Shown here piece by piece: positions 1 through 64,000 of a DNA stretch of 64,000 bases. Source of the stretch: Macrostomum lignano. Its lineage: Eukaryota. The stretch covers positions 310,001 to 374,000 of the forward strand of contig NIVC01000087.1 in assembly GCA_002269645.1 (NCBI GenBank), in the 5' to 3' direction. The notes below the pieces were generated by a model. That model made no database searches, was not told the origin of the DNA, and saw only the letters and a program-made list of their open reading frames with translations. The position numbers were made by a program, and so were the translations under genes. How positions within the stretch are numbered: position 1 is the first letter of the stretch; each line of letters opens with the position of its first letter.

Positions 1-1550
1 TCCTATCCTATCCTCTCCTCTCCTCTCCTCTCCTCTCCTCTCCTCTCCTCTCCTCTCCTCTCCTCTCCTCTATCTCCTCTCCTATCCTATCCTATCCTCT
101 CCTCTCCTCTCCTCTCCTCTCCTCTCCTCTCCTCTCCTCTTCTCCTCTCCTCTCCTCTCCTCTCCTCTCCTCTCCTATCCTATCCTCTCCTCTCCTCATA
201 CCTTAACCCCTCCTCTCCTCTCCTCTCCTCTCCTCTCCTCTCCTCTTTCTCCTCTCCTCTCCTCTCATCTCCTCTCCTCTCCTCTCCTATCCTCTCCTCT
301 CCTCTCCTCTCCTCTCCTCTCCTTTCCTCTCCTCTTTTCTCCTCTCCTCTCCTCTCCTCTCCTATCCTATCCTCTTCTCTTCCCTCATACCTTAACCCCT
401 CCTCTTCTCTCCTCTCCTCTCCTCTCCTATCCTATCCTCTTCTCTTCCCTCATACCTTAACCCCTCCTCTTCTCTCCTCTCCTCTCCTCTCCTATCCTAT
501 CCTCTTCTCTTCCCTCATACCTTAACCCCTCCTCTTCTCTCCTCTCCTCTCCTCTCCTCTCCTCTTTTCTCCTCTCCTCTCCTCTCATCTCCTCTCCTAT
601 CCTATCCTATCCTCTCCTCTCCTCTCCTCTCCTCTCCTCTCCTCTCCTCTCCTCTCCTCTCCTCTTTTCTCCTCTCCTCTCCTCTCCTCTCCTATCCTAT
701 CCTCTCCTCTTCCTCATACCTTAACCCCTCCTCTCCTCTCCTCTCCTCTCCTCTCCTCTCCTCTTTTCTCCTCTCCTCTCCTCTCATCTCCTCTCCTCTC
801 CTCTCCTATCCTCTCCTCTCCTCTCCTCTCCTCTCCTCTCCTTTCCTCTCCTCTTTTCTCCTCTCCTCTCCTCTCCTCTCCTATCCTATCCTCTTCTCTT
901 CCCTCATACCTTAACCCCTCCTCTTCTCTCCTCTCCTCTCCTCTCCTATCCTATCCTCTTCTCTTCCCTCATACCTTAACCCCTCCTCTTCTCTCCTCTC
1001 CTCTCCTCTCCTATCCTATCCTCTTCTCTTCCCTCATACCTTAACCCCTCCTCTTCTCTCCTCTCCTCTCCTCTCCTCTTCTCTCCTCTCCTCTCCTCTC
1101 CTCTCCTATCCTCTACTCTACTCTCCTCTCCTCTCCTCTCCTCTCCTCTCCTCTCCTCTCCTATCCTATCCTCTTCTCTTCCCTCATACCTTAACCCCTC
1201 CTCTTCTCTCCTCTCCTCTCCTATCCTATCCTATCCTCTTCTCTTCCCTCATACCTTAACCCCTCCTCTTCTCTCCTCTCCTCTCCTCTCCTCTCCTATC
1301 CTATCCTCTTCTCTTCGCTCATACCTTAACCCCTCCTCTTCTCTCCTCTCCTCTCCTCTCCTCTTCTCTCCTCTCCTCTTCTCTCCTCTCCTCTCCTCTC
1401 CTCTCCTATCCTCTACTCTACTCTCCTCTCCTCTCCTCTCCTCTCCTCTCCTCTCCTCTCCTCTCCTCTCCTCTCCTCTCCTCTCCTATCCTATCCTCTT
1501 CTCTTCCCTCATACCTTAACCCCTCCTCTTCTCTCCTCTCCTCACCTCTC
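1..1550. repeat. (CTCCT)n polypyrimidine satellite with recurrent CCTCATACCTTAACCCC insert
   Basis: Direct inspection. Confidence 0.95.
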
Positions 1551-2466
1551 CCTAAAGAGAGGCGAGAGGCTAAGGAGATAGATGCTTACAGAAGACAATC
1601 GCAGAAAAATAGCAGCTCGAAAAATGAAGCAGAGAAGAAGTGATGAAAGATCAGAGTAGGAGATCAATATTCTAGCTCGTAGTACCCTCTCATTTCGAAT
1701 TTTTCATCTGATCGGGACTTGAATTGGAACACCTTCGCTCTGGATGATGAGAAAGAAGCTGGGATCGTAGCAAGGAATTTTGTTGGGGAGGATTTGGGAT
1801 TTTTTGTTTGCCAAGACGGCGCTCACCTCTCTCAGGCCCTCCCGAGCTGGTGCAGACGGCGGACTGCAGGATTTGCATATACAAGCTTAGGATGAGGCTC
1901 TTGTGCTTCGTGGAGCGGAATCTGATGCTCAGTTAATGAGAGCTGCACCTCCTCGTGTGCCCCCTGCCTCCGATCTGATGTTGGACTTCTTTTCTGGCAC
2001 AGTGGCATCGCTATATTGGGATTGCTTGCCAGGGTGTCCGACAGGGGGCGGTGGGGTCACGGCTATTCTATACACGAGCTGAGCAGCACTTGTCTGCTGG
2101 CGGCTTGACACTTCTCTGTTTCATTCGATCGATTCCGCAGAGTTGACAAGGTCATGGAGCCCGCCTTGCGGTTTCCTGTTTCCAGTTAATCTTCATCGAA
2201 ATTAAACTCTCCAGTTCTGACCAACCTCACCCCCACCCCCCAGGCGTCATCCTCTGCAGAGCTGCAGCTTCGATCTGAGCTCTTCTCAGACTATGACGAC
2301 CTCTGCGTTATGGAATATCGCTTGCTTCAGCTGGTGGATTTTTATACCACTACTTGTAAAGAGTACATACAACACCCTTAACTGTTAGGGGGTTTGGACT
2401 TTTATCTGTAAATTTTCTTAAAATTTTCACATTGGAAATTGAGACCATGGTTTATACTTTTAAATG

Positions 2467-3788
2467 ACCAGGTGATCTTGCGTGAGGATGCATGCAGGTG
2501 ATCTGTGTGGGGATGCATGCAGGTGATTGTGTGGGGATGAATCCAGGTGATCTGTGTGGGGATGCATCCAGGTGATCTGTGTGGGGATAAATCCAGGTGA
2601 TCTGTGTGGGGATGCATCCATTCAACAGGTGATCTGTATGGGGATGCATCCATTCCCCAGGTGATCTGTGTGGGGTTGCATCCACTCCCAGGTGATCTTG
2701 TGTGGGGTTGCATCCACTCCCAGGTGATCTTGTGTGGGGTTGCATCCACTCCCAGGTGATCTTGTGTGGGGTTGCATCCACTCCCAGGTGATCTTGTGTG
2801 GGGTTGCATCCACTCCCAGGTGATCTTGTGTGGGGTTGCATCCACTCCCAGGTGATCTTGTGTGGGGTTGCATCCACTCCCAGGTGATCTGTGTGGGGAT
2901 GCATCCATTCAACAGGTGATCTGTGTGGGGATGTATCCAGGTGATCTGTATGGGGATGCATCCATTCCCCAGGTGATCTGTGTGGGGATGCATCCACTCC
3001 CAGGTGATCTTGTGTGGGGATGCATCCACTCCCAGGTGATCTTGTGTGGGGATGTATCCAGGTGATCTGTATGGGGATGCATCCATTCCCCAGGTGATCT
3101 TGTGTGGGGATGCATCCATTCCCCAGGTGATCTTGTGTGGGGATGCATCCATTCCCCAGGTGATCTTGTGTGGGGATGCATCCATTCCCCAGGTGATCTT
3201 GTGTGGGGATGCATCCATTCCCCAGGTGATCTTGTGTGGGGATGCATTCAGGTGATCTTGTGTGGGGATGCATCCATTCCCCAGGTGATCTTGTGTGGGG
3301 ATGCATCCATTCCCCAGGTGATCTTGTGTGGGGATGCATTCAGGTGATCTTGTGTGGGGATGCATCCATTCCCCAGGTGATCTTGTGTGGGGATGCATTC
3401 AGGTGATCTTGTGTGGGGATGCATCCATTCCCCAGGTGATCTTGTGTGGGGATGCATCCATTCCCCAGGTGATCTTGTGTGGAGATGCATTCAGGTGATC
3501 TTGTGTGGGGATGCATCCATTCCCCAGGTGATCTTGTGTGGGGATGCATCCACTCCCAGGTGATCTTGTGTGGGGATGAATCCACTCCCAGGTGATCTTG
3601 TGTGGGGATGCATCCACTCCCAGGTGATCTGTGTGGGGATGCATCCACTCCCCATGTGATCTGTGTGGGGATGCATCCACTCCCAGGTGATCTGTGTGGG
3701 GATGCATCCACTCCCCATGTGATCTGTGTGGGGATGAATCCACTCCCAGGTGATCTGTGTGGGGATGCATCCACTCCCAGGTGATCTT
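2467..3788. repeat. 33-bp minisatellite CAGGTGATCTTGTGTGGGGATGCATCCATTCCC (32-bp and shorter variants)
   Basis: Direct inspection. Confidence 0.95.
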
Positions 3789-6112
3789 AGCCAAGTCAAC
3801 ACAGGGCAGGCATTCATTAGCAATTTTAAGGCAATAATCCCAGTTTTTTTTCCTGCTCTGCTTCAAAAATATTCCGCCCGAAAAAATCGCCAAAAAATCC
3901 TTCGGCAAATTGCAACCCAAATGCTAATTCAAAGCTGAATCCGCAGTTCAAACACTGCAAAAATATTCCTAAACTAATTTTATACCATTTAATCTCCCTA
4001 TACTAGTCTCACACCTGGATGCATGGATCCCAAATATCCCAAAAATTTAAGCACGGAAGATTAGTCTTGCGCAGGGCGAGAGTAAGATAGCAGACGGGAC
4101 TCGAGCCAGCTAAAGCCAGGCGAGCGATCGCTCCGTGTGAAGAGAGCCTATTTGGAGAGGATCTGAGAAGAGAAGGGGCTGGCTTATCTGTGCAGCCGTG
4201 CGGACACCTGAGGTTGGGCATCATTCATCAAACTGGCTCACCGATCCGGCCGTCACCTCGGGCTCACAGTTTGGAACTGGGGGGGGGGGGGTCACTGTGT
4301 GTATGGAGGCTTATAGTTTCTGAAAGTTTCGTGGCGGAAGGGAGGGGCGCCAGGTCGGTGAGCAAATATTGGCGAAACCGCGCCGAGACGGACTGGCGGA
4401 GGCATTGGAGAACAGCTTCTCAGCACATCCAGCCATAGGTGCGCGCTCAAGCAGATTTCGAGATGGGTGTGGATTCCGAAAATTGAAAGAAAGAAAAAAA
4501 GGACTATCACCTATAGCGTCTATTAGGTAAGCAAAGAAATGCTAGCCTGAAATAACAAAAATACCATATGAGCAAGAGACTCGGATGCGCTGCAGAACCC
4601 AAGGCCCCTGTTCGTGTTTGTTTTAATTAACGCGAAGGCCTTTTTTCTGTACAAAATAAAGAATTTGCATGTGTTAAAGGAAAACACGTTGGACTGGGAG
4701 GGGTGCAGGAACTTGCATGGCATTGTCAAGCAGTGGGTGAGCTAGCTTAGCTAGTTAGTTAGGTTCTAATGCTCTCCTTGGTTCTTCCAGCTGCCCTCGG
4801 CAAGCAGGCAGTCAGGGCTGAAATGAGTAAAAGAAAGCAAAGCGCTGAGAAGTGGGCGGCGCGGTGGAGAGTTGCTGGGCAAATATTTGACTTCTGAATG
4901 GCAGCGGAGGCTGAGTGGCCCCCATTCGACAGAGGGAAATGAAGCCCCGCAGTTGTCCCGGCATGGGAGGGAGCCAGAGAGCAGGGGAAATGAGAAAACT
5001 CAGGCTGGCAAGAATGTTCGATTACGAACTAATTTTACTAACGTTACCATGACTTCTGTTTGGCTGAATCGGTTTTGACTAAAAGTTTGAAGACTTAAAA
5101 TTTCTTAATTCTCAAACAGCATCCGTGCAGCATCCGTCTGCTTGAGCTGCCCGTGGACACAACGGTGACTTAGGCATGCGTCAAAGTCCCTAGAAGATAG
5201 AAGAAAGGCATATCGGATAACTTTAAGGACGCCATGCAGTGCATAAATATTGGTGCCACCAATGATATAAACAGAATTTGCTAACTATATTTATAACACA
5301 CTAAGCAGTAAAATAGGCTAATCAGGCTATAAGCGACCGCTTCAATAATTGGCTATGACAGGGGCGAGGGAATATAATATATTAATATTTCCCATTTCGA
5401 GCTAGACCATTGAAGCAGCAGCAGCAGCAGGGTTGGAGGGGAGCAACGAGCTGGGGACCAAAAGTTACCGGCCACTAATCTAAGCACCCCCCCCCACAGG
5501 GAGGACTTGAAGAGCGCTCAGCTGAGCGGGCAACAGGCTTAAACTGGTCTCTCGGGCCAACCCCTAATCCTCCGTTCGGCGGCCACCTGTTAACCCCGAG
5601 AAGTGGCACTTGCGCCTCCCAGCGGCAGCAGGAGCGAGGCCGGCCCGAAAATCATGGAGAATTGAGTTTGCTGGCCAAAGTGGAGCATAGAAATTCAATT
5701 TCTAACCTCAGCGCCCGGGACACGCCAAGGTTTTTATAGGATTTTCTCCACTGCCCACTTTCTGCCGGCCGAGATGAGGAGGGGAAATAACAGCGGGGGG
5801 GAGAAGCGGACTTGAAGTTTGCGCAGATGGATAACGAAGTTACGACTCGTGTGTGGGAGGGGGGCGTGGAGATGTTGTGGAGTCTGTCTCTACTGGGAGA
5901 CAGCTGAATCTACAAGATGTCTGACTGAGATAACAAATTAGCCTCGAGCTTTCTGTAGCACGCAGATCTGACTGCGTTCGCTGTTTGAAGCAGTTCGAGT
6001 CAATCAACCGGTGCTGACAGTTCTGGTAGCGGCTGCAATTAGTAACGATTTTCCCCGATTAATCTGGGAGCATGAGGACTTCTATGAGACTGTGTTCAAA
6101 ATGGGCAGAAGG

Positions 6113-8552
6113 CTTAGAGATTGGTGGATAGACGGGAGATTGGTGGATAGACAGCTTGGAGATTGATGGATAGACAGGAGATTGGTGGATAGACAGGAGA
6201 TTGATAGATAGACAGGAGATTGATGGATAGACAGGAGATTGGTGGATAGACAGGAGATTGATAGATAGACGGGAGATTGGTGGATAGACAGCTTGGAGAT
6301 TGGTGGATAGACAGGAGATTGGTGGATAGACAGGAGATTGATAGATAGACAGGAGATTGGTGGATAGACAGGAGATTGGTGAATAGACAGGAGATTGGTG
6401 GATAGACAGGAAATTGGTGAATAGACAGGAGATTGGTGGATAGACGGGAGATTGGTGGATAGACGGGAGATTGGTGGATAGACAGGAGATTGGTGGATAG
6501 ACAGGAGATTGGTGGATAGACGGGAGATTGGTGGATAGACAGGAGATTGGTGGATAGACAGGAGATTGATAGATAGACAGCTTGGGGATTGATGGATAGA
6601 CAGCTTGGAGATTGATAGATAGACAGGAGATTGGTAGATAGACAGGAGATTGATAGATAGACAGCTTGGAAATTGGTAGATAGGAGATTGATAGATAGAC
6701 AGCTTGGAGATTGATGGATAGACAGCTTGGAGATTGGTAGATAGACAGGAGATTGGTAGATAGACAGGAGATTGATAGATAGACAGCTTGGAAATTGGTA
6801 GATAGGAGATTGATAGATAGACAGCTTGGAGATTGATGGATAGACAGCTTGGAGATTGGTAGATAGACAGGAGATTGATAGATAGACAGCTTGGAGATTG
6901 ATGGATAGACAGCTTGGAGATTTATAGATAGACAGGAGATTGATAGATAGACAGCTTGGAGATTGGTAGATAGACAGGAGATTGATAGATAGACAGCTTG
7001 AAGATTGATGGATAGACAGAAGATTGGTAGATAGACAAGAAATTGATAGATAGACAGCTTGGAGATTGATAGATAGACAGGAGATTGGTAGATAGACAGG
7101 AGATTGATAGATAGACAGCTTGGAGATTGGTAGATAGGAGATTGATAGATAGACAGCTTGGAGATTGATGGATAGACAGCTTGGAGATTGGTAGATAGAC
7201 AGGAGATTGATAGATAGACAGCTTGGAGATTGATGGATAGACAGCTTGGAGATTTATAGATAGACAGGAGATTGATAGATAGACAGCTTGGAGATTGGTA
7301 GATAGACAGGAGATTGATAGATAGACAGCTTGAAGATTGATGGATAGACAGCTTGGAGATTGATGGATAGACAGGAGATTGGTAGATAGACAAGAAATTG
7401 ATAGATAGACAGCTTGGAGATTGATGGATAGACAGCTTGGAGATTGGTAGATAGACAGGAGATTGATAGATAGACAGCTTGGAGATTGATGGATAGACAG
7501 CTTGGAGATTGGTAGATAGACAGGAGATTGATAGATAGACAGCTTGGAGATTGATGGATAGACAGCTTGGAGATTTATAGATAGACAGGAGATTGATAGA
7601 TAGACAGCTTGGAGATTGGTAGATAGACAGGAGATTGATAGATAGACAGCTTGAAGATTGATGGATAGACAGCTTGGAGATTTATAGATAGACAGGAGAT
7701 TGATAGATAGACAGCTTGGAGATTGGTAGATAGACAGGAGATTGATAGATAGACAGCTTGGAGATTGGTAGATAGACAGGAGATTGATAGATAGACAGCT
7801 TGAAGATTGATGGATAGACAGCTTGGAGATTTATAGATAGACAGGAGATTGATAGATAGACAGCTTGGAGATTTATAGATAGACAGGAGATTGATGGATA
7901 GACAGCTTGGAGATTTATAGATAGACAGGAGATTGATAGATAGACAGCTTGGAGATTGATGGATAGACAGCTTGGAGATTTATAGATAGACAGGAGATTG
8001 ATAGATAGACAGCTTGGAGATTTATAGATAGACAGGAGATTGATGGATAGACAGCTTGGAGATTGATAGATAGACAGGAGATTGGTAGATAGACAGGAGA
8101 TTGATAGATAGACAGGAGATTGGTGGATAGACAGCTTGGAGATTGATGGATAGACAACTTGGAGATTGATAGATAGGAGATTTATAGATAGACAAGAGAT
8201 TGATAGATAGACAGCTTGGAGATTGATAGATAGACAGCTTGGAGATTGATAGATAGACAGCTTGGAGATTGATAGATAGACAGCTTGGAGATTGGTAGAT
8301 AGACAGGAGATTGATAGAAAGACAGCTTGGAGATTGATGGATAGACAGCTTGGAGATTGATGGATAGACAGCTTGGAGATTGATGGATAGACAGCTTGGA
8401 GATTGATGGATAGACAGCTTGGAGATTGATGGATAGACAGCTTGGAGATTTATAGATAGACGGGAGATTGATAGATAGACAGTTTGGAGATTGATGGATA
8501 GACAACTTGAAGATTGATAGATAGACAGCTTGGAGATTAATGGATAGACAGC
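6113..8552. repeat. 19/23-bp minisatellite GACAGGAGATTGGTGGATA / GACAGCTTGGAGATTGATAGATA
   Basis: Direct inspection. Confidence 0.95.
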
Positions 8553-9056
8553 AGAAAATAAATAAATAACGCTGACTAAGCAACAATAACCATTAAGAAT
8601 GTGATTAGTGCTATGTGATTAGTGCTTAGTACCGTCTATCGTATAAGTTTCAAGTGGGGGGATATAATAGCTATGATATTGTATTATTAAGTTCGTCTTG
8701 TACTTTGACTGGCATTCTCTGGCCCTGTGGGGGAGTTGTAAAGAACCGAGGGAGAATGGACCCCGTGCAGACAAAGCAGCCACACGCCAGGCACTCTCCA
8801 GTTCCGAGAACCGGACCTCCTGTGCCGCCTCCTTCGCTTTCTTTTAATTCGCTTTGACAAAGAAGTGAAGATCAAAAGTATTTACTGTAAGAGGCCTGTT
8901 GAAGACCGAGTACGTGGCCTCCTAATTTTTAATTCTCTGTTCCTGAACGTTCTCGAAAAAAGTGTCTGAGAGAGAATTTAGCCGACAAATTCTGACCCTC
9001 GAATTGGAAATGTAGAAAGTTGAAGGGTTTGCACTTGATGAACTTCATGGTTATTT

Positions 9057-9700
9057 ATGACCAAATCACTATGGACTATGATGACAGTGATGACCAAGTC
9101 ACTCCGGACTATGATGACAGTGATGACCAAGTCACTCCGGACTATGATGACAGTGATGACCAAGTCACTCCGGACTACTATGATGACAGTGATGACCAAG
9201 TCACTCCGGACTATGATGACAGTGATGACCAAGTCACTCCGGACTACTATGATGACAGTGATGACCAAGTCACTCCGGACTATGATGACAGTGATGACCA
9301 AGTCACTCTGGACTACTATGATGACAGTGATGACCAAGTCACTCCGGACTATGATGACAGTGATGACCAAGTCACTCCGGACTACTATGATGACAGTGAT
9401 GACCAAGTCACTCCGGACTATGATGACAGTGATGACCAAGTCACTCCGGACTACTATGATGACAGTGATGACCAAGTCACTCTGGACTACCATGATGACA
9501 GTGATGACCAAGTCACTCCGGACTATGATGACAGTGATGACCAAGTCACTCCGGACTATGATGACAGTGATGACCAAGTCACTCCGGACTATGATGACAG
9601 TGATGACCAAGTCACTCCGGACTATGATGACAGTGATGACCAAGTCACTCCGGACTATGATGACAGTGATGACCAAGTCATTCCGGACTATGATGACAGT
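9057..9700. repeat. 33/36-bp minisatellite GACTATGATGACAGTGATGACCAAGTCACTCCG
   Basis: Direct inspection; reads as (DYDDSDDQVTP)n. Confidence 0.95.
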
Positions 9701-10351
9701 TAATGGCTAAGAGCCATAACGGACCCCCAACCCGCCACGCACATTAATGGACATTTTTTTAATTTTTAGATGAAGGCAAAATTTCAGTATCCTAGAATTT
9801 TTCCACCAGCCTTGAAATCAGCAGTGTTTACACTCTGCTAATCCTCACAGGACATAACCGCAATTTACCTGCGTGTGTACACGACTTTTAGCGTTCGAGA
9901 TTACGCCGACAAAAATCCCACAAGTTAAAATTGCACATATAAACACATTGGAGTTATAGATGGAAGCTTGAAATAGGGGAGGAACCTGATGAAGGAGACT
10001 TAATGCCGACTTAAGAGAGAGCTCCATCTGCCCGACTGGGCCAAGCTGGACGCAAAAAACCTGGGTCGCCGGTCTAAAAGCCGCTGGGTTCCCAGGAAGT
10101 CGACCGCGCCAGGCGAATGGCCCCCGGATTGACCGGAGCGGGGGGGGGGCACGGACGGCACTTGACTCCATCTGATGCCCTCCCCTTTAATTCTCGTGCG
10201 TCTGTCTGCAGCTGGCGCACAGGTATGTATGGGATGAAGGAAGCTGGCCGACATTGCGGGTGAGTGGCGTCTGCGGCCCCCCTCTTGATGCTGCGCCCGC
10301 TGGGTGGCGGCCGAATACAGATTGACGGACAGGGACTGACAGACAGGGATC

Positions 10352-10925
<574 letters not shown>

Positions 10926-11329
10926 CCAAGAGCTGTCAACTGCCAGTTAAAATTTTATCATTTTATCTGCCCGCATTCGCAGCAATGCTTCTGTTGCTGT
11001 CTCGCAGTGAACCAGATGAATCACTTATATGCAATGCAGAGGTAATTAAAACTATATCAATCTACGCTTGTATCCACGATTAGCCAATAGGCTGTTCATT
11101 AAGTTCACTGCTAGTCGATTTTAGTTCTTTGTTACTATGGGCCAAGCATGATAAGATTTCGCTGGTTGTGTTGGTTGTGTCACTCAATTCAACTGTCTGA
11201 GCCATCTGAGTTGACTTCGCTAAGTTTCAGGAGTCTAAATTGGAATTCAAATAAACTTGATAATTATTGGATGATAAGGAGGTCGCGAGTAGAAAGTTGA
11301 TATGGCCCAACCGGCAGAATACTAAAGAA

Positions 11330-11948
11330 CCTGAAGACCAACTGATACCAACTGAAGGATCTGAAGGGTCATTGGAGACCAACTGAAGGATCTGAAGGGT
11401 CATTGGAGATCAACTGAAGGATCTGAAGGGTCATTGGAGATTAAATGAAGGATCTGAAGGGGTCATTGGAGACCAACTGAAGGATCTGAAGGGGCATTGG
11501 AGACCAACTGAAGGATCTGAAGGGTCATTGGAGACCAACTGAAAGACCTGAAGGGTCATTGGAGACCCAACTGAAGGACATCAAGGGTCATTGGAGACCA
11601 ACTGAAGGACATCAAGGGTCATTAGAGACCAACTGAAGGACATCAAGGGTCATCGGAGACCAACTGAAAGACCTGAAGGGTCATTGGAGACCCAACTGAA
11701 GGACATCAAGGGTCATTGGAGACCAACTGAAGGACATCAAGGGTCATTAGAGACCAACTGAAGGACATCAAGGGTCATCGGAGACCAACTGAAGGACATC
11801 AAGGGTCATCGGAGACCAACTGAAGGACATCAAGGGTCATCGGAGACCAACTGAAGGACATCAAGGGTCATTGGAGACCAACTGAAGGACATCAAGGGTC
11901 ATTGGAGACCAACTGAAGGATCTGAAGGGTCATTGGAGACCAACTGAA
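11330..11948. repeat. 31-bp minisatellite GAGACCAACTGAAGGATCTGAAGGGTCATTG
   Basis: Direct inspection. Confidence 0.93.
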
Positions 11949-12547
11949 TCAAGCCATCTTACATTGAGCTGAAGTCAGCCTTAGGCTGAAAGTCTGAAGA
12001 GCCGTACTTGTCCCAGTTAGAAAGGCCCAACATTGTGCCAAATCCATCACTGCGGCAATCAATAGCTGTCAATCCCGGCTGTCAATAACTGCCGCGGGGG
12101 AAGCAGGTGCCACCTAAGGGAGCTGCTAAATATGTCATTGTTCGATTTCGGCGTGAGACGGAAATTCCTCAATGCACAGCTCTAGAGATGGATGTATAAA
12201 TGTATATACCGGATATTTATGCTCAATCTGCGCCGATGGAAGCACCTCAAAATTGCGCTTTTGGTGACCTCTGTCTCCCTCTCCCTCTCCTCTCTCTCTC
12301 TCTCTCTCCTGAACTCAGAGTGCAGCGCAGCCGCTTCAAGGGGAAGCTGAATATGGAATGATGATGATGATGATGATTCTAGTGACGGCTGGGCGCACCG
12401 CGTGTAGGACAAAAATCTGAGAATTAAGGGACTGGGGACACATCTCAGCCATTGTCACTGCCCGCCTCTTGCGTGCCGCCTCACTGCGATTGAATGATTA
12501 ATGACTCTGCTTCATGCCTGCTCTCGTGCAGTTACGGGGAGAAGCAC

Positions 12548-12831
12548 TGACAGTCAGTCAGTCAGTCAGTCAGTCAGTCAGTCAGTCAGTCAGTCAGTCA
12601 GTCAGTCAGTCAGTCAGTCAGTCAGTCAGTCAGTCAGTCAGTCAGTCAGTCAGTCAGTCAGTCAGTCAGTCAGTCAGTCAGTCAGTCAGTCAGTCAGTCA
12701 GTCAGTCAGTCAGTCAGTCAGTCAGTCAGTCAGTCAGTCAGTCAGTCAGTCAGTCAGTCAGTCAGTCAGTCAGTCAGTCAGTCAGTCAGTCAGTCAGTCA
12801 GTCAGTCAGTCAGTCAGTCGGTCAGTCAGTC
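12548..12831. repeat. (GTCA)n microsatellite
   Basis: Nearly pure tract. Confidence 0.97.
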
Positions 12832-13139
12832 GCACGCAGACGCATCAATCCATTGGTGAAATTAGCGAGGGTGTTTCGCTTCAATTTTGCTTCTACTCCG
12901 GAAGCAGACAAATATGCACTCAGCTCATTCAGCTGTTCGTCCGGTTATCCAGTTGAAGGGGGGCGCGGTGAGTTTTTGGGCAGTTAGGAAGAATTTGAGA
13001 GCTTTTATGCTAGACAGAGGCCCACTAATTGCATATTATTGAAGAGAGCAGCGAACAGGGAGAACAGTGAGAGAGGAGAAGAGACAGAGAGAGGGAGAAA
13101 GGAGGGAAAGCAGAAGAGAAAGGAGAGAAAAGAGGAAAC

Positions 13140-13424
13140 AGGAGAGGAGAGGAGAGTAGGAGAGGAGAGGAGACGAGAGGAGAGGAGAGGAGAGGAGAGG
13201 AGAGGAGAGGAGAGGAGAGGAGAGGAGAGGAGAGGAGAGGAGAGGAGAGGAGATGAGAGGAGAGGAGAGGAGAGGAGAGGATAGGAGAGGAGAGGAGAGG
13301 AGAGGAGAGGAGAGGAGAGGAGAGAAGAGGAGATGAGAGGAGAGGAGAGGAGAGGAGAGGAGAGGAGATGAGATGAGAGGAGAGGAGAGGAGAGGAGAGG
13401 AGAGGAGAGGAGAGGAGAGGAGAG
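13140..13424. repeat. (GAGAG)n microsatellite
   Basis: Direct inspection; reverse complement of the 1-1550 motif. Confidence 0.95.
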
Positions 13425-14190
13425 AATGCAGAAAACGGTAGAGAAATGCGGACAGAAGGCACAGGAGGATATCATTAAAAATTACATTTGTAAAGATTAA
13501 ATCGGCAAGCGATCCTCAAATAGTGCAGCGGGAAATGGATTTAAAAAAGGAAAGCCACCATACATTGAGAGTGCTTCCGACAGATTGAGAAACTCGAGAA
13601 ATTTGCTATTATTTACGAGTAGCATGAGTTTCCACCCCTGAGACGTAGGGTTGGGACTAGCTAAGCATAAATTTCAGCAAGCAGATGCTGTCACAGCAAC
13701 TGCCGCCAATCTGCCAGTTGAGGGATTTATTGGCATAGTTACAGGCAAAGCGCCGTAATTCTGCCGAACATTACGAGGCTAAATATCAAGAGAGCCACAC
13801 TGACAGCCGGAAGTGTTTTTCGCTTCATTCAATTCTTATCTGAAAGCCCAGTCAATATATCTATCCATCCAGTCAGTTAGCATTTGACAAGCCAGTTCAC
13901 GCGGGAGGGAGCTCTCCCATTGGCTGAGAGGCCGCCTTCCTAGACCGGCCACGATTCGTCCTTGCTGGGCCACACAGACTTCCACAGCCATAGGAAAGTT
14001 GAATAGGGCAAACAACACTCTGACACCCCGCCCCGCATAAAACTGACGGCCCTACCTCAGGCTGTCCACGCCAGCTCGTCACGCCAGCTTCTCTGTCAGC
14101 CCCGATTCGTCACCAGCTAAACAGGCCTGGCGAATAAAGGCAACAACAGGACCAGCTTGTTCGGGTCTCCGGCACTCACTCATTCATAGC

Positions 14191-14203
14191 TTTTCACTTC
14201 TAG
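14191..14203 (+). other. Splice acceptor (cis 5'UTR intron or SL trans-splice site) upstream of FZD4
   Basis: TTTTCACTTCTAG|G 25 nt before the ATG, preceded by a CACTCACTCAT branch-point-like segment. Confidence 0.55.
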
Positions 14204-14228
14204 GTCTTCCAAGAGACCCGACAGCATC

Positions 14229-16304
14229 ATGGCGCACCTGCCGCTGCTTCTGCTCATCCTGCCGGCTCTGCTGCCGTCCCCAACCGCTTCTGTTGGCATC
14301 GACTTTGCGCTGCACCGCTGCGAGCCCATCGCCGTGGAGGCCTGCCAGGGCATCGGCTACAACGCCACCACAAAGATGCACAATCTGGCTGGCCACGCCG
14401 AGCAGAGAGACGCCGAGGTGCTGGTGAGATCCTTCATGCCGCTCATCCACTACAAGTGCTCAGCGAACCTGCGCTTCCTCCTGTGCTCGGTGCTGACCCC
14501 GATGTGCGATCCGAAGTGGCCGAAGCCCATCGGGCCCTGCCGGCCGCTCTGCCAGCACGTGCGCAGCCGCTGCTCCCCGGTGCTGGCCGACTTCGGCTTC
14601 GAGTGGCCCGCCTTCCTCAACTGCAGCCGATTCCCGCTGAGCAACGCCCGTGGCGACGACATGTGCATGGCCGGCAGCCCGGAGGTCGACCCCGAAGAGG
14701 ACGGACCTGCCGGAGAGCCGGTCGGACGGCCCGGCAGAGGCGGCGGCAGCAGGGGCGGCAGCGGCGGCGCCGAGCCTGCCGAAGACTGGCGGCTGAACCT
14801 GGAGAAGTGGCTGCACGCGGTGCGCACTCAATCGTTCGGGCCGGACTGCGGCCACATGCGCAACCGGGAGCAGTACGTGTACATCAACCAGACCGCCGAC
14901 TGCCTGCTCCGCTGCGGTGCGCACGACCTGTTCAGCCAGGACGACAAGCGACTGGCCGACGCGTGGGTGGCGGTCCTGGCCACGCTGTGCGCCCTGAGCT
15001 CCCTGCTCACCATCGCCACGTTTCTAATGGACCGGTCGCGTTTCAAATACCCGGTCAGGCCGGTGCTGTTCATGGCGCTCTGCTACCTGTGCTACTCGCT
15101 GTCCTACTTTGTCCGGCTGGCGGCCGGGCGCGAGGCCGCCTCCTGCGACCGGGACCAGCTCAGCGGCAGCTCAGTGCTGATCCGGCACGGTCTGGACAAC
15201 ACCAACTGCGCCGTGGTCTTCCTGCTGCAGTACTTCTTCAGCATGGCCGCGTCTACCTGGTACGTGATGCTGGTGTTCACCTGGCTGCTGCAGGCCGGCT
15301 GGAAGTGGAGCCCGGAAGCCGTGGCAAGGAAGTCCTGCTACTTCCACCTGCCAGCCTGGGTTGTGCCCGTCTGCCTGACCGTCTGCGTCCTCATCGTGCG
15401 CAAGGTCGAGGCCGACGAACTATTCGGCATGTGCAACGTTGGCAACCAGAACTCGCACACCCTGCTGAGTTTTGTCATCGTGCCCAACGTGGTCTTCCTC
15501 GCCTTGGAGGTGATCTTCCTCTTAGCCGGCTTCGTGGCCATGGCCCGGGTCCGTCGCCACGTGAAATCCGACGGCCAGAAGACGAACAAGTTCGACATGC
15601 TGATGGGCAAGATCGGCCTGTTCTCGGCGCTGTACGTCGTGCCGAATGCCTGCATCACGGCCTTCAACATCTACGACTACTCGAGCCGCGACCTCTGGCA
15701 CGTGCCCGGCAGCCCCTACCGGCCGAGCTTGGCCGTCTTCCTCATCAAGGTGTTCGCCTCCCTAGTCATCGGCGTCACCACCATCCTGTGGATCTGGAGT
15801 GCCAAGACTCTGCAGACTTGGCGCCGACTTCTGGCGCCCTGGTCGGCGTCGTCGTCGGCGACGGCTTCGGCGGCCCAACGGCGCGGCGACAGAGGCTCCT
15901 CCGGCATCGGCGGCGGCCAGTACCCGAAGCTGCAGTATCAGCCGGCCGATCAGACGGACTCAGTGCAGCACAGGCAGGTGCAGCATCAGCACCAGATGTC
16001 CGCCATGCAGCATCACCAGCAGCAGCAGCAGCAGATTCCTCTGGCGCACCAGCAGCAGCAGGCTACGCAGCTGATGATGCAGCACGTACAGCAGATGCCC
16101 ACCCAGCATCACAGCGGCGGTAGGCAGCCGCAGCAGCCGCAGCCTCAGCCGCCGTCCTCTCTGGCCAGCGGATCTTCACCAGGCTGGGCCGGTGGCAGCG
16201 GCGGCAAGCAGCCAATGGTCACGGCTCACTTTGCCGGCGAGAACAAAGTGAAAAGTTTTCCCAATCAGCAGCAGAGAGACCTGCCCGAGTCCACCTTCCT
16301 TTAG
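14229..16304 (+). CDS. FZD4: Frizzled-4-like Wnt receptor (class F GPCR), 691 aa, intronless CDS
   Basis: Signal peptide (MAHLPLLLLILPALL). 10-Cys CRD (CEPIAVEAC...TKMHNLAGH...PIGPCRPLC...FGFEWP..LNCSRFP...MCM) close to FZD4 (TKMPNLVGH, PIGPC, FGFAWP, LNCSKFP, HMCM). 7TM with RFKYPVRP, CNVGNQN, LMGKIG (K6.32 as in FZD4) and WIWSAKTLQTW (FZD4: WIWSAKTLHTW; KTxxxW motif). Class I PDZ-type C-terminus -STFL. Confidence 0.95.
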   Translation: MAHLPLLLLILPALLPSPTASVGIDFALHRCEPIAVEACQGIGYNATTKMHNLAGHAEQRDAEVLVRSFMPLIHYKCSANLRFLLCSVLTPMCDPKWPKPIGPCRPLCQHVRSRCSPVLADFGFEWPAFLNCSRFPLSNARGDDMCMAGSPEVDPEEDGPAGEPVGRPGRGGGSRGGSGGAEPAEDWRLNLEKWLHAVRTQSFGPDCGHMRNREQYVYINQTADCLLRCGAHDLFSQDDKRLADAWVAVLATLCALSSLLTIATFLMDRSRFKYPVRPVLFMALCYLCYSLSYFVRLAAGREAASCDRDQLSGSSVLIRHGLDNTNCAVVFLLQYFFSMAASTWYVMLVFTWLLQAGWKWSPEAVARKSCYFHLPAWVVPVCLTVCVLIVRKVEADELFGMCNVGNQNSHTLLSFVIVPNVVFLALEVIFLLAGFVAMARVRRHVKSDGQKTNKFDMLMGKIGLFSALYVVPNACITAFNIYDYSSRDLWHVPGSPYRPSLAVFLIKVFASLVIGVTTILWIWSAKTLQTWRRLLAPWSASSSATASAAQRRGDRGSSGIGGGQYPKLQYQPADQTDSVQHRQVQHQHQMSAMQHHQQQQQQIPLAHQQQQATQLMMQHVQQMPTQHHSGGRQPQQPQPQPPSSLASGSSPGWAGGSGGKQPMVTAHFAGENKVKSFPNQQQRDLPESTFL

Positions 16305-16309
16305 GAGCG

Positions 16310-16315
16310 GTGAGT
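16310..16315 (+). other. Splice donor in the FZD4 3'UTR
   Basis: TAG GAGCG|GTGAGT, a perfect consensus donor 5 nt after the stop, followed by AT-rich sequence and a minisatellite as in the RhoGEF introns. Confidence 0.55.
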
Positions 16316-16359
16316 TCTCATGAGTTTCATAATCTGTTTTGAGTTTTAATACCCTAAAT

Positions 16360-16796
16360 ACATGAGTCCTAAGCACCCATAGACTATAGAGAATGAGTCC
16401 TAAGCACCCATAGACTATAGAGCATGAGTCCTAAGCACCCATAGACTATAGAGAATGAGTCCTAAGCACCCATAGACTATAGAGCATGAGTCCTAAGCAC
16501 CCATAGACTATAGAGCATGGGTCCTAAGCACCCATAGACTATAGAGCATGAGTCCTAAGCATGCACCCATAGACTATAGAGCATGAGGCCTAAGCACCCA
16601 TAGACTATAGAGCATGAGTCCTAAGCACCCATAGACTATAGAGCATGAGGCCTAAGCACCCATAGACTATAGAGCATGAGTCCTAAGCACCCATAGACTA
16701 TAGAGCATGAGGCCTAAGCACCCATAGACTATAGAGCATGAGTCCTAAGCACCCATAGACTATAGAGCATGAGTCCTAAGCACCCATAGACTATAA
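16360..16796. repeat. 31-bp minisatellite ATGAGTCCTAAGCACCCATAGACTATAGAGC
   Basis: Direct inspection. Confidence 0.95.
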
Positions 16797-18624
16797 ACCA
16801 CGGGTCGAAATTCGAGTTCTGCCTTTCATACGAAGCTTTAAATGCAGGCTTCTAGAGCAGTTACTAGACAATAATGCTAAATGATGTGTGCAAAAACAGC
16901 TTAAAATAAAAAATATATTTAGTGTCTGTGGAAGTGTAGGACACAGTGCCGGGGTGGGGTGGCTGGCCTGTGTGAGAAACCCGTCGGACAATCTGTCAGT
17001 CAAATTCTGCAAACAATGGGGGCTTGAAAAGTGGCGCTTGCCAACAATAGTGCGGAATAGGCAGAAAGACGGACAGAGCTCACAGCCTGGCTACCAAAAG
17101 AATTTATTAAAAAGCAATATCTTACGCGAGCGGTATAGAACAGACAAGAAGTGAGCAGAAGAAGACCTGTCTATAGAACTGAGAAGGGGCAAGTCAGCCT
17201 TTAGCAATAATAATAAGCCCTCTGAGCTGGCTGAGTCTACAACAATTGCCAACCAGCAGTCCCCATAGCTTAGGCCAGCTCTCTTATTCAGCCCTCAGTT
17301 AACAATAACAACTGCGCATAATGGGTAGCTTATAGAAGAGCTGCTCCGGTGGTGGCCTGACAGGCCTCAGCGCTTGTGTCCTGCTCACTTTTTTGACGAT
17401 TTTGACAGCACCGGGGGCAGCTCTGTCGTATGTCCCCCACTCCCTCCACTTCAAGCGGACCAACCCCCATTCTCTCTCTCTTGCCTCACCGCCAGCGACA
17501 GCTACAGCAGTAGCTATAGTGTTAGTTTTAGCTGATTTCAGAGCAGCAGCAGCAGCAGCAGCAGCAGACTTAATATTAGCTGACTGCGTGCGCCTCCGAC
17601 TTCCCTACAGACAGATACTATGGAAAGCATTCTCCCCCCGAGCCTAAGCCGCTCTTGACCCTGAAAACTCCATATATACTTCTATCCCTGTAGAAACAGT
17701 TCATTCTTGTTGAGATTTGAGCTGGGTGCGGTCTCTTTCCCTTATGACTACAGCTCCGAAGTGATCTGTTCGGACTTCTGGAGCCTGAACTTCTACTGAG
17801 TGTAGCATGATTTCATTGTAGAAAAATAATTTGACTCCTGAGCACAATACTGTACGAAGGCACAGCACTCGTACACTCGCTCACACGGGGTGTACAGCGG
17901 CCCTGACTGTCTAACCGTCAGGCATGTACACTACAAGCCCCCAAATGAATGTTGATCGCGCAAGGAATCGAGCCCAGGGACCCCGGGTTAGACGCGAGAT
18001 TCCAATATTAACAAAAATAACGCATCGATACAAAAACAAAGCCATTGATTTGTTGCAGGGAGCATCTGGTTCAATGAAACCCACCGAGACGCGATCGAGA
18101 GTCGACTCTTCGGACATCTGAACAAAAGTATTTTTTATGTCAAAAGACTTCTAACTTTCAAAACAACTTTGCGATTTTATTTACGATATTTTCTTCTTTT
18201 TCAATAACAATGCGCGGCCACAGCGGTTGGCGGCAGTCACAGTCAATGCAATTGCTGTACATGCTGCATACATTAATTACTACTTCTGTCACATTAGATT
18301 CAGAAACGCATGAGTACTGTAGTTCGTAGCGTAGCTTTCAAGTTTTTTTACTCTGCTTCTATCATAAAGTGCTTACTTCTATAATTTCCTGTGTATATTC
18401 TTCTCCACTCTTATCGAGCCCCAATATTGATTTCTAACAGCCCCAATCATTGCAGTTTGTTTTATTTTCAACTTCAAGACAGGAAGGAAGTCTTGCAGGC
18501 CAATAGACTTGGCTTGAAGCACCTTATATCGAGCTTATATGTACAATATGCGACTCAACTCTCTGCGTGTATTTTACCATGATGCAGAGTTATTGCTGCT
18601 TTACACTTCGGATCCATTTGCACC

Positions 18625-18820
18625 TGTCTGTCTGTCTGTGTGTCTGTCTGTCTGTCTGTCTTAGTGTCTTAGTGTCTGCCTGTCTCATGTCCATCCGCCT
18701 GTCTGTCTGTCAATCCCTGTCTGTCTATCTGTCAGTCTGTTATAGTGTCTGTCTGTCTGTCTGTTATAGTGTCTGTCTGTCTGTTATAGTGTCTGTCTGT
18801 CTATCTGTCTGTCTGTCAAT
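18625..18820. repeat. Degenerate (TGTC)n microsatellite
   Basis: Direct inspection. Confidence 0.85.
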
Positions 18821-19304
18821 CCAATCCCACTTTGCTCCTTCAGAAAGCTACCCAATGCAACAACCTGCAGTTTTCCATACCGAGCTTATATGTGGCAGTC
18901 GACACTTCTCTAGTCTCGTTACCCCAGCGCGTAACATATTGCACAATGAAGTGTAACATTATTTTTCAATGCTAAATAATGATTTATTATGAGTAGATCA
19001 ATATCCCCTCCAGTTGAATGCTGACCGCACCTTTGTCCCATGTTTGTAACTATGCGCGCACCAGCTTCATCGCAGTTCTTGCTCGTATTTAAATGCATAA
19101 AACTTTTATCAAGTAATTGTTTTACCAGTAACTCAATGAATTTTATAGGATTTTTTCTGAAAAACAATATTCAACGCGCAAATGCAAGTCTACATTATTT
19201 ACTGAATACTATTATATATATATATAATTAACAAAAAATCAAAGAATAAATTGGTAGCCTATTTTGTGTTCTCTTTCTTTTTCACTTGCTTCGTGAACAT
19301 CGAA

Positions 19305-19672
19305 GTACTTATCTAGCTTGTGAACTTATTGAGCTTGTGAACTTATTGAGCTTGTGAACTTATTGAGCTTGTGAACTTATTGAGCTTGTGTTAACTTATT
19401 GAGCTTGTGAACTTATTGAGCTTGTGAACTTATTGAGCTTGTGAACTTATTGAGCTTGTGAACTTATTGGGCTTGTGAACTTATTGAGCTTGTGAACTTA
19501 TTGAGCTTGTGAACTTATTGAGCTTGTGAACTTATTGAGCTTGTGAACTTATCTAGCTTGTGAACTACTTATTGAGCTTGTGAACTTATTGAGCTTGTGA
19601 ACTTATTGAGCTTGTGAACTTATTGAGCTTGTGAACTTATTGAGCTTATGAACTTTCAACATTATGAGCTTG
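19305..19672. repeat. 17-bp minisatellite GAGCTTGTGAACTTATT
   Basis: Direct inspection. Confidence 0.95.
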
Positions 19673-20499
19673 TCGAACTTAAAAACCATCAAGTTTGAGA
19701 AGTTTCGAGACTTTCCCTATATGACCTGTGATGAGTCGAAGAAATCGGTCCCAGCAGAGGCCCAGCTGTTCATAGCAAATGAGTTGCCGCACTTTGAATA
19801 GACGGGTATACAAGATAAAAACGGGCTGTGGACTCGGTGAGGCTGGACAAGACAAGCTTGAGAGGCCCGCTCATCATATTCTCAGCAGCTGTTTTCTTGG
19901 CCCTCTATCTGTCTAAACCGCCCGCTGTAGGCAGGACTGCAGGTCTACCATGAGCTGTTTTTCCTGCCTCCTCACAGCCGCAGCAGGGGTGTCAGTTATT
20001 GATGCAGCAGCAGCAGCAGCAGCAGCCATGACTGACGGCGGGCACACTTGACATGACACGTATGCCAGAGTTTGAGTGAGGTAGAAGAGACACAGGGAGG
20101 GGAGGGTCGCCACTGGGAGAGATAGAGAAGCCGTCTGAGTCTTTATAGAGATGTCAGGTATTAAGACTGATGCGGCGTCTTGCCTGCCTGATGAGACAGA
20201 CCGCTTTGCTCAGAAGCTATTCTTTGCAATACCCTGGGCGTCTCATCTAACATCTAACTGTATACTATGTTCGGCTTAGCTCTCCATCCATCTCTCACTC
20301 TATCTCTCATTCTCAAGCTATTGTCGAACGAGTCCCACAGTACAATATACGAGACACAAAAAGAACACTGCAACGAATTGAGCTGTCAATCTGTCATCAT
20401 GTCAACGAGCGGAGAAGAAACTCGAACGACGGCTGAGTTTTAGTAAAACTTGAATTTCCCAATTCGCAAAACTGCAACCATACACAGTCGGATATTTTC

Positions 20500-20692
20500 T
20501 TGGCCACAGACATTTGGAGACTTTATTGGTCATAGAAATTTGGACACTTTATCGGCCATGGACATTTGGAGACTCTATTGGCCATAGACATTTGAAGACT
20601 ATTGGTCATAGACATCAAGGGAATTTATTGGCCATAGAAATTTGGAGACTTTATTCGCCATAGACATTTGGAGACTCTATTGGCCATAGACA
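20500..20692. repeat. Diverged ~26-bp minisatellite GGCCATAGACATTTGGAGACTTTATT
   Basis: About 7 imperfect units. Confidence 0.8.
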
Positions 20693-21530
20693 ACCTTAGC
20701 TGGAGGGCCGCTGCCTGAAAAATAAGGAACCCAAAACACACACACTTCTATAGTCTCAGACGCGGATCTAGAATTGAAAGTCGATACTTTGCCTATCCTG
20801 AATGCCATATAAAGCATAGTCAGTAAGAATTAGGACAGCAGCTGGTGGAAGCCACCAAGGTGAAACTCGCTCGCCTCCTACACACCCGAGTTTGAAACTC
20901 AAACAAGAAACTCCCGCCTCGCCCCCGGGGCTACAACCCCCCCCCCCCCCCTATTTAAAGGCCGTTTTTCTCCTCCCTTTCATTATCTCGTTAAAGCAAA
21001 GCGAGCCCTGCATACAGGGTTAGTTATAGAAATAGACAGACCCTTTTGAGGGAGGAGTAACCCCATCATTTTCTTGTTTGCCGGAGCTCGCAAATTTGGT
21101 GGAGGGGGCGGGGAGGGTGGGTGAATTAATGAGCGGCTCAAAGCGAAGCTAGTCGAGTTGATGATGAAGCTTCGCTTGTAGAAGCTGCAAGTTAAGGCTG
21201 CTCTACCTGTATTGCTTTTTACGTCACTAGCTATCTTGGAATTGTATCGAAATGCATAATTAATTAGCTTATATCAAGCTATAAGCAGTCGGATTAGTTC
21301 TATGCTTCTTTCTGGTTTCCAGAGCTTCCGATTTGCTTTTTTACGTCCGCTGATTTTTTTTCGCTTCTTTTTGTCAACCGGGAAAAACAGATGTGGAAGC
21401 CGCTTTGTGGCGGGTGACTAAACCTGTGATGTGGCTGGTTGGAGAACTTGTTGAAAGGATTTCAGCTACTGTAGCGAGGCTGAGGGTGGGACTCTACTCA
21501 AGAAAGGAGTACCAACTGTCCTCAGGGTCC

Positions 21531-22015
21531 AGGCGCCATTTCTATTCTGATCTAGGCGCCATTTCTATTCTGATCTAGGCGCCATGTCTAGTCTGATCTA
21601 GGCGCCATTTCTATTCTGATCTAGGCGCCATTTCTATTCTGATCTAGGCGCCATGTCTAGTCTGATCTAGGCGCCATTTCTATTCTGATCTAGGCGCCAT
21701 TTCTAGTCTGATCTAGGCGCCATTTCTAGTCTGATCTAAGCGCCATGTCTATTCTGATCTAGGCGCCATTTCTAGTCTGATCTAAGCGCCATGTCTAGTC
21801 TGATCTAGGCGCCATGTCTAGTCTGATCTAGGCGCCATTTATATTCTGATCTAGGCGCCATTTCTATTCTGATATAGGCGCCATTTTTAGTCTGATCTAG
21901 GCGCCATTTCTATTCTGATATAGGCGCCATTTTTAGTCTGATCTAGGCGCCATTTCTATTCTGATCTAAGCGCCATGTCTAGTCTGATCTAGGCGCCATT
22001 TTTAGTCTGATCTAG
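21531..22015. repeat. 23-bp minisatellite AGGCGCCATTTCTATTCTGATCT
   Basis: Direct inspection. Confidence 0.95.
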
Positions 22016-22577
22016 ACACCTTCTCACTAGTTTTAAGCCGGAAACCTGAGCTCAGGTGCAATGCCCTGCATAGCAACACATGTCATTGCGGAGGTCAATA
22101 GGTTTCGCGGGTTCATCTCGCTTACAATTGAGAAGTTTTTTGACAATTAAACTCTTTCCTAATATGAAGGATAACGAAGCCGCGCGAAGAAGGGTGCTTG
22201 AAAGTGTCAGCTGTCTCATACATCCCAGTTAGCAAGCCCAATCATTCAGCTCCACTGCTCGTTAAAGAAGCACAGAAACCAAAATTGAAGCGCGCCCAGT
22301 GATAACCAACGACCTTTTCCATTGATTTTCAACTATCCCAAGCCAGTTGAGTTTATTGATTGTGAATCCTTTTATTTGGGAGAGCGGGTGAACCCGATTG
22401 TTTGTGCCACCGGGTTCGTGTCATGGTCTGACTGATTGACAGCTTGAAGGTCGACGAGTTGCGTTGAGGAAGGGGTGTGGTGGGAGCCAGGGTGAAGTTC
22501 AAGGATTGAGGTTGCAGGTTCATGCTGGAGCAGTGCTAACCTTCTTGGGTAGCAGGAGTAACGTTTTTTTCTAGGAA

Positions 22578-23608
22578 ACGGAGGAGAGCGGAGGGGAGCG
22601 GAGGGGAGCGGAGGGGAGCGGAGGGGAGCGGAGGGGAGCGGAGGGGAGCGGAGGGGAGCGGAGGGGAGCGGAGGGGAGCGGAGGGGAGCGGAGGCAGCGG
22701 AGGAGAGCGGAGGGGAGCGGAGGGGAGCGGAGGGGAGCGGAGAGACTGGAGGGGAGCGGAGGGGAGCGGAGGGGAGCGGAGGGGAGCGGAGGGGAGCGGA
22801 GGGGAGCGGAGGGGAGCGGAGGGGAGCGGAGGGGAGCGGAGGGAGCGGAGGGAGCGGAGGGAGCGGAGGGGAGCGGAGGGGAGCGGAGGGGAGCGGAGGG
22901 GAGCGGAGGGGAGCGGAGGGGAGCGGAGGGGAGCGGAGGGGAGCGGAGGGGAGCGGAGAGACTGGAGGGGAGTGGAGAGACTGGAGGGGAGCGGAGGGGA
23001 GCGGAGAGAGTGGAAGGGAGCAGAGGGGAGCAGAGGGGAGCGGAGGGGAGCGGAGGGGAGCGGAGAGAGTGGAGGGGAGCGGAGAGACTGGAGGGGAGTG
23101 GAGGGGAGCGGAGGGGAGCGGAGAGAGTGGAGGGGAGCGGAGGGGAGCAGAGGGGAGCGGAGGGGAGCGGAGGGGAGCGGAGGGGAGCGGAGAGGCTGGA
23201 GGGGAGCGGAGGGGAGCGGAGGGGAGCGGAGAGGCTGGAGGGGAGTGGAGGGGAGCGGAGAGGCTGGAGGGGAGTGGAGGGGAGCGGAGAGGCTGGAGGG
23301 GAGTGGAGGGGAGCGGAGACGCTGTAGGGGAGCGGAGGGGAGCGGAGGGGAGCGGAGAGGCTGGGGGGAGCAGAGAGGAGCGGAGAGGCTGGAGGGGAGT
23401 GGAGGGGAGCGGAGAGGCTGGAGGGGAGTGGAGGGGAGCGGAGAGGCTGGAGGGGAGTGGAGGGGAGCGGAGAGGCTGGAGGGGAGTGGAGGGGAGCGGA
23501 GAGGCTGGAGAGGAGCGGAGGGGAGTGGAGGGGAGCGGAGAGGCTGGAGGGGAGTGGAGGGGAGCGGAGAGGCTGGAGGGGAGCGGAGGAGAGCGGAGAG
23601 AAGCGGAG
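22578..23608 (+). repeat. G-rich (GGAGGGGAGC)n array with GGAGAGGCT variants
   Basis: Direct inspection. Confidence 0.95.
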
Positions 23609-24084
23609 GTTGGCTATTTCCACATTGTCTTATTTTGAAGATCTAAGATCATGGAGCCGAAAACTCAACTTTTCAAAGCTTACTCTCACTGCTTTCATTT
23701 TTTCCAAGAAGCGAGACAGTCACTGGCAAACAAGGGGAAAAAGCAAACAGATCCTGTGCCGAATCGTCCAGGTGTCCGGAGTGGTCCTTGTCTCGGACAA
23801 GGCAAGGCAAACTGCTCGTCCACTTTGGGATCGGATTTCATTGGCAGGCAGAATGCAGGGAGATGGAGTGCGACTTTTTCTACTACTTTTTTTTATCAGA
23901 TGCGTTGGTTCGATTCCTGTCACAGATATTTCAATCACTGTGCTCATGCAGATCGAGTTCTCAGTTTCTCTTGGTCCTCTGCATCTGCTTCTGAATTTCT
24001 ACTTCCCTCAATATTTCTGTCGCATCAGCAATGGCTCGGCATCTCAGCACTCGCTGCATCTCTCCCTTCAACCTTCTCTCCGCT

Positions 24085-24977
24085 GTCCTCCGCTCTCTTC
24101 CGCTCCCCTCCGCTCCACTCCGCTCCCCTCCGCTCCACTCCGCTCCCCTCCGCTCTCCTCCGCTCCTCTCCAGCCTCTCCGCTCCCCTCCACTCCCCTCC
24201 GCTCCTCTCCAGCCTCTCCGCTCCTCTCCAGCCTCTCCGCTCCCCTCCACTCCACTCCAGCCTCTCCGCTCCCCTCCACTCCCCTCCAGCCTCTCCGCTC
24301 CCTCCAGCCTCTTCGCTCCCCTCCAGCCTCTCCGCTCCCCTCCACTCCCCTCCAGCCTCTCCGCTCCCCTCCGCTCCCCTCCGCTCCCCTCCAGCGTCTC
24401 CGCTCCACTCCGCTCCCCTCCGCTCCCCTCCGCTCCCTCCAGCCTCTCCGCTCCCCTCCGCTCCCCTCCAGCCTCTCCGCTCCCCTCCGCTCCCCTCCGC
24501 TCCCCTCCGCTCCCCTCCAGCCTCTCCGCTCCCCTCCGCTCCTCTCCGCTCCCCTCCAGCATCTCCGCTCCCCTCCAGCATCTCCGCTCCCCTCCGCTCC
24601 CCTCCGCTCCCCTCCAGCATCTCCGCTCCCCTCCGCTCCCCTCCGCTCCCCTCCAGCCCCTCCGCTTCCCTCCAGCCTCTCCGCTTCCCTCCACTCCCCT
24701 CCAGCCTCTCCGCTCCTCTCCAGTCTATCCGCTCCCCTCCGCTCCCCTCCGCTCTCCTTCGCTCCCCTCCGCTCCCCTCTGCTCCCCTCCGCTTCCCTCC
24801 GCTCCCCTCCACTCCCCTCCGCTTCCCTCCAGCCTCTCCGCTCCCCTCCACTCCCCTCCAGCCTCTCCGCTCCCCTCCGCTCCCCTCCGCTCCCCTCCGC
24901 TCCCCTCCGCTCCCCTCCAGCCTCTCCGCTCCCCTCCGCTCCCCTCCAGCCTCTCCGCTCCCCTCCGCTCCCCTCCT
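24085..24977 (-). repeat. Inverted copy of the G-rich array, (GCTCCCCTCC)n with AGCCTCTCC variants
   Basis: Units and variants are reverse complements of 22578-23608. Confidence 0.95.
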
Positions 24978-25721
24978 GTCTCTTCTCTCCCGCATCGCAT
25001 CCATGACCCTATTAACACTATTCGCCACGGTCCTCTCTTCCATCGAGCACAAAGAGTGTTTTACCAAACTGAAACATTCAGAAAGCAGGAACAGAGACAG
25101 TCTTCCATTAGGAAAAATATTTTAATTATGAAAATTGAATTACAGGGGCAATGGATAAGCAAAACAGCCCAGCAATGGATACGTGAAAGCAATTAGAGAA
25201 AACAAACAATGAAGCAAAATGGATGGCTAAATTCTCACCTACCATTTGAAGCTCATCAAACAAGCTGGCCTCGTTAAATAACCTGCCAAACTGACTGACT
25301 GACGGGCGCCCGCATCTCAGGGCATTTTTATGTTACGAGTTAATTAAAAATTTATCGAAACAAATCAGTCTAGATTAACCATGCAGTTCGAATTTGTTAG
25401 AATGGCTTCAATGACTCACAGGGAAATGCTCAGGAGAACAACGGGTACAAAAGTGCTCTGTCTGCCTGTCTGCTCAAGAGTCAATATAGGAGGACTGTGC
25501 AAACACAAGTCAGTTAGTTGACTCGGCTATGCAAAGCCTAGCTATAGAGATTGTGAGCGAAATTGAAGCCAACTTTAATAACGATTTTCTAAGCCCAAGC
25601 CATGAAGTCCGCGCGCACTGGGTCAGTGTCAGGTCAATTCCCAATCTGTACTCTTTTATTGAGTTACCGAAGTGGAAGTTTTTTCGGTAGGCAGCTTTTG
25701 AGATGCTTTGTTCTCATTAAC

Positions 25722-28700
25722 AAAATGGCGCCTTTATCGACACTACATGTAAAAATATCGCCTTCATCGACATCCTAAAATGGCGCCTTCGACTTCATCG
25801 ACACTAAAAACGGCGCCTTCATCGACACTAAAAACGGCGCCTTCATCGACACTAAAAACGGCGCCTTCATCGACACTAAAAATGGCACCTTCATCGACAC
25901 TAAAAAACAGCGCCATCATCGATACTAAAAACGGCGCCTTCATCGACACTAAAAAACAGCGCCATCATTGACACTAGAAAATGGCGCCTTCATCGACACT
26001 AGAAAATGGCGCCTTCATCGACACTAAAAACGGCGCCTTCATCGACACTAAAAACGGCACCTTCATCGACACTAAAAACGGCGCCTTCATCGACACTAAA
26101 AATGGCGCCTTCATCGACACTAAAAATGGCGCCTTCATCGACACTAAAATTGTGCCTTTATCGACACTAAAAATGGCACCTTCATCGACACTAAAAATGG
26201 CGCTTTCATCGACACTAAAAATTGTGCCTTTATCGACACTAAAAATGGCACCTTCATCGACACTAAAAACGGCACCTTCATCGACACTAAAAATAACGCC
26301 TTCATCGACACTAAAAATTGTGCCTTTATCGACACTAAAAATGGCGCCTTCATCGACACTAAAAATTGTGCCTTTATCGACACTAAAAATGGCGCCTTCA
26401 TCGACACTAAAAATGGCGCTTTCATCGACACTAAAAATTGTGCCTTTATCGACACTAAAAATGGCACCTTCATCGACACTAAAAACGGCACCTTCATCGA
26501 CACTAAAAATGGCGCCTTCATCGACACTAAAAACGGCACCTTCATCGACACTAAAAATGGCGCCTTCATCGATACTAAAAACGGCGCCTTCATCGACACT
26601 AAAAAACAGCGCCTTCATCGACACTAGAAAATGGCGCCTTCATCGACACTAGAAAATGGCGCTTTCATCGACACTAAAAACGGCGCTTTCATTAACACTA
26701 AAAATGGCGCCTTCATCGACACTAAAAATGGCGCCTTCATCGACACTAAAAAACAGCGCCATCATTGACACTAAAAATGGCGCCTTCATCGACACTAAAA
26801 ACGGCGCCTTCATCGACACTAAAAACGGCGCCTTCATCGACACTAAAAATTGTGCCTTCATCGACACTAAAAATGGCACCTTCATCGACACTAAAAACGG
26901 CACCTTCATCGACACTAAAAATGGCGCCTTCATCGACACTAAAAAACAGCGCCATCATTGACACTAAAAATGGCGCCTTCATCGACACTAAAAACGGCGC
27001 CTTCATCGACACTAAAAACGGCGCCTTCATCGACACTAAAAATTGTGCCTTTATCGACACTAAAAATGGCACCTTCATCGACACTAAAAACGGCACCTTC
27101 ATCGACACTAAAAACGGCACCTTCATCGACACTAAAAATGGCGCCTTCATCGACACTAAAAACGGCGCCTTCATCGACACTAAAAACGGCGCCTTCATCG
27201 ACACTAAAAATGGCGCCTTCATCGACACTAAAAACGGCGCCTTCATCGACACTAAAAATGGCGCCTTCATCGACACTAAAAACGGCGCCTTCATCGACAC
27301 TAAAAACGGCACCTTCATCGACACTAAGAACGGCGCTTTCATTAACACTAAAAATGGCGCCTTCATCGACACTAAAAACGGCGCCTTCATCGACACTAAA
27401 AACGGCGCCTTCATCGACACTAAAAATGGCGCCTTCATCGACACTAAAAACGGCGCCTTCATCGACACTAAAAATGGCGCCTTCATCGACACTAAAAACG
27501 GCGCCTTCATCGACACTAAAAACGGCACCTTCATCGACACTAAAAACGGCGCTTTCATTAACACTAAAAATGGCGCCTTCATCGACACTAAAAATGGCGC
27601 CTTCATCGACACTAAAAAACAGCGCCATCATTGACACTAAAAATGGCGCCTTCATCGACACTAAAAACGGCGCCTTCATCGACACTAAAAACGGCGCCTT
27701 CATCGACACTAAAAATTGTGCCTTCATCGACACTAAAAATTGTGCCTTTATCGACACTAAAAATGGCACCTTCATCGACACTAAAAATTGTGCCTTCATC
27801 GACACTAAAAACGGCACCTTCATCGACACTAAAAATGGCGCCTTCATCGACACTAAAAATTGTGCCTTCATCGACACTAAAAATTGTGCCTTTATCGACA
27901 CTAAAAATGGTACCTTCATCGACACTAAAAATGGCGCCTTCATCGACACTAAAAATTGTGCCTTTATCGACACTAAAAACGGCGCCTTCATCGACACTAA
28001 AAATGGCGCCTTTATCGACACTAAAAATGGCGCCTTCATCGACACTAAAAATGGCGCCTTCATCGACACTAGAAAATGGCGCCTTCACTGACACTAAAAA
28101 TGGCGCCTTCATCGACACTAAAAACGGCGCCATCATCGATACTAAAAACGGCGCCTTCATCGACACTAAAAACGGCGCCTTCATCGACACTAAAAATGGC
28201 GCCTTCATCGACACTAAAAACGGCGCCTTCATCGACACTAAAAATGGCGCCTTCATCGACACTAAAAACGGCGCCTTCATCGACACTAAAAACGGCACCT
28301 TCATCGACACTAAAAACGGCGCTTTCATTAACACTAAAAATGGCGCCTTCATCGACACTAAAAATGGCGCCTTCATCGACACTAAAAAACAGCGCCATCA
28401 TTGACACTAAAAATGGCGCCTTCATCGACACTAAAAACGGCGCCTTCATCGACACTAAAAACGGCGCCTTCATCGACACTAAAAATTGTGCCTTCATCGA
28501 CACTAAAAAGTGTGCCTTTATCGACACTAAAAATGGCACCTTCATCGACACTAAAAATTGTGCCTTCATCGACACTAAAAACGGCACCTTCATCGACACT
28601 AAAAATGGCGCCTTCATCGACACTAAAAATTGTGCCTTCATCGACACTAAAAATTGTGCCTTTATCGACACTAAAAATGGTACCTTCATCGACACTAAAA

Positions 28701-31700
28701 ATGGCGCCTTCATCGACACTAAAAATTGTGCCTTTATCGACACTAAAAACGGCGCCTTCATCGACACTAAAAATGGCGCCTTTATCGACACTAAAAATGG
28801 CGCCTTCATCGACACTAAAAATGGCGCCTTCATCGACACTAGAAAATGGCGCCTTCACTGACACTAAAAATGGCGCCTTCATCGACACTAAAAATGGCGC
28901 CTTCATCGACACTAAAAAACAGCGCCATCATTGACACTAAAAATGGCGCCTTCATCGACACTAAAAACGGCGCCTTCATCGACACTAAAAACGGCGCCTT
29001 CATCGACACTAAAAATTGTGCCTTCATCGACACTAAAAATGGCACCTTCATCGACACTAAAAACGGCACCTTCATCGACACTAAAAATGGCGCCTTCATC
29101 GACACTAAAAAACAGCGCCATCATTGACACTAAAAATGGCGCCTTCATCGACACTAAAAACGGCGCCTTCATCGACACTAAAAACGGCGCCTTCATCGAC
29201 ACTAAAAATTGTGCCTTTATCGACACTAAAAATGGCACCTTCATCGACACTAAAAACGGCACCTTCATCGACACTAAAAACGGCACCTTCATCGACACTA
29301 AAAATGGCGCCTTCATCGACACTAAAAACGGCGCCTTCATCGACACTAAAAACGGCGCCTTCATCGACACTAAAAATGGCGCCTTCATCGACACTAAAAA
29401 CGGCGCCTTCATCGACACTAAAAATGGCGCCTTCATCGACACTAAAAACGGCGCCTTCATCGACACTAAAAACGGCACCTTCATCGACACTAAGAACGGC
29501 GCCTTCATTAACACTAAAAATGGCGCCTTCATCGACACTAAAAATGGCGCCTTCATCGACACTAAAAAACAGCGCCATCATTGACACTAAAAATGGCGCC
29601 TTCATCGACACTAAAAACGGCGCCTTCATCGACACTAAAAACGGCGCCTTCATCGACACTAAAAATTGTGCCTTCATCGACACTAAAAATTGTGCCTTTA
29701 TCGACACTAAAAATGGCACCTTCATCGACACTAAAAATTGTGCCTTCATCGACACTAAAAACGGCACCTTCATCGACACTAAAAATGGCGCCTTCATCGA
29801 CACTAAAAATTGTGCCTTCATCGACACTAAAAATTGTGCCTTTATCGACACTAAAAATGGTACCTTCATCGACACTAAAAATGGCGCCTTCATCGACACT
29901 AAAAATTGTGCCTTTATCGACACTAAAAACGGCGCCTTCATCGACACTAAAAATGGCGCCTTTATCGACACTAAAAATGGCGCCTTCATCGACACTAAAA
30001 ATGGCGCCTTCATCGACACTAGAAAATGGCGCCTTCACTGACACTAAAAATGGCGCCTTCATCGACACTAAAAACGGCGCCATCATCGATACTAAAAACG
30101 GCGCCTTCATCGACACTAAAAACGGCGCCTTCATCGACACTAAAAACGGCGCCTTCATCGACACTAAAAACGGCGCCTTCATCGACACTAAAAATGGCGC
30201 CTTCATCGACACTAAAAACGGCGCCTTCATCGACACTAAAAACGGCGCCTTCATCGACACTAAAAACGGCGCCTTCATCGACACTAAAAACGGCGCCTTC
30301 ATCGACACTAAAAATTGTGCCTTCATCGACACTAAAAATTGTGCCTTTATCGACACTAAAAATGGCACCTTCATCGACACTAAAAATTGTGCCTTCATCG
30401 ACACTAAAAACGGCACCTTCATCGACACTAAAAATGGCGCCTTCATCGACACTAAAAATTGTGCCTTCATCGACACTAAAAATTGTGCCTTTATCGACAC
30501 TAAAAATGGTACCTTCATCGACACTAAAAATGGCGCCTTCATCGACACTAAAAATTGTGCCTTTATCGACACTAAAAACGGCGCCTTCATCGACACTAAA
30601 AATGGCGCCTTTATCGACACTAAAAATGGCGCCTTCATCGACACTAAAAATGGCGCCTTCATCGACACTAGAAAATGGCGCCTTCACTGACACTAAAAAT
30701 GGCGCCTTCATCGACACTAAAAACGGCGCCATCATCGATACTAAAAACGGTGCCTTCATCGACACTAAAAAACAGCGCCATCATCGACACTAGAAAATGG
30801 CGCCTTCATCGACACTAGAAAATGGCGCCTTCACCGACACTAAAAATGGCGCCTTCATCGACACTAAAAACGGCGCCATCATCGATACTAAAAACGGCAC
30901 CTTCATCGACACTAAAAACGGCGCTTTCATCGACACTAAAAATGGCGCCTTCATCGACACTAGAAAATGGCGCCTTCATCGACACTAGAAAATGGCGCCT
31001 TCACCGACACTAAAAATGGCGCCTTCATCGACACTAAAAACGGCGCCATCATCGATACTAAAAACGGCGCCTTCATCGACACTAAAAATTGTGCCTTCAT
31101 CGACACTAAAAATTGTGCCTTTATCGACACTAAAAATGGTACCTTCATCGACACTAAAAATGGCGCCTTCATCGACACTAAAAATTGTGCCTTTATCGAC
31201 ACTAAAAACGGCGCCTTCATCGACACTAAAAATGGCGCCTTTATCGACACTAAAAATGGCGCCTTCATCGACACTAAAAATGGCGCCTTCATCGACACTA
31301 GAAAATGGCGCCTTCACTGACACTAAAAATGGCGCCTTCATCGACACTAAAAACGGCGCCATCATCGATACTAAAAACGGTGCCTTCATCGACACTAAAA
31401 AACAGCGCCATCATCGACACTAGAAAATGGCGCCTTCATCGACACTAGAAAATGGCGCCTTCACCGACACTAAAAATGGCGCCTTCATCGACACTAAAAA
31501 CGGCGCCATCATCGATACTAAAAACGGCACCTTCATCGACACTAAAAACGGCGCTTTCATCGACACTAAAAATGGCGCCTTCATCGACACTAGAAAATGG
31601 CGCCTTCATCGACACTAGAAAATGGCGCCTTCACCGACACTAAAAATGGCGCCTTCATCGACACTAAAAACGGCGCCATCATCGATACTAAAAACGGCGC

Positions 31701-32340
31701 CTTCATCGACACTAAAAAACAGCGCCATCATTGACACTAAAAATGGCGCCTTCATCGACACTAAAAACGGCGCCTTCATCGACACTAAAAACGGCGCTTT
31801 CATCGACACTAAAAACGGCGCCTTCATCGACACTAAAAACGGCGCTTTCATTAACACTAAAAATGGCGCCTTCATCGACACTAAAAATGGCGCCTTCATC
31901 GACACTAAAAAACAGCGCCATCATTGACACTAAAAATGGCGCCTTCATCGACACTAAAAACGGCGCCTTCATCGACACTAAAAACGGCGCCTTCATCGAC
32001 ACTAAAAACGGCGCCTTCATCGACACTAAAAACGGCGCCTTCATCGACACTAAAAACGGCGCCTTCATCGACACTAAAAATTGTGTCTTTATCAACACTA
32101 AGAACGGCGCCTTCACCGACACTAAAAACGGCGCCTTCACCGACACTAAAAATGGCGCCTTCATCGACACTAAAAACGGCGCCATCATCGATACTAAAAA
32201 CGGCGCCTTCATCGACACTAAAAAACAGCGCCATCATTGACACTAGAAAATGGCGCCTTCATCGACACTAGAAAATGGCGCCTTCATCGACACTAAAAAA
32301 CAGCGCCATCATCGACACTAAAAATGACGTCTTCATCGAA
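25722..32340. repeat. 6.6-kb 24-bp satellite AAAAATGGCGCCTTCATCGACACT with higher-order structure
   Basis: Direct inspection; 25-bp marker variants AAAAAACAGCGCCATCATTGACACT and AGAAAATGGCGCC recur in blocks. Confidence 0.97.
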
Positions 32341-32794
32341 CTTAGATCCCTGAATCCCAAATCCCAAATCCCAAATGATTTAATTTAGTTTTTTTCTATC
32401 CCTTCTTCAAGTTCCCAAAGAGCTGCCTGAACGATCTGCAAGACTGTAACAACAAGAAAAAAATGCAAAGTCTGAAGTCACATTGCAAGCAGTTGCTACA
32501 TGTAGATAGGAACAGAACAATTTGTTAATCGGTGGGATGTAGTGGACCAAACAAGACCTTAAACAAGCTGAAGAACTGACTGACTGCCTGACTTGGCTTC
32601 CGACTGGGTGGCTGCATGACAGACAGAATAAGATGGCTAAGCATCTGCCGCAGTCCTGTCAAGCTCTGTCTCGATGCAGCCGAAACACACGTGAACTTCT
32701 TTCAGACTTTTAATATACAGTGAAAATGCTTCGAATTGTAACAGTGAGTCAGTCCTGAACTGAAGCAGGCCTGGATCCGAATGTCAAAATGATC

Positions 32795-34702
32795 AAATGA
32801 ATGACCGAATAAATGACCAGTCAGAATGACCGAATGAATGTCCAGTCAGAATGACCGAATGAATGACCAGTCAGAATGACCGAATGAATGTCCAGTCAGA
32901 ATGACCGAATGAATGACCAGTCAGAATGACCGAATGAATGACCAGTCAGAATGACCGAATGAATGACCAGTCAGAATGACTGAACCAATGACCAGTCAGA
33001 ATGACCGAATGAATGACCAGTCAGAATGACCGAATGAATGACCAGTCAGAATGACCGAATGAATGACCAGTCAGAATGACCGAATGAATGACCAGTCAGA
33101 ATGACCGAATGAATGACCAGTCAGAATGACCGAATGAATGACCAGTCAGAATGACCGAATGAATGACCAGTCAGAATGACCGAATGAATGACCAGTCAGA
33201 ATGACTGAATGAAAGACCAGTCAGAATGACCGAATGAATGACCAGTCAGAATGACCGAATGAATGACCAGTCAGAGTGACCGAATGAATGACCAGTCAGA
33301 ATGACTGAACGAATGACCAGTCAGAATGACCGAATGAATGACCAGTCAGAATGACTGAATGAAAGACCAGTCAGAATGACCGAATGAATGACCAGTCAGA
33401 ATGACTGAATGAAAGACCAGTCAGAATGACCGAATGAATGACCAGTCAGAATGACCGAATGAATGACCAGTCAGAGTGACCGAATGAATGACCAGTCAGA
33501 ATGACTGAACGAATGACCAGTCAGAATGACCGAATGAATGACCAGTCAGAGTGACTGAATGAATGACCAGTAAGAATGACCGAATGAATGACCAGTCAGA
33601 GTGACCGAAAGAATGACCAGTCAGAATGACTGAATGAATGACCAGTCAGAATGACCGAATGAATGACCAGTCAGAATGACCGAATGAATGACCAGTCAGA
33701 ATGACCGAATGAATGACCAGTCAGAATGACCGAATGAATGACCAGTCAGAATGACCGAATGAATGACCAGTCAGAATGACCGAATGAATGACCAGTCAGA
33801 GTGACTGAATGAAAGACCAGTCAGAATGACCGAATGAATGACCAGTCAGAATGACCGAATGAATGACCAGTCAGAGTGACCGAATGAATGACCAGTCAGA
33901 ATGACTGAACGAATGACCAGTCAGAATGACCGAATGAATGACCAGTCAGAATGACTGAATGAAAGACCAGTCAGAATGACCGAATGAATGACCAGTCAGA
34001 ATGACTGAATGAAAGACCAGTCAGAATGACCGAATGAATGACCAGTCAGAATGACCGAATGAATGACCAGTCAGAGTGACCGAATGAATGACCAGTCAGA
34101 ATGACTGAACGAATGACCAGTCAGAATGACCGAATGAATGACCAGTCAGAGTGACTGAATGAATGACCAGTAAGAATGACCGAATGAATGACCAGTCAGA
34201 GTGACCGAAAGAATGACCAGTCAGAATGACTGAATGAATGACCAGTCAGAATGACCGAATGAATGACCAGTCAGAATGACCGAATGAATGACCAGTCAGA
34301 ATGACCGAATGAATGACCAGTCAGAATGACCGAATGAATGACCAGTCAGAATGACCGAATGAATGACCAGTCAGAATGACCGAATGAATGACCAGTCAGA
34401 GTGACTGAATGAAAGACCAGTCAGAATGACCGAATGAATGACCAGTCAGAATGACCGAATGAATGACCAGTCAGAGTGACCGAATGAATGACCAGTCAGA
34501 ATGACTGAACGAATGACCAGTCAGAATGACCGAATGAATGACCAGTCAGAATGACTGAATGAAAGACCAGTCAGAATGACCGAATGAATGACCAGTCAGA
34601 ATGACTGAATGAATGACCAGTCAGAATGACCGAATGAATGACCAGTCAGAATGACCGAATGAATGACCAATCAGAATGACCGAATGAATGACCAGTCAGA
34701 AT
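32795..34702. repeat. 25-bp satellite GAATGACCGAATGAATGACCAGTCA with 600-bp higher-order period
   Basis: Sequence lines 600 bp apart are identical (e.g. 33361=33961, 33541=34141, 33901=34501). Confidence 0.97.
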
Positions 34703-35965
34703 GGAAATCGGGGAGTTTTTATTAACTAGAATCGTCTATGGCAAACGCGCATTCAGCTTAGCGAAATCCCGGCAAAACGCATTTGCTTCATTTGGAATTG
34801 TGAAGTCCAGAAGGTGAAGCAGTCCACTCTTAATACCGTCATAGCTATCGGCATCCGCTGAGACACCGCCGGTTCGTGCTGTCGCTAAAATCAGATTGGC
34901 GGACAAATCCATCCGGAAGCAGGGGACTTGGCTGTGAAAGCGGGCGAACTAAAAGTGGTGAAGCGGTGAATAAACTGGGCTTAACCTCAAGCGAAAGCCA
35001 AAAAGGTAAAGAAGCAGAGCGGAGCTGAAGCAGATTTGAAAGCCTGATTTGCCGCGCAACAGCGGGAGGTCGAGGCCAAGAGTTTGGCAAAGGAGAAATT
35101 AGAAGCAGCAGGAGAGACGATTGGAAAAGCTTTCTAAAGGAATTATCTATCGCTGCTGCTGCCTCTCGAGCCAGAAGCCAGTCAAGTAGAAGGGCAGAGA
35201 GAGAGAGCGAAATGGCAGGCGAAGGCGCCCGGGCCATCAGCGGAGCAGATCGAGCAGGAGTTCAGAGACAGAGGGTGCGTGTCAGTCAAACCCCGGCCCT
35301 GCATCTTGACGACATGTAGGTGGCGGCGCTTGGGGTGAAAGAAAATGAAAGACAGTTGCAGACTGAATTGAGAGGAGATGCAGGCTTAGGTGAAATTGGC
35401 AAGATTCAGGATGACGGGGGGAAATCAGGTGACACGGAGTCTGGGGGCCCAGGCTTTGGCATGCGTTTGGCGACACAGCGGGGAGGCGGCCGCGCAGGGA
35501 GGGGAGCAGAGGACAGCGTCTCCATGCTGGGGTTGGTCAGCACCTGTTGTCAGTCAGCGCTTCATCAACAGGGAAGCTGGGGAGTCTGTGGAGTCTGGGA
35601 CTGGATGGACAACACAAAAACTGGAGAAACTTGCCAGCGAAGCCAGAGCTTGTCACCGAGCTTGTATGTATATTTACACTTCCTGTCGCCCGAGACCTTC
35701 AACAATTACCAAAGTCGCAGCCGCTCCGCAGCCCCCTGGGGTGCGAGAATTTCCCCGCTTTTTCAAATTTTTCCCCGAAGCTGTCGAAGCGCTGGAATTG
35801 GAAGCTTTCCCCGGCCGCGATCGGCCTGCGAGATAAAGAAGACGGACAGAAGCGGAGGAGGTCGCGCAGACGGGACTGCCGATGGTGGAAGCGAACTCGA
35901 AATTATGAGGAACTGTTGAACAGATCCATAGAGAGTGAACAGGCTGAGGCCTGGCACAGAAAACA

Positions 35966-35970
35966 CAGAC

Positions 35971-36005
<35 letters not shown>

Positions 36006-36030
36006 CAGACACAGACAGACACAGGCAGAC

Positions 36031-36101
<71 letters not shown>

Positions 36102-36188
36102 GTCAGACAGACATGCAGACAGACAGACATGCAGACAGACAGTCAGACAGACATGCAGACAGACAGACAGACAGACAGACAGACATGC

Positions 36189-36225
<37 letters not shown>

Positions 36226-36312
36226 GTCAGACAGACATGCAGACAGACAGACATGCAGACAGACAGTCAGACAGACATGCAGACAGACAGACAGACAGAC
36301 AGACAGACATGC

Positions 36313-36361
<49 letters not shown>

Positions 36362-36372
36362 CAGACACTCAG
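35966..36372. repeat. (GACA)n microsatellite with CATGCA/GTCA interruptions
   Basis: Direct inspection. Confidence 0.95.
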
Positions 36373-38119
36373 ACAGTGTTGAAGCAATTCATTTCCTAGA
36401 AACGTGGACTTAAACCGATGCCGATAGTTTCCAGGAAAGCGAAGAAAGCGTGTAAGCAGACTCGGCGATCTGCACGGACAAGCAAATAAGGCTTAATCAT
36501 CTCCCACTCTGAAGTTTGAAAATACGGACAGAAACACAGCACGAGTGGGGAGGCAGCAGGGCCCCTCTCCACATAGCGATGGTGTTTCCAACAAACGCTG
36601 GTCCATCCCCAACCGGCCAAGGTTTCGGGGCGCTGCCAAATACGCGAGAGGAGACGCGAGGAGCCGGCACCGCGGCATGAGCGCGCGCCCGCAGAGTCTG
36701 GAGAGGGGACCCCCAGCCGAGCTGCGCACCCCAATTAGCGGAGAAGCGCCGCGGGGGGCGCGCGAAGCAACCCACACCTCCGGGGAGTCCCTCTCCCCAT
36801 TCGTGTTCCCCTTTCTCCCTCTCTTTCGCGGCAAAGCTAAGTAGGAAAAATATCACAGAGGATGGGTTTGGGGTGGCCTGGTGCGGGGCCCACTTAAAGT
36901 CAGCTGGGGGCTCGAGCCCAATACTATAATATAGGCTTTTCGCACACATGCTGGGAGCTCTTCCCAAGGGGGGGGAGCGAACGTTAAGAAATCCTCAATT
37001 GCCGCTCTCGCTCTCTTTCCTTTCCCTTTTTATCCCCTTTACCCCTGAAAACAGAGCCGAAAAATCTGGCTGGGGGATCGAGTCAGCCAGTCTTGGGTAG
37101 GTAGAGGGGGGACCGGAGCCTTTGCGAGCACCTACAGCAACTGGACCTGTCAATCAAGCTAAAGCCCAGGAGAGCCAGGGGAGGGTCTGGGAACACACAC
37201 AGCAGCGATGGGAGAATTCGGGATGCGGAACACGGAAAAGGGGAGAACTATAGGAAGAGGAAAAATCTTGGGAGGGGAGGCTTAAGGCTGGATTATATTA
37301 AGCAACGTGGAGGAGGATTAGCAGGGGCTGCTGGCTCACAGCGAGTTGGGCCAAGGCGCACGTCGAAATCAAAGTCAAGCATCAGGTAGGCGGGTGGAGC
37401 AGAGGGGAAGGCGAGATGGAGAAAAAATGCGTTAGAGGCCTGGGGGGGGGGGCGCACACCAGAGATTGCGCTTGGAGATCGGGATTCTGGCGATGCCGAC
37501 TACCTGATGCAGAGCCTCTGCCGGCCCCCCGCTGAGAGGCGGGCCATCCCCTCGCCGCCGCGCAGCCTGTGGGCAGAACAACAAATCGGCAGCCAGGTGC
37601 CGCTTCAAGAGCTGGCAGCGGCAGCCAATTTCAGCAATTTTACACGCAATCGAGAAAAAACTTTTCCGGGGGGGGGGAGTTGGCGGTGCCTCGTCGGGTT
37701 CCACTTAAGCCGCTGATTAATTTCTGCGCCCCCGGAATTTCCCCAATCTTGACGTGTTTACACGCTGACAAACAGCATTGATTGCCCCCCAAACCAGCAC
37801 CTGATTGCCAGGTGAAGCGCAAATGTGAGAAAAGAGCAGTTTTGTTTATCTATATTCACTCGTGTACGATAGTGAATCACTCTATATAAATAGTTCATTC
37901 TCGCTAATTGGTGCTCTTGCTAAGGAAGACGTCCTGCGCTGAGAAGATTCGAATATCAGGTGAATAAGGACGCAAACACACAGCTCGAAATATTATCCAA
38001 TAATTACAGTAGCTTTCCAAGGATGAAAACAGATGAGAATTTGAGATAAAAGAGACATGCTACTATTATTTACAACTTTTTGAAGGCCGAAATTGTCTTT
38101 GTGAAGATTAAAGTTTTTT

Positions 38120-38378
38120 TCTTTTTGAAGGCTCAAACTTTCTTTGCGATGACTCAAGGTTCCTTTTGAAGGCTCAAACTTTCTTTGTGATGACTCAAGG
38201 TTCTTTTTGAAGGCTCAAACTTTCTTTGCGATGACTCAAGGTTCTTTTTGAAGGCTCAAACTTTCTTTGCGATGACTCAAGGTTCTTTTTGAAGGCTCAA
38301 ACTTTCTTTGTGATGACTCAAGGTTCTTTTTGAAGGCTCAAACTTTCTTTGTGATGACTCAAGGTTCTTTTTGAAGGC
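38120..38378. repeat. 41-bp minisatellite TTTTTGAAGGCTCAAACTTTCTTTGTGATGACTCAAGGTTC
   Basis: About 6 units, period 41; the last unit is interrupted by the SINE. Confidence 0.92.
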
Positions 38379-38679
38379 CTAGTGGTTGTAGCCTAGCGGT
38401 TAGAGCGTCGGACTCACGACTTGACGGTCGGGGTTCGATTCCCGATCCCACTGGAACAATCTGTGTCCTTGAGCAAGACACTTAACTCTGCATTGCTTCA
38501 GCTGTAAAATGGGTGCCAGCATTAGCTGGGGTAATTGAGGCTGTGTGTGGCGACCCCCCAGTCCTTGGACTGAACAGCCGTACGCAGCCTTCAGATGGGC
38601 CGCGCAATAGCTGCGGCTGAGCTGTCGGTTGCACATCTGGCCATTAGGGCAGGTGTAATCAATTATTATTATATGATTA
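38379..38679 (+). mobile_element. tRNA-derived SINE with CORE-like central domain and (ATT)n tail
   Basis: A-box TAGCCTAGCGG, B-box GGTTCGATTCC (38432-38442). TGTGTCCTTGAGCAAGACACTTAACTC...CTGTAAAATGGG resembles the MIR CORE. Tail ATTATTATT. Flanked by TTTTGAAGGC on both sides (38369-38378, 38680-38689). Second partial copy at 41912-42051. Confidence 0.85.
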
Positions 38680-39694
38680 TTTTGAAGGCTCACTAGGAAC
38701 TCATGAACTGCTAGCAAGCAAGGCTGCATAGAAGTTTCCGCTGCTCCTGTCCCAGACAGCCGTTTTTTAAGCGTGGCCGCTCGCCACCAAATACCTTTTG
38801 CAATACTCTTTTTCTCGACAAACCTGTGAGAGCAGATCTCTTCTCTTGGAAAACCGGCCTCTTTCTGCTTCAGCTGTTTAGACAGGCGGTAATTCTAGTT
38901 CTTGAAAATGAAATCAGACCATTCAACGGTTCTTATTAGGCTTGCAAGAAGCACAAATCAAGCAAGAAATCAAAAAGTTAAAAAGTCCCGCTGGCCCCTT
39001 GACAAGTGGAAGGCCAACAAGATCAAACTTGAAGATAGAAAGGAGTGATTGACACTCCGGGCCCGCTAGACATCTGGCAAGTGGGATTATAGCATCGACT
39101 GCGAGTGGAGAAGGAGAGGATTAAAAACAGGCTTAATACGCTTTTAAGCCGCGCTCAAAGCGCAGACGAGAAAGAAGCCACTTAAAATACTTTGGCGCCG
39201 GCCCGCCAGGTATGCAGGGCTTCCGCTTCCATTTCTAAGCTTCTAAAAGAAGAAGCTTTTGAAGCGGACACGCCGAAGATTCGCATCGCGCGGCCACTCA
39301 AAATTGAATGACGCAATCATCATCGGGTCTACACAGATCTCATTGAGCCTATCATCGATATGGCAGAGTAAACAAGGGGGGGGGGGCAAGCACACAATGC
39401 CGCCAGTCCTATGTTCAGAAATGCGCGCTGGAGCATTCCAGGCAGACACGAAGCTGCCGCCAACCCTCTCCTCAGCTGGCATGCTGGAGGCATGAACTAA
39501 TCATATTCACCAGCGCCTGGCAGGCCCAGGCATGCTTGAATGCTTTGTTTGACTGGGGACGGACACGAGGGCGAGACTTATACACAGGCAGAGGAGGCAG
39601 GCGGGGAGCTGTGGCCACATTGGGACATTCGTCAGGCTGCCGCGCTGCCGGGGAACAGCTGATTATAGCCAGAGGGACAGGTTGGCAGAAGGGC

Positions 39695-39814
39695 AGACAG
39701 ACAGACAGACAGACAGACACTAAGACAGATAGACAGACAGACAGACACTAAGACAGACAGACAGATAGACAGACAGACAGACACTAAGACAGACAGACAG
39801 ACAGACAGACACTA

Positions 39815-39847
<33 letters not shown>

Positions 39848-39880
39848 AACCGACAGACAGACAGACAGACAGACAGACAG
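39695..39880. repeat. (GACA)n microsatellite with CACTAA interruptions
   Basis: Direct inspection. Confidence 0.9.
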
Positions 39881-41001
39881 TGAGACAAAGCAGGTAGACA
39901 GTTAAACAAGACAAACTCCCAGTCAGACGGGACACTGAGGCAAACCGACATACAAAGGTCAGAACATCTGGTGGACGCATAAAATGGAGAGAACTCTCCC
40001 ACTAAGTGCCTACTAGAAGTAGAATGCAGCATATTTTGTGTGCAAAAATGAAACAAATAAAAATAGAAAATCAACGCGACCATAGCAAGATTTAGTTTTG
40101 AAATACTTGAAGAATTAGAATATATATACTCTCAATCGGTATATTTTGTGCTGATAGAGATAGGGATGCACATGTACATACACAGTTACATGTACTATAT
40201 TAATAGGCTGTCAAAACTGAGTGAAACGGATAACAAATTTGAATTTGCTAATTATATTAACAAACAGTTTTTGTACGTTTTTACTCCATTTTACTCGATC
40301 TCAAAAGCGGTGCAGATGCATTATGAATGCAGATCAATTTACAATTTAGTGCTTTTTTCTACTAAATATAGTAAGTACACCTGCAAAAGCCACAATAGTC
40401 ACTCAACAATATATAAAAAGTACATCTAGAACTTTTAATTAAAGGAATTGAAAAAAAAAATAGCCGGCGTAATACACTAGGCTTAACTAAGTATGGGAAT
40501 TATTTAAGTAATTATTAGAACAGATATGAAAAAGAGCAAAGCAATTACATATTTTTAGAGACGGGAATGATGCAGTTGTACTATTGCAAATCGGTCAATT
40601 ATGCCTGCTTGAACTCGTTTGAATCAACAAACTGGTTACACTTCAGTTGAGATTCTCAATTACTAATAGTAGCATATATATATAGTAGTTTAAAAAGCAT
40701 CCATTTTTAGATTGAACTATTTTATTTTAAGTAAACCAACTAAACTTATTGATCAGAGGAGACAAACAGACAGACTAGATGCTTTAACAATACGCATTTA
40801 AAAACAATACTACTAATACAGTAATAAGCCAAGTGCAAACAGAATTATCAGAGGCGCCAATATTATAATATAAAGCGGAGACGAGAAAATACCATTGAAA
40901 AACAGATCTAATTTCCGTTTGTTTTATGCAATAAAATTTAATAGTACGAGTAATAACAATAACGAAGAGTCTGATATGACTTTGTAGATCACAGTGATAT
41001 A

Positions 41002-41171
41002 CTAGAATAACTGGATCTGCGGAATTCAAACTGGTGAATATCATTGAAAACTAAATAATTCCTTCTACATTACAAATTAGGCAACAATACGCTAATTTTG
41101 CTACTGAACAAACAGTAGATGAGCGCATTTTGTTTTATTTTGCGAGTAACACAAATCTGTCGTTATTCTAG
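41002..41171. mobile_element. 170-bp MITE-like element with 10-bp TIR and TA flanks
   Basis: TA|CTAGAATAAC ... GTTATTCTAG|TA; same terminal 10-mer as the 440-bp MITE. Confidence 0.55.
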
Positions 41172-41597
41172 TAGATGGGCCACTCAGCACATTTGCGTGT
41201 AAGCTACTTTCAGTTCAGTAGCAAGTTAAACTGAAGCATTTTAATGTATTTTTAAAGCGAAGGCTCATTTATTGACTTTTACCCACCAGCCTCAGCCCTG
41301 CAACCGCGCCTTTCCACACAACCCCCCGCCCGCCCCAATTTTTATTCCCTTTCTTGGAATTCCAGCCTAAAGCTGCCATGTACCTGGTACATTTCAGTGG
41401 ACTGGCTAATGTACATCATGGCTGGACCAATTAGCAAGTTGTTTGAGACTGCAAGCTTGGGCTTCTAAACTTATCAAAGTCATTTCAGCTGCCTTTTTAT
41501 AAAATAGCTTATGTATTCTTCTTTGCTACTGAACTGAAAGTAGAAAGCTGTTTTACTAAGCATATGTGCCTGAGTGGCCCATCTAGTTATATTTTAG
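41172..41597. mobile_element. MITE copy 2 (same family as 48385-48827)
   Basis: Colinear high similarity to 48385-48827; TAGATGGGCCACTCAG...CTGAGTGGCCCATCTA ends. Confidence 0.85.
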
Positions 41598-41911
41598 TAT
41601 CTGTGGGGTAGATGTACTCGGACAGTAATAATCAATAAGTACACAAGGCTTAGGCATTGAGCTGCTGAACAGTTCTAATATCGAGGCTGCATCATAGCAT
41701 TTTCCAGGTTCAAGGGATATTCAATTAAGTGATTGAAGACTTGTTGTTCAATGTGTTTCACTGAAATTAAAGTAACAATACGTTCTGTGGAAATTCTCAA
41801 ATCGCTGGCTGTTCCACAGACCCCCGTCTAGGCCATAGACAATGCACAGCAAGCCTTCAATAGCTTGACTCTCCTACCAAAGGCTCAATTAGCTTGGAAA
41901 ACGCTATAACA

Positions 41912-42051
41912 GTGCCAGCATTAGCTAGGGTAATTGAAGGTGTGTGGCGACCCCCCCACCCCCAGTCCTTCAAGTGAACAGCCGTACGCAGCCTTCAGTT
42001 GCTGAGCTGTCGGTTGCACACCTATCTGTCTTTAAGGACAGGTGTAATCAA
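41912..42051 (+). mobile_element. 5'-truncated, diverged copy of the same SINE
   Basis: GTGCCAGCATTAGCT.GGGTAATTGA...GTGTGGCGACCCCC...GAACAGCCGTACGCAGCCTTCAG...GCTGAGCTGTCGGTTGCACA...CAGGTGTAATCAA matches 38514-38662. Confidence 0.8.
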
Positions 42052-42154
42052 AGATTTATGTACATTTCCAGTGGCGCTAGCTAATGTACAGTACCTATAA
42101 GCTATCATTAGTTGTGCACGTCTGCAAGTCACTTCAACTGTGCCTTTCTTGTCC

Positions 42155-42247
42155 CAAAAATAGCTTACATATTCTTCACTGCTACTGAACTGAAAGTAGA
42201 GAAACTGTTCTGCCTAGCAAATATGCCTAATTGGCCCAGCTAGCTAT
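42155..42247. mobile_element. Degenerate right-end fragment of the MITE
   Basis: AAAATAGCTTACATATTCTTCACTGCTACTGAACTGAAAGTAG...ATATGCCTAATTGGCCCAGCTAG matches the MITE 3' end. Confidence 0.65.
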
Positions 42248-42302
42248 TAAAAAAAGAATTCTGTGGCTTTAATAAGACCAAATATGAAGAGGTTCCAGGG
42301 CT

Positions 42303-42568
42303 CTAGGAAGCCCGCTGCTGACTGCTGCCATCGGCTCCATCGCCGGAGCTACCGCTGCCGCTGCCGCCCTCCTCCGTGCTGTCTTCATCGTCTTCTCCGT
42401 CGTTCTCTGCTTCGCCGCTGCTGTCGCCGCTGCTGCCGCTGCTACCACAGGATGCGTCGCGGGGGTTGATTTGGGCCCGACGCTCAACAACTACGAAGTC
42501 GCTCGGCGGCGGAGTCTGACTGCCGCTGATGTCGGAGCCGTCGGGCGCAGTCAGAGAGCTGGACAGGT
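42303..42568 (-). CDS. RhoGEF terminal coding exon (acidic S/G/D/E-rich)
   Basis: GCGCAG|AC acceptor, in frame to TAG at 42305-42303; ATTAAA about 30 nt downstream (42268-42273) is a possible polyA signal. Confidence 0.75.
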
Positions 42569-44985
42569 CTGCGCAATGTTTTGAACAGATGACAGGCGGT
42601 TCGGGAGTGTAAAATCAGAAGCAATTTGACCCCACCTGGTATGCCCAGTGTGAATGTCCTGGAATCTTTGGTTTGGGGAGGTCAACTGACCCCTCATTGA
42701 ATCTCTTGTGGTTGGGGGAGGTCAACTGACACCTCATGGAATCTGTTGTGGTTGGGGGGAGGTGAGCCGACCTCTCAAGGAGTATGTGATTGAGGGGGGG
42801 TCAGCAGGTCGTTCCTGGAATCTGTAGATAGGGGGGGTCAATTGACCCTTCATGGAATCTTTTGTGGTTCGGGGGAGGTCAACTGACACCTGATTAAATC
42901 TGTTGTGGTTGGGGAAGGTCAACTGACACCTCATGGAATCTGTTGTGGTTGGGGGGAGGTGAGCCGACCTCTCAAGGAGTATGTGATTGAGGGGGGGTCA
43001 GCAGGTCGTTCCTGGAATCTGTAGATAGGGGGGGTCAATTGACTCTTCATGGAATCTTTTGTGGTTCGGGGGAGGTCAACTGACACCTGATTAAATCTGT
43101 TGTGGTTGGGGAAGGTCAACTGACACCTCATGGAATCTGCTGTGGTTGGGGGGAGGTGAGCCGACCTCTCAAGGAGTATGTGATTGAGGGGGGGGTCAGC
43201 AGGTCGTTCCTGGAATCTGTAGATAGGGGGGGGTCAATTGACCCTTCATGGAATCTTTTGTGGTTCGGGGGAGGTCAACTGACACCTGATTAAATCTGTT
43301 GTGGTTGGGGAAGGTCAACTGACACCTCATGGAATCTGCTGTGGTTATGGGGAGGTCAACTGACCCCTTATGGAATTCGTGGTTGGAGGTCAATTCACCC
43401 CTCTGTAATTCTTAAAATTAGCAAGTAGAGTTCATCTGTGACAATTTATTGGATTAGAAATGCAAACCAATCGATATTTTGCAAAGCACATTGCGTATTT
43501 AGACTTAAACGGATAAATTTGGATTTGTTATAATATAATACAATAAGCTTTTGCTTAAAAGTAAAAAACAGTACAGAAAATAATAAATAATAAATAGGAG
43601 TTAATAACCCCAACACTTGTAGTGCAAAAAGTTAATCTGCTTATTATTTTCGCTTATTGATTATAGAAGATGCTCAATATGCATCCATATCTCATCAATA
43701 TAGTAGTGTTACCAAAAATATGTTAAATTATATTATTAACGAGTTGCAACCGGCTCGGCAACAGTATAGCAAACCGAATTAAAACAGACAAATAACATTT
43801 TACTGAGCCAAAGCCCAACAGATACTGTATCGGCGTACTTGACAATCGAAATCCAAAGACGACAGCTGAAAATTATTCGTCATGTTTAAAGTCTTTTGAA
43901 GTATTGATAAAACCCGAACCCAAGTATGACCCAAGTATGACAAGTATTTCTGACTGGTCATTCTGACTGGTCATTCTGACTGGTCAATCTGACTGGTCAT
44001 TCTGACTGGCCATTCTGACTGGCCATTCTGACTGGTCATTCTGACTGGCCATTCTGACTGGCCATTCTGACTGGTCATTCTGACTGGCCATTCTGACTGG
44101 CCATTCTGACTGGTCATTCTGACTGGTCATTCTGACTGGTCATTCTGACTGGCCATTCTGACTGGTCATTCTGACTGGTCAATCTGACTGGTCATTCTGA
44201 CTGGCCATTCTGACTGGTCATTCTGACTGGCCATTCTGACTGGTCATTCTGACTGGTCAATCTGACTGGTCATTCTGACTGGCCATTCTGACTGGTCATT
44301 CTGACTGGCCATTCTGACTGGTCATTCATTCGGTCATTCATTCGGTCATTCTGACTGGTCATTCATTCGGTCATTCTGACTGGTCATTCTTTTAGTCATT
44401 CTGACTGGTCATTCATTCGGTCATTCTGACTGGTCATTCTTTTAGTCATTCTGATTGGCCATACATTCGTTCATTCTGACCGGTCACTCATTCAGTCATT
44501 TGACTGGTCCTTATTTCGGCCATACTCACCATTATTATCATCGGGAGACGCATCCCCCCTGTTGGCATTGCCGCCGCTGCTGCTGCTGTTAAAGCGGCTG
44601 TCTTTTGCTGAATTGACCGCCTGCAGTGCCCGCTTGAGGGTGGCCACGTCGGCGGACACTTCATCGCCAGCGACCGGCGTTGGCGGCGGCAGGTCCGCTG
44701 AATAATAGCTGCCGGCTGCGGCTGCCCAGGTGGACGGTTCCTGCATTGAAATTGGTAAAATTTATTCGTTTGTCCGGGTAAACAGCGCCAGCAACTATGA
44801 ACTGATTTGCGGAGCAAAATGCTTTGTCAGCTAGTTAGCCAGAGTAGATATACGAGCATTAGGTTTAAGTCTGTGTATTTGTCTCTGTTTGTCTTTCTGC
44901 CTGTCTGCCTGTTTGTCTGTTTGTCTGTCTATCTATCTGTGTGTGTGTGTGTGTGTGTGTGTGTCTGTCTGTGTGTCTGTCTGTG

Positions 44986-45018
<33 letters not shown>

Positions 45019-45031
45019 GTCTGTGTGTCTG

Positions 45032-45062
<31 letters not shown>

Positions 45063-45063
45063 G

Positions 45064-45120
<57 letters not shown>

Positions 45121-45125
45121 GTCTA

Positions 45126-45170
<45 letters not shown>

Positions 45171-45191
45171 GTGTCTGTCTGTCTGTCTGTG

Positions 45192-45270
<79 letters not shown>

Positions 45271-45301
45271 GTGTCTGTCTGTCTATCTATCTGTCTGTCT
45301 G

Positions 45302-45332
<31 letters not shown>

Positions 45333-45333
45333 G

Positions 45334-45374
<41 letters not shown>

Positions 45375-45397
45375 GTCTGTCTGTCTGTCTGTCTGTG

Positions 45398-45430
<33 letters not shown>

Positions 45431-46568
45431 GTCTTTGTGTCTGTCTGTGTATCTGTCTGTCTGTGTGTCTGCCTGTGTGTCTGTGTGTCTATCTGTCTAT
45501 CTGTTTTAGTGCCTGCCTGTCTCTGGGTGTCTGTCTTATTTCTGGGTGCCGTATCTTAGACTAGATACCAGCGGGGGATTTTATGAATGAAGTGTGACAA
45601 GTGACAATTTTTTCAAGCGTTTTCTTGCCCATCATCATGGGGACAAAACAAATTCAGCTACATGTAGTGCACCTCGTGTCAACAGAGTCTATTGATTATT
45701 GAGAAAAAAGAAATAATTCAAATAATTCAGTATAGCTGATGATATGCTGTCCATTCTACAGTTCGAAGCCGTACAATAGTTTAAGCTGTCTATGGCCTTA
45801 ACCTAATGGCTGAAGAATATGACGAGAGGAAGGCATTGGACACCCAGTTTGGCCATAGACAGCGCTACTGAACTCCTTTCTCAGCTTGATAAGCGGTTGC
45901 TCAAAACTCACAAAACCAAAGTTATTGTCACTTGTCACTTGAACTTTATTCATAAAAAACCCCAAAGGTGTTTAAATTGAAATCAAAACAACACAAAATG
46001 CACTTTAGTAGACAGAGAAAAAATTACAACAAAGAAAAACATGCTTGCTTTAAACATAGTGGACAAAGGAACACAATAAACGAATATAAAAAACTGTGCA
46101 AACGCTAAACACACTACTGCAATCAATAGTACGATTGATAATAATTGAAAAGGTTCGATTTACTGAAACAAAACTTTGCTTCGATTTTTTTTAATATAGA
46201 CGGTTCAAATTCAAATAATCGGTTAATATGACAGCTTATATCGTTACATATAAGTCAGAGGCTTCACTACGACTTCTAGGCTGCACACACACCACAACAG
46301 CAATGCGCAATCAGCTGAATGACACGCAGCTAGGGCAATTATGCTTGAAAAAGCTCATTATTAAACAGCTATGAGTGCCAGTTGACAGGTCCACTGTTTC
46401 TATGTAAATAATACAAGTCTAAGATTAATAAAATTTGAACCTAATGATCTTTATTAAAGTAACTTCAACGAGGCAAGCATACCGTTTTATGAACAAATGG
46501 ATTATGCATTGTGACCTAGTTTGCAACTGTGCCTGGCTTGTGCGTGTCTGTCTGTCTGTCTGTCTGGC

Positions 46569-46609
<41 letters not shown>

Positions 46610-46804
46610 GCCTGTCTGCCTGTCTGTCTGTCTGCCTGTCTGCCTGCCTGTCTGTCTGTCTGCCTGCCTGTCTGTCTGTCTGTCTGTCTGTCTGCCTGTC
46701 TGCCTGCCTGTCTGTCTGTCTGTCTGCCTGTCTGTCTGTCTGTCTGTCAGTCTGTCTGTCTGTCTTAGTGTCTGTCTTAGTGTCTGTCTTAGTGTCTGTC
46801 TTAG

Positions 46805-46837
<33 letters not shown>

Positions 46838-46956
46838 GCCTGTCTGTCTGCCTGTCTGTCTGTCTGCCTGTCTGCCTGCCTGTCTGTCTGTCTGTCTGCC
46901 TGTCTGTCTGCCTGTCTGTCTGTCTGTCTGTCTGTCTGTCTGCCTGCCTGCCTGCC

Positions 46957-47001
<45 letters not shown>

Positions 47002-47232
47002 GCCTGCCTGCCTGTCTGTCTGTCTGTCTGCCTGTCTGTCTGTCTGTCTGTCTGTCTGTCAGAGTGTCTGTCTGTCTGCCTGTCTGTCTGTCTGTCTGCC
47101 TGTCTGTCTGTCTGTCTGTCAGTCTGTCTGTCTGTCTTAGTGTCTGTCTTAGTGTCTGTCTTAGTGTCTGTCTGTCTGTCTGTCTGTCAGAGTGTCTGTC
47201 TGTCTGTCTGTCTGCCTGTCTGTCTGTCTGCC

Positions 47233-47276
<44 letters not shown>

Positions 47277-47328
47277 AGAGTGTCTGTCTGTCTGTCTGTC
47301 TGTCTGCCTGCCTGCCTGTCTGTCTGCC

Positions 47329-47376
<48 letters not shown>

Positions 47377-47377
47377 A

Positions 47378-47429
<52 letters not shown>

Positions 47430-49410
47430 GCCTGCCTGTCTGTCTGTCTGCCTGTCTGTCTGTCTGTGTAAGTGTAGTGGCTGCATTAGTGTCTTTCTGA
47501 GTCTGTGTCTGTGTCTGTCTGTCTGTCTTACTGTGTGTAGTGTCGGTTTTAGTGTCTTTCTGAGTCTGCGCCTGTCTGTCTGTCTCTGTGTGTCTGTCAT
47601 AGTGTTTGCCTGGCTGTTTGGCTTCAATCGCTCAGAAGACCCCAGTGCAGGTCAAGCATCCGGACTCTGCCAGTTCAGCCACAGCAGGCGGCTCACCTCG
47701 ATGCACTGGGCGGCAGCCCTAGCCGCGGCGGCCACGCCAGCCAGCAAAGAGTCCGCCATCACCAGCCTACTGCTATCGGCATTGCAATCATAATTCTCAG
47801 CATCAGCTGCGGCAGCCGCATCGCTGCAGGAGCTGACAGCCATCAGGCGGCTGACAATTTCCCCAACAGCCGAGTGGGCCTGCTCAACTAGGCGCCAGGC
47901 GGCTAGGATTTTAACCGACTGGTTGCTAGGCAACAGGCGTTGCTGCGAGCGCGGAAAAATGAATTTGGGGGAAAATTGTACATGTAAATAATTGATGCAA
48001 ATAAACGCCTGGGCGATTTTTATAAGGGAATATGATATATACGGAGACTCGAGCTCAGGACCTTTACATTGGCACGATTAGTATAGTCGTTGAAAACTAA
48101 CAAAATTCTATATATTAAACGGTGACTGAGAGCGTAAGCAAATTTAATACAATTATAGAATGTCTATTCACTAGCTTTGTCAAATTAATAATTAATATCG
48201 ACTCAATGCAAAGCGTGACGTGATGAGTAGCTTTATAGTAAAAAAATGCAAAACAAATATAAGCTTATTTATTATTATGATATGCAAAACCATGCGCAAC
48301 ACATCCTACTAGCACTAATATAATAGTATAAGTAAGCGGTTATAACTTATACTGGCTAAATAGATTGCATTATTAGATCAGACACTAGAATAACTAAATG
48401 GGCCACTCAGCACATTTGCGTGTAAGCTACTTTCAGTTCAGTAGCAAGTTAAACCGAAGCATTTTAATGTATTTTTAAAGCCAAGGCTCATTTATTGGCT
48501 CTTACCACCTCCCCCCAGCCTAAACTCTCCAACCGCGCCTTTCCACACTACCCCCCCACCCCGCCCCATTTTTTATTGCCATTCTCGGAATTCCAGCCTA
48601 AAGCTGCCATGTACATTTCAGTGGACTGGCTAATGTACATTATCGCTGAACCAATTAGCAAGTTGTTTGAGACTGCAAGCTTGGGCTTCTAAACTTATCA
48701 AAGTCATTTCAGCTGCCTTTTTATAAAATAGCTTACGTATTCTTCTTTGCTACTGAACTGAAAGTAGAAAGCTGTTTCACTAAGTATATGACTATATGTG
48801 CCTGAGTGGGCCATCTAGTTATTTTAGAATCCGGGCATTAGATTCAATATTCGTTATTAACATGTACGAGCACACAACCCTTGTTGATGCATGCACTGCA
48901 CAGCACAGCAGTACCATTTCATGCCATATTCAACTAGCTTTGCATATTTATCAACTAAAAACTATAATACATCTGTCCCCTACTACTTGTAGTAGCTTAC
49001 TAACTGTAGGAGATCAACCTCTCGGGCACAAACGGCCTCATAAGTGTAGAACATTGTTGGACACTGTAAGATTCGTTTCAGATTAAACTGCTTTCAATTT
49101 GTTAGTAAAAGAATGAGTGATCATCGAAATGAAATATTGAGAAATTATTAAAGTTATTGTGGGAGCCTAATATGAAAATCAGCCCGCTGGTCTCACCTCG
49201 GCCACAATCTGCGTCAGGCAGGCCCGCTGCTCACGCATCAGCTCAGATTGGCGCTGGAAATTCTCCACTGACTGCTGGACTCCAGACACTGGAGATACCG
49301 CTGATGCCGCTGCGGGCTCGTCTGACTCTGGGGCCGCCTCTGCGAGTGGAAGTTGATCGTAGGTAGATAAATAGATGGATAGATAGACAGATAGATAGAT
49401 AGATAAATAG

Positions 49411-49493
<83 letters not shown>

Positions 49494-49592
49494 TATAGAT
49501 GAATGAATGGCTGGATGGATGGATAGACAGACACTAAGACAGACACTAAGGCAGACAGACAGACACTGAGCCAGACAGACAGACACTGAGGC

Positions 49593-49625
<33 letters not shown>

Positions 49626-49652
49626 CTAAGGCAGACAGACAGACACTGAGGC

Positions 49653-49683
<31 letters not shown>

Positions 49684-49684
49684 A

Positions 49685-49717
<33 letters not shown>

Positions 49718-49783
49718 AACAAACAGACACATAGACAGCAGACAGACAGACAGACAAACAGACAGACACAAAGGCAGGCAGGC

Positions 49784-49824
<41 letters not shown>

Positions 49825-49890
49825 AACAAACAAACAGACACATAGACAGCAGACAGACAGACAGACAAACAGACAGACACAAAGGCAGGC

Positions 49891-49935
<45 letters not shown>

Positions 49936-52900
49936 AACAAACAGACACATAGACAGCAGACAGACAGACAGACAAACAGACAGACACAAAGGCAGGCAGA
50001 CAGACGTTCGCACAGAAGACTGCACCTGTGTCAGCTATTCTTGATGAAGAGTCCGAGCTCTCCTCCACCTCCGGTCTGGCGGCAGGCTGTTGCTGCTCAT
50101 CCAGCTCCTGCTCCTGCTGCTGCTGCTCGGGCAGAGGCGGCTCGGCAGCCACAGCGGCGGCAGCAATGGCCATTCCGGCGTGACTGTTCGCCCGACGATG
50201 CCGCTCGGTAGCCTCGGTGGATGCCGCAGGCGTGGCAGCCGAAGTTGCGGCAGGGGCGGAGGCGACAGCCGAGACAGCAGAAACAGCTGGGCCCCTTGAT
50301 AAAAATGAGAAGAACACAATTAGCCTACTATTAGCCTACTGATTGACCCACCTATTAGCCTACTAATTGACCCACCAATTAGCCTACTAATTGACCCACC
50401 AATTAGTCTACTGATTGACGTAAAATTAGCCTACTAATTGGCCCAACAATCAGCCTACTAATTGACCCAACAAATAGCCTATAATTGACGCACCAATTAG
50501 CCTACTACTTGACGCACCAATTAGCCTACTAATTGATTCACCTATTAGGCTACTAATTGACCCACCAATTAGCCTACTAATTGACCCACCAATTAGTCTA
50601 CTGATTGACACAACAATTAGTCGACTGATTGACGTAAAAATTAGCCTACTAATTGACACAAAAATTAGCCTACTAATTGGCCCAACAATTAGCCTGCTAA
50701 TTGACCCAACAAATAGCCTATAATTGACGCACCAATTAGCCTACTAATAACTAATATACTAGGCTAGGCTAGCTTCAAGCTTTGACCCCAAAAGTGCTAA
50801 GCCAATATAGCTGAGCCACAAATCGAGACTAAATGAGAAATACAAAGAGAACTTACCTGGTTAGGTCAGTGCTGGACCCGGCCATGCTGGAGTGGCGATC
50901 CAGCCGGCTAGACAGCCGCGGCGCCAGCTTGCGAATGCACTCGGCAAACTCGCTAGCCGGACTGCTGGCCTCGTTGGCCAAAAACGGCATCCTGGGCCGG
51001 TCTTGGCTGACCCGAAATTCCAGCATTAGGGGCTTGACGCGGCCGCTGTTGTCAAGAGTCTGTTCGATTATGATGCGAAATTCGGCGCACCTGGCTCGCG
51101 ACGACGAGCCGCCGCCAATTTGGTCCAGTTTACGTCGATTCTCGGTGTCCGTGTCGAATATGTGGACGACGCTTTCCATGGGTATGATTGGCGGGCAGCT
51201 AACTGCGATCAGGCTGGCGTGGCCTGGCGCCGGCTGCTCGCTCGGCGCCGGAGTCTGGGGAAGCGGCAACGACTGCGGCTGTTGTTGCTGCAACTGCTGC
51301 TGCTGCTGCTGATGCTGTTGCTGGGAGGCCAGCGACATACTGGGGCCTGGAATTGTGGGATAATAAATCGTGCATAGGGTTATGACTATGGTCATGTATC
51401 GGGTTTGTGACTATGGTCATGTATCGGGTTATGACTATGGTCATGTATCGGGTTATGACTATGGTCATGTATCGGGTTATGACTATAGTCATGTATCGGG
51501 TTATGACTATGGTCATGTATCGGGTTATGACTGGTCATGTATCGGGTTATAACTATGGTCATGTATCGGGTTATGACTATGGTCATGTATCGGGTTATGA
51601 CTATGGTCATGTATCGGGCTATGACTATGGTCATGTATCGGGTTTGTGACTATGGTCATGTATCGGGTTATGACTATGGTCATGTATCGGGTTATGACTA
51701 GGGGTATGGTCATATATTGATCTATTTAAGTCGATAGAAACACATATGGTCACTAACCAGTTTATGACAGAGGTCATAGAATTGATCATGACTATGATTA
51801 CAGATTAATATACTCACCAAGATGTTTAAGCAGCTGATATTTAGTAGTTCGATTCTCGTCAGACTCGGAGATGACCAATAGGAACTCGGTGAACACGAAC
51901 AGTCGCAGCCGGTAGTTGTCCAAGCCGGGCATGTGCACCTCCCTAGTTAGGTAGAGCCGGCACGTGTGCAAGTGGGAGATCTGGTTTCTGAACCGGTGTA
52001 CCTGGCTCTCGTCCATCATTGATTTTTCCCAGAAATTGGAAAACGATTTACTCAGCACCAGCTGGCGACTGAGCTCTTTCAGCTTGACTCCGATGTTGTT
52101 GCTGTAGTCGCTGATGTCCTTGGCTATGCTTAGGCATGCTTCCAGATTCTCGGCGTCCTTGGCTGCAAAATTGAATTATGGCGTTGTGAAGGAAACCGTT
52201 TTATACTGCTGATCGATGGACTAGACAGCCTGAAAAGCTAGGAGGCTGGCTGCCCAGTCTGAGGATCTGGGAGGCTGGCTGCTCAGCCTGAGGATCTGGG
52301 AGGCTGGCTGCTCAGTCTGAGGATATGGGAGGCTGGCTGCTCAGCCTGAGGATCTGGGAGGCTGGCTGCTCAGCCTGAGGATCTGGGAGGCTGCCTGCTC
52401 AGTCTGAGGATATGGGAGGCTGGCTGCTCAGCCTGAGGATCTGGGAGGCTGGCTGCTCAGCCTGAGGATCTGGGAGGCTGGCTGCTTAGCCTGAGGATCT
52501 ATTGCCTCCCCCATAAATGCTGCATTCCATAACGCAAGCAAACCAGAAGCTCACCAGCAAAACTACAAGCGGACTTGGCCTTCTTAGCCTTCTTAACCGC
52601 GGCATCGAGCAGGGTGACCATTCGCATAGTCTGCTGCATGTTGACGCTGTACAGATCAACAAATCGCCGCTTATTCATAACCGGATGCGCCTCGGCCCGG
52701 CTGAAGAAGCCGTTAAAGTCCTGATTGTCGCGGCGCAGGCTGATCAGCTTCAGTATAATATCGTCCTCATTAATATTAGATGTCTTACGTTTCGTGGCGG
52801 TTTTAGCAAACCCGAAGCTCAGACTAAGCCGTTTAAATTCGAACACGTGATCGTCCGCGGTGTACCAGGCTAACAGGCGCTCGCCGAACTGTTCCAGCAA

Positions 52901-55900
52901 GCAGGCGCTAATGCGGAATTCTTCAAGGCTCGGGCCTCGCAAACTTGCTAGCAGGCTTTTGTACAGGGCGATGCAATCGGGCACGAAGTGCAGCCCCAGC
53001 TGGTTGAGCGTCTCTTTGTAGGCGGCCGGCCAGTGCTGCACAAACAGCTGCTGCAGAATGGTCAGAGCGCGCAGGTGGCTCATGGAGCTGAACACCATCT
53101 CGTGCAGAGCTAGCTGGTATTCTTTCAGTCTGTCAAAGTCTTTGTCGTAGGTTTTTCTTAATTCCGCTAATCGGCCGTTCAGATCCATGTCCATTATGTA
53201 GGCGTGAAAGTCCACCTGTACGGACCGGATGTCCGGGTGCCCGCTCACGTGGTCGCTTGGCGCTAGCGGCTGCGGCGGCTGCGTACGGGCCTGCTGAGAA
53301 CTCTCATCCTTAGCTTGGTCCTGCATTGGAGAGGATTAAATAAGGCATTGGGAGCAATAGGCTGGGATATTTGGTGCAGGAATGGGATCACACAGACTCA
53401 TGAGTTTCGCAGCTGGGATAATGGGGTCATCATAGCTGGGATAATAGGGTCATCATAGCTGGAATAATAGGGTCATCTGGGATAAGCTGGGTCATCAGGG
53501 GGTCATCAAGCAGGGGTCAGGATCATCAGGTGGTCAGGGGGTCATCATAGGGTCATCATTGCTGGGATAATGGGGTCACCACAGCTGGGATAATAGGGAT
53601 CATCATAGCTGGGATAATAGGATCATCATAGCTGGGATAATGGGGTCATCATAGCTAAGATAATGGGGTCATTATAGCTAAGATAATGGGGTCATCATAG
53701 CTAAGATAATGGGATCATCATAGCTGGCATAATGGGGTCATCATAGCTGGGATAATAAGGTCATCATAGCTGGGATAATGGGATCATCATAGCTGGCATA
53801 ATGGGGTCATTATAGCTGGGATAATAGGGTCATCATAGTTAAGATAATGGGGTCATCATAGCTAAGATAATGGGATCATCATAGCTGGCATAATGGGGTC
53901 ATCATAGCTGGGATAATAGGGTCATCATAGCTGGGATAATGGGATCATCATAGCTGGCATAATGGGGTCATTATAGCTGGGATAATAGGGTCATCATAGC
54001 TAAGATAATGGGGTCATCATAGCTAAGATAATGGGATCATCATAGCTGGCATAATGGGGTCATCATAGCTGGGATAATAGGGTCATCATAGCTGGGATAA
54101 TGGGATCATCATAGCTGGCATAATGGGGTCATTATAGCTGGGATAATAGGGTAATCATAGCTGGGATAATAGGGTAATCATAGCTAAGATAATGGGATCA
54201 TCATAGCTAATATAATGGGATCATCATAGCTGGCATAATGGGGTAATCATAGCTGGGATAATGGGATCATCATAGCTGGCATAATGGGGTCATCATAGCT
54301 GGGATAATAGGGTCATCATAGCTGGGATAATAGGGTTATCATAGCTGGGATAATAGGGTCATCATAGCTGGGATAATGGGGTCATCATAGCTGGGATAAT
54401 GGGGTCATCATAGCTGGGATAATAGGGTCATCATAGCTGGGATAATAGGGTCATCATAGCTGGAATAATAGGGTCATCTGGGATAAGCTGGGTCATCAAG
54501 CAGGGGTCAGGATCATCAGGTGGTCAGGGGGTCATCATAGGGTCATCATTGCTGGGATAATGGGGTCACCACAGCTGGGATAATAGGGATCATCATAGCT
54601 GGGATAATAGGATCATCATAGCTGGGATAATAGGGATCATCATAGCTGGGATAATAGGATCATCATAGCTGGGATAATAGGATCATCATAGCTGGGATAA
54701 TAGGATCATCATAGCTGGGATAATGGGATCGTGAGCAAGAAACAAAAAGCTCCCATTAGGCTCACAGATTCAGAATCTGCAGCAGCAGCAGACGGAGTGG
54801 CTGACAGTTCGCCGTTGGCAGGCGACAGCGGCTGCAGGCTGGGCGAGCGGGACTGGCGGCCGAGGGCGGCGGCCGTGGCGATAGAATCGGCCTCGGGCAG
54901 GTCGACGACTTCTGAGGATTAGCAGTTATTGAGAATACACTTAGTACACTATTTCCAACAACGTACACGCTCACCTAGACTTTCTCATCGTCGGGTACGT
55001 AGACTCCCCGATGAAAACATATTTATAACAAGTCTATTTAGACTACTTGAGTTAGTAGAAAGTTAGGACTCTTAGTAGGCGACGAGTTCGCGACTCTTTT
55101 TTACGATTCTGCAACACACGTGATGCGCTCGTGACTCAACAGTCGCCTCTCTGTTGCACTGCAGTTACTCGTATTTAGCGAATATTGTCATGGTAACGTT
55201 TTCAACAGGCTAGCAAAATTCTTGATTTATTGCAACTGTGCTCAACAGGAATCCCGCCTGTAAACTAACGGAGCAAGCTTTACAAGTTTAAATCGTGATT
55301 GAGACTGAAGCAAACAAAAAACACAACATATATCTTACGAATAGCCGAAGCTGGGTCAGACGACTGTTGGCTTTGTCGGCGCAAATTCTGCTGCTGCTGC
55401 TGCCGCAAGAGTCCATCGCTATCAAGACTTGAAGACATGGCCTGAGACGAAGCCGGATGCTGAGACGGATGTTGCGCATGCGGCGGCGGCTGCGGCGGCT
55501 TCTGACTGCCTGGTGGCACTGGAATTGACAGCCAGTTGATTTTTTGTTAATAAATCAATTAAAAGTAGATAATACATATAGAATTTCACTAAACGCGCCG
55601 CTTGTAGGGGGGGGGGGAACAGCGAGTTTGCTTAATCAAATTAGATTATTAGCAGGAAAGAAAACCAACAAAAGCAAAACGGTTTGAAAATCAATTTTTT
55701 CAAGTGCAAAGGAGTACGTAGGCTGAGTAAACAGGCAAGATAGGATAAATCATGGGATATTTACGCAGTTGTGAGACAGAAAAAACTATATATTCAATCA
55801 AAGAACTGTTAGTATTATCTGAATTCATTAACCCTGACTTTGCATTGCAACAGATGGGGCTATCAGCAGTTTCTCTATAATTATTAACACCATCTAATAA

Positions 55901-58303
55901 AGCTTAAATTTGGATTATTATCGCACTGTAGGATAGCGTTAAAGCATTTTTTCAAAATACCAAGTCTAAATCGTTTTTAATACCGACAAAACACCTCGAG
56001 GTAAGAGTGCTAGTTAAGGGTTGGGGGTAGCGGGCGGTCAGCTGAGAGACAGGGGGATGGGGGTAGCGGGCGGTCAGCTGAGAGACAGGGGGATGGGGGT
56101 AGCGGGCGGTCAGCTGAGAGACAGGGGGATGGGTGTAGCGGGCGGTCAGCTGAGAGACAGGGGGATGGGGGTAGCGGGCGGTCAGCTGAGAGACAGGGGG
56201 TTGGTGGTAGTGGTCGGTCAGCTGAGAAAACAGGGGGTTGGGGGTAGCGGGCGGTCAGCTGAGAGACAGGGGGATGGGGGTAGCGGGCGGTCAGCTGAGA
56301 GACAGGGGGTTGGTGGTAGTGGTCGGTCAGCTGAGAAAACAGGGGGTTGGGGGCAGCGGGCGGTCAGCTGAGAGACAGGGGGTTGAGGTCTTAGCTAAAG
56401 ATGGACACACGTGACGCTCTCAGTTGTAAATAAACGATAGCAGCGAATCAACATGTTACGATAGGCATCCCGTAGTCTAAAAAAGGCACTAAACAAATGA
56501 GCCGAGAAGTACCGTCATCTTCTTGCTGTTCATTGGTTGAGTCCGGCTCCAAGTCAAAAAAGGTCGACTTGCCAGACTTCCGACGCGTTGTGTCAGCCAA
56601 CCAGGAGCGTCCTATGTATACGTACGTATTACAGTTAGCGAATTGCGCTACTTAAAGTAGAAATAAAAGATTTTTTGCAGCCAAAATAAATGCAAGCTAA
56701 TAAAAACACAAAGCGTTTTCGCTATCAAGAATACAGGTAAAATGATAACATTGTGTGGAGACAAACACTGGATAGTGAAAAGTGCAAATGACAGATAGGC
56801 GCTGGAAAATTGAATAATTGCAAGCTGAGTAAGATTTAGCAAGCTGAGCAAGGCGGAGAACACGTGCATACTAACTAGCACATCAATACCTAAACTTCTT
56901 GTACCTTTAAATGAGCCGCTTGACTTGTGTCCGTGATCTTCTTTATAGTAGAAGAAAGTTTAGAAAAAATATTAATAAATTATATGCAATTATGCCGCTA
57001 GTAAATAAAAGTACAATAAAATACGAGTATATAGACAATAAGCGCAACTTACTACTTTCCCGCGAGCTGCTCAGACTGCGAGCCAGTATGCTTAGCTTAG
57101 AGGTTGTGCAGCTAATTGGCTTGACCTTGTCCATGCAGGACTTGTGCGCCGCCACTTCGCAGTCGCCAACTGTTTAAAGGATAATGAGGCCCGGGGTTGG
57201 GAAATTTACTATTATATTGAGTACTTGACCTTCAGTTCTTTACTAAATCAGAAATCAATACCTATAGCGGGTCACAAATGCTACTCAGCGGGTCATAAAT
57301 GCTACTCAGTGAGTCACCGATGATTACTCAGCGGGTCACAAATGCTACTCAGTGGGTCACAAATGCTACTCAGCGGGTCACAAATACTACTCAGCGGGTC
57401 ACAAATGCTACTCAGTGGGTCACCGATGATTACTCAGTGGGTCACAAATGCTACTCAGTGGGTCACCGATGATTACTCAGTGGGTCACAAATGCTACTCA
57501 GCGGGTCACAAATGCTACTCAGTGGGTCACCGATGATTACTCAGTGGGTCACAGATGCTACTCAATGGGTCACAAATGCTACTCAGTGGGTCACAAATGC
57601 TACTCAGTGGGTCACCGATGATTACTCAGTGGGTCACAAATGCTACTCAATGGGTCACAAATGCTACTCAGTAGGTCACAAATGCTACTCAGTGGGTCAC
57701 AAATGCTACTCAGTGGGTCACCGATGATTACTCAGTGGGTCACAAATGCTACTCAATGGGTCACAAATGCTACTCAGTGGGTCACTGATGATTACTCAGT
57801 GGGTCACAAATGCTACTCAGCGGGTCACAAATGCTACTCAGTGGGTCACCCGAGAACGCAAACGCCAGCCAACCTGTGCAAACGTATCCCTGCGGCCCGG
57901 GCCCGGCCAGCAGGCGGCCACAAGCGGAGCAGGGATGCAGCCGGTCCAGCTCAACCAATCTGAGCAGATGCGGGCCACGCTTCTCAAACGTCGCCGAAGA
58001 CCGCCGCCCGGCGCCGCCGCGGCTCTGTCGCGGACAATTCAACACCGCAGCTGGCCAAAAATCGTTGGCAGCCGTATCGCCCGGTCGCAAATGAAACACG
58101 TGCTCGAGCACGGTTGCTAAGCAACCGGCCTCTAGATCGCCTCCGAACGAAGCGCTAGCTAGGAATTGCAGATGAGCCTGCATGATTGGCCTAGACTTGT
58201 TTAGAAACAGTTGCTGCTTTTCCTCGGACAGGTCCTCGCGCAGGCTGTCTATGGCCGGGAGAATGTCCGACACGAAGCCGTCCCGGCGTTTGGCGAGAAC
58301 CTC
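42303..58303 (-). CDS. RH-RhoGEF-like gene (RhoGEF2/ARHGEF1/11/12 family), 13 exons, 1235 aa in window, 5' end not found in the window
   Basis: Exons 58303-57874, 57169-57053, 56611-56513, 55518-55339, 54911-54766, 53320-52555, 52162-51818, 51346-50857, 50294-50026, 49339-49197, 47942-47697, 44740-44530, 42568-42303 all have AG/GT boundaries and matching phases, totalling 3708 nt and ending in TAG. Contains a complete C1 zinc finger across a splice junction, a DH domain aligning to LARG ([10 protein letters not shown] vs IGEDLLTWFS; FFSRAEAHP vs FVQDAESNP) and a PH-like domain. Confidence 0.85.
42640..43405. repeat. 197-bp tandem repeat (about 3 copies) built from diverged ~38-bp subunits, in the last RhoGEF intron
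   Basis: Identical blocks 197 bp apart; subunit GAATCTGTTGTGGTTGGGGGAGGTCAACTGACACCTCATG. Confidence 0.9.
43948..44497. repeat. 13-bp (CTGACTGGTCATT)n grading into the 25-bp unit CTGACTGGTCATTCATTCGGTCATT
   Basis: The 25-mer is the reverse complement of the 32795-34702 monomer. Confidence 0.93.
44530..44740 (-). CDS. RhoGEF exon L
   Basis: ATGCAG|GAA acceptor, G|GTGAGT donor; [22 protein letters not shown]... Confidence 0.78.
44868..45545. repeat. (TGTC)n/(TATC)n compound microsatellite
   Basis: Direct inspection. Confidence 0.95.
46545..47590. repeat. (TGTC)n/(TGCC)n compound microsatellite
   Basis: Direct inspection. Confidence 0.95.
47697..47942 (-). CDS. RhoGEF exon K (helical tail segment)
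   Basis: CTCGCAG|CAA acceptor, GAG|GTGAGC donor, 246 nt, phase 0/0. Confidence 0.75.
48385..48827. mobile_element. Non-autonomous TIR element (MITE), about 440 bp, intronic
   Basis: TIRs CTAGAATAACTAAATGGGCCACTCAG / CTGAGTGGGCCATCTAGTTATTTTAG; subterminal inverted pair CTACTTTCAGTTCAGTAGCAA / TTGCTACTGAACTGAAAGTAG; highly similar copy at 41172-41597. Confidence 0.85.
49197..49339 (-). CDS. RhoGEF exon J (possible coiled coil)
   Basis: CTCGCAG|AG acceptor, GAG|GTGAGA donor; [27 protein letters not shown]. Confidence 0.75.
49363..50005. repeat. (GATA)n followed by (GACA)n compound microsatellite
   Basis: Direct inspection. Confidence 0.95.
50026..50294 (-). CDS. RhoGEF exon I (A/E/Q-rich tail)
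   Basis: TTTTTATCAAG|G acceptor, G|GTGCAG donor, phase 2/1. Confidence 0.72.
50318..50748. repeat. Diverged 24-bp minisatellite AATTAGCCTACTAATTGACCCACC
   Basis: Direct inspection. Confidence 0.88.
50857..51346 (-). CDS. RhoGEF exon H: polyQ insert and PH C-terminal half
   Basis: TTCCAG|GC acceptor, AG|GTAAGT donor; [10 protein letters not shown]...LMLEFRV...EFAECIRKL. Confidence 0.85.
51376..51700. repeat. 24-bp minisatellite GACTATGGTCATGTATCGGGTTAT
   Basis: Direct inspection. Confidence 0.95.
51818..52162 (-). CDS. RhoGEF exon G: DH C-terminal helix and PH N-terminus
   Basis: TTTTGCAG|CC acceptor, G|GTGAGT donor; [20 protein letters not shown]...[15 protein letters not shown]. Confidence 0.88.
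52238..52500. repeat. 29-bp minisatellite GGAGGCTGGCTGCTCAGCCTGAGGATCTG
   Basis: Direct inspection. Confidence 0.95.
52555..53320 (-). CDS. RhoGEF exon F: most of the DH domain
   Basis: ATGCAG|GAC acceptor, G|GTGAGC donor; [22 protein letters not shown] (CR1) ... [12 protein letters not shown] (CR3). Confidence 0.9.
53410..54730. repeat. 23-bp minisatellite ATAGCTGGGATAATGGGGTCATC
   Basis: Direct inspection; irregular junction block duplicated about 1 kb apart. Confidence 0.95.
54766..54911 (-). CDS. RhoGEF exon E (linker)
   Basis: CCTCAG|AA acceptor, TCT|GTGAGC donor, phase 1/0; [27 protein letters not shown]. Confidence 0.75.
55339..55518 (-). CDS. RhoGEF exon D (P/Q/S-rich linker)
   Basis: TTCCAG|TG acceptor, C|GTAAGA donor, 180 nt, phase 1/1. 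Confidence 0.75.
56018..56385. repeat. 33-bp G-rich minisatellite GGGGTAGCGGGCGGTCAGCTGAGAGACAGGGGG
   Basis: Direct inspection. Confidence 0.93.
56513..56611 (-). CDS. RhoGEF exon C (99 nt)
   Basis: CATAG|GA acceptor, weaker G|GTACTT donor, phase 1/1; [33 protein letters not shown]. Confidence 0.65.
57053..57169 (-). CDS. RhoGEF exon B: second half of C1 domain
   Basis: AAACAG|TT acceptor and A|GTAAGT donor. The join gives [23 protein letters not shown], completing H-x12-C-x2-C-x13-C-x4-C-x4-H-x2-C-x8-C. Confidence 0.88.
57268..57850. repeat. 21/22-bp minisatellite GGGTCACAAATGCTACTCAGT / GGGTCACCGATGATTACTCAGT
   Basis: Direct inspection. Confidence 0.95.
57874..58303 (-). CDS. RhoGEF exon A: putative RH-domain C-terminus and first half of C1 domain
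   Basis: CCTCAG|GAG acceptor, ACAG|GTTGGC donor; [10 protein letters not shown]...[10 protein letters not shown]...[32 protein letters not shown]. Confidence 0.8.
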
Positions 58304-58334
58304 CTGAGGTGGATCGAAAAGATAATATATAACC

Positions 58335-61300
58335 ACTGTGTGACCTAAGAGGCGACGTCTTATAAAGTGGTTCACAATGGTAGGTCGCTACTGTGTGACC
58401 TGAGAAGTGTGTGGTCTCATAACGTGGGTCACAATGGTAGGTCACCACTGTGTGACCTGAGAAGTGTGTGGTCTCATAAAGTGGGTCACAATGGTAGGTC
58501 ACCACTGTGTGACCTGAGAAGTGTGTGGTCTCATAACGTGGGTCACAATGGTAGGTCGCTACTGTGTGACCTGAGAAGTGTGTGGTCTCATAAAGTGGGT
58601 CACAATGGTAGGTCACCACTGTGATCTGAGAGGTGACGTCTCATAAAGTGGGTCACAATGGTAGGTCGTCACTGTGTGACCTGAGAAGTGTGTGGTCTTA
58701 TAAAGTGGGTCACAATGGTAGGTCACCACTGTGATCTGAGAGGTGACGACTCATAAAGTGGGTCACAATGGTAAGTCACCACTGTGTGACCTGAGAAGTG
58801 TGTGGTCTCATAAAGTGGTTCACAATGGTAAGTCACCACTGTGTGACCTGAGAAGTGTGTGGTCTGATAAAGTGGTTCACAATGGTAAGTCACCACTGTG
58901 TGACCTGAGAAGTGTGTGGTCTCATAAAGTGGTTAACAATGGTAGGTCACCACTGTGACCTGAGAAGTGTGTGGTCTCATAAAGTGGTTCACAATGGTAA
59001 GTCACCACTGTGTGACCAGAGAAGTGTGTGGTCTCATAAAGTGGTTCACAATGGTAGGTCGCTACTGTGTGACCAGAGAAGTGTGTGGTCTCATAACGTG
59101 GTTCACAATGGTAGGTCGCTACTGTGTGACCTGAGAAGTGTGTGGTCTCATAACGTGGTTCACAATGGTAGGTCGCTACTGTGTGACCTGAGAAGTGTGT
59201 GGTCTCATAAAGTGGTTCACAATGGTAGGTCGCTACTGTGTGACCTGAGAAGTGTGTGGTCTCATAACGTGGGTCACAATGGTAGGTCGCTACTGTGTGA
59301 CCTGAGAAGTGTGTGGTCTCATAAAGTGGTTCACAATGGTAGGTCGCTACTGTGTAACCTGAGAAGTGTGTGGTCTCATAAAGTGGGTCACAATGGTAAG
59401 TCGTCACTGTGTGACCTGAGAAGTGTGTGGTCTCATAACGTGGGTCACAATGGTAGGTCGCTACTGTGTGACCTGAGAAGTGTGTGGTCTCATAAAGTGG
59501 GTCACAATGGTAGGTCATCACTGTGATCTGAGAGGTGACGTCTTATAAAGTGGGTCACAATGGTAGGTCGCTACTGTGATCTGAGAGGTGACGTCTCATA
59601 AAGTGGGTCACAATGGTAAGTCGTCACTGTGTGACCTGAGAAGTGTGTGGTCTCATAAAGTGGTTCACAATGGTAAGTCGTCACTGTGTGACCTGAGAAG
59701 TGTGTGGTCTCATAAAGTGGTTCACAATGGTAAGTCGTCACTGTGTGACGTGAGAAGTGTGTGGTCTCATAAAGTGGTTCACAATGGTAAGTCACCACTG
59801 TGTGACCTGAGAAGTGTGTGGTCTCATAAAGTGGTTCACAATGGTAAGTCGTCACTGTGTGACCTGAGAAGTGTGTGGTCTCATAAAGTGGTTCACAATG
59901 GTAAGTCGTCACTGTGTGACCTGAGAAGTGTGTGGTCTCATAAAGTGGTTCACAATGGTAAGTCGTCACTGTGTGACCTGAGAAGTGTGTGGTCTCATAA
60001 AGTGGTTCACAATGGTAAGTCGTCACTGTGTGACCTGAGAAGTGTGTGGTCTCATAAAGTGGTTCACAATGGTAAGTCGTCACTGTGTGACCTGAGAAGT
60101 GTGTGGTCTGATAAAGTGGTTCACAATGGTAAGTCACCACTGTGTGACCTGAGAAGTGTGTGGTCTCATAAAGTGGTTAACAATGGTAGGTCACCACTGT
60201 GACCTGAGAAGTGTGTGGTCTCATAAAGTGGTTCACAATGGTAAGTCACCACTGTGTGACCAGAGAAGTGTGTGGTCTCATAAAGTGGTTCACAATGGTA
60301 GGTCGCTACTGTGTGACCAGAGAAGTGTGTGGTCTCATAACGTGGTTCACAATGGTAGGTCGCTACTGTGTGACCTGAGAAGTGTGTGGTCTCATAACGT
60401 GGTTCACAATGGTAGGTCGCTACTGTGTGACCTGAGAAGTGTGTGGTCTCATAAAGTGGTTCACAATGGTAGGTCGCTACTGTGTGACCTGAGAAGTGTG
60501 TGGTCTCATAACGTGGGTCACAATGGTAGGTCGCTACTGTGTGACCTGAGAAGTGTGTGGTCTCATAAAGTGGTTCACAATGGTAGGTCGCTACTGTGTA
60601 ACCTGAGAAGTGTGTGGTCTCATAAAGTGGGTCACAATGGTAAGTCGTCACTGTGTGACCTGAGAAGTGTGTGGTCTCATAACGTGGGTCACAATGGTAG
60701 GTCGCTACTGTGTGACCTGAGAAGTGTGTGGTCTCATAAAGTGGGTCACAATGGTAGGTCATCACTGTGATCTGAGAGGTGACGTCTTATAAAGTGGGTC
60801 ACAATGGTAGGTCGCTACTGTGATCTGAGAGGTGACGTCTCATAAAGTGGGTCACAATGGTAAGTCGTCACTGTGTGACCTGAGAAGTGTGTGGTCTCAT
60901 AAAGTGGTTCACAATGGTAAGTCGTCACTGTGTGACCTGAGAAGTGTGTGGTCTCATAAAGTGGTTCACAATGGTAAGTCGTCACTGTGTGACGTGAGAA
61001 GTGTGTGGTCTCATAAAGTGGTTCACAATGGTAAGTCACCACTGTGTGACCTGAGAAGTGTGTGGTCTCATAAAGTGGTTCACAATGGTAAGTCGTCACT
61101 GTGTGACCTGAGAAGTGTGTGGTCTCATAAAGTGGTTCACAATGGTAAGTCGTCACTGTGTGACCTGAGAAGTGTGTGGTCTCATAAAGTGGTTCACAAT
61201 GGTAAGTCGTCACTGTGTGACCTGAGAAGTGTGTGGTCTCATAAAGTGGTTCACAATGGTAAGTCGTCACTGTGTGACCTGAGAAGTGTGTGGTCTCATA

Positions 61301-64000
61301 AAGTGGTTCACAATGGTAAGTCGTCACTGTGTGACGTGAGAAGTGTGTGGTCTCATAAAGTGGTTCACAATGGTAAGTCGTCACTGTGTGACCTGAGAAG
61401 TGTGTGGTCTCATAAAGTGGTTCACAATGGTAAGTCGTCACTGTGTGACCTGAGAAGTGTGTGGTCTCATAAAGTGGTTCACAATGGTAAGTCGTCACTG
61501 TGTGACCTGAGAAGTGTGTGGTCTCATAAAGTGGTTCACAATGGTAAGTCGTCACTGTGTGACCTGAGAAGTGTGTGGTCTCATAAAGTGGTTCACAATG
61601 GTAAGTCGTCACTGTGTGACCTGAGAAGTGTGTGGTCTCATAAAGTGGTTCACAATGGTAAGTCGTCACTGTGTGACCTGAGAAGTGTGTGGTCTCATAA
61701 AGTGGTTCACAATGGTAAGTCGTCACTGTGTGACCTGAGAAGTGTGTGGTCTCATAAAGTGGTTCACAATGGTAAGTCGTCACTGTGTGACCTGAGAAGT
61801 GTGTGGTCTCATAAAGTGGTTAACAATGGTAGGTCGTCACTGTGTGACCTGAGAAGTGTGTGGTCTCATAAAGTGGTTCACAATGGTAAGTCGTCACTGT
61901 GTGACCTGAGAAGTGTGTGGTCTCATAAAGTGGTTCACAATGGTAGGTCGTCACTGTGTGACCTGAGAAGTGTGTGGTCTCATAAAGTGGTTCACAATGG
62001 TAAGTCGTCACTGTGTGACCTGAGAAGTGTGTGGTCTCATAAAGTGGTTCACAATGGTAAGTCGTCACTGTGTGACCTGAGAAGTGTGTGGTCTCATAAA
62101 GTGGTTCACAATGGTAAGTCGTCACTGTGTGACCTGAGAAGTGTGTGGTCTCATAAAGTGGTTCACAATGGTAAGTCGTCACTGTGTGACCTGAGAAGTG
62201 TGTGGTCTCATAAAGTGGTTCACAATGGTAAGTCGTCACTGTGTGACCTGAAAAGTGTGTGGTCTCATAAAGTGGTTTACAATGGTAAGTCGTCACTGTG
62301 TGACCTGAGAAGTGTGTGGTCTCATAAAGTGGTTCACAATGGTAAGTCGTCACTGTGTGACCTGAGAAGTGTGTGGTCTCATAAAGTGGGTCACAATGGT
62401 AGGTCACCACTGTGATCTGAGAGGTGACGTCTCATGAAGTGGGTCACAATGGTAGGTCGCTACTGTGTGACCTGAGAAGTGTGTGGTCTCATAAAGTGGG
62501 TCACAATGGTAGGTCACCACTGTGATCTGAGAGGTGACGTCTCATAAAGTGGGTCACAATGGTAAGTCACCACTGTGTGACCTGAGAAGTGTGTGGTCTC
62601 ATAAAGTGGTTCACAATGGTAAGTCACCACTCTGTGACCTGAGAAGTGTGTGGTCTCATAAAGTGGTTCACAATGGTAAGTCACCACTGTGTGACCTGAG
62701 AAGTGTGTGGTCTCATAAAGTGGTTAACAATGGTAGGTCACCACTGTGACCTGAGAAGTGTGTGGTCTCATAAAGTGGTTCACAATGGTAAGTCACCACT
62801 GTGTGACCAGAGAAGTGTGTGGTCTCATAAAGTGGTTCACAATGGTAGGTCGCTACTGTGTGACCTGAGAAGTGTGTGGTCTCATAACGTGGTTCACAAT
62901 GGTAGGTCGCTACTGTGTGACCTGAGAAGTGTGTGGTCTCATAACGTGGTTCACAATGGTAGGTCGCTACTGTGTGACCTGAGAAGTGTGTGGTCTCATA
63001 AAGTGGTTCACAATGGTAGGTCGCTACTGTGTGACCTGAGAAGTGTGTGGTCTCATAAAGTGGTTCACAATGGTAGGTCGCTACTGTGTGACCTGAGAAG
63101 TGTGTGGTCTCATAAAGTGGTTCACAATGGTAGGTCGCTACTGTGTGACCTGAGAAGTGTGTGGTCTCATAACGTGGTTCACAATGGTAGGTCGCTACTG
63201 TGTGACCTGAGAAGTGTGTGGTCTCATAACGTGGTTCACAATGGTAGGTCGCTACTGTGTGACCTGAGAAGTGTGTGGTCTCATAAAGTGGTTCACAATG
63301 GTAAGTCGTCACTGTGTGACCTGAGAAGTGTGTGGTCTCATAAAGTGGTTCACAATGGTAAGTCGTCACTGTGTGACCTGAGAAGTGTGTGGTCTCATAA
63401 AGTGGTTCACAATGGTAGGTCGCTACTGTGTGACCTGAGAAGTGTGTGGTCTCATAAAGTGGGTCACAATGGTAAGTCGTCACTGTGTGACCTGAGAAGT
63501 GTGTGGTCTCATAACGTGGGTCACAATGGTAGGTCGCTACTGTGTGACCTGAGAAGTGTGTGGTCTCATAAAGTGGGTCACAATGGTAGGTCATCACTGT
63601 GATCTGAGAGGTGACGTCTCATGAAGTGGGTCACAATGGTAGGTCGCTACTGTGTGACCTGAGAAGTGTGTGGTCTCATAAAGTGGGTCACAATGGTAGG
63701 TCACCACTGTGATCTGAGAGGTGACGTCTCATAAAGTGGGTCACAATGGTAAGTCACCACTGTGTGACCTGAGAAGTGTGTGGTCTCATAAAGTGGTTCA
63801 CAATGGTAAGTCACCACTCTGTGACCTGAGAAGTGTGTGGTCTCATAAAGTGGTTCACAATGGTAAGTCACCACTGTGTGACCTGAGAAGTGTGTGGTCT
63901 CATAAAGTGGTTAACAATGGTAGGTCACCACTGTGACCTGAGAAGTGTGTGGTCTCATAAAGTGGTTCACAATGGTAAGTCACCACTGTGTGACCAGAGA
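58335..64000. repeat. Intronic 57-bp satellite (over 5.6 kb, runs off the window) with 53-bp variants and ~1.2-kb higher-order blocks
   Basis: Unit CTGTGTGACCTGAGAAGTGTGTGGTCTCATAAAGTGGTTCACAATGGTAAGTCGTCA; marker GGTTAACAATGGTAGGTCACCAC at 58931, 60175, 62722, 63909. Confidence 0.97.

Follow-up and report, generated by a model that had tools for sequence, protein, structure and literature searches.

The window, a 64,000-nucleotide stretch of Macrostomum lignano DNA, contains the DH-PH module of a strongly diverged RH-RhoGEF. Since the residues that drive nucleotide exchange appear to be retained, we regard a diverged working enzyme as likelier than a dead decoy, a preference held at about even confidence. 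By alignment, the residues predicted to grip the GTPase are shared with LARG-type RH-RhoGEFs: the glutamate equivalent to LARG E794, the CR3 glutamine (Q935) and a basic residue at 939, N975, R986, and the S-(D/E) pair of the PH helix. The module would engage switch I and switch II of a Rho-family GTPase and promote GDP release by the standard mechanism. Its exchange activity would be controlled by the N-terminal PDZ, RH and C1 modules, with kinetics or partner preference that may be weaker or retuned. The diverged family to which it belongs probably still binds GTPase.

Over the 16.4 kb compared, the DNA of the window is 100% identical to NIVC01000087.1. The DH exon (52555–53320, minus strand, as are all exons described below) is part of gene BOX15_Mlig000325g5. 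The product of this gene, PAA91426.1 (P0013, 1687 aa), is labelled "hypothetical protein" and has the layout PDZ-(RH)-C1-DH-PH. The GenBank annotation behind it was built from a genome-guided RNA-seq assembly (PMC5730564). The window holds 12 annotated exons, encoding residues 559–1687 (1129 aa), and two extra in-frame candidate cassette exons. An earlier note on this DNA had described an intact 13-exon frame and a spliced 1235-aa product. The frame is indeed intact, with GT-AG sites throughout and 12 or more exons, but the gene extends out of the window: its PDZ domain and the larger share of RH are encoded past position 64000. UniProt entries P0001 and P0004–P0006 match the gene in the window at 100%. 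UniProt also holds fragments from the older ML2 assembly, which contain frameshifts and are listed under unrelated names.

Exon 57874–58303 covers the C-terminal portion of the RH (RGS-like) region, a weak assignment, and runs into the C1 zinc finger, which it shares with exon 57053–57169 (first and second half, respectively). One candidate cassette exon (56513–56611, 99 nt, in frame) is absent from PAA91426.1 and present in UniProt A0A1I8FML1. Two linker exons follow (55339–55518, Pro/Gln/Ser-rich, and 54766–54911). The DH exon (766 nt, in frame, with an AG acceptor and a GTGAGC donor) starts with a low-complexity linker and then covers helices alpha1 to alpha5, from CR1 to CR3. Within it lies a family-specific insertion (52745–52828) of 28 residues, about 14 more than in LARG, with ends conserved among paralogues and low pLDDT at model residues 138–151. 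Exon 51818–52162 encodes helix alpha6 together with the initial strands of the PH domain, as placed by hhalign, by agreeing helix-hairpin lengths in the model and by the paralogues. Alignments and the model place the rest of the PH domain in exon 50857–51346, which includes a poly-Gln/Pro insertion (51273–51326 and flanks) and the 12-residue C-terminal helix (50925–50960). The C-terminal exons comprise a low-complexity exon (50026–50294), exons at 49197–49340 (EAAPESDEP...QIVAE) and 44531–44740 (...DDNN), a small exon near 43840–43866 and the exon with which the annotated coding sequence ends (42306–42569). The second candidate cassette exon (47697–47933, 237 nt, phase 0-0) has good AG/GT sites and is absent from the GenBank model.

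BOX15_Mlig000325g5 is a real, intact, spliced and transcribed gene and no pseudogene, because its spliced frame is intact, its model is transcriptome-derived and its paralogues are constrained. The nine splice junctions examined all follow the GT-AG rule and keep the frame unbroken, and the earlier note was right to argue from the intact frame against a decaying pseudogene. The sub-threshold Pfam scores and the frameshifted older UniProt fragments could be taken as signs of decay, or of an assembly or annotation artefact. We consider this reading effectively refuted and reject it, given also the fully matching UniProt entries, motifs of identical type in paralogues at other loci and a dN well below saturated dS.

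Sequence comparison places PAA91426.1 far from its mammalian relatives. On the DH exon, Pfam RhoGEF scores 22 bits (cut-off 27.6), and the RhoGEF, C1_1, RGS-like and PH models all fall under their cut-offs on the protein; the PDZ domain reaches 44 bits. Identity to LARG/PDZ-RhoGEF is 21–23%, and phmmer against LARG gives E=9e-4. A good alignment of the DH scaffold to these proteins, as previously described, is thus weak at the level of sequence, while homology is firm by profile and fold. LARG (ARHGEF12), PDZ-RhoGEF (ARHGEF11) and p115-RhoGEF (ARHGEF1) are the best and sole sequence matches of the family profile in the PDB (E=4e-7), and hhalign against LARG/PDZ-RhoGEF reaches 97.3% probability (E=2.2e-11). 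An AlphaFold model (pLDDT 62 overall, 70–89 in the DH helices) returns the DH-PH modules of p115, PDZ-RhoGEF and LARG as top Foldseek matches (E down to 1.5e-9). The homology is therefore solid only through profiles and the predicted fold.

These matches and the domain layout uphold the proposed RH-RhoGEF membership. The earlier note had also guessed correctly that the DNA comes from a flatworm. The (PDZ)/RGS/C1/DH/PH order is the ancestral architecture of the subfamily (Fort & Blangy 2017, PMC5499878). LARG and PDZ-RhoGEF share the N-terminal PDZ domain with PAA91426.1; likeness in the RGS-like region is weak. The mammalian RH-RhoGEFs have no C1 finger, whereas PAA91426.1 carries one between RH and DH. 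Drosophila RhoGEF2 and C. elegans RHGF-1 have the layout PDZ-RGS-C1-DH-PH, with C1 in this same place. PAA91426.1 is the flatworm counterpart of LARG/PDZ-RhoGEF and presumably also of these two proteins. The C1 finger of PAA91426.1, which had been called perfect, does keep all eight Zn ligands, but these are spaced C-x4-C / C-x8-C, and the Pfam C1_1 score of 24.7 misses the cut-off of 26.5.

The suggestion that the protein is exchange-dead turned on CR1 and CR3. Both strings quoted in support of it are exactly present (53063–53104 and 52604–52639, respectively, located by LARG/PDZ-RhoGEF alignment) and align to LARG NELFYTERAHVRTL and MQRLTKYPLLLD, just as was written. We fixed LARG numbering from the 1TXD sequence, in which W769, E790, E794, N975, E982, N983 and R986 fall on the right letters. 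Residues were mapped onto LARG by sequence and profile alignment, the confidence of the model being only moderate.

The earlier note had taken the glutamate of the CR1 Thr-Glu pair and the CR3 QR..KY residues for the catalytic contacts. In the RhoA/AKAP-Lbc complex, AKAP-Lbc E2005 contacts Thr37, Tyr34 and the backbone N of Val38 in RhoA (PMC4232260). E2005 corresponds to LARG E794, which belongs to 'NEL' and precedes the 'TE' Glu by five residues. The switch-I glutamate is thus the upstream residue, and it is retained as the Glu of 'LHEM' ("HEM"; codon 53099–53101, minus strand), an invariant column in alignments of the Macrostomum family and canonical GEFs. The canonical Thr-Glu pair (LARG T798/E799) is replaced by Ser-Ser (codons 53087–53089 and 53084–53086, minus strand), and by A/C in Macrostomum paralogues. 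LARG E790 is replaced by Leu, two codons upstream of the LHEM His.

In CR3, hhalign and the alignments keep Q935 and show R936 replaced by Q, T938 by M, K939 by R, Y940 by M, P941 by V and L942 by T. Across the family R936 becomes Q or F, so that QR reads QQ/QF; KYP reads RMV/RMF. The RhoA contacts listed for CR3 are the Q, T and K and two hydrophobic residues, and neither the 'R' of QR nor the 'Y' of KY is among them (PMC4232260). The premise that the catalytic residues are the ones substituted is thus not supported, and the exchange-dead case is much weaker than stated. The joint replacement of 'TE' and 'QR..KYP' would reflect remodelled alpha1/alpha5 packing, not loss of the catalytic site.

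Further GTPase-facing positions fall in alpha6 and the PH domain. LARG N975 and R986 are kept as Asn (52098–52100, minus strand) and Arg (52065–52067, minus strand), and hhalign lands both in a single ungapped register. An 11-residue segment encoded by the same exon does not vary among three paralogues. In alpha6, LARG L971, V974 and V978 are replaced by S, S and G in the window gene and by S, S/C and G/S across the family; the AKAP-Lbc hydrophobic residues at these positions pack against RhoA Leu69/Tyr66 (PMC4232260). An S-E pair in the PH helix matches the LARG S1118-E1119 RhoA-contact motif. The family carries ASE/ASD at the start of this helix, at the position of the TxS(D/E) motif that contacts RhoA Glu97 in LARG, p115 and PDZ-RhoGEF (PMC4232260). 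The invariant PH Trp, reported to appear as Phe, aligns instead with a Cys (50937–50939, minus strand; LARG TVSEKTV-W-QDLI), with the Phe four residues upstream; paralogue P0012 has Ser here.

Several near-invariant DH positions are nevertheless changed (E790, T798/E799, R936, T938 and L942), the alpha6 groove is polar, the PH Trp is missing and the Pfam models score below cut-off, all of which counts against a working GEF. Pseudo-GEF status is possible, although we think it rather unlikely. The DH-PH fold would then be kept with useful exchange activity lost, and the protein would serve as a scaffold, a decoy or a G-alpha12/13 GAP/sink, perhaps binding RhoA or G-alpha12/13 via other modules. 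In its favour, the E790G mutant of LARG keeps only 15–20% activity (PMC4232260), conserved positions are altered in many places (among them TE to SS/AC, QR to QQ/QF and KYP to RMV/RMF), and the existence of several paralogues could have allowed at least one of them to give up catalysis. However, the alpha1 Glu and alpha6 Asn, the classic sites of exchange-dead mutations in Dbl GEFs, are both retained, as are the CR3 Gln and basic residue, R986 and the PH S-(D/E) contact. P-Rex1 E56A/N238A exemplifies such mutations, at what we take to be these two positions.

The obscurin DH-PH, proposed as possibly the first 'pseudo-GEF', offers a precedent in that it too deviates at conserved GTPase-interaction positions (PMC10118190). 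Obscurin belongs to the Trio subfamily, and its inactivity was established in vitro on nine GTPases, whereas PAA91426.1 is judged from sequence and predicted fold. PAA91426.1 also differs in retaining the principal catalytic Glu and Asn.

At least three older paralogues in M. lignano carry the same odd CR1/CR3 motifs: HEVIFSSKSHLRSL in P0008, HEILFACMSHVRAL / MQFTMRMFLLLQ in P0012 and HELVFACASHLRAL in the fragment P0010. They are therefore not the product of chance, sequencing error or decay. Three paralogues are 50–65% identical over DH-PH, with unalignable linkers. Between paralogues, the GTPase-facing blocks, besides the fold, are among the most conserved segments, which speaks against a pseudo-GEF. 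So do the changes common to all paralogues seen, which leave no obviously catalytic sister copy for which the window gene could be a decoy.

Between the window gene and paralogue L001, non-synonymous change is well under saturated synonymous change: in the DH core pN is 0.31 (dN 0.41) and pS 0.80 (saturated). In the adjacent linker dN is 0.92. L001 shares the 3' boundary of the DH exon and the position and phase of the intron. Outside Macrostomum, an exhaustive phmmer search of 1.84 billion cluster representatives yielded just one protein at E<=0.001, an ARHGEF11-like protein from a frog. The divergence of the Macrostomum DH-PH is thus far greater than that of ordinary orthologues. By these sequence comparisons, the window gene belongs to a Macrostomum-specific, fast-evolved RH-RhoGEF paralogue family.

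Conservation of the substitutions within the family suggests a defined partner, and an active GEF whose substrate preference has shifted, acting on a divergent flatworm Rho paralogue or on Rac/Cdc42-like GTPases, has a smaller chance still than the pseudo-GEF reading. Substitutions have rewritten the switch-II groove and some of the switch-I surface (S/S/G for L/V/V in alpha6, T938 to M, L942 to T), and many RhoA-interface residues vary among RhoGEFs (PMC4232260). The retained RH-RhoGEF-specific PH-helix contact to RhoA Glu97 points instead to a RhoA-like partner.

Beyond these substitutions, which extend to TE, QR, KYP, E790, the alpha6 hydrophobics and the PH Trp, PAA91426.1 differs from the mammalian RH-RhoGEFs in its DH insertion, an alpha5-alpha6 hairpin longer by seven residues and the poly-Gln/Pro stretch within the PH domain. 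Upstream of the C1 exons, the intron at 58333–64000 is filled by about 100 copies of a 57-bp minisatellite that runs off the window, and the exons for the PDZ domain and the bulk of RH are found on its far side.

We identified a RhoGEF gene on the minus strand of the window whose DH exon (53320..52555) lies between an AG acceptor and a GTGAGC donor, is stop-free, and encodes a linker and then a helical domain. From 58303 to 50026, GT-AG sites join nine consecutive exons into a single continuous 947-aa frame. The locus of PAA91426.1, the 1687-aa product of BOX15_Mlig000325g5, is 100% identical to the window across the 16.4 kb compared, and the window is thus part of NIVC01000087.1 (assembly Mlig_3_7). 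The existing GenBank gene model is uncharacterised, its product being annotated simply as a 'hypothetical protein'. Residues 559-1687 are encoded inside the window. A 57-bp minisatellite occupies 58333-64000, and past position 64000 are the 5' exons, which carry a clear PDZ domain and most of an RGS-like region. Gene annotation of Mlig_3_7 derives from a genome-guided RNA-seq transcriptome (PMC5730564). The DH exon thus belongs to an RNA-seq-derived transcript model, and the absence of transcripts over it that the earlier note named as a possible objection does not apply.

Two further in-frame exons with consensus splice sites are absent from PAA91426.1: a 99-nt exon at 56611-56513 (minus strand), which is present in UniProt A0A1I8FML1, and a 237-nt exon at 47933-47697 (minus strand). 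Both look like alternatively spliced cassette exons, and these two candidates outside the GenBank model probably account for the '13 exons, 1235 aa' that had been counted from the sequence.

The DH-PH region is strongly diverged. Pfam RhoGEF (accession PF00621) scores 22-22.6 bits on the window protein, below the gathering cut-off of 27.6, and the paralogue P0008 barely clears that cut-off (28.2 bits). Plain-sequence similarity to LARG and PDZ-RhoGEF is weak: a phmmer search of the PDB identified LARG (E=9e-4) and PDZ-RhoGEF (E=6e-3), with 21-23% identity. Sensitive methods give a firm and specific assignment, placing the DH-PH region nearest to ARHGEF1/11/12. A profile of the Macrostomum family searched against the whole PDB matches ARHGEF11, ARHGEF12, and ARHGEF1 only (E=4e-7 to 1e-3), and hhalign against an alignment of LARG, PDZ-RhoGEF, and a frog ARHGEF11-like protein gives 97.3% probability (E=2.2e-11). 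An AlphaFold model (mean pLDDT 62, with 70-89 for most of the DH helices) is helical throughout residues 26-285 and is laid out as a helical bundle, then a beta-sandwich, then a terminal helix. Foldseek matches this model to 46 DH-PH structures at E<=1e-3 (best 1.5e-9), the best 13 of which are p115, PDZ-RhoGEF, and LARG DH-PH structures. The window protein is thus predicted to contain the DH helical-bundle fold.

The PDZ domain, whose coding sequence is outside the window, scores 44.2 bits (Pfam accession PF00595). The RGS-like region, of which only the C-terminal tail falls within the window, is more diverged: paralogues score 24.7 and 14.8 bits against a Pfam cut-off of 27, PAA91426.1 has no match at E<=0.1, and the sole PDB match of a family RH profile is the rgRGS chain 3cx6_B, at a weak E=0.078. 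The putative C1 finger retains 8/8 ligands with atypical spacing (H-x12-C-x2-C-x13-C-x4-C-x4-H-x2-C-x8-C) and scores 24.7 bits with C1_1 (cut-off 26.5). A PDZ domain, a diverged RGS-like region, and a C1 finger ahead of the DH domain would together make up a (PDZ)/RGS/C1/DH/PH architecture. Fort & Blangy (PMC5499878) infer this as the ancestral layout of the subfamily and describe six Dbl subfamilies as missing from flatworms.

Directly N-terminal of the RGS-like region, and outside the window at locus L002, we observed an acidic stretch with a Phe after it (DDDEEEPDIDISSFMS, DDEEDPDISIGQFVS, EEEEDPDIGVESFVS) that is conserved in PAA91426.1 and its paralogues P0008, P0012, and P0010. This stretch resembles the acidic EDEDF-type element that rgRGS domains use on G-alpha13.

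The gene belongs to a family that we detected almost exclusively in M. lignano. An exhaustive phmmer search of 1.84 billion cluster representatives (E<=0.001) returned nine proteins, eight from M. lignano and one from the frog Pelobates cultripes (CAH2281834.1). The frog protein is ARHGEF11-like, and its score is inflated by three near-identical tandem DH domains, a triplication that may reflect duplication during assembly or annotation. No orthologues from other flatworms came up in word-index searches with the DH-PH region or with the family profile, which matched M. lignano entries only. The window gene has at least three groups of older paralogues: P0008 (65% identical to it across DH-PH), P0009/P0012 (PAA74481.1, locus L001; about 50% across DH-PH), and the fragment P0010. 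The odd CR1 and CR3 motifs are common to the window gene and all of these groups. CR1 reads HEVIFSSKSH in P0008, HEILFACMSH in P0012, and HELVFACASH in P0010; CR3 reads MQFTMRMFLLLQ in P0012 and falls outside the P0010 fragment.

The 3' end of the DH exon is in the identical codon and phase at L001. Between the window gene and L001, pN is 0.31 and dN 0.41 in the DH core, and dN is 0.92 in the linker of the same exon; pS is 0.80, so synonymous sites are saturated and dN/dS has no numeric value for these two loci. The shared motifs, the kept exon end, and the lower dN of the DH domain imply that the motifs are old, inherited, and maintained rather than products of decay. The fold and the gene are kept under selection. 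A decaying pseudogene or an assembly or annotation artefact is essentially excluded by the intact frame, the transcript model, and the age of the motifs and their presence in paralogues. The earlier note's view that this is not a decaying pseudogene is thus borne out by the continuous GT-AG frame, the RNA-seq-based model, the paralogues, and the constrained DH core.

Which DH residues are catalytic bears directly on how these motifs are read. We numbered LARG residues by counting on the 1TXD sequence from its single N-terminal Trp, which is Trp769 in the RhoA/AKAP-Lbc paper (PMC4232260). With this origin E790, E794, N975, E982, N983, and R986 all land on the right letters, which validates the numbering. 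E794 is then the Glu of 'I-N-E-L', E790 the Glu of 'R-Q-E', and the 'TE' Glu is E799. AKAP-Lbc Glu2005 (LARG Glu794) contacts the Val38 backbone N and the Thr37 and Tyr34 side chains of RhoA, Glu2001 (LARG E790) packs against RhoA Tyr34, and E799 is missing from the listed RhoA contacts (PMC4232260). The earlier note had put the domain forward as a candidate pseudo-GEF, exchange-dead or of altered specificity, and had taken the CR1 'TE' Glu as catalytic; the switch-I-binding Glu is instead E794, five residues upstream, and the window gene keeps it. The usual shorthand, which makes the CR1 'TE' glutamate the catalytic one, is thus off by five residues, and pseudo-GEF calls made from it would include false positives. 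The exchange-dead mutations Tiam1 E1047, P-Rex1 E56, ECT2 E428, and ITSN1 E1244 all fall seven residues past the annotated DH start, and we take them to affect the upstream Glu at the E794 position, not the 'TE' Glu. P-Rex1 E56A/N238A is in use as a GEF-dead mutant (PMC4601503).

We mapped LARG residues onto the family in the hhalign register and took contacts from published work (PMC4232260); the mapping is sequence- and profile-based, not a superposition on RhoA complexes. E794 is retained as the Glu of LHEM (codon 53099-53101, minus strand), in a column that is invariant across the family and the canonical sequences. The alpha6 switch-II-binding Asn of LARG, N975, is retained in DYSNN (aligned to NFVNQ), as are Q935, L943, and R986, the last within an 11-residue segment that is invariant in three paralogues; K939 is conservatively Arg. 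N975 and R986 both match in one ungapped alpha6 register with hhalign, a register that is somewhat uncertain because the HMMER alignment is shifted by about one helical turn. It requires a 7-residue longer alpha5-alpha6 hairpin, and the helix lengths in the model agree, with about 3.5 extra residues per arm.

The signature strings are replaced throughout: 'TE' by SS (AC in paralogues), 'QR' by QQ (QF), and '(K/R)YP' by RMV (RMF). Residue by residue, T798 is Ser/Ala and E799 Ser/Cys in CR1, and R936 is Gln/Phe, T938 Met, Y940 Met, P941 Val/Phe, and L942 Thr (Leu in P0012) in CR3. E790 is lost to Leu. L971, V974, and V978 become S, S/C, and G/S, polar in place of hydrophobic, and E982 and N983 become Lys and Glu. 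LARG E790G has 15-20% of activity left, and the AKAP-Lbc equivalents of L971, V974, and V978 pack against RhoA Leu69 and Tyr66 (PMC4232260).

The PH region is modelled as a beta-sandwich with a C-terminal helix (pLDDT 40-80), and the Foldseek matches span DH-PH; it has no Pfam PH match and contains a 50-residue low-complexity insert. The C-terminal helix starts with A-S-E/D in the family and with T-x-S-(D/E) in LARG, p115, and PDZ-RhoGEF. The latter motif contacts RhoA Glu97, and LARG S1118D abolishes the PH contribution to exchange (PMC4232260). The same register puts Cys (window gene) or Ser (P0012) at the PH Trp position, not the Phe that had been proposed. VDFHAYI might be the counterpart of the N-terminal 'GEF switch' Trp (LARG W769), with spacing that is off by 11 residues.

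We consider it about an even chance that the window gene encodes a strongly diverged Rho GEF that still binds GTPase and is probably active, possibly in a weaker or retuned form. The principal GTPase-gripping residues are in place, and the jointly changed positions are near-invariant residues outside the listed GTPase contacts (the 'TE' Glu, the 'QR' Arg, and 'KYP') together with some peripheral contacts. We infer, from sequence rather than coordinates, that the 'TE' Glu may pair with the 'QR' Arg in the core; replacement of both would reflect remodelled alpha1/alpha5 packing in a diverged working GEF. Altered substrate preference of a functional GEF seems improbable to us.

That the DH-PH region lacks useful exchange is possible yet rather unlikely. 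A pseudo-GEF is favoured by the loss of E790 and of the PH Trp, by T938M and L942T, and by the polar character of the alpha6 groove; the principal Glu and Asn are nevertheless retained though other conserved residues are lost, which argues against filing the protein as a pseudo-GEF on sequence alone. We are doubtful of a more specific version, in which a Macrostomum-private PDZ-RH-C1-DH-PH clade has swapped the buried 'TE'/'QR..KYP' for new packing (SS/AC ... QQ/QF ... RM[VF]) and made the switch-II groove polar. In this version the module would be naturally impaired in exchange yet still dock RhoA and/or G-alpha12/13, and would hence be a true Dbl-family pseudo-GEF kept by selection in several paralogues. 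The precedent for a Dbl-family pseudo-GEF in the literature so far is obscurin, tentatively (PMC10118190). Literature searches on pseudoGEFs and catalytically inactive DH domains, and on E639A, E1047A, and E1244A, found nothing usable.

If the diverged Rho GEF is active, then the near-invariant 'TE', 'QR', and 'KYP' are dispensable in Dbl domains when replaced together, which would help to sort catalytic from structural DH residues and to judge 'dead' GEFs by sequence. An inactive protein would be a rare pseudo-GEF of the G12/13-Rho pathway that selection has kept. A transgenesis method exists for M. lignano (PMC5730564), making the worm a convenient host for testing the two outcomes. We found no description of the family or its motif changes, and the sole paper found that names M. 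lignano and RhoGEF concerns Vav.

Nearly every intron of the RhoGEF gene (window 42669-64000) has its own minisatellite or microsatellite, with repeat periods of 57, 21, 36, 23/46/161, 29, 24, 24, 4, 4, 8/12, 13, and 41/197 bp. More than 5.6 kb is taken up by the 57-bp array, which continues past the window end. Base composition of the window is about 48% G+C. These introns agree with the 15% of simple and tandem repeats reported for the M. lignano genome (PMC5730564).

Six UniProt entries (A0A1I8H608, A0A1I8IEY3, A0A1I8H3Y0, A0A1I8FML1, A0A1I8FQQ9, and A0A1I8F5R6; P0002-P0007) are fragmentary or frameshifted models of the family from an older assembly. Their automatic names include 'E3 ubiquitin-protein ligase HECW2', 'XRCC1_N domain', 'Ras-GEF domain', 'F-box domain', and 'Diacylglycerol kinase', which are unrelated and look like mis-annotations. 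A search for contigs encoding P0007 returned no match.

We also detected a single uninterrupted 704-aa ORF at 14190-16301 (plus strand) that encodes a Frizzled receptor (Pfam Frizzled, 336 bits; Fz cysteine-rich domain, 100 bits). The ORF, which looks like a Frizzled gene without introns, is separated from the RhoGEF gene's 3' end by about 26 kb. A 622-aa open frame at 23328-25193 (plus strand) opens with 'GSGGERRGAERLEG'-like tandem repeats; its region is rich in G+C and strongly skewed, and the frame is probably repeat-derived rather than coding.
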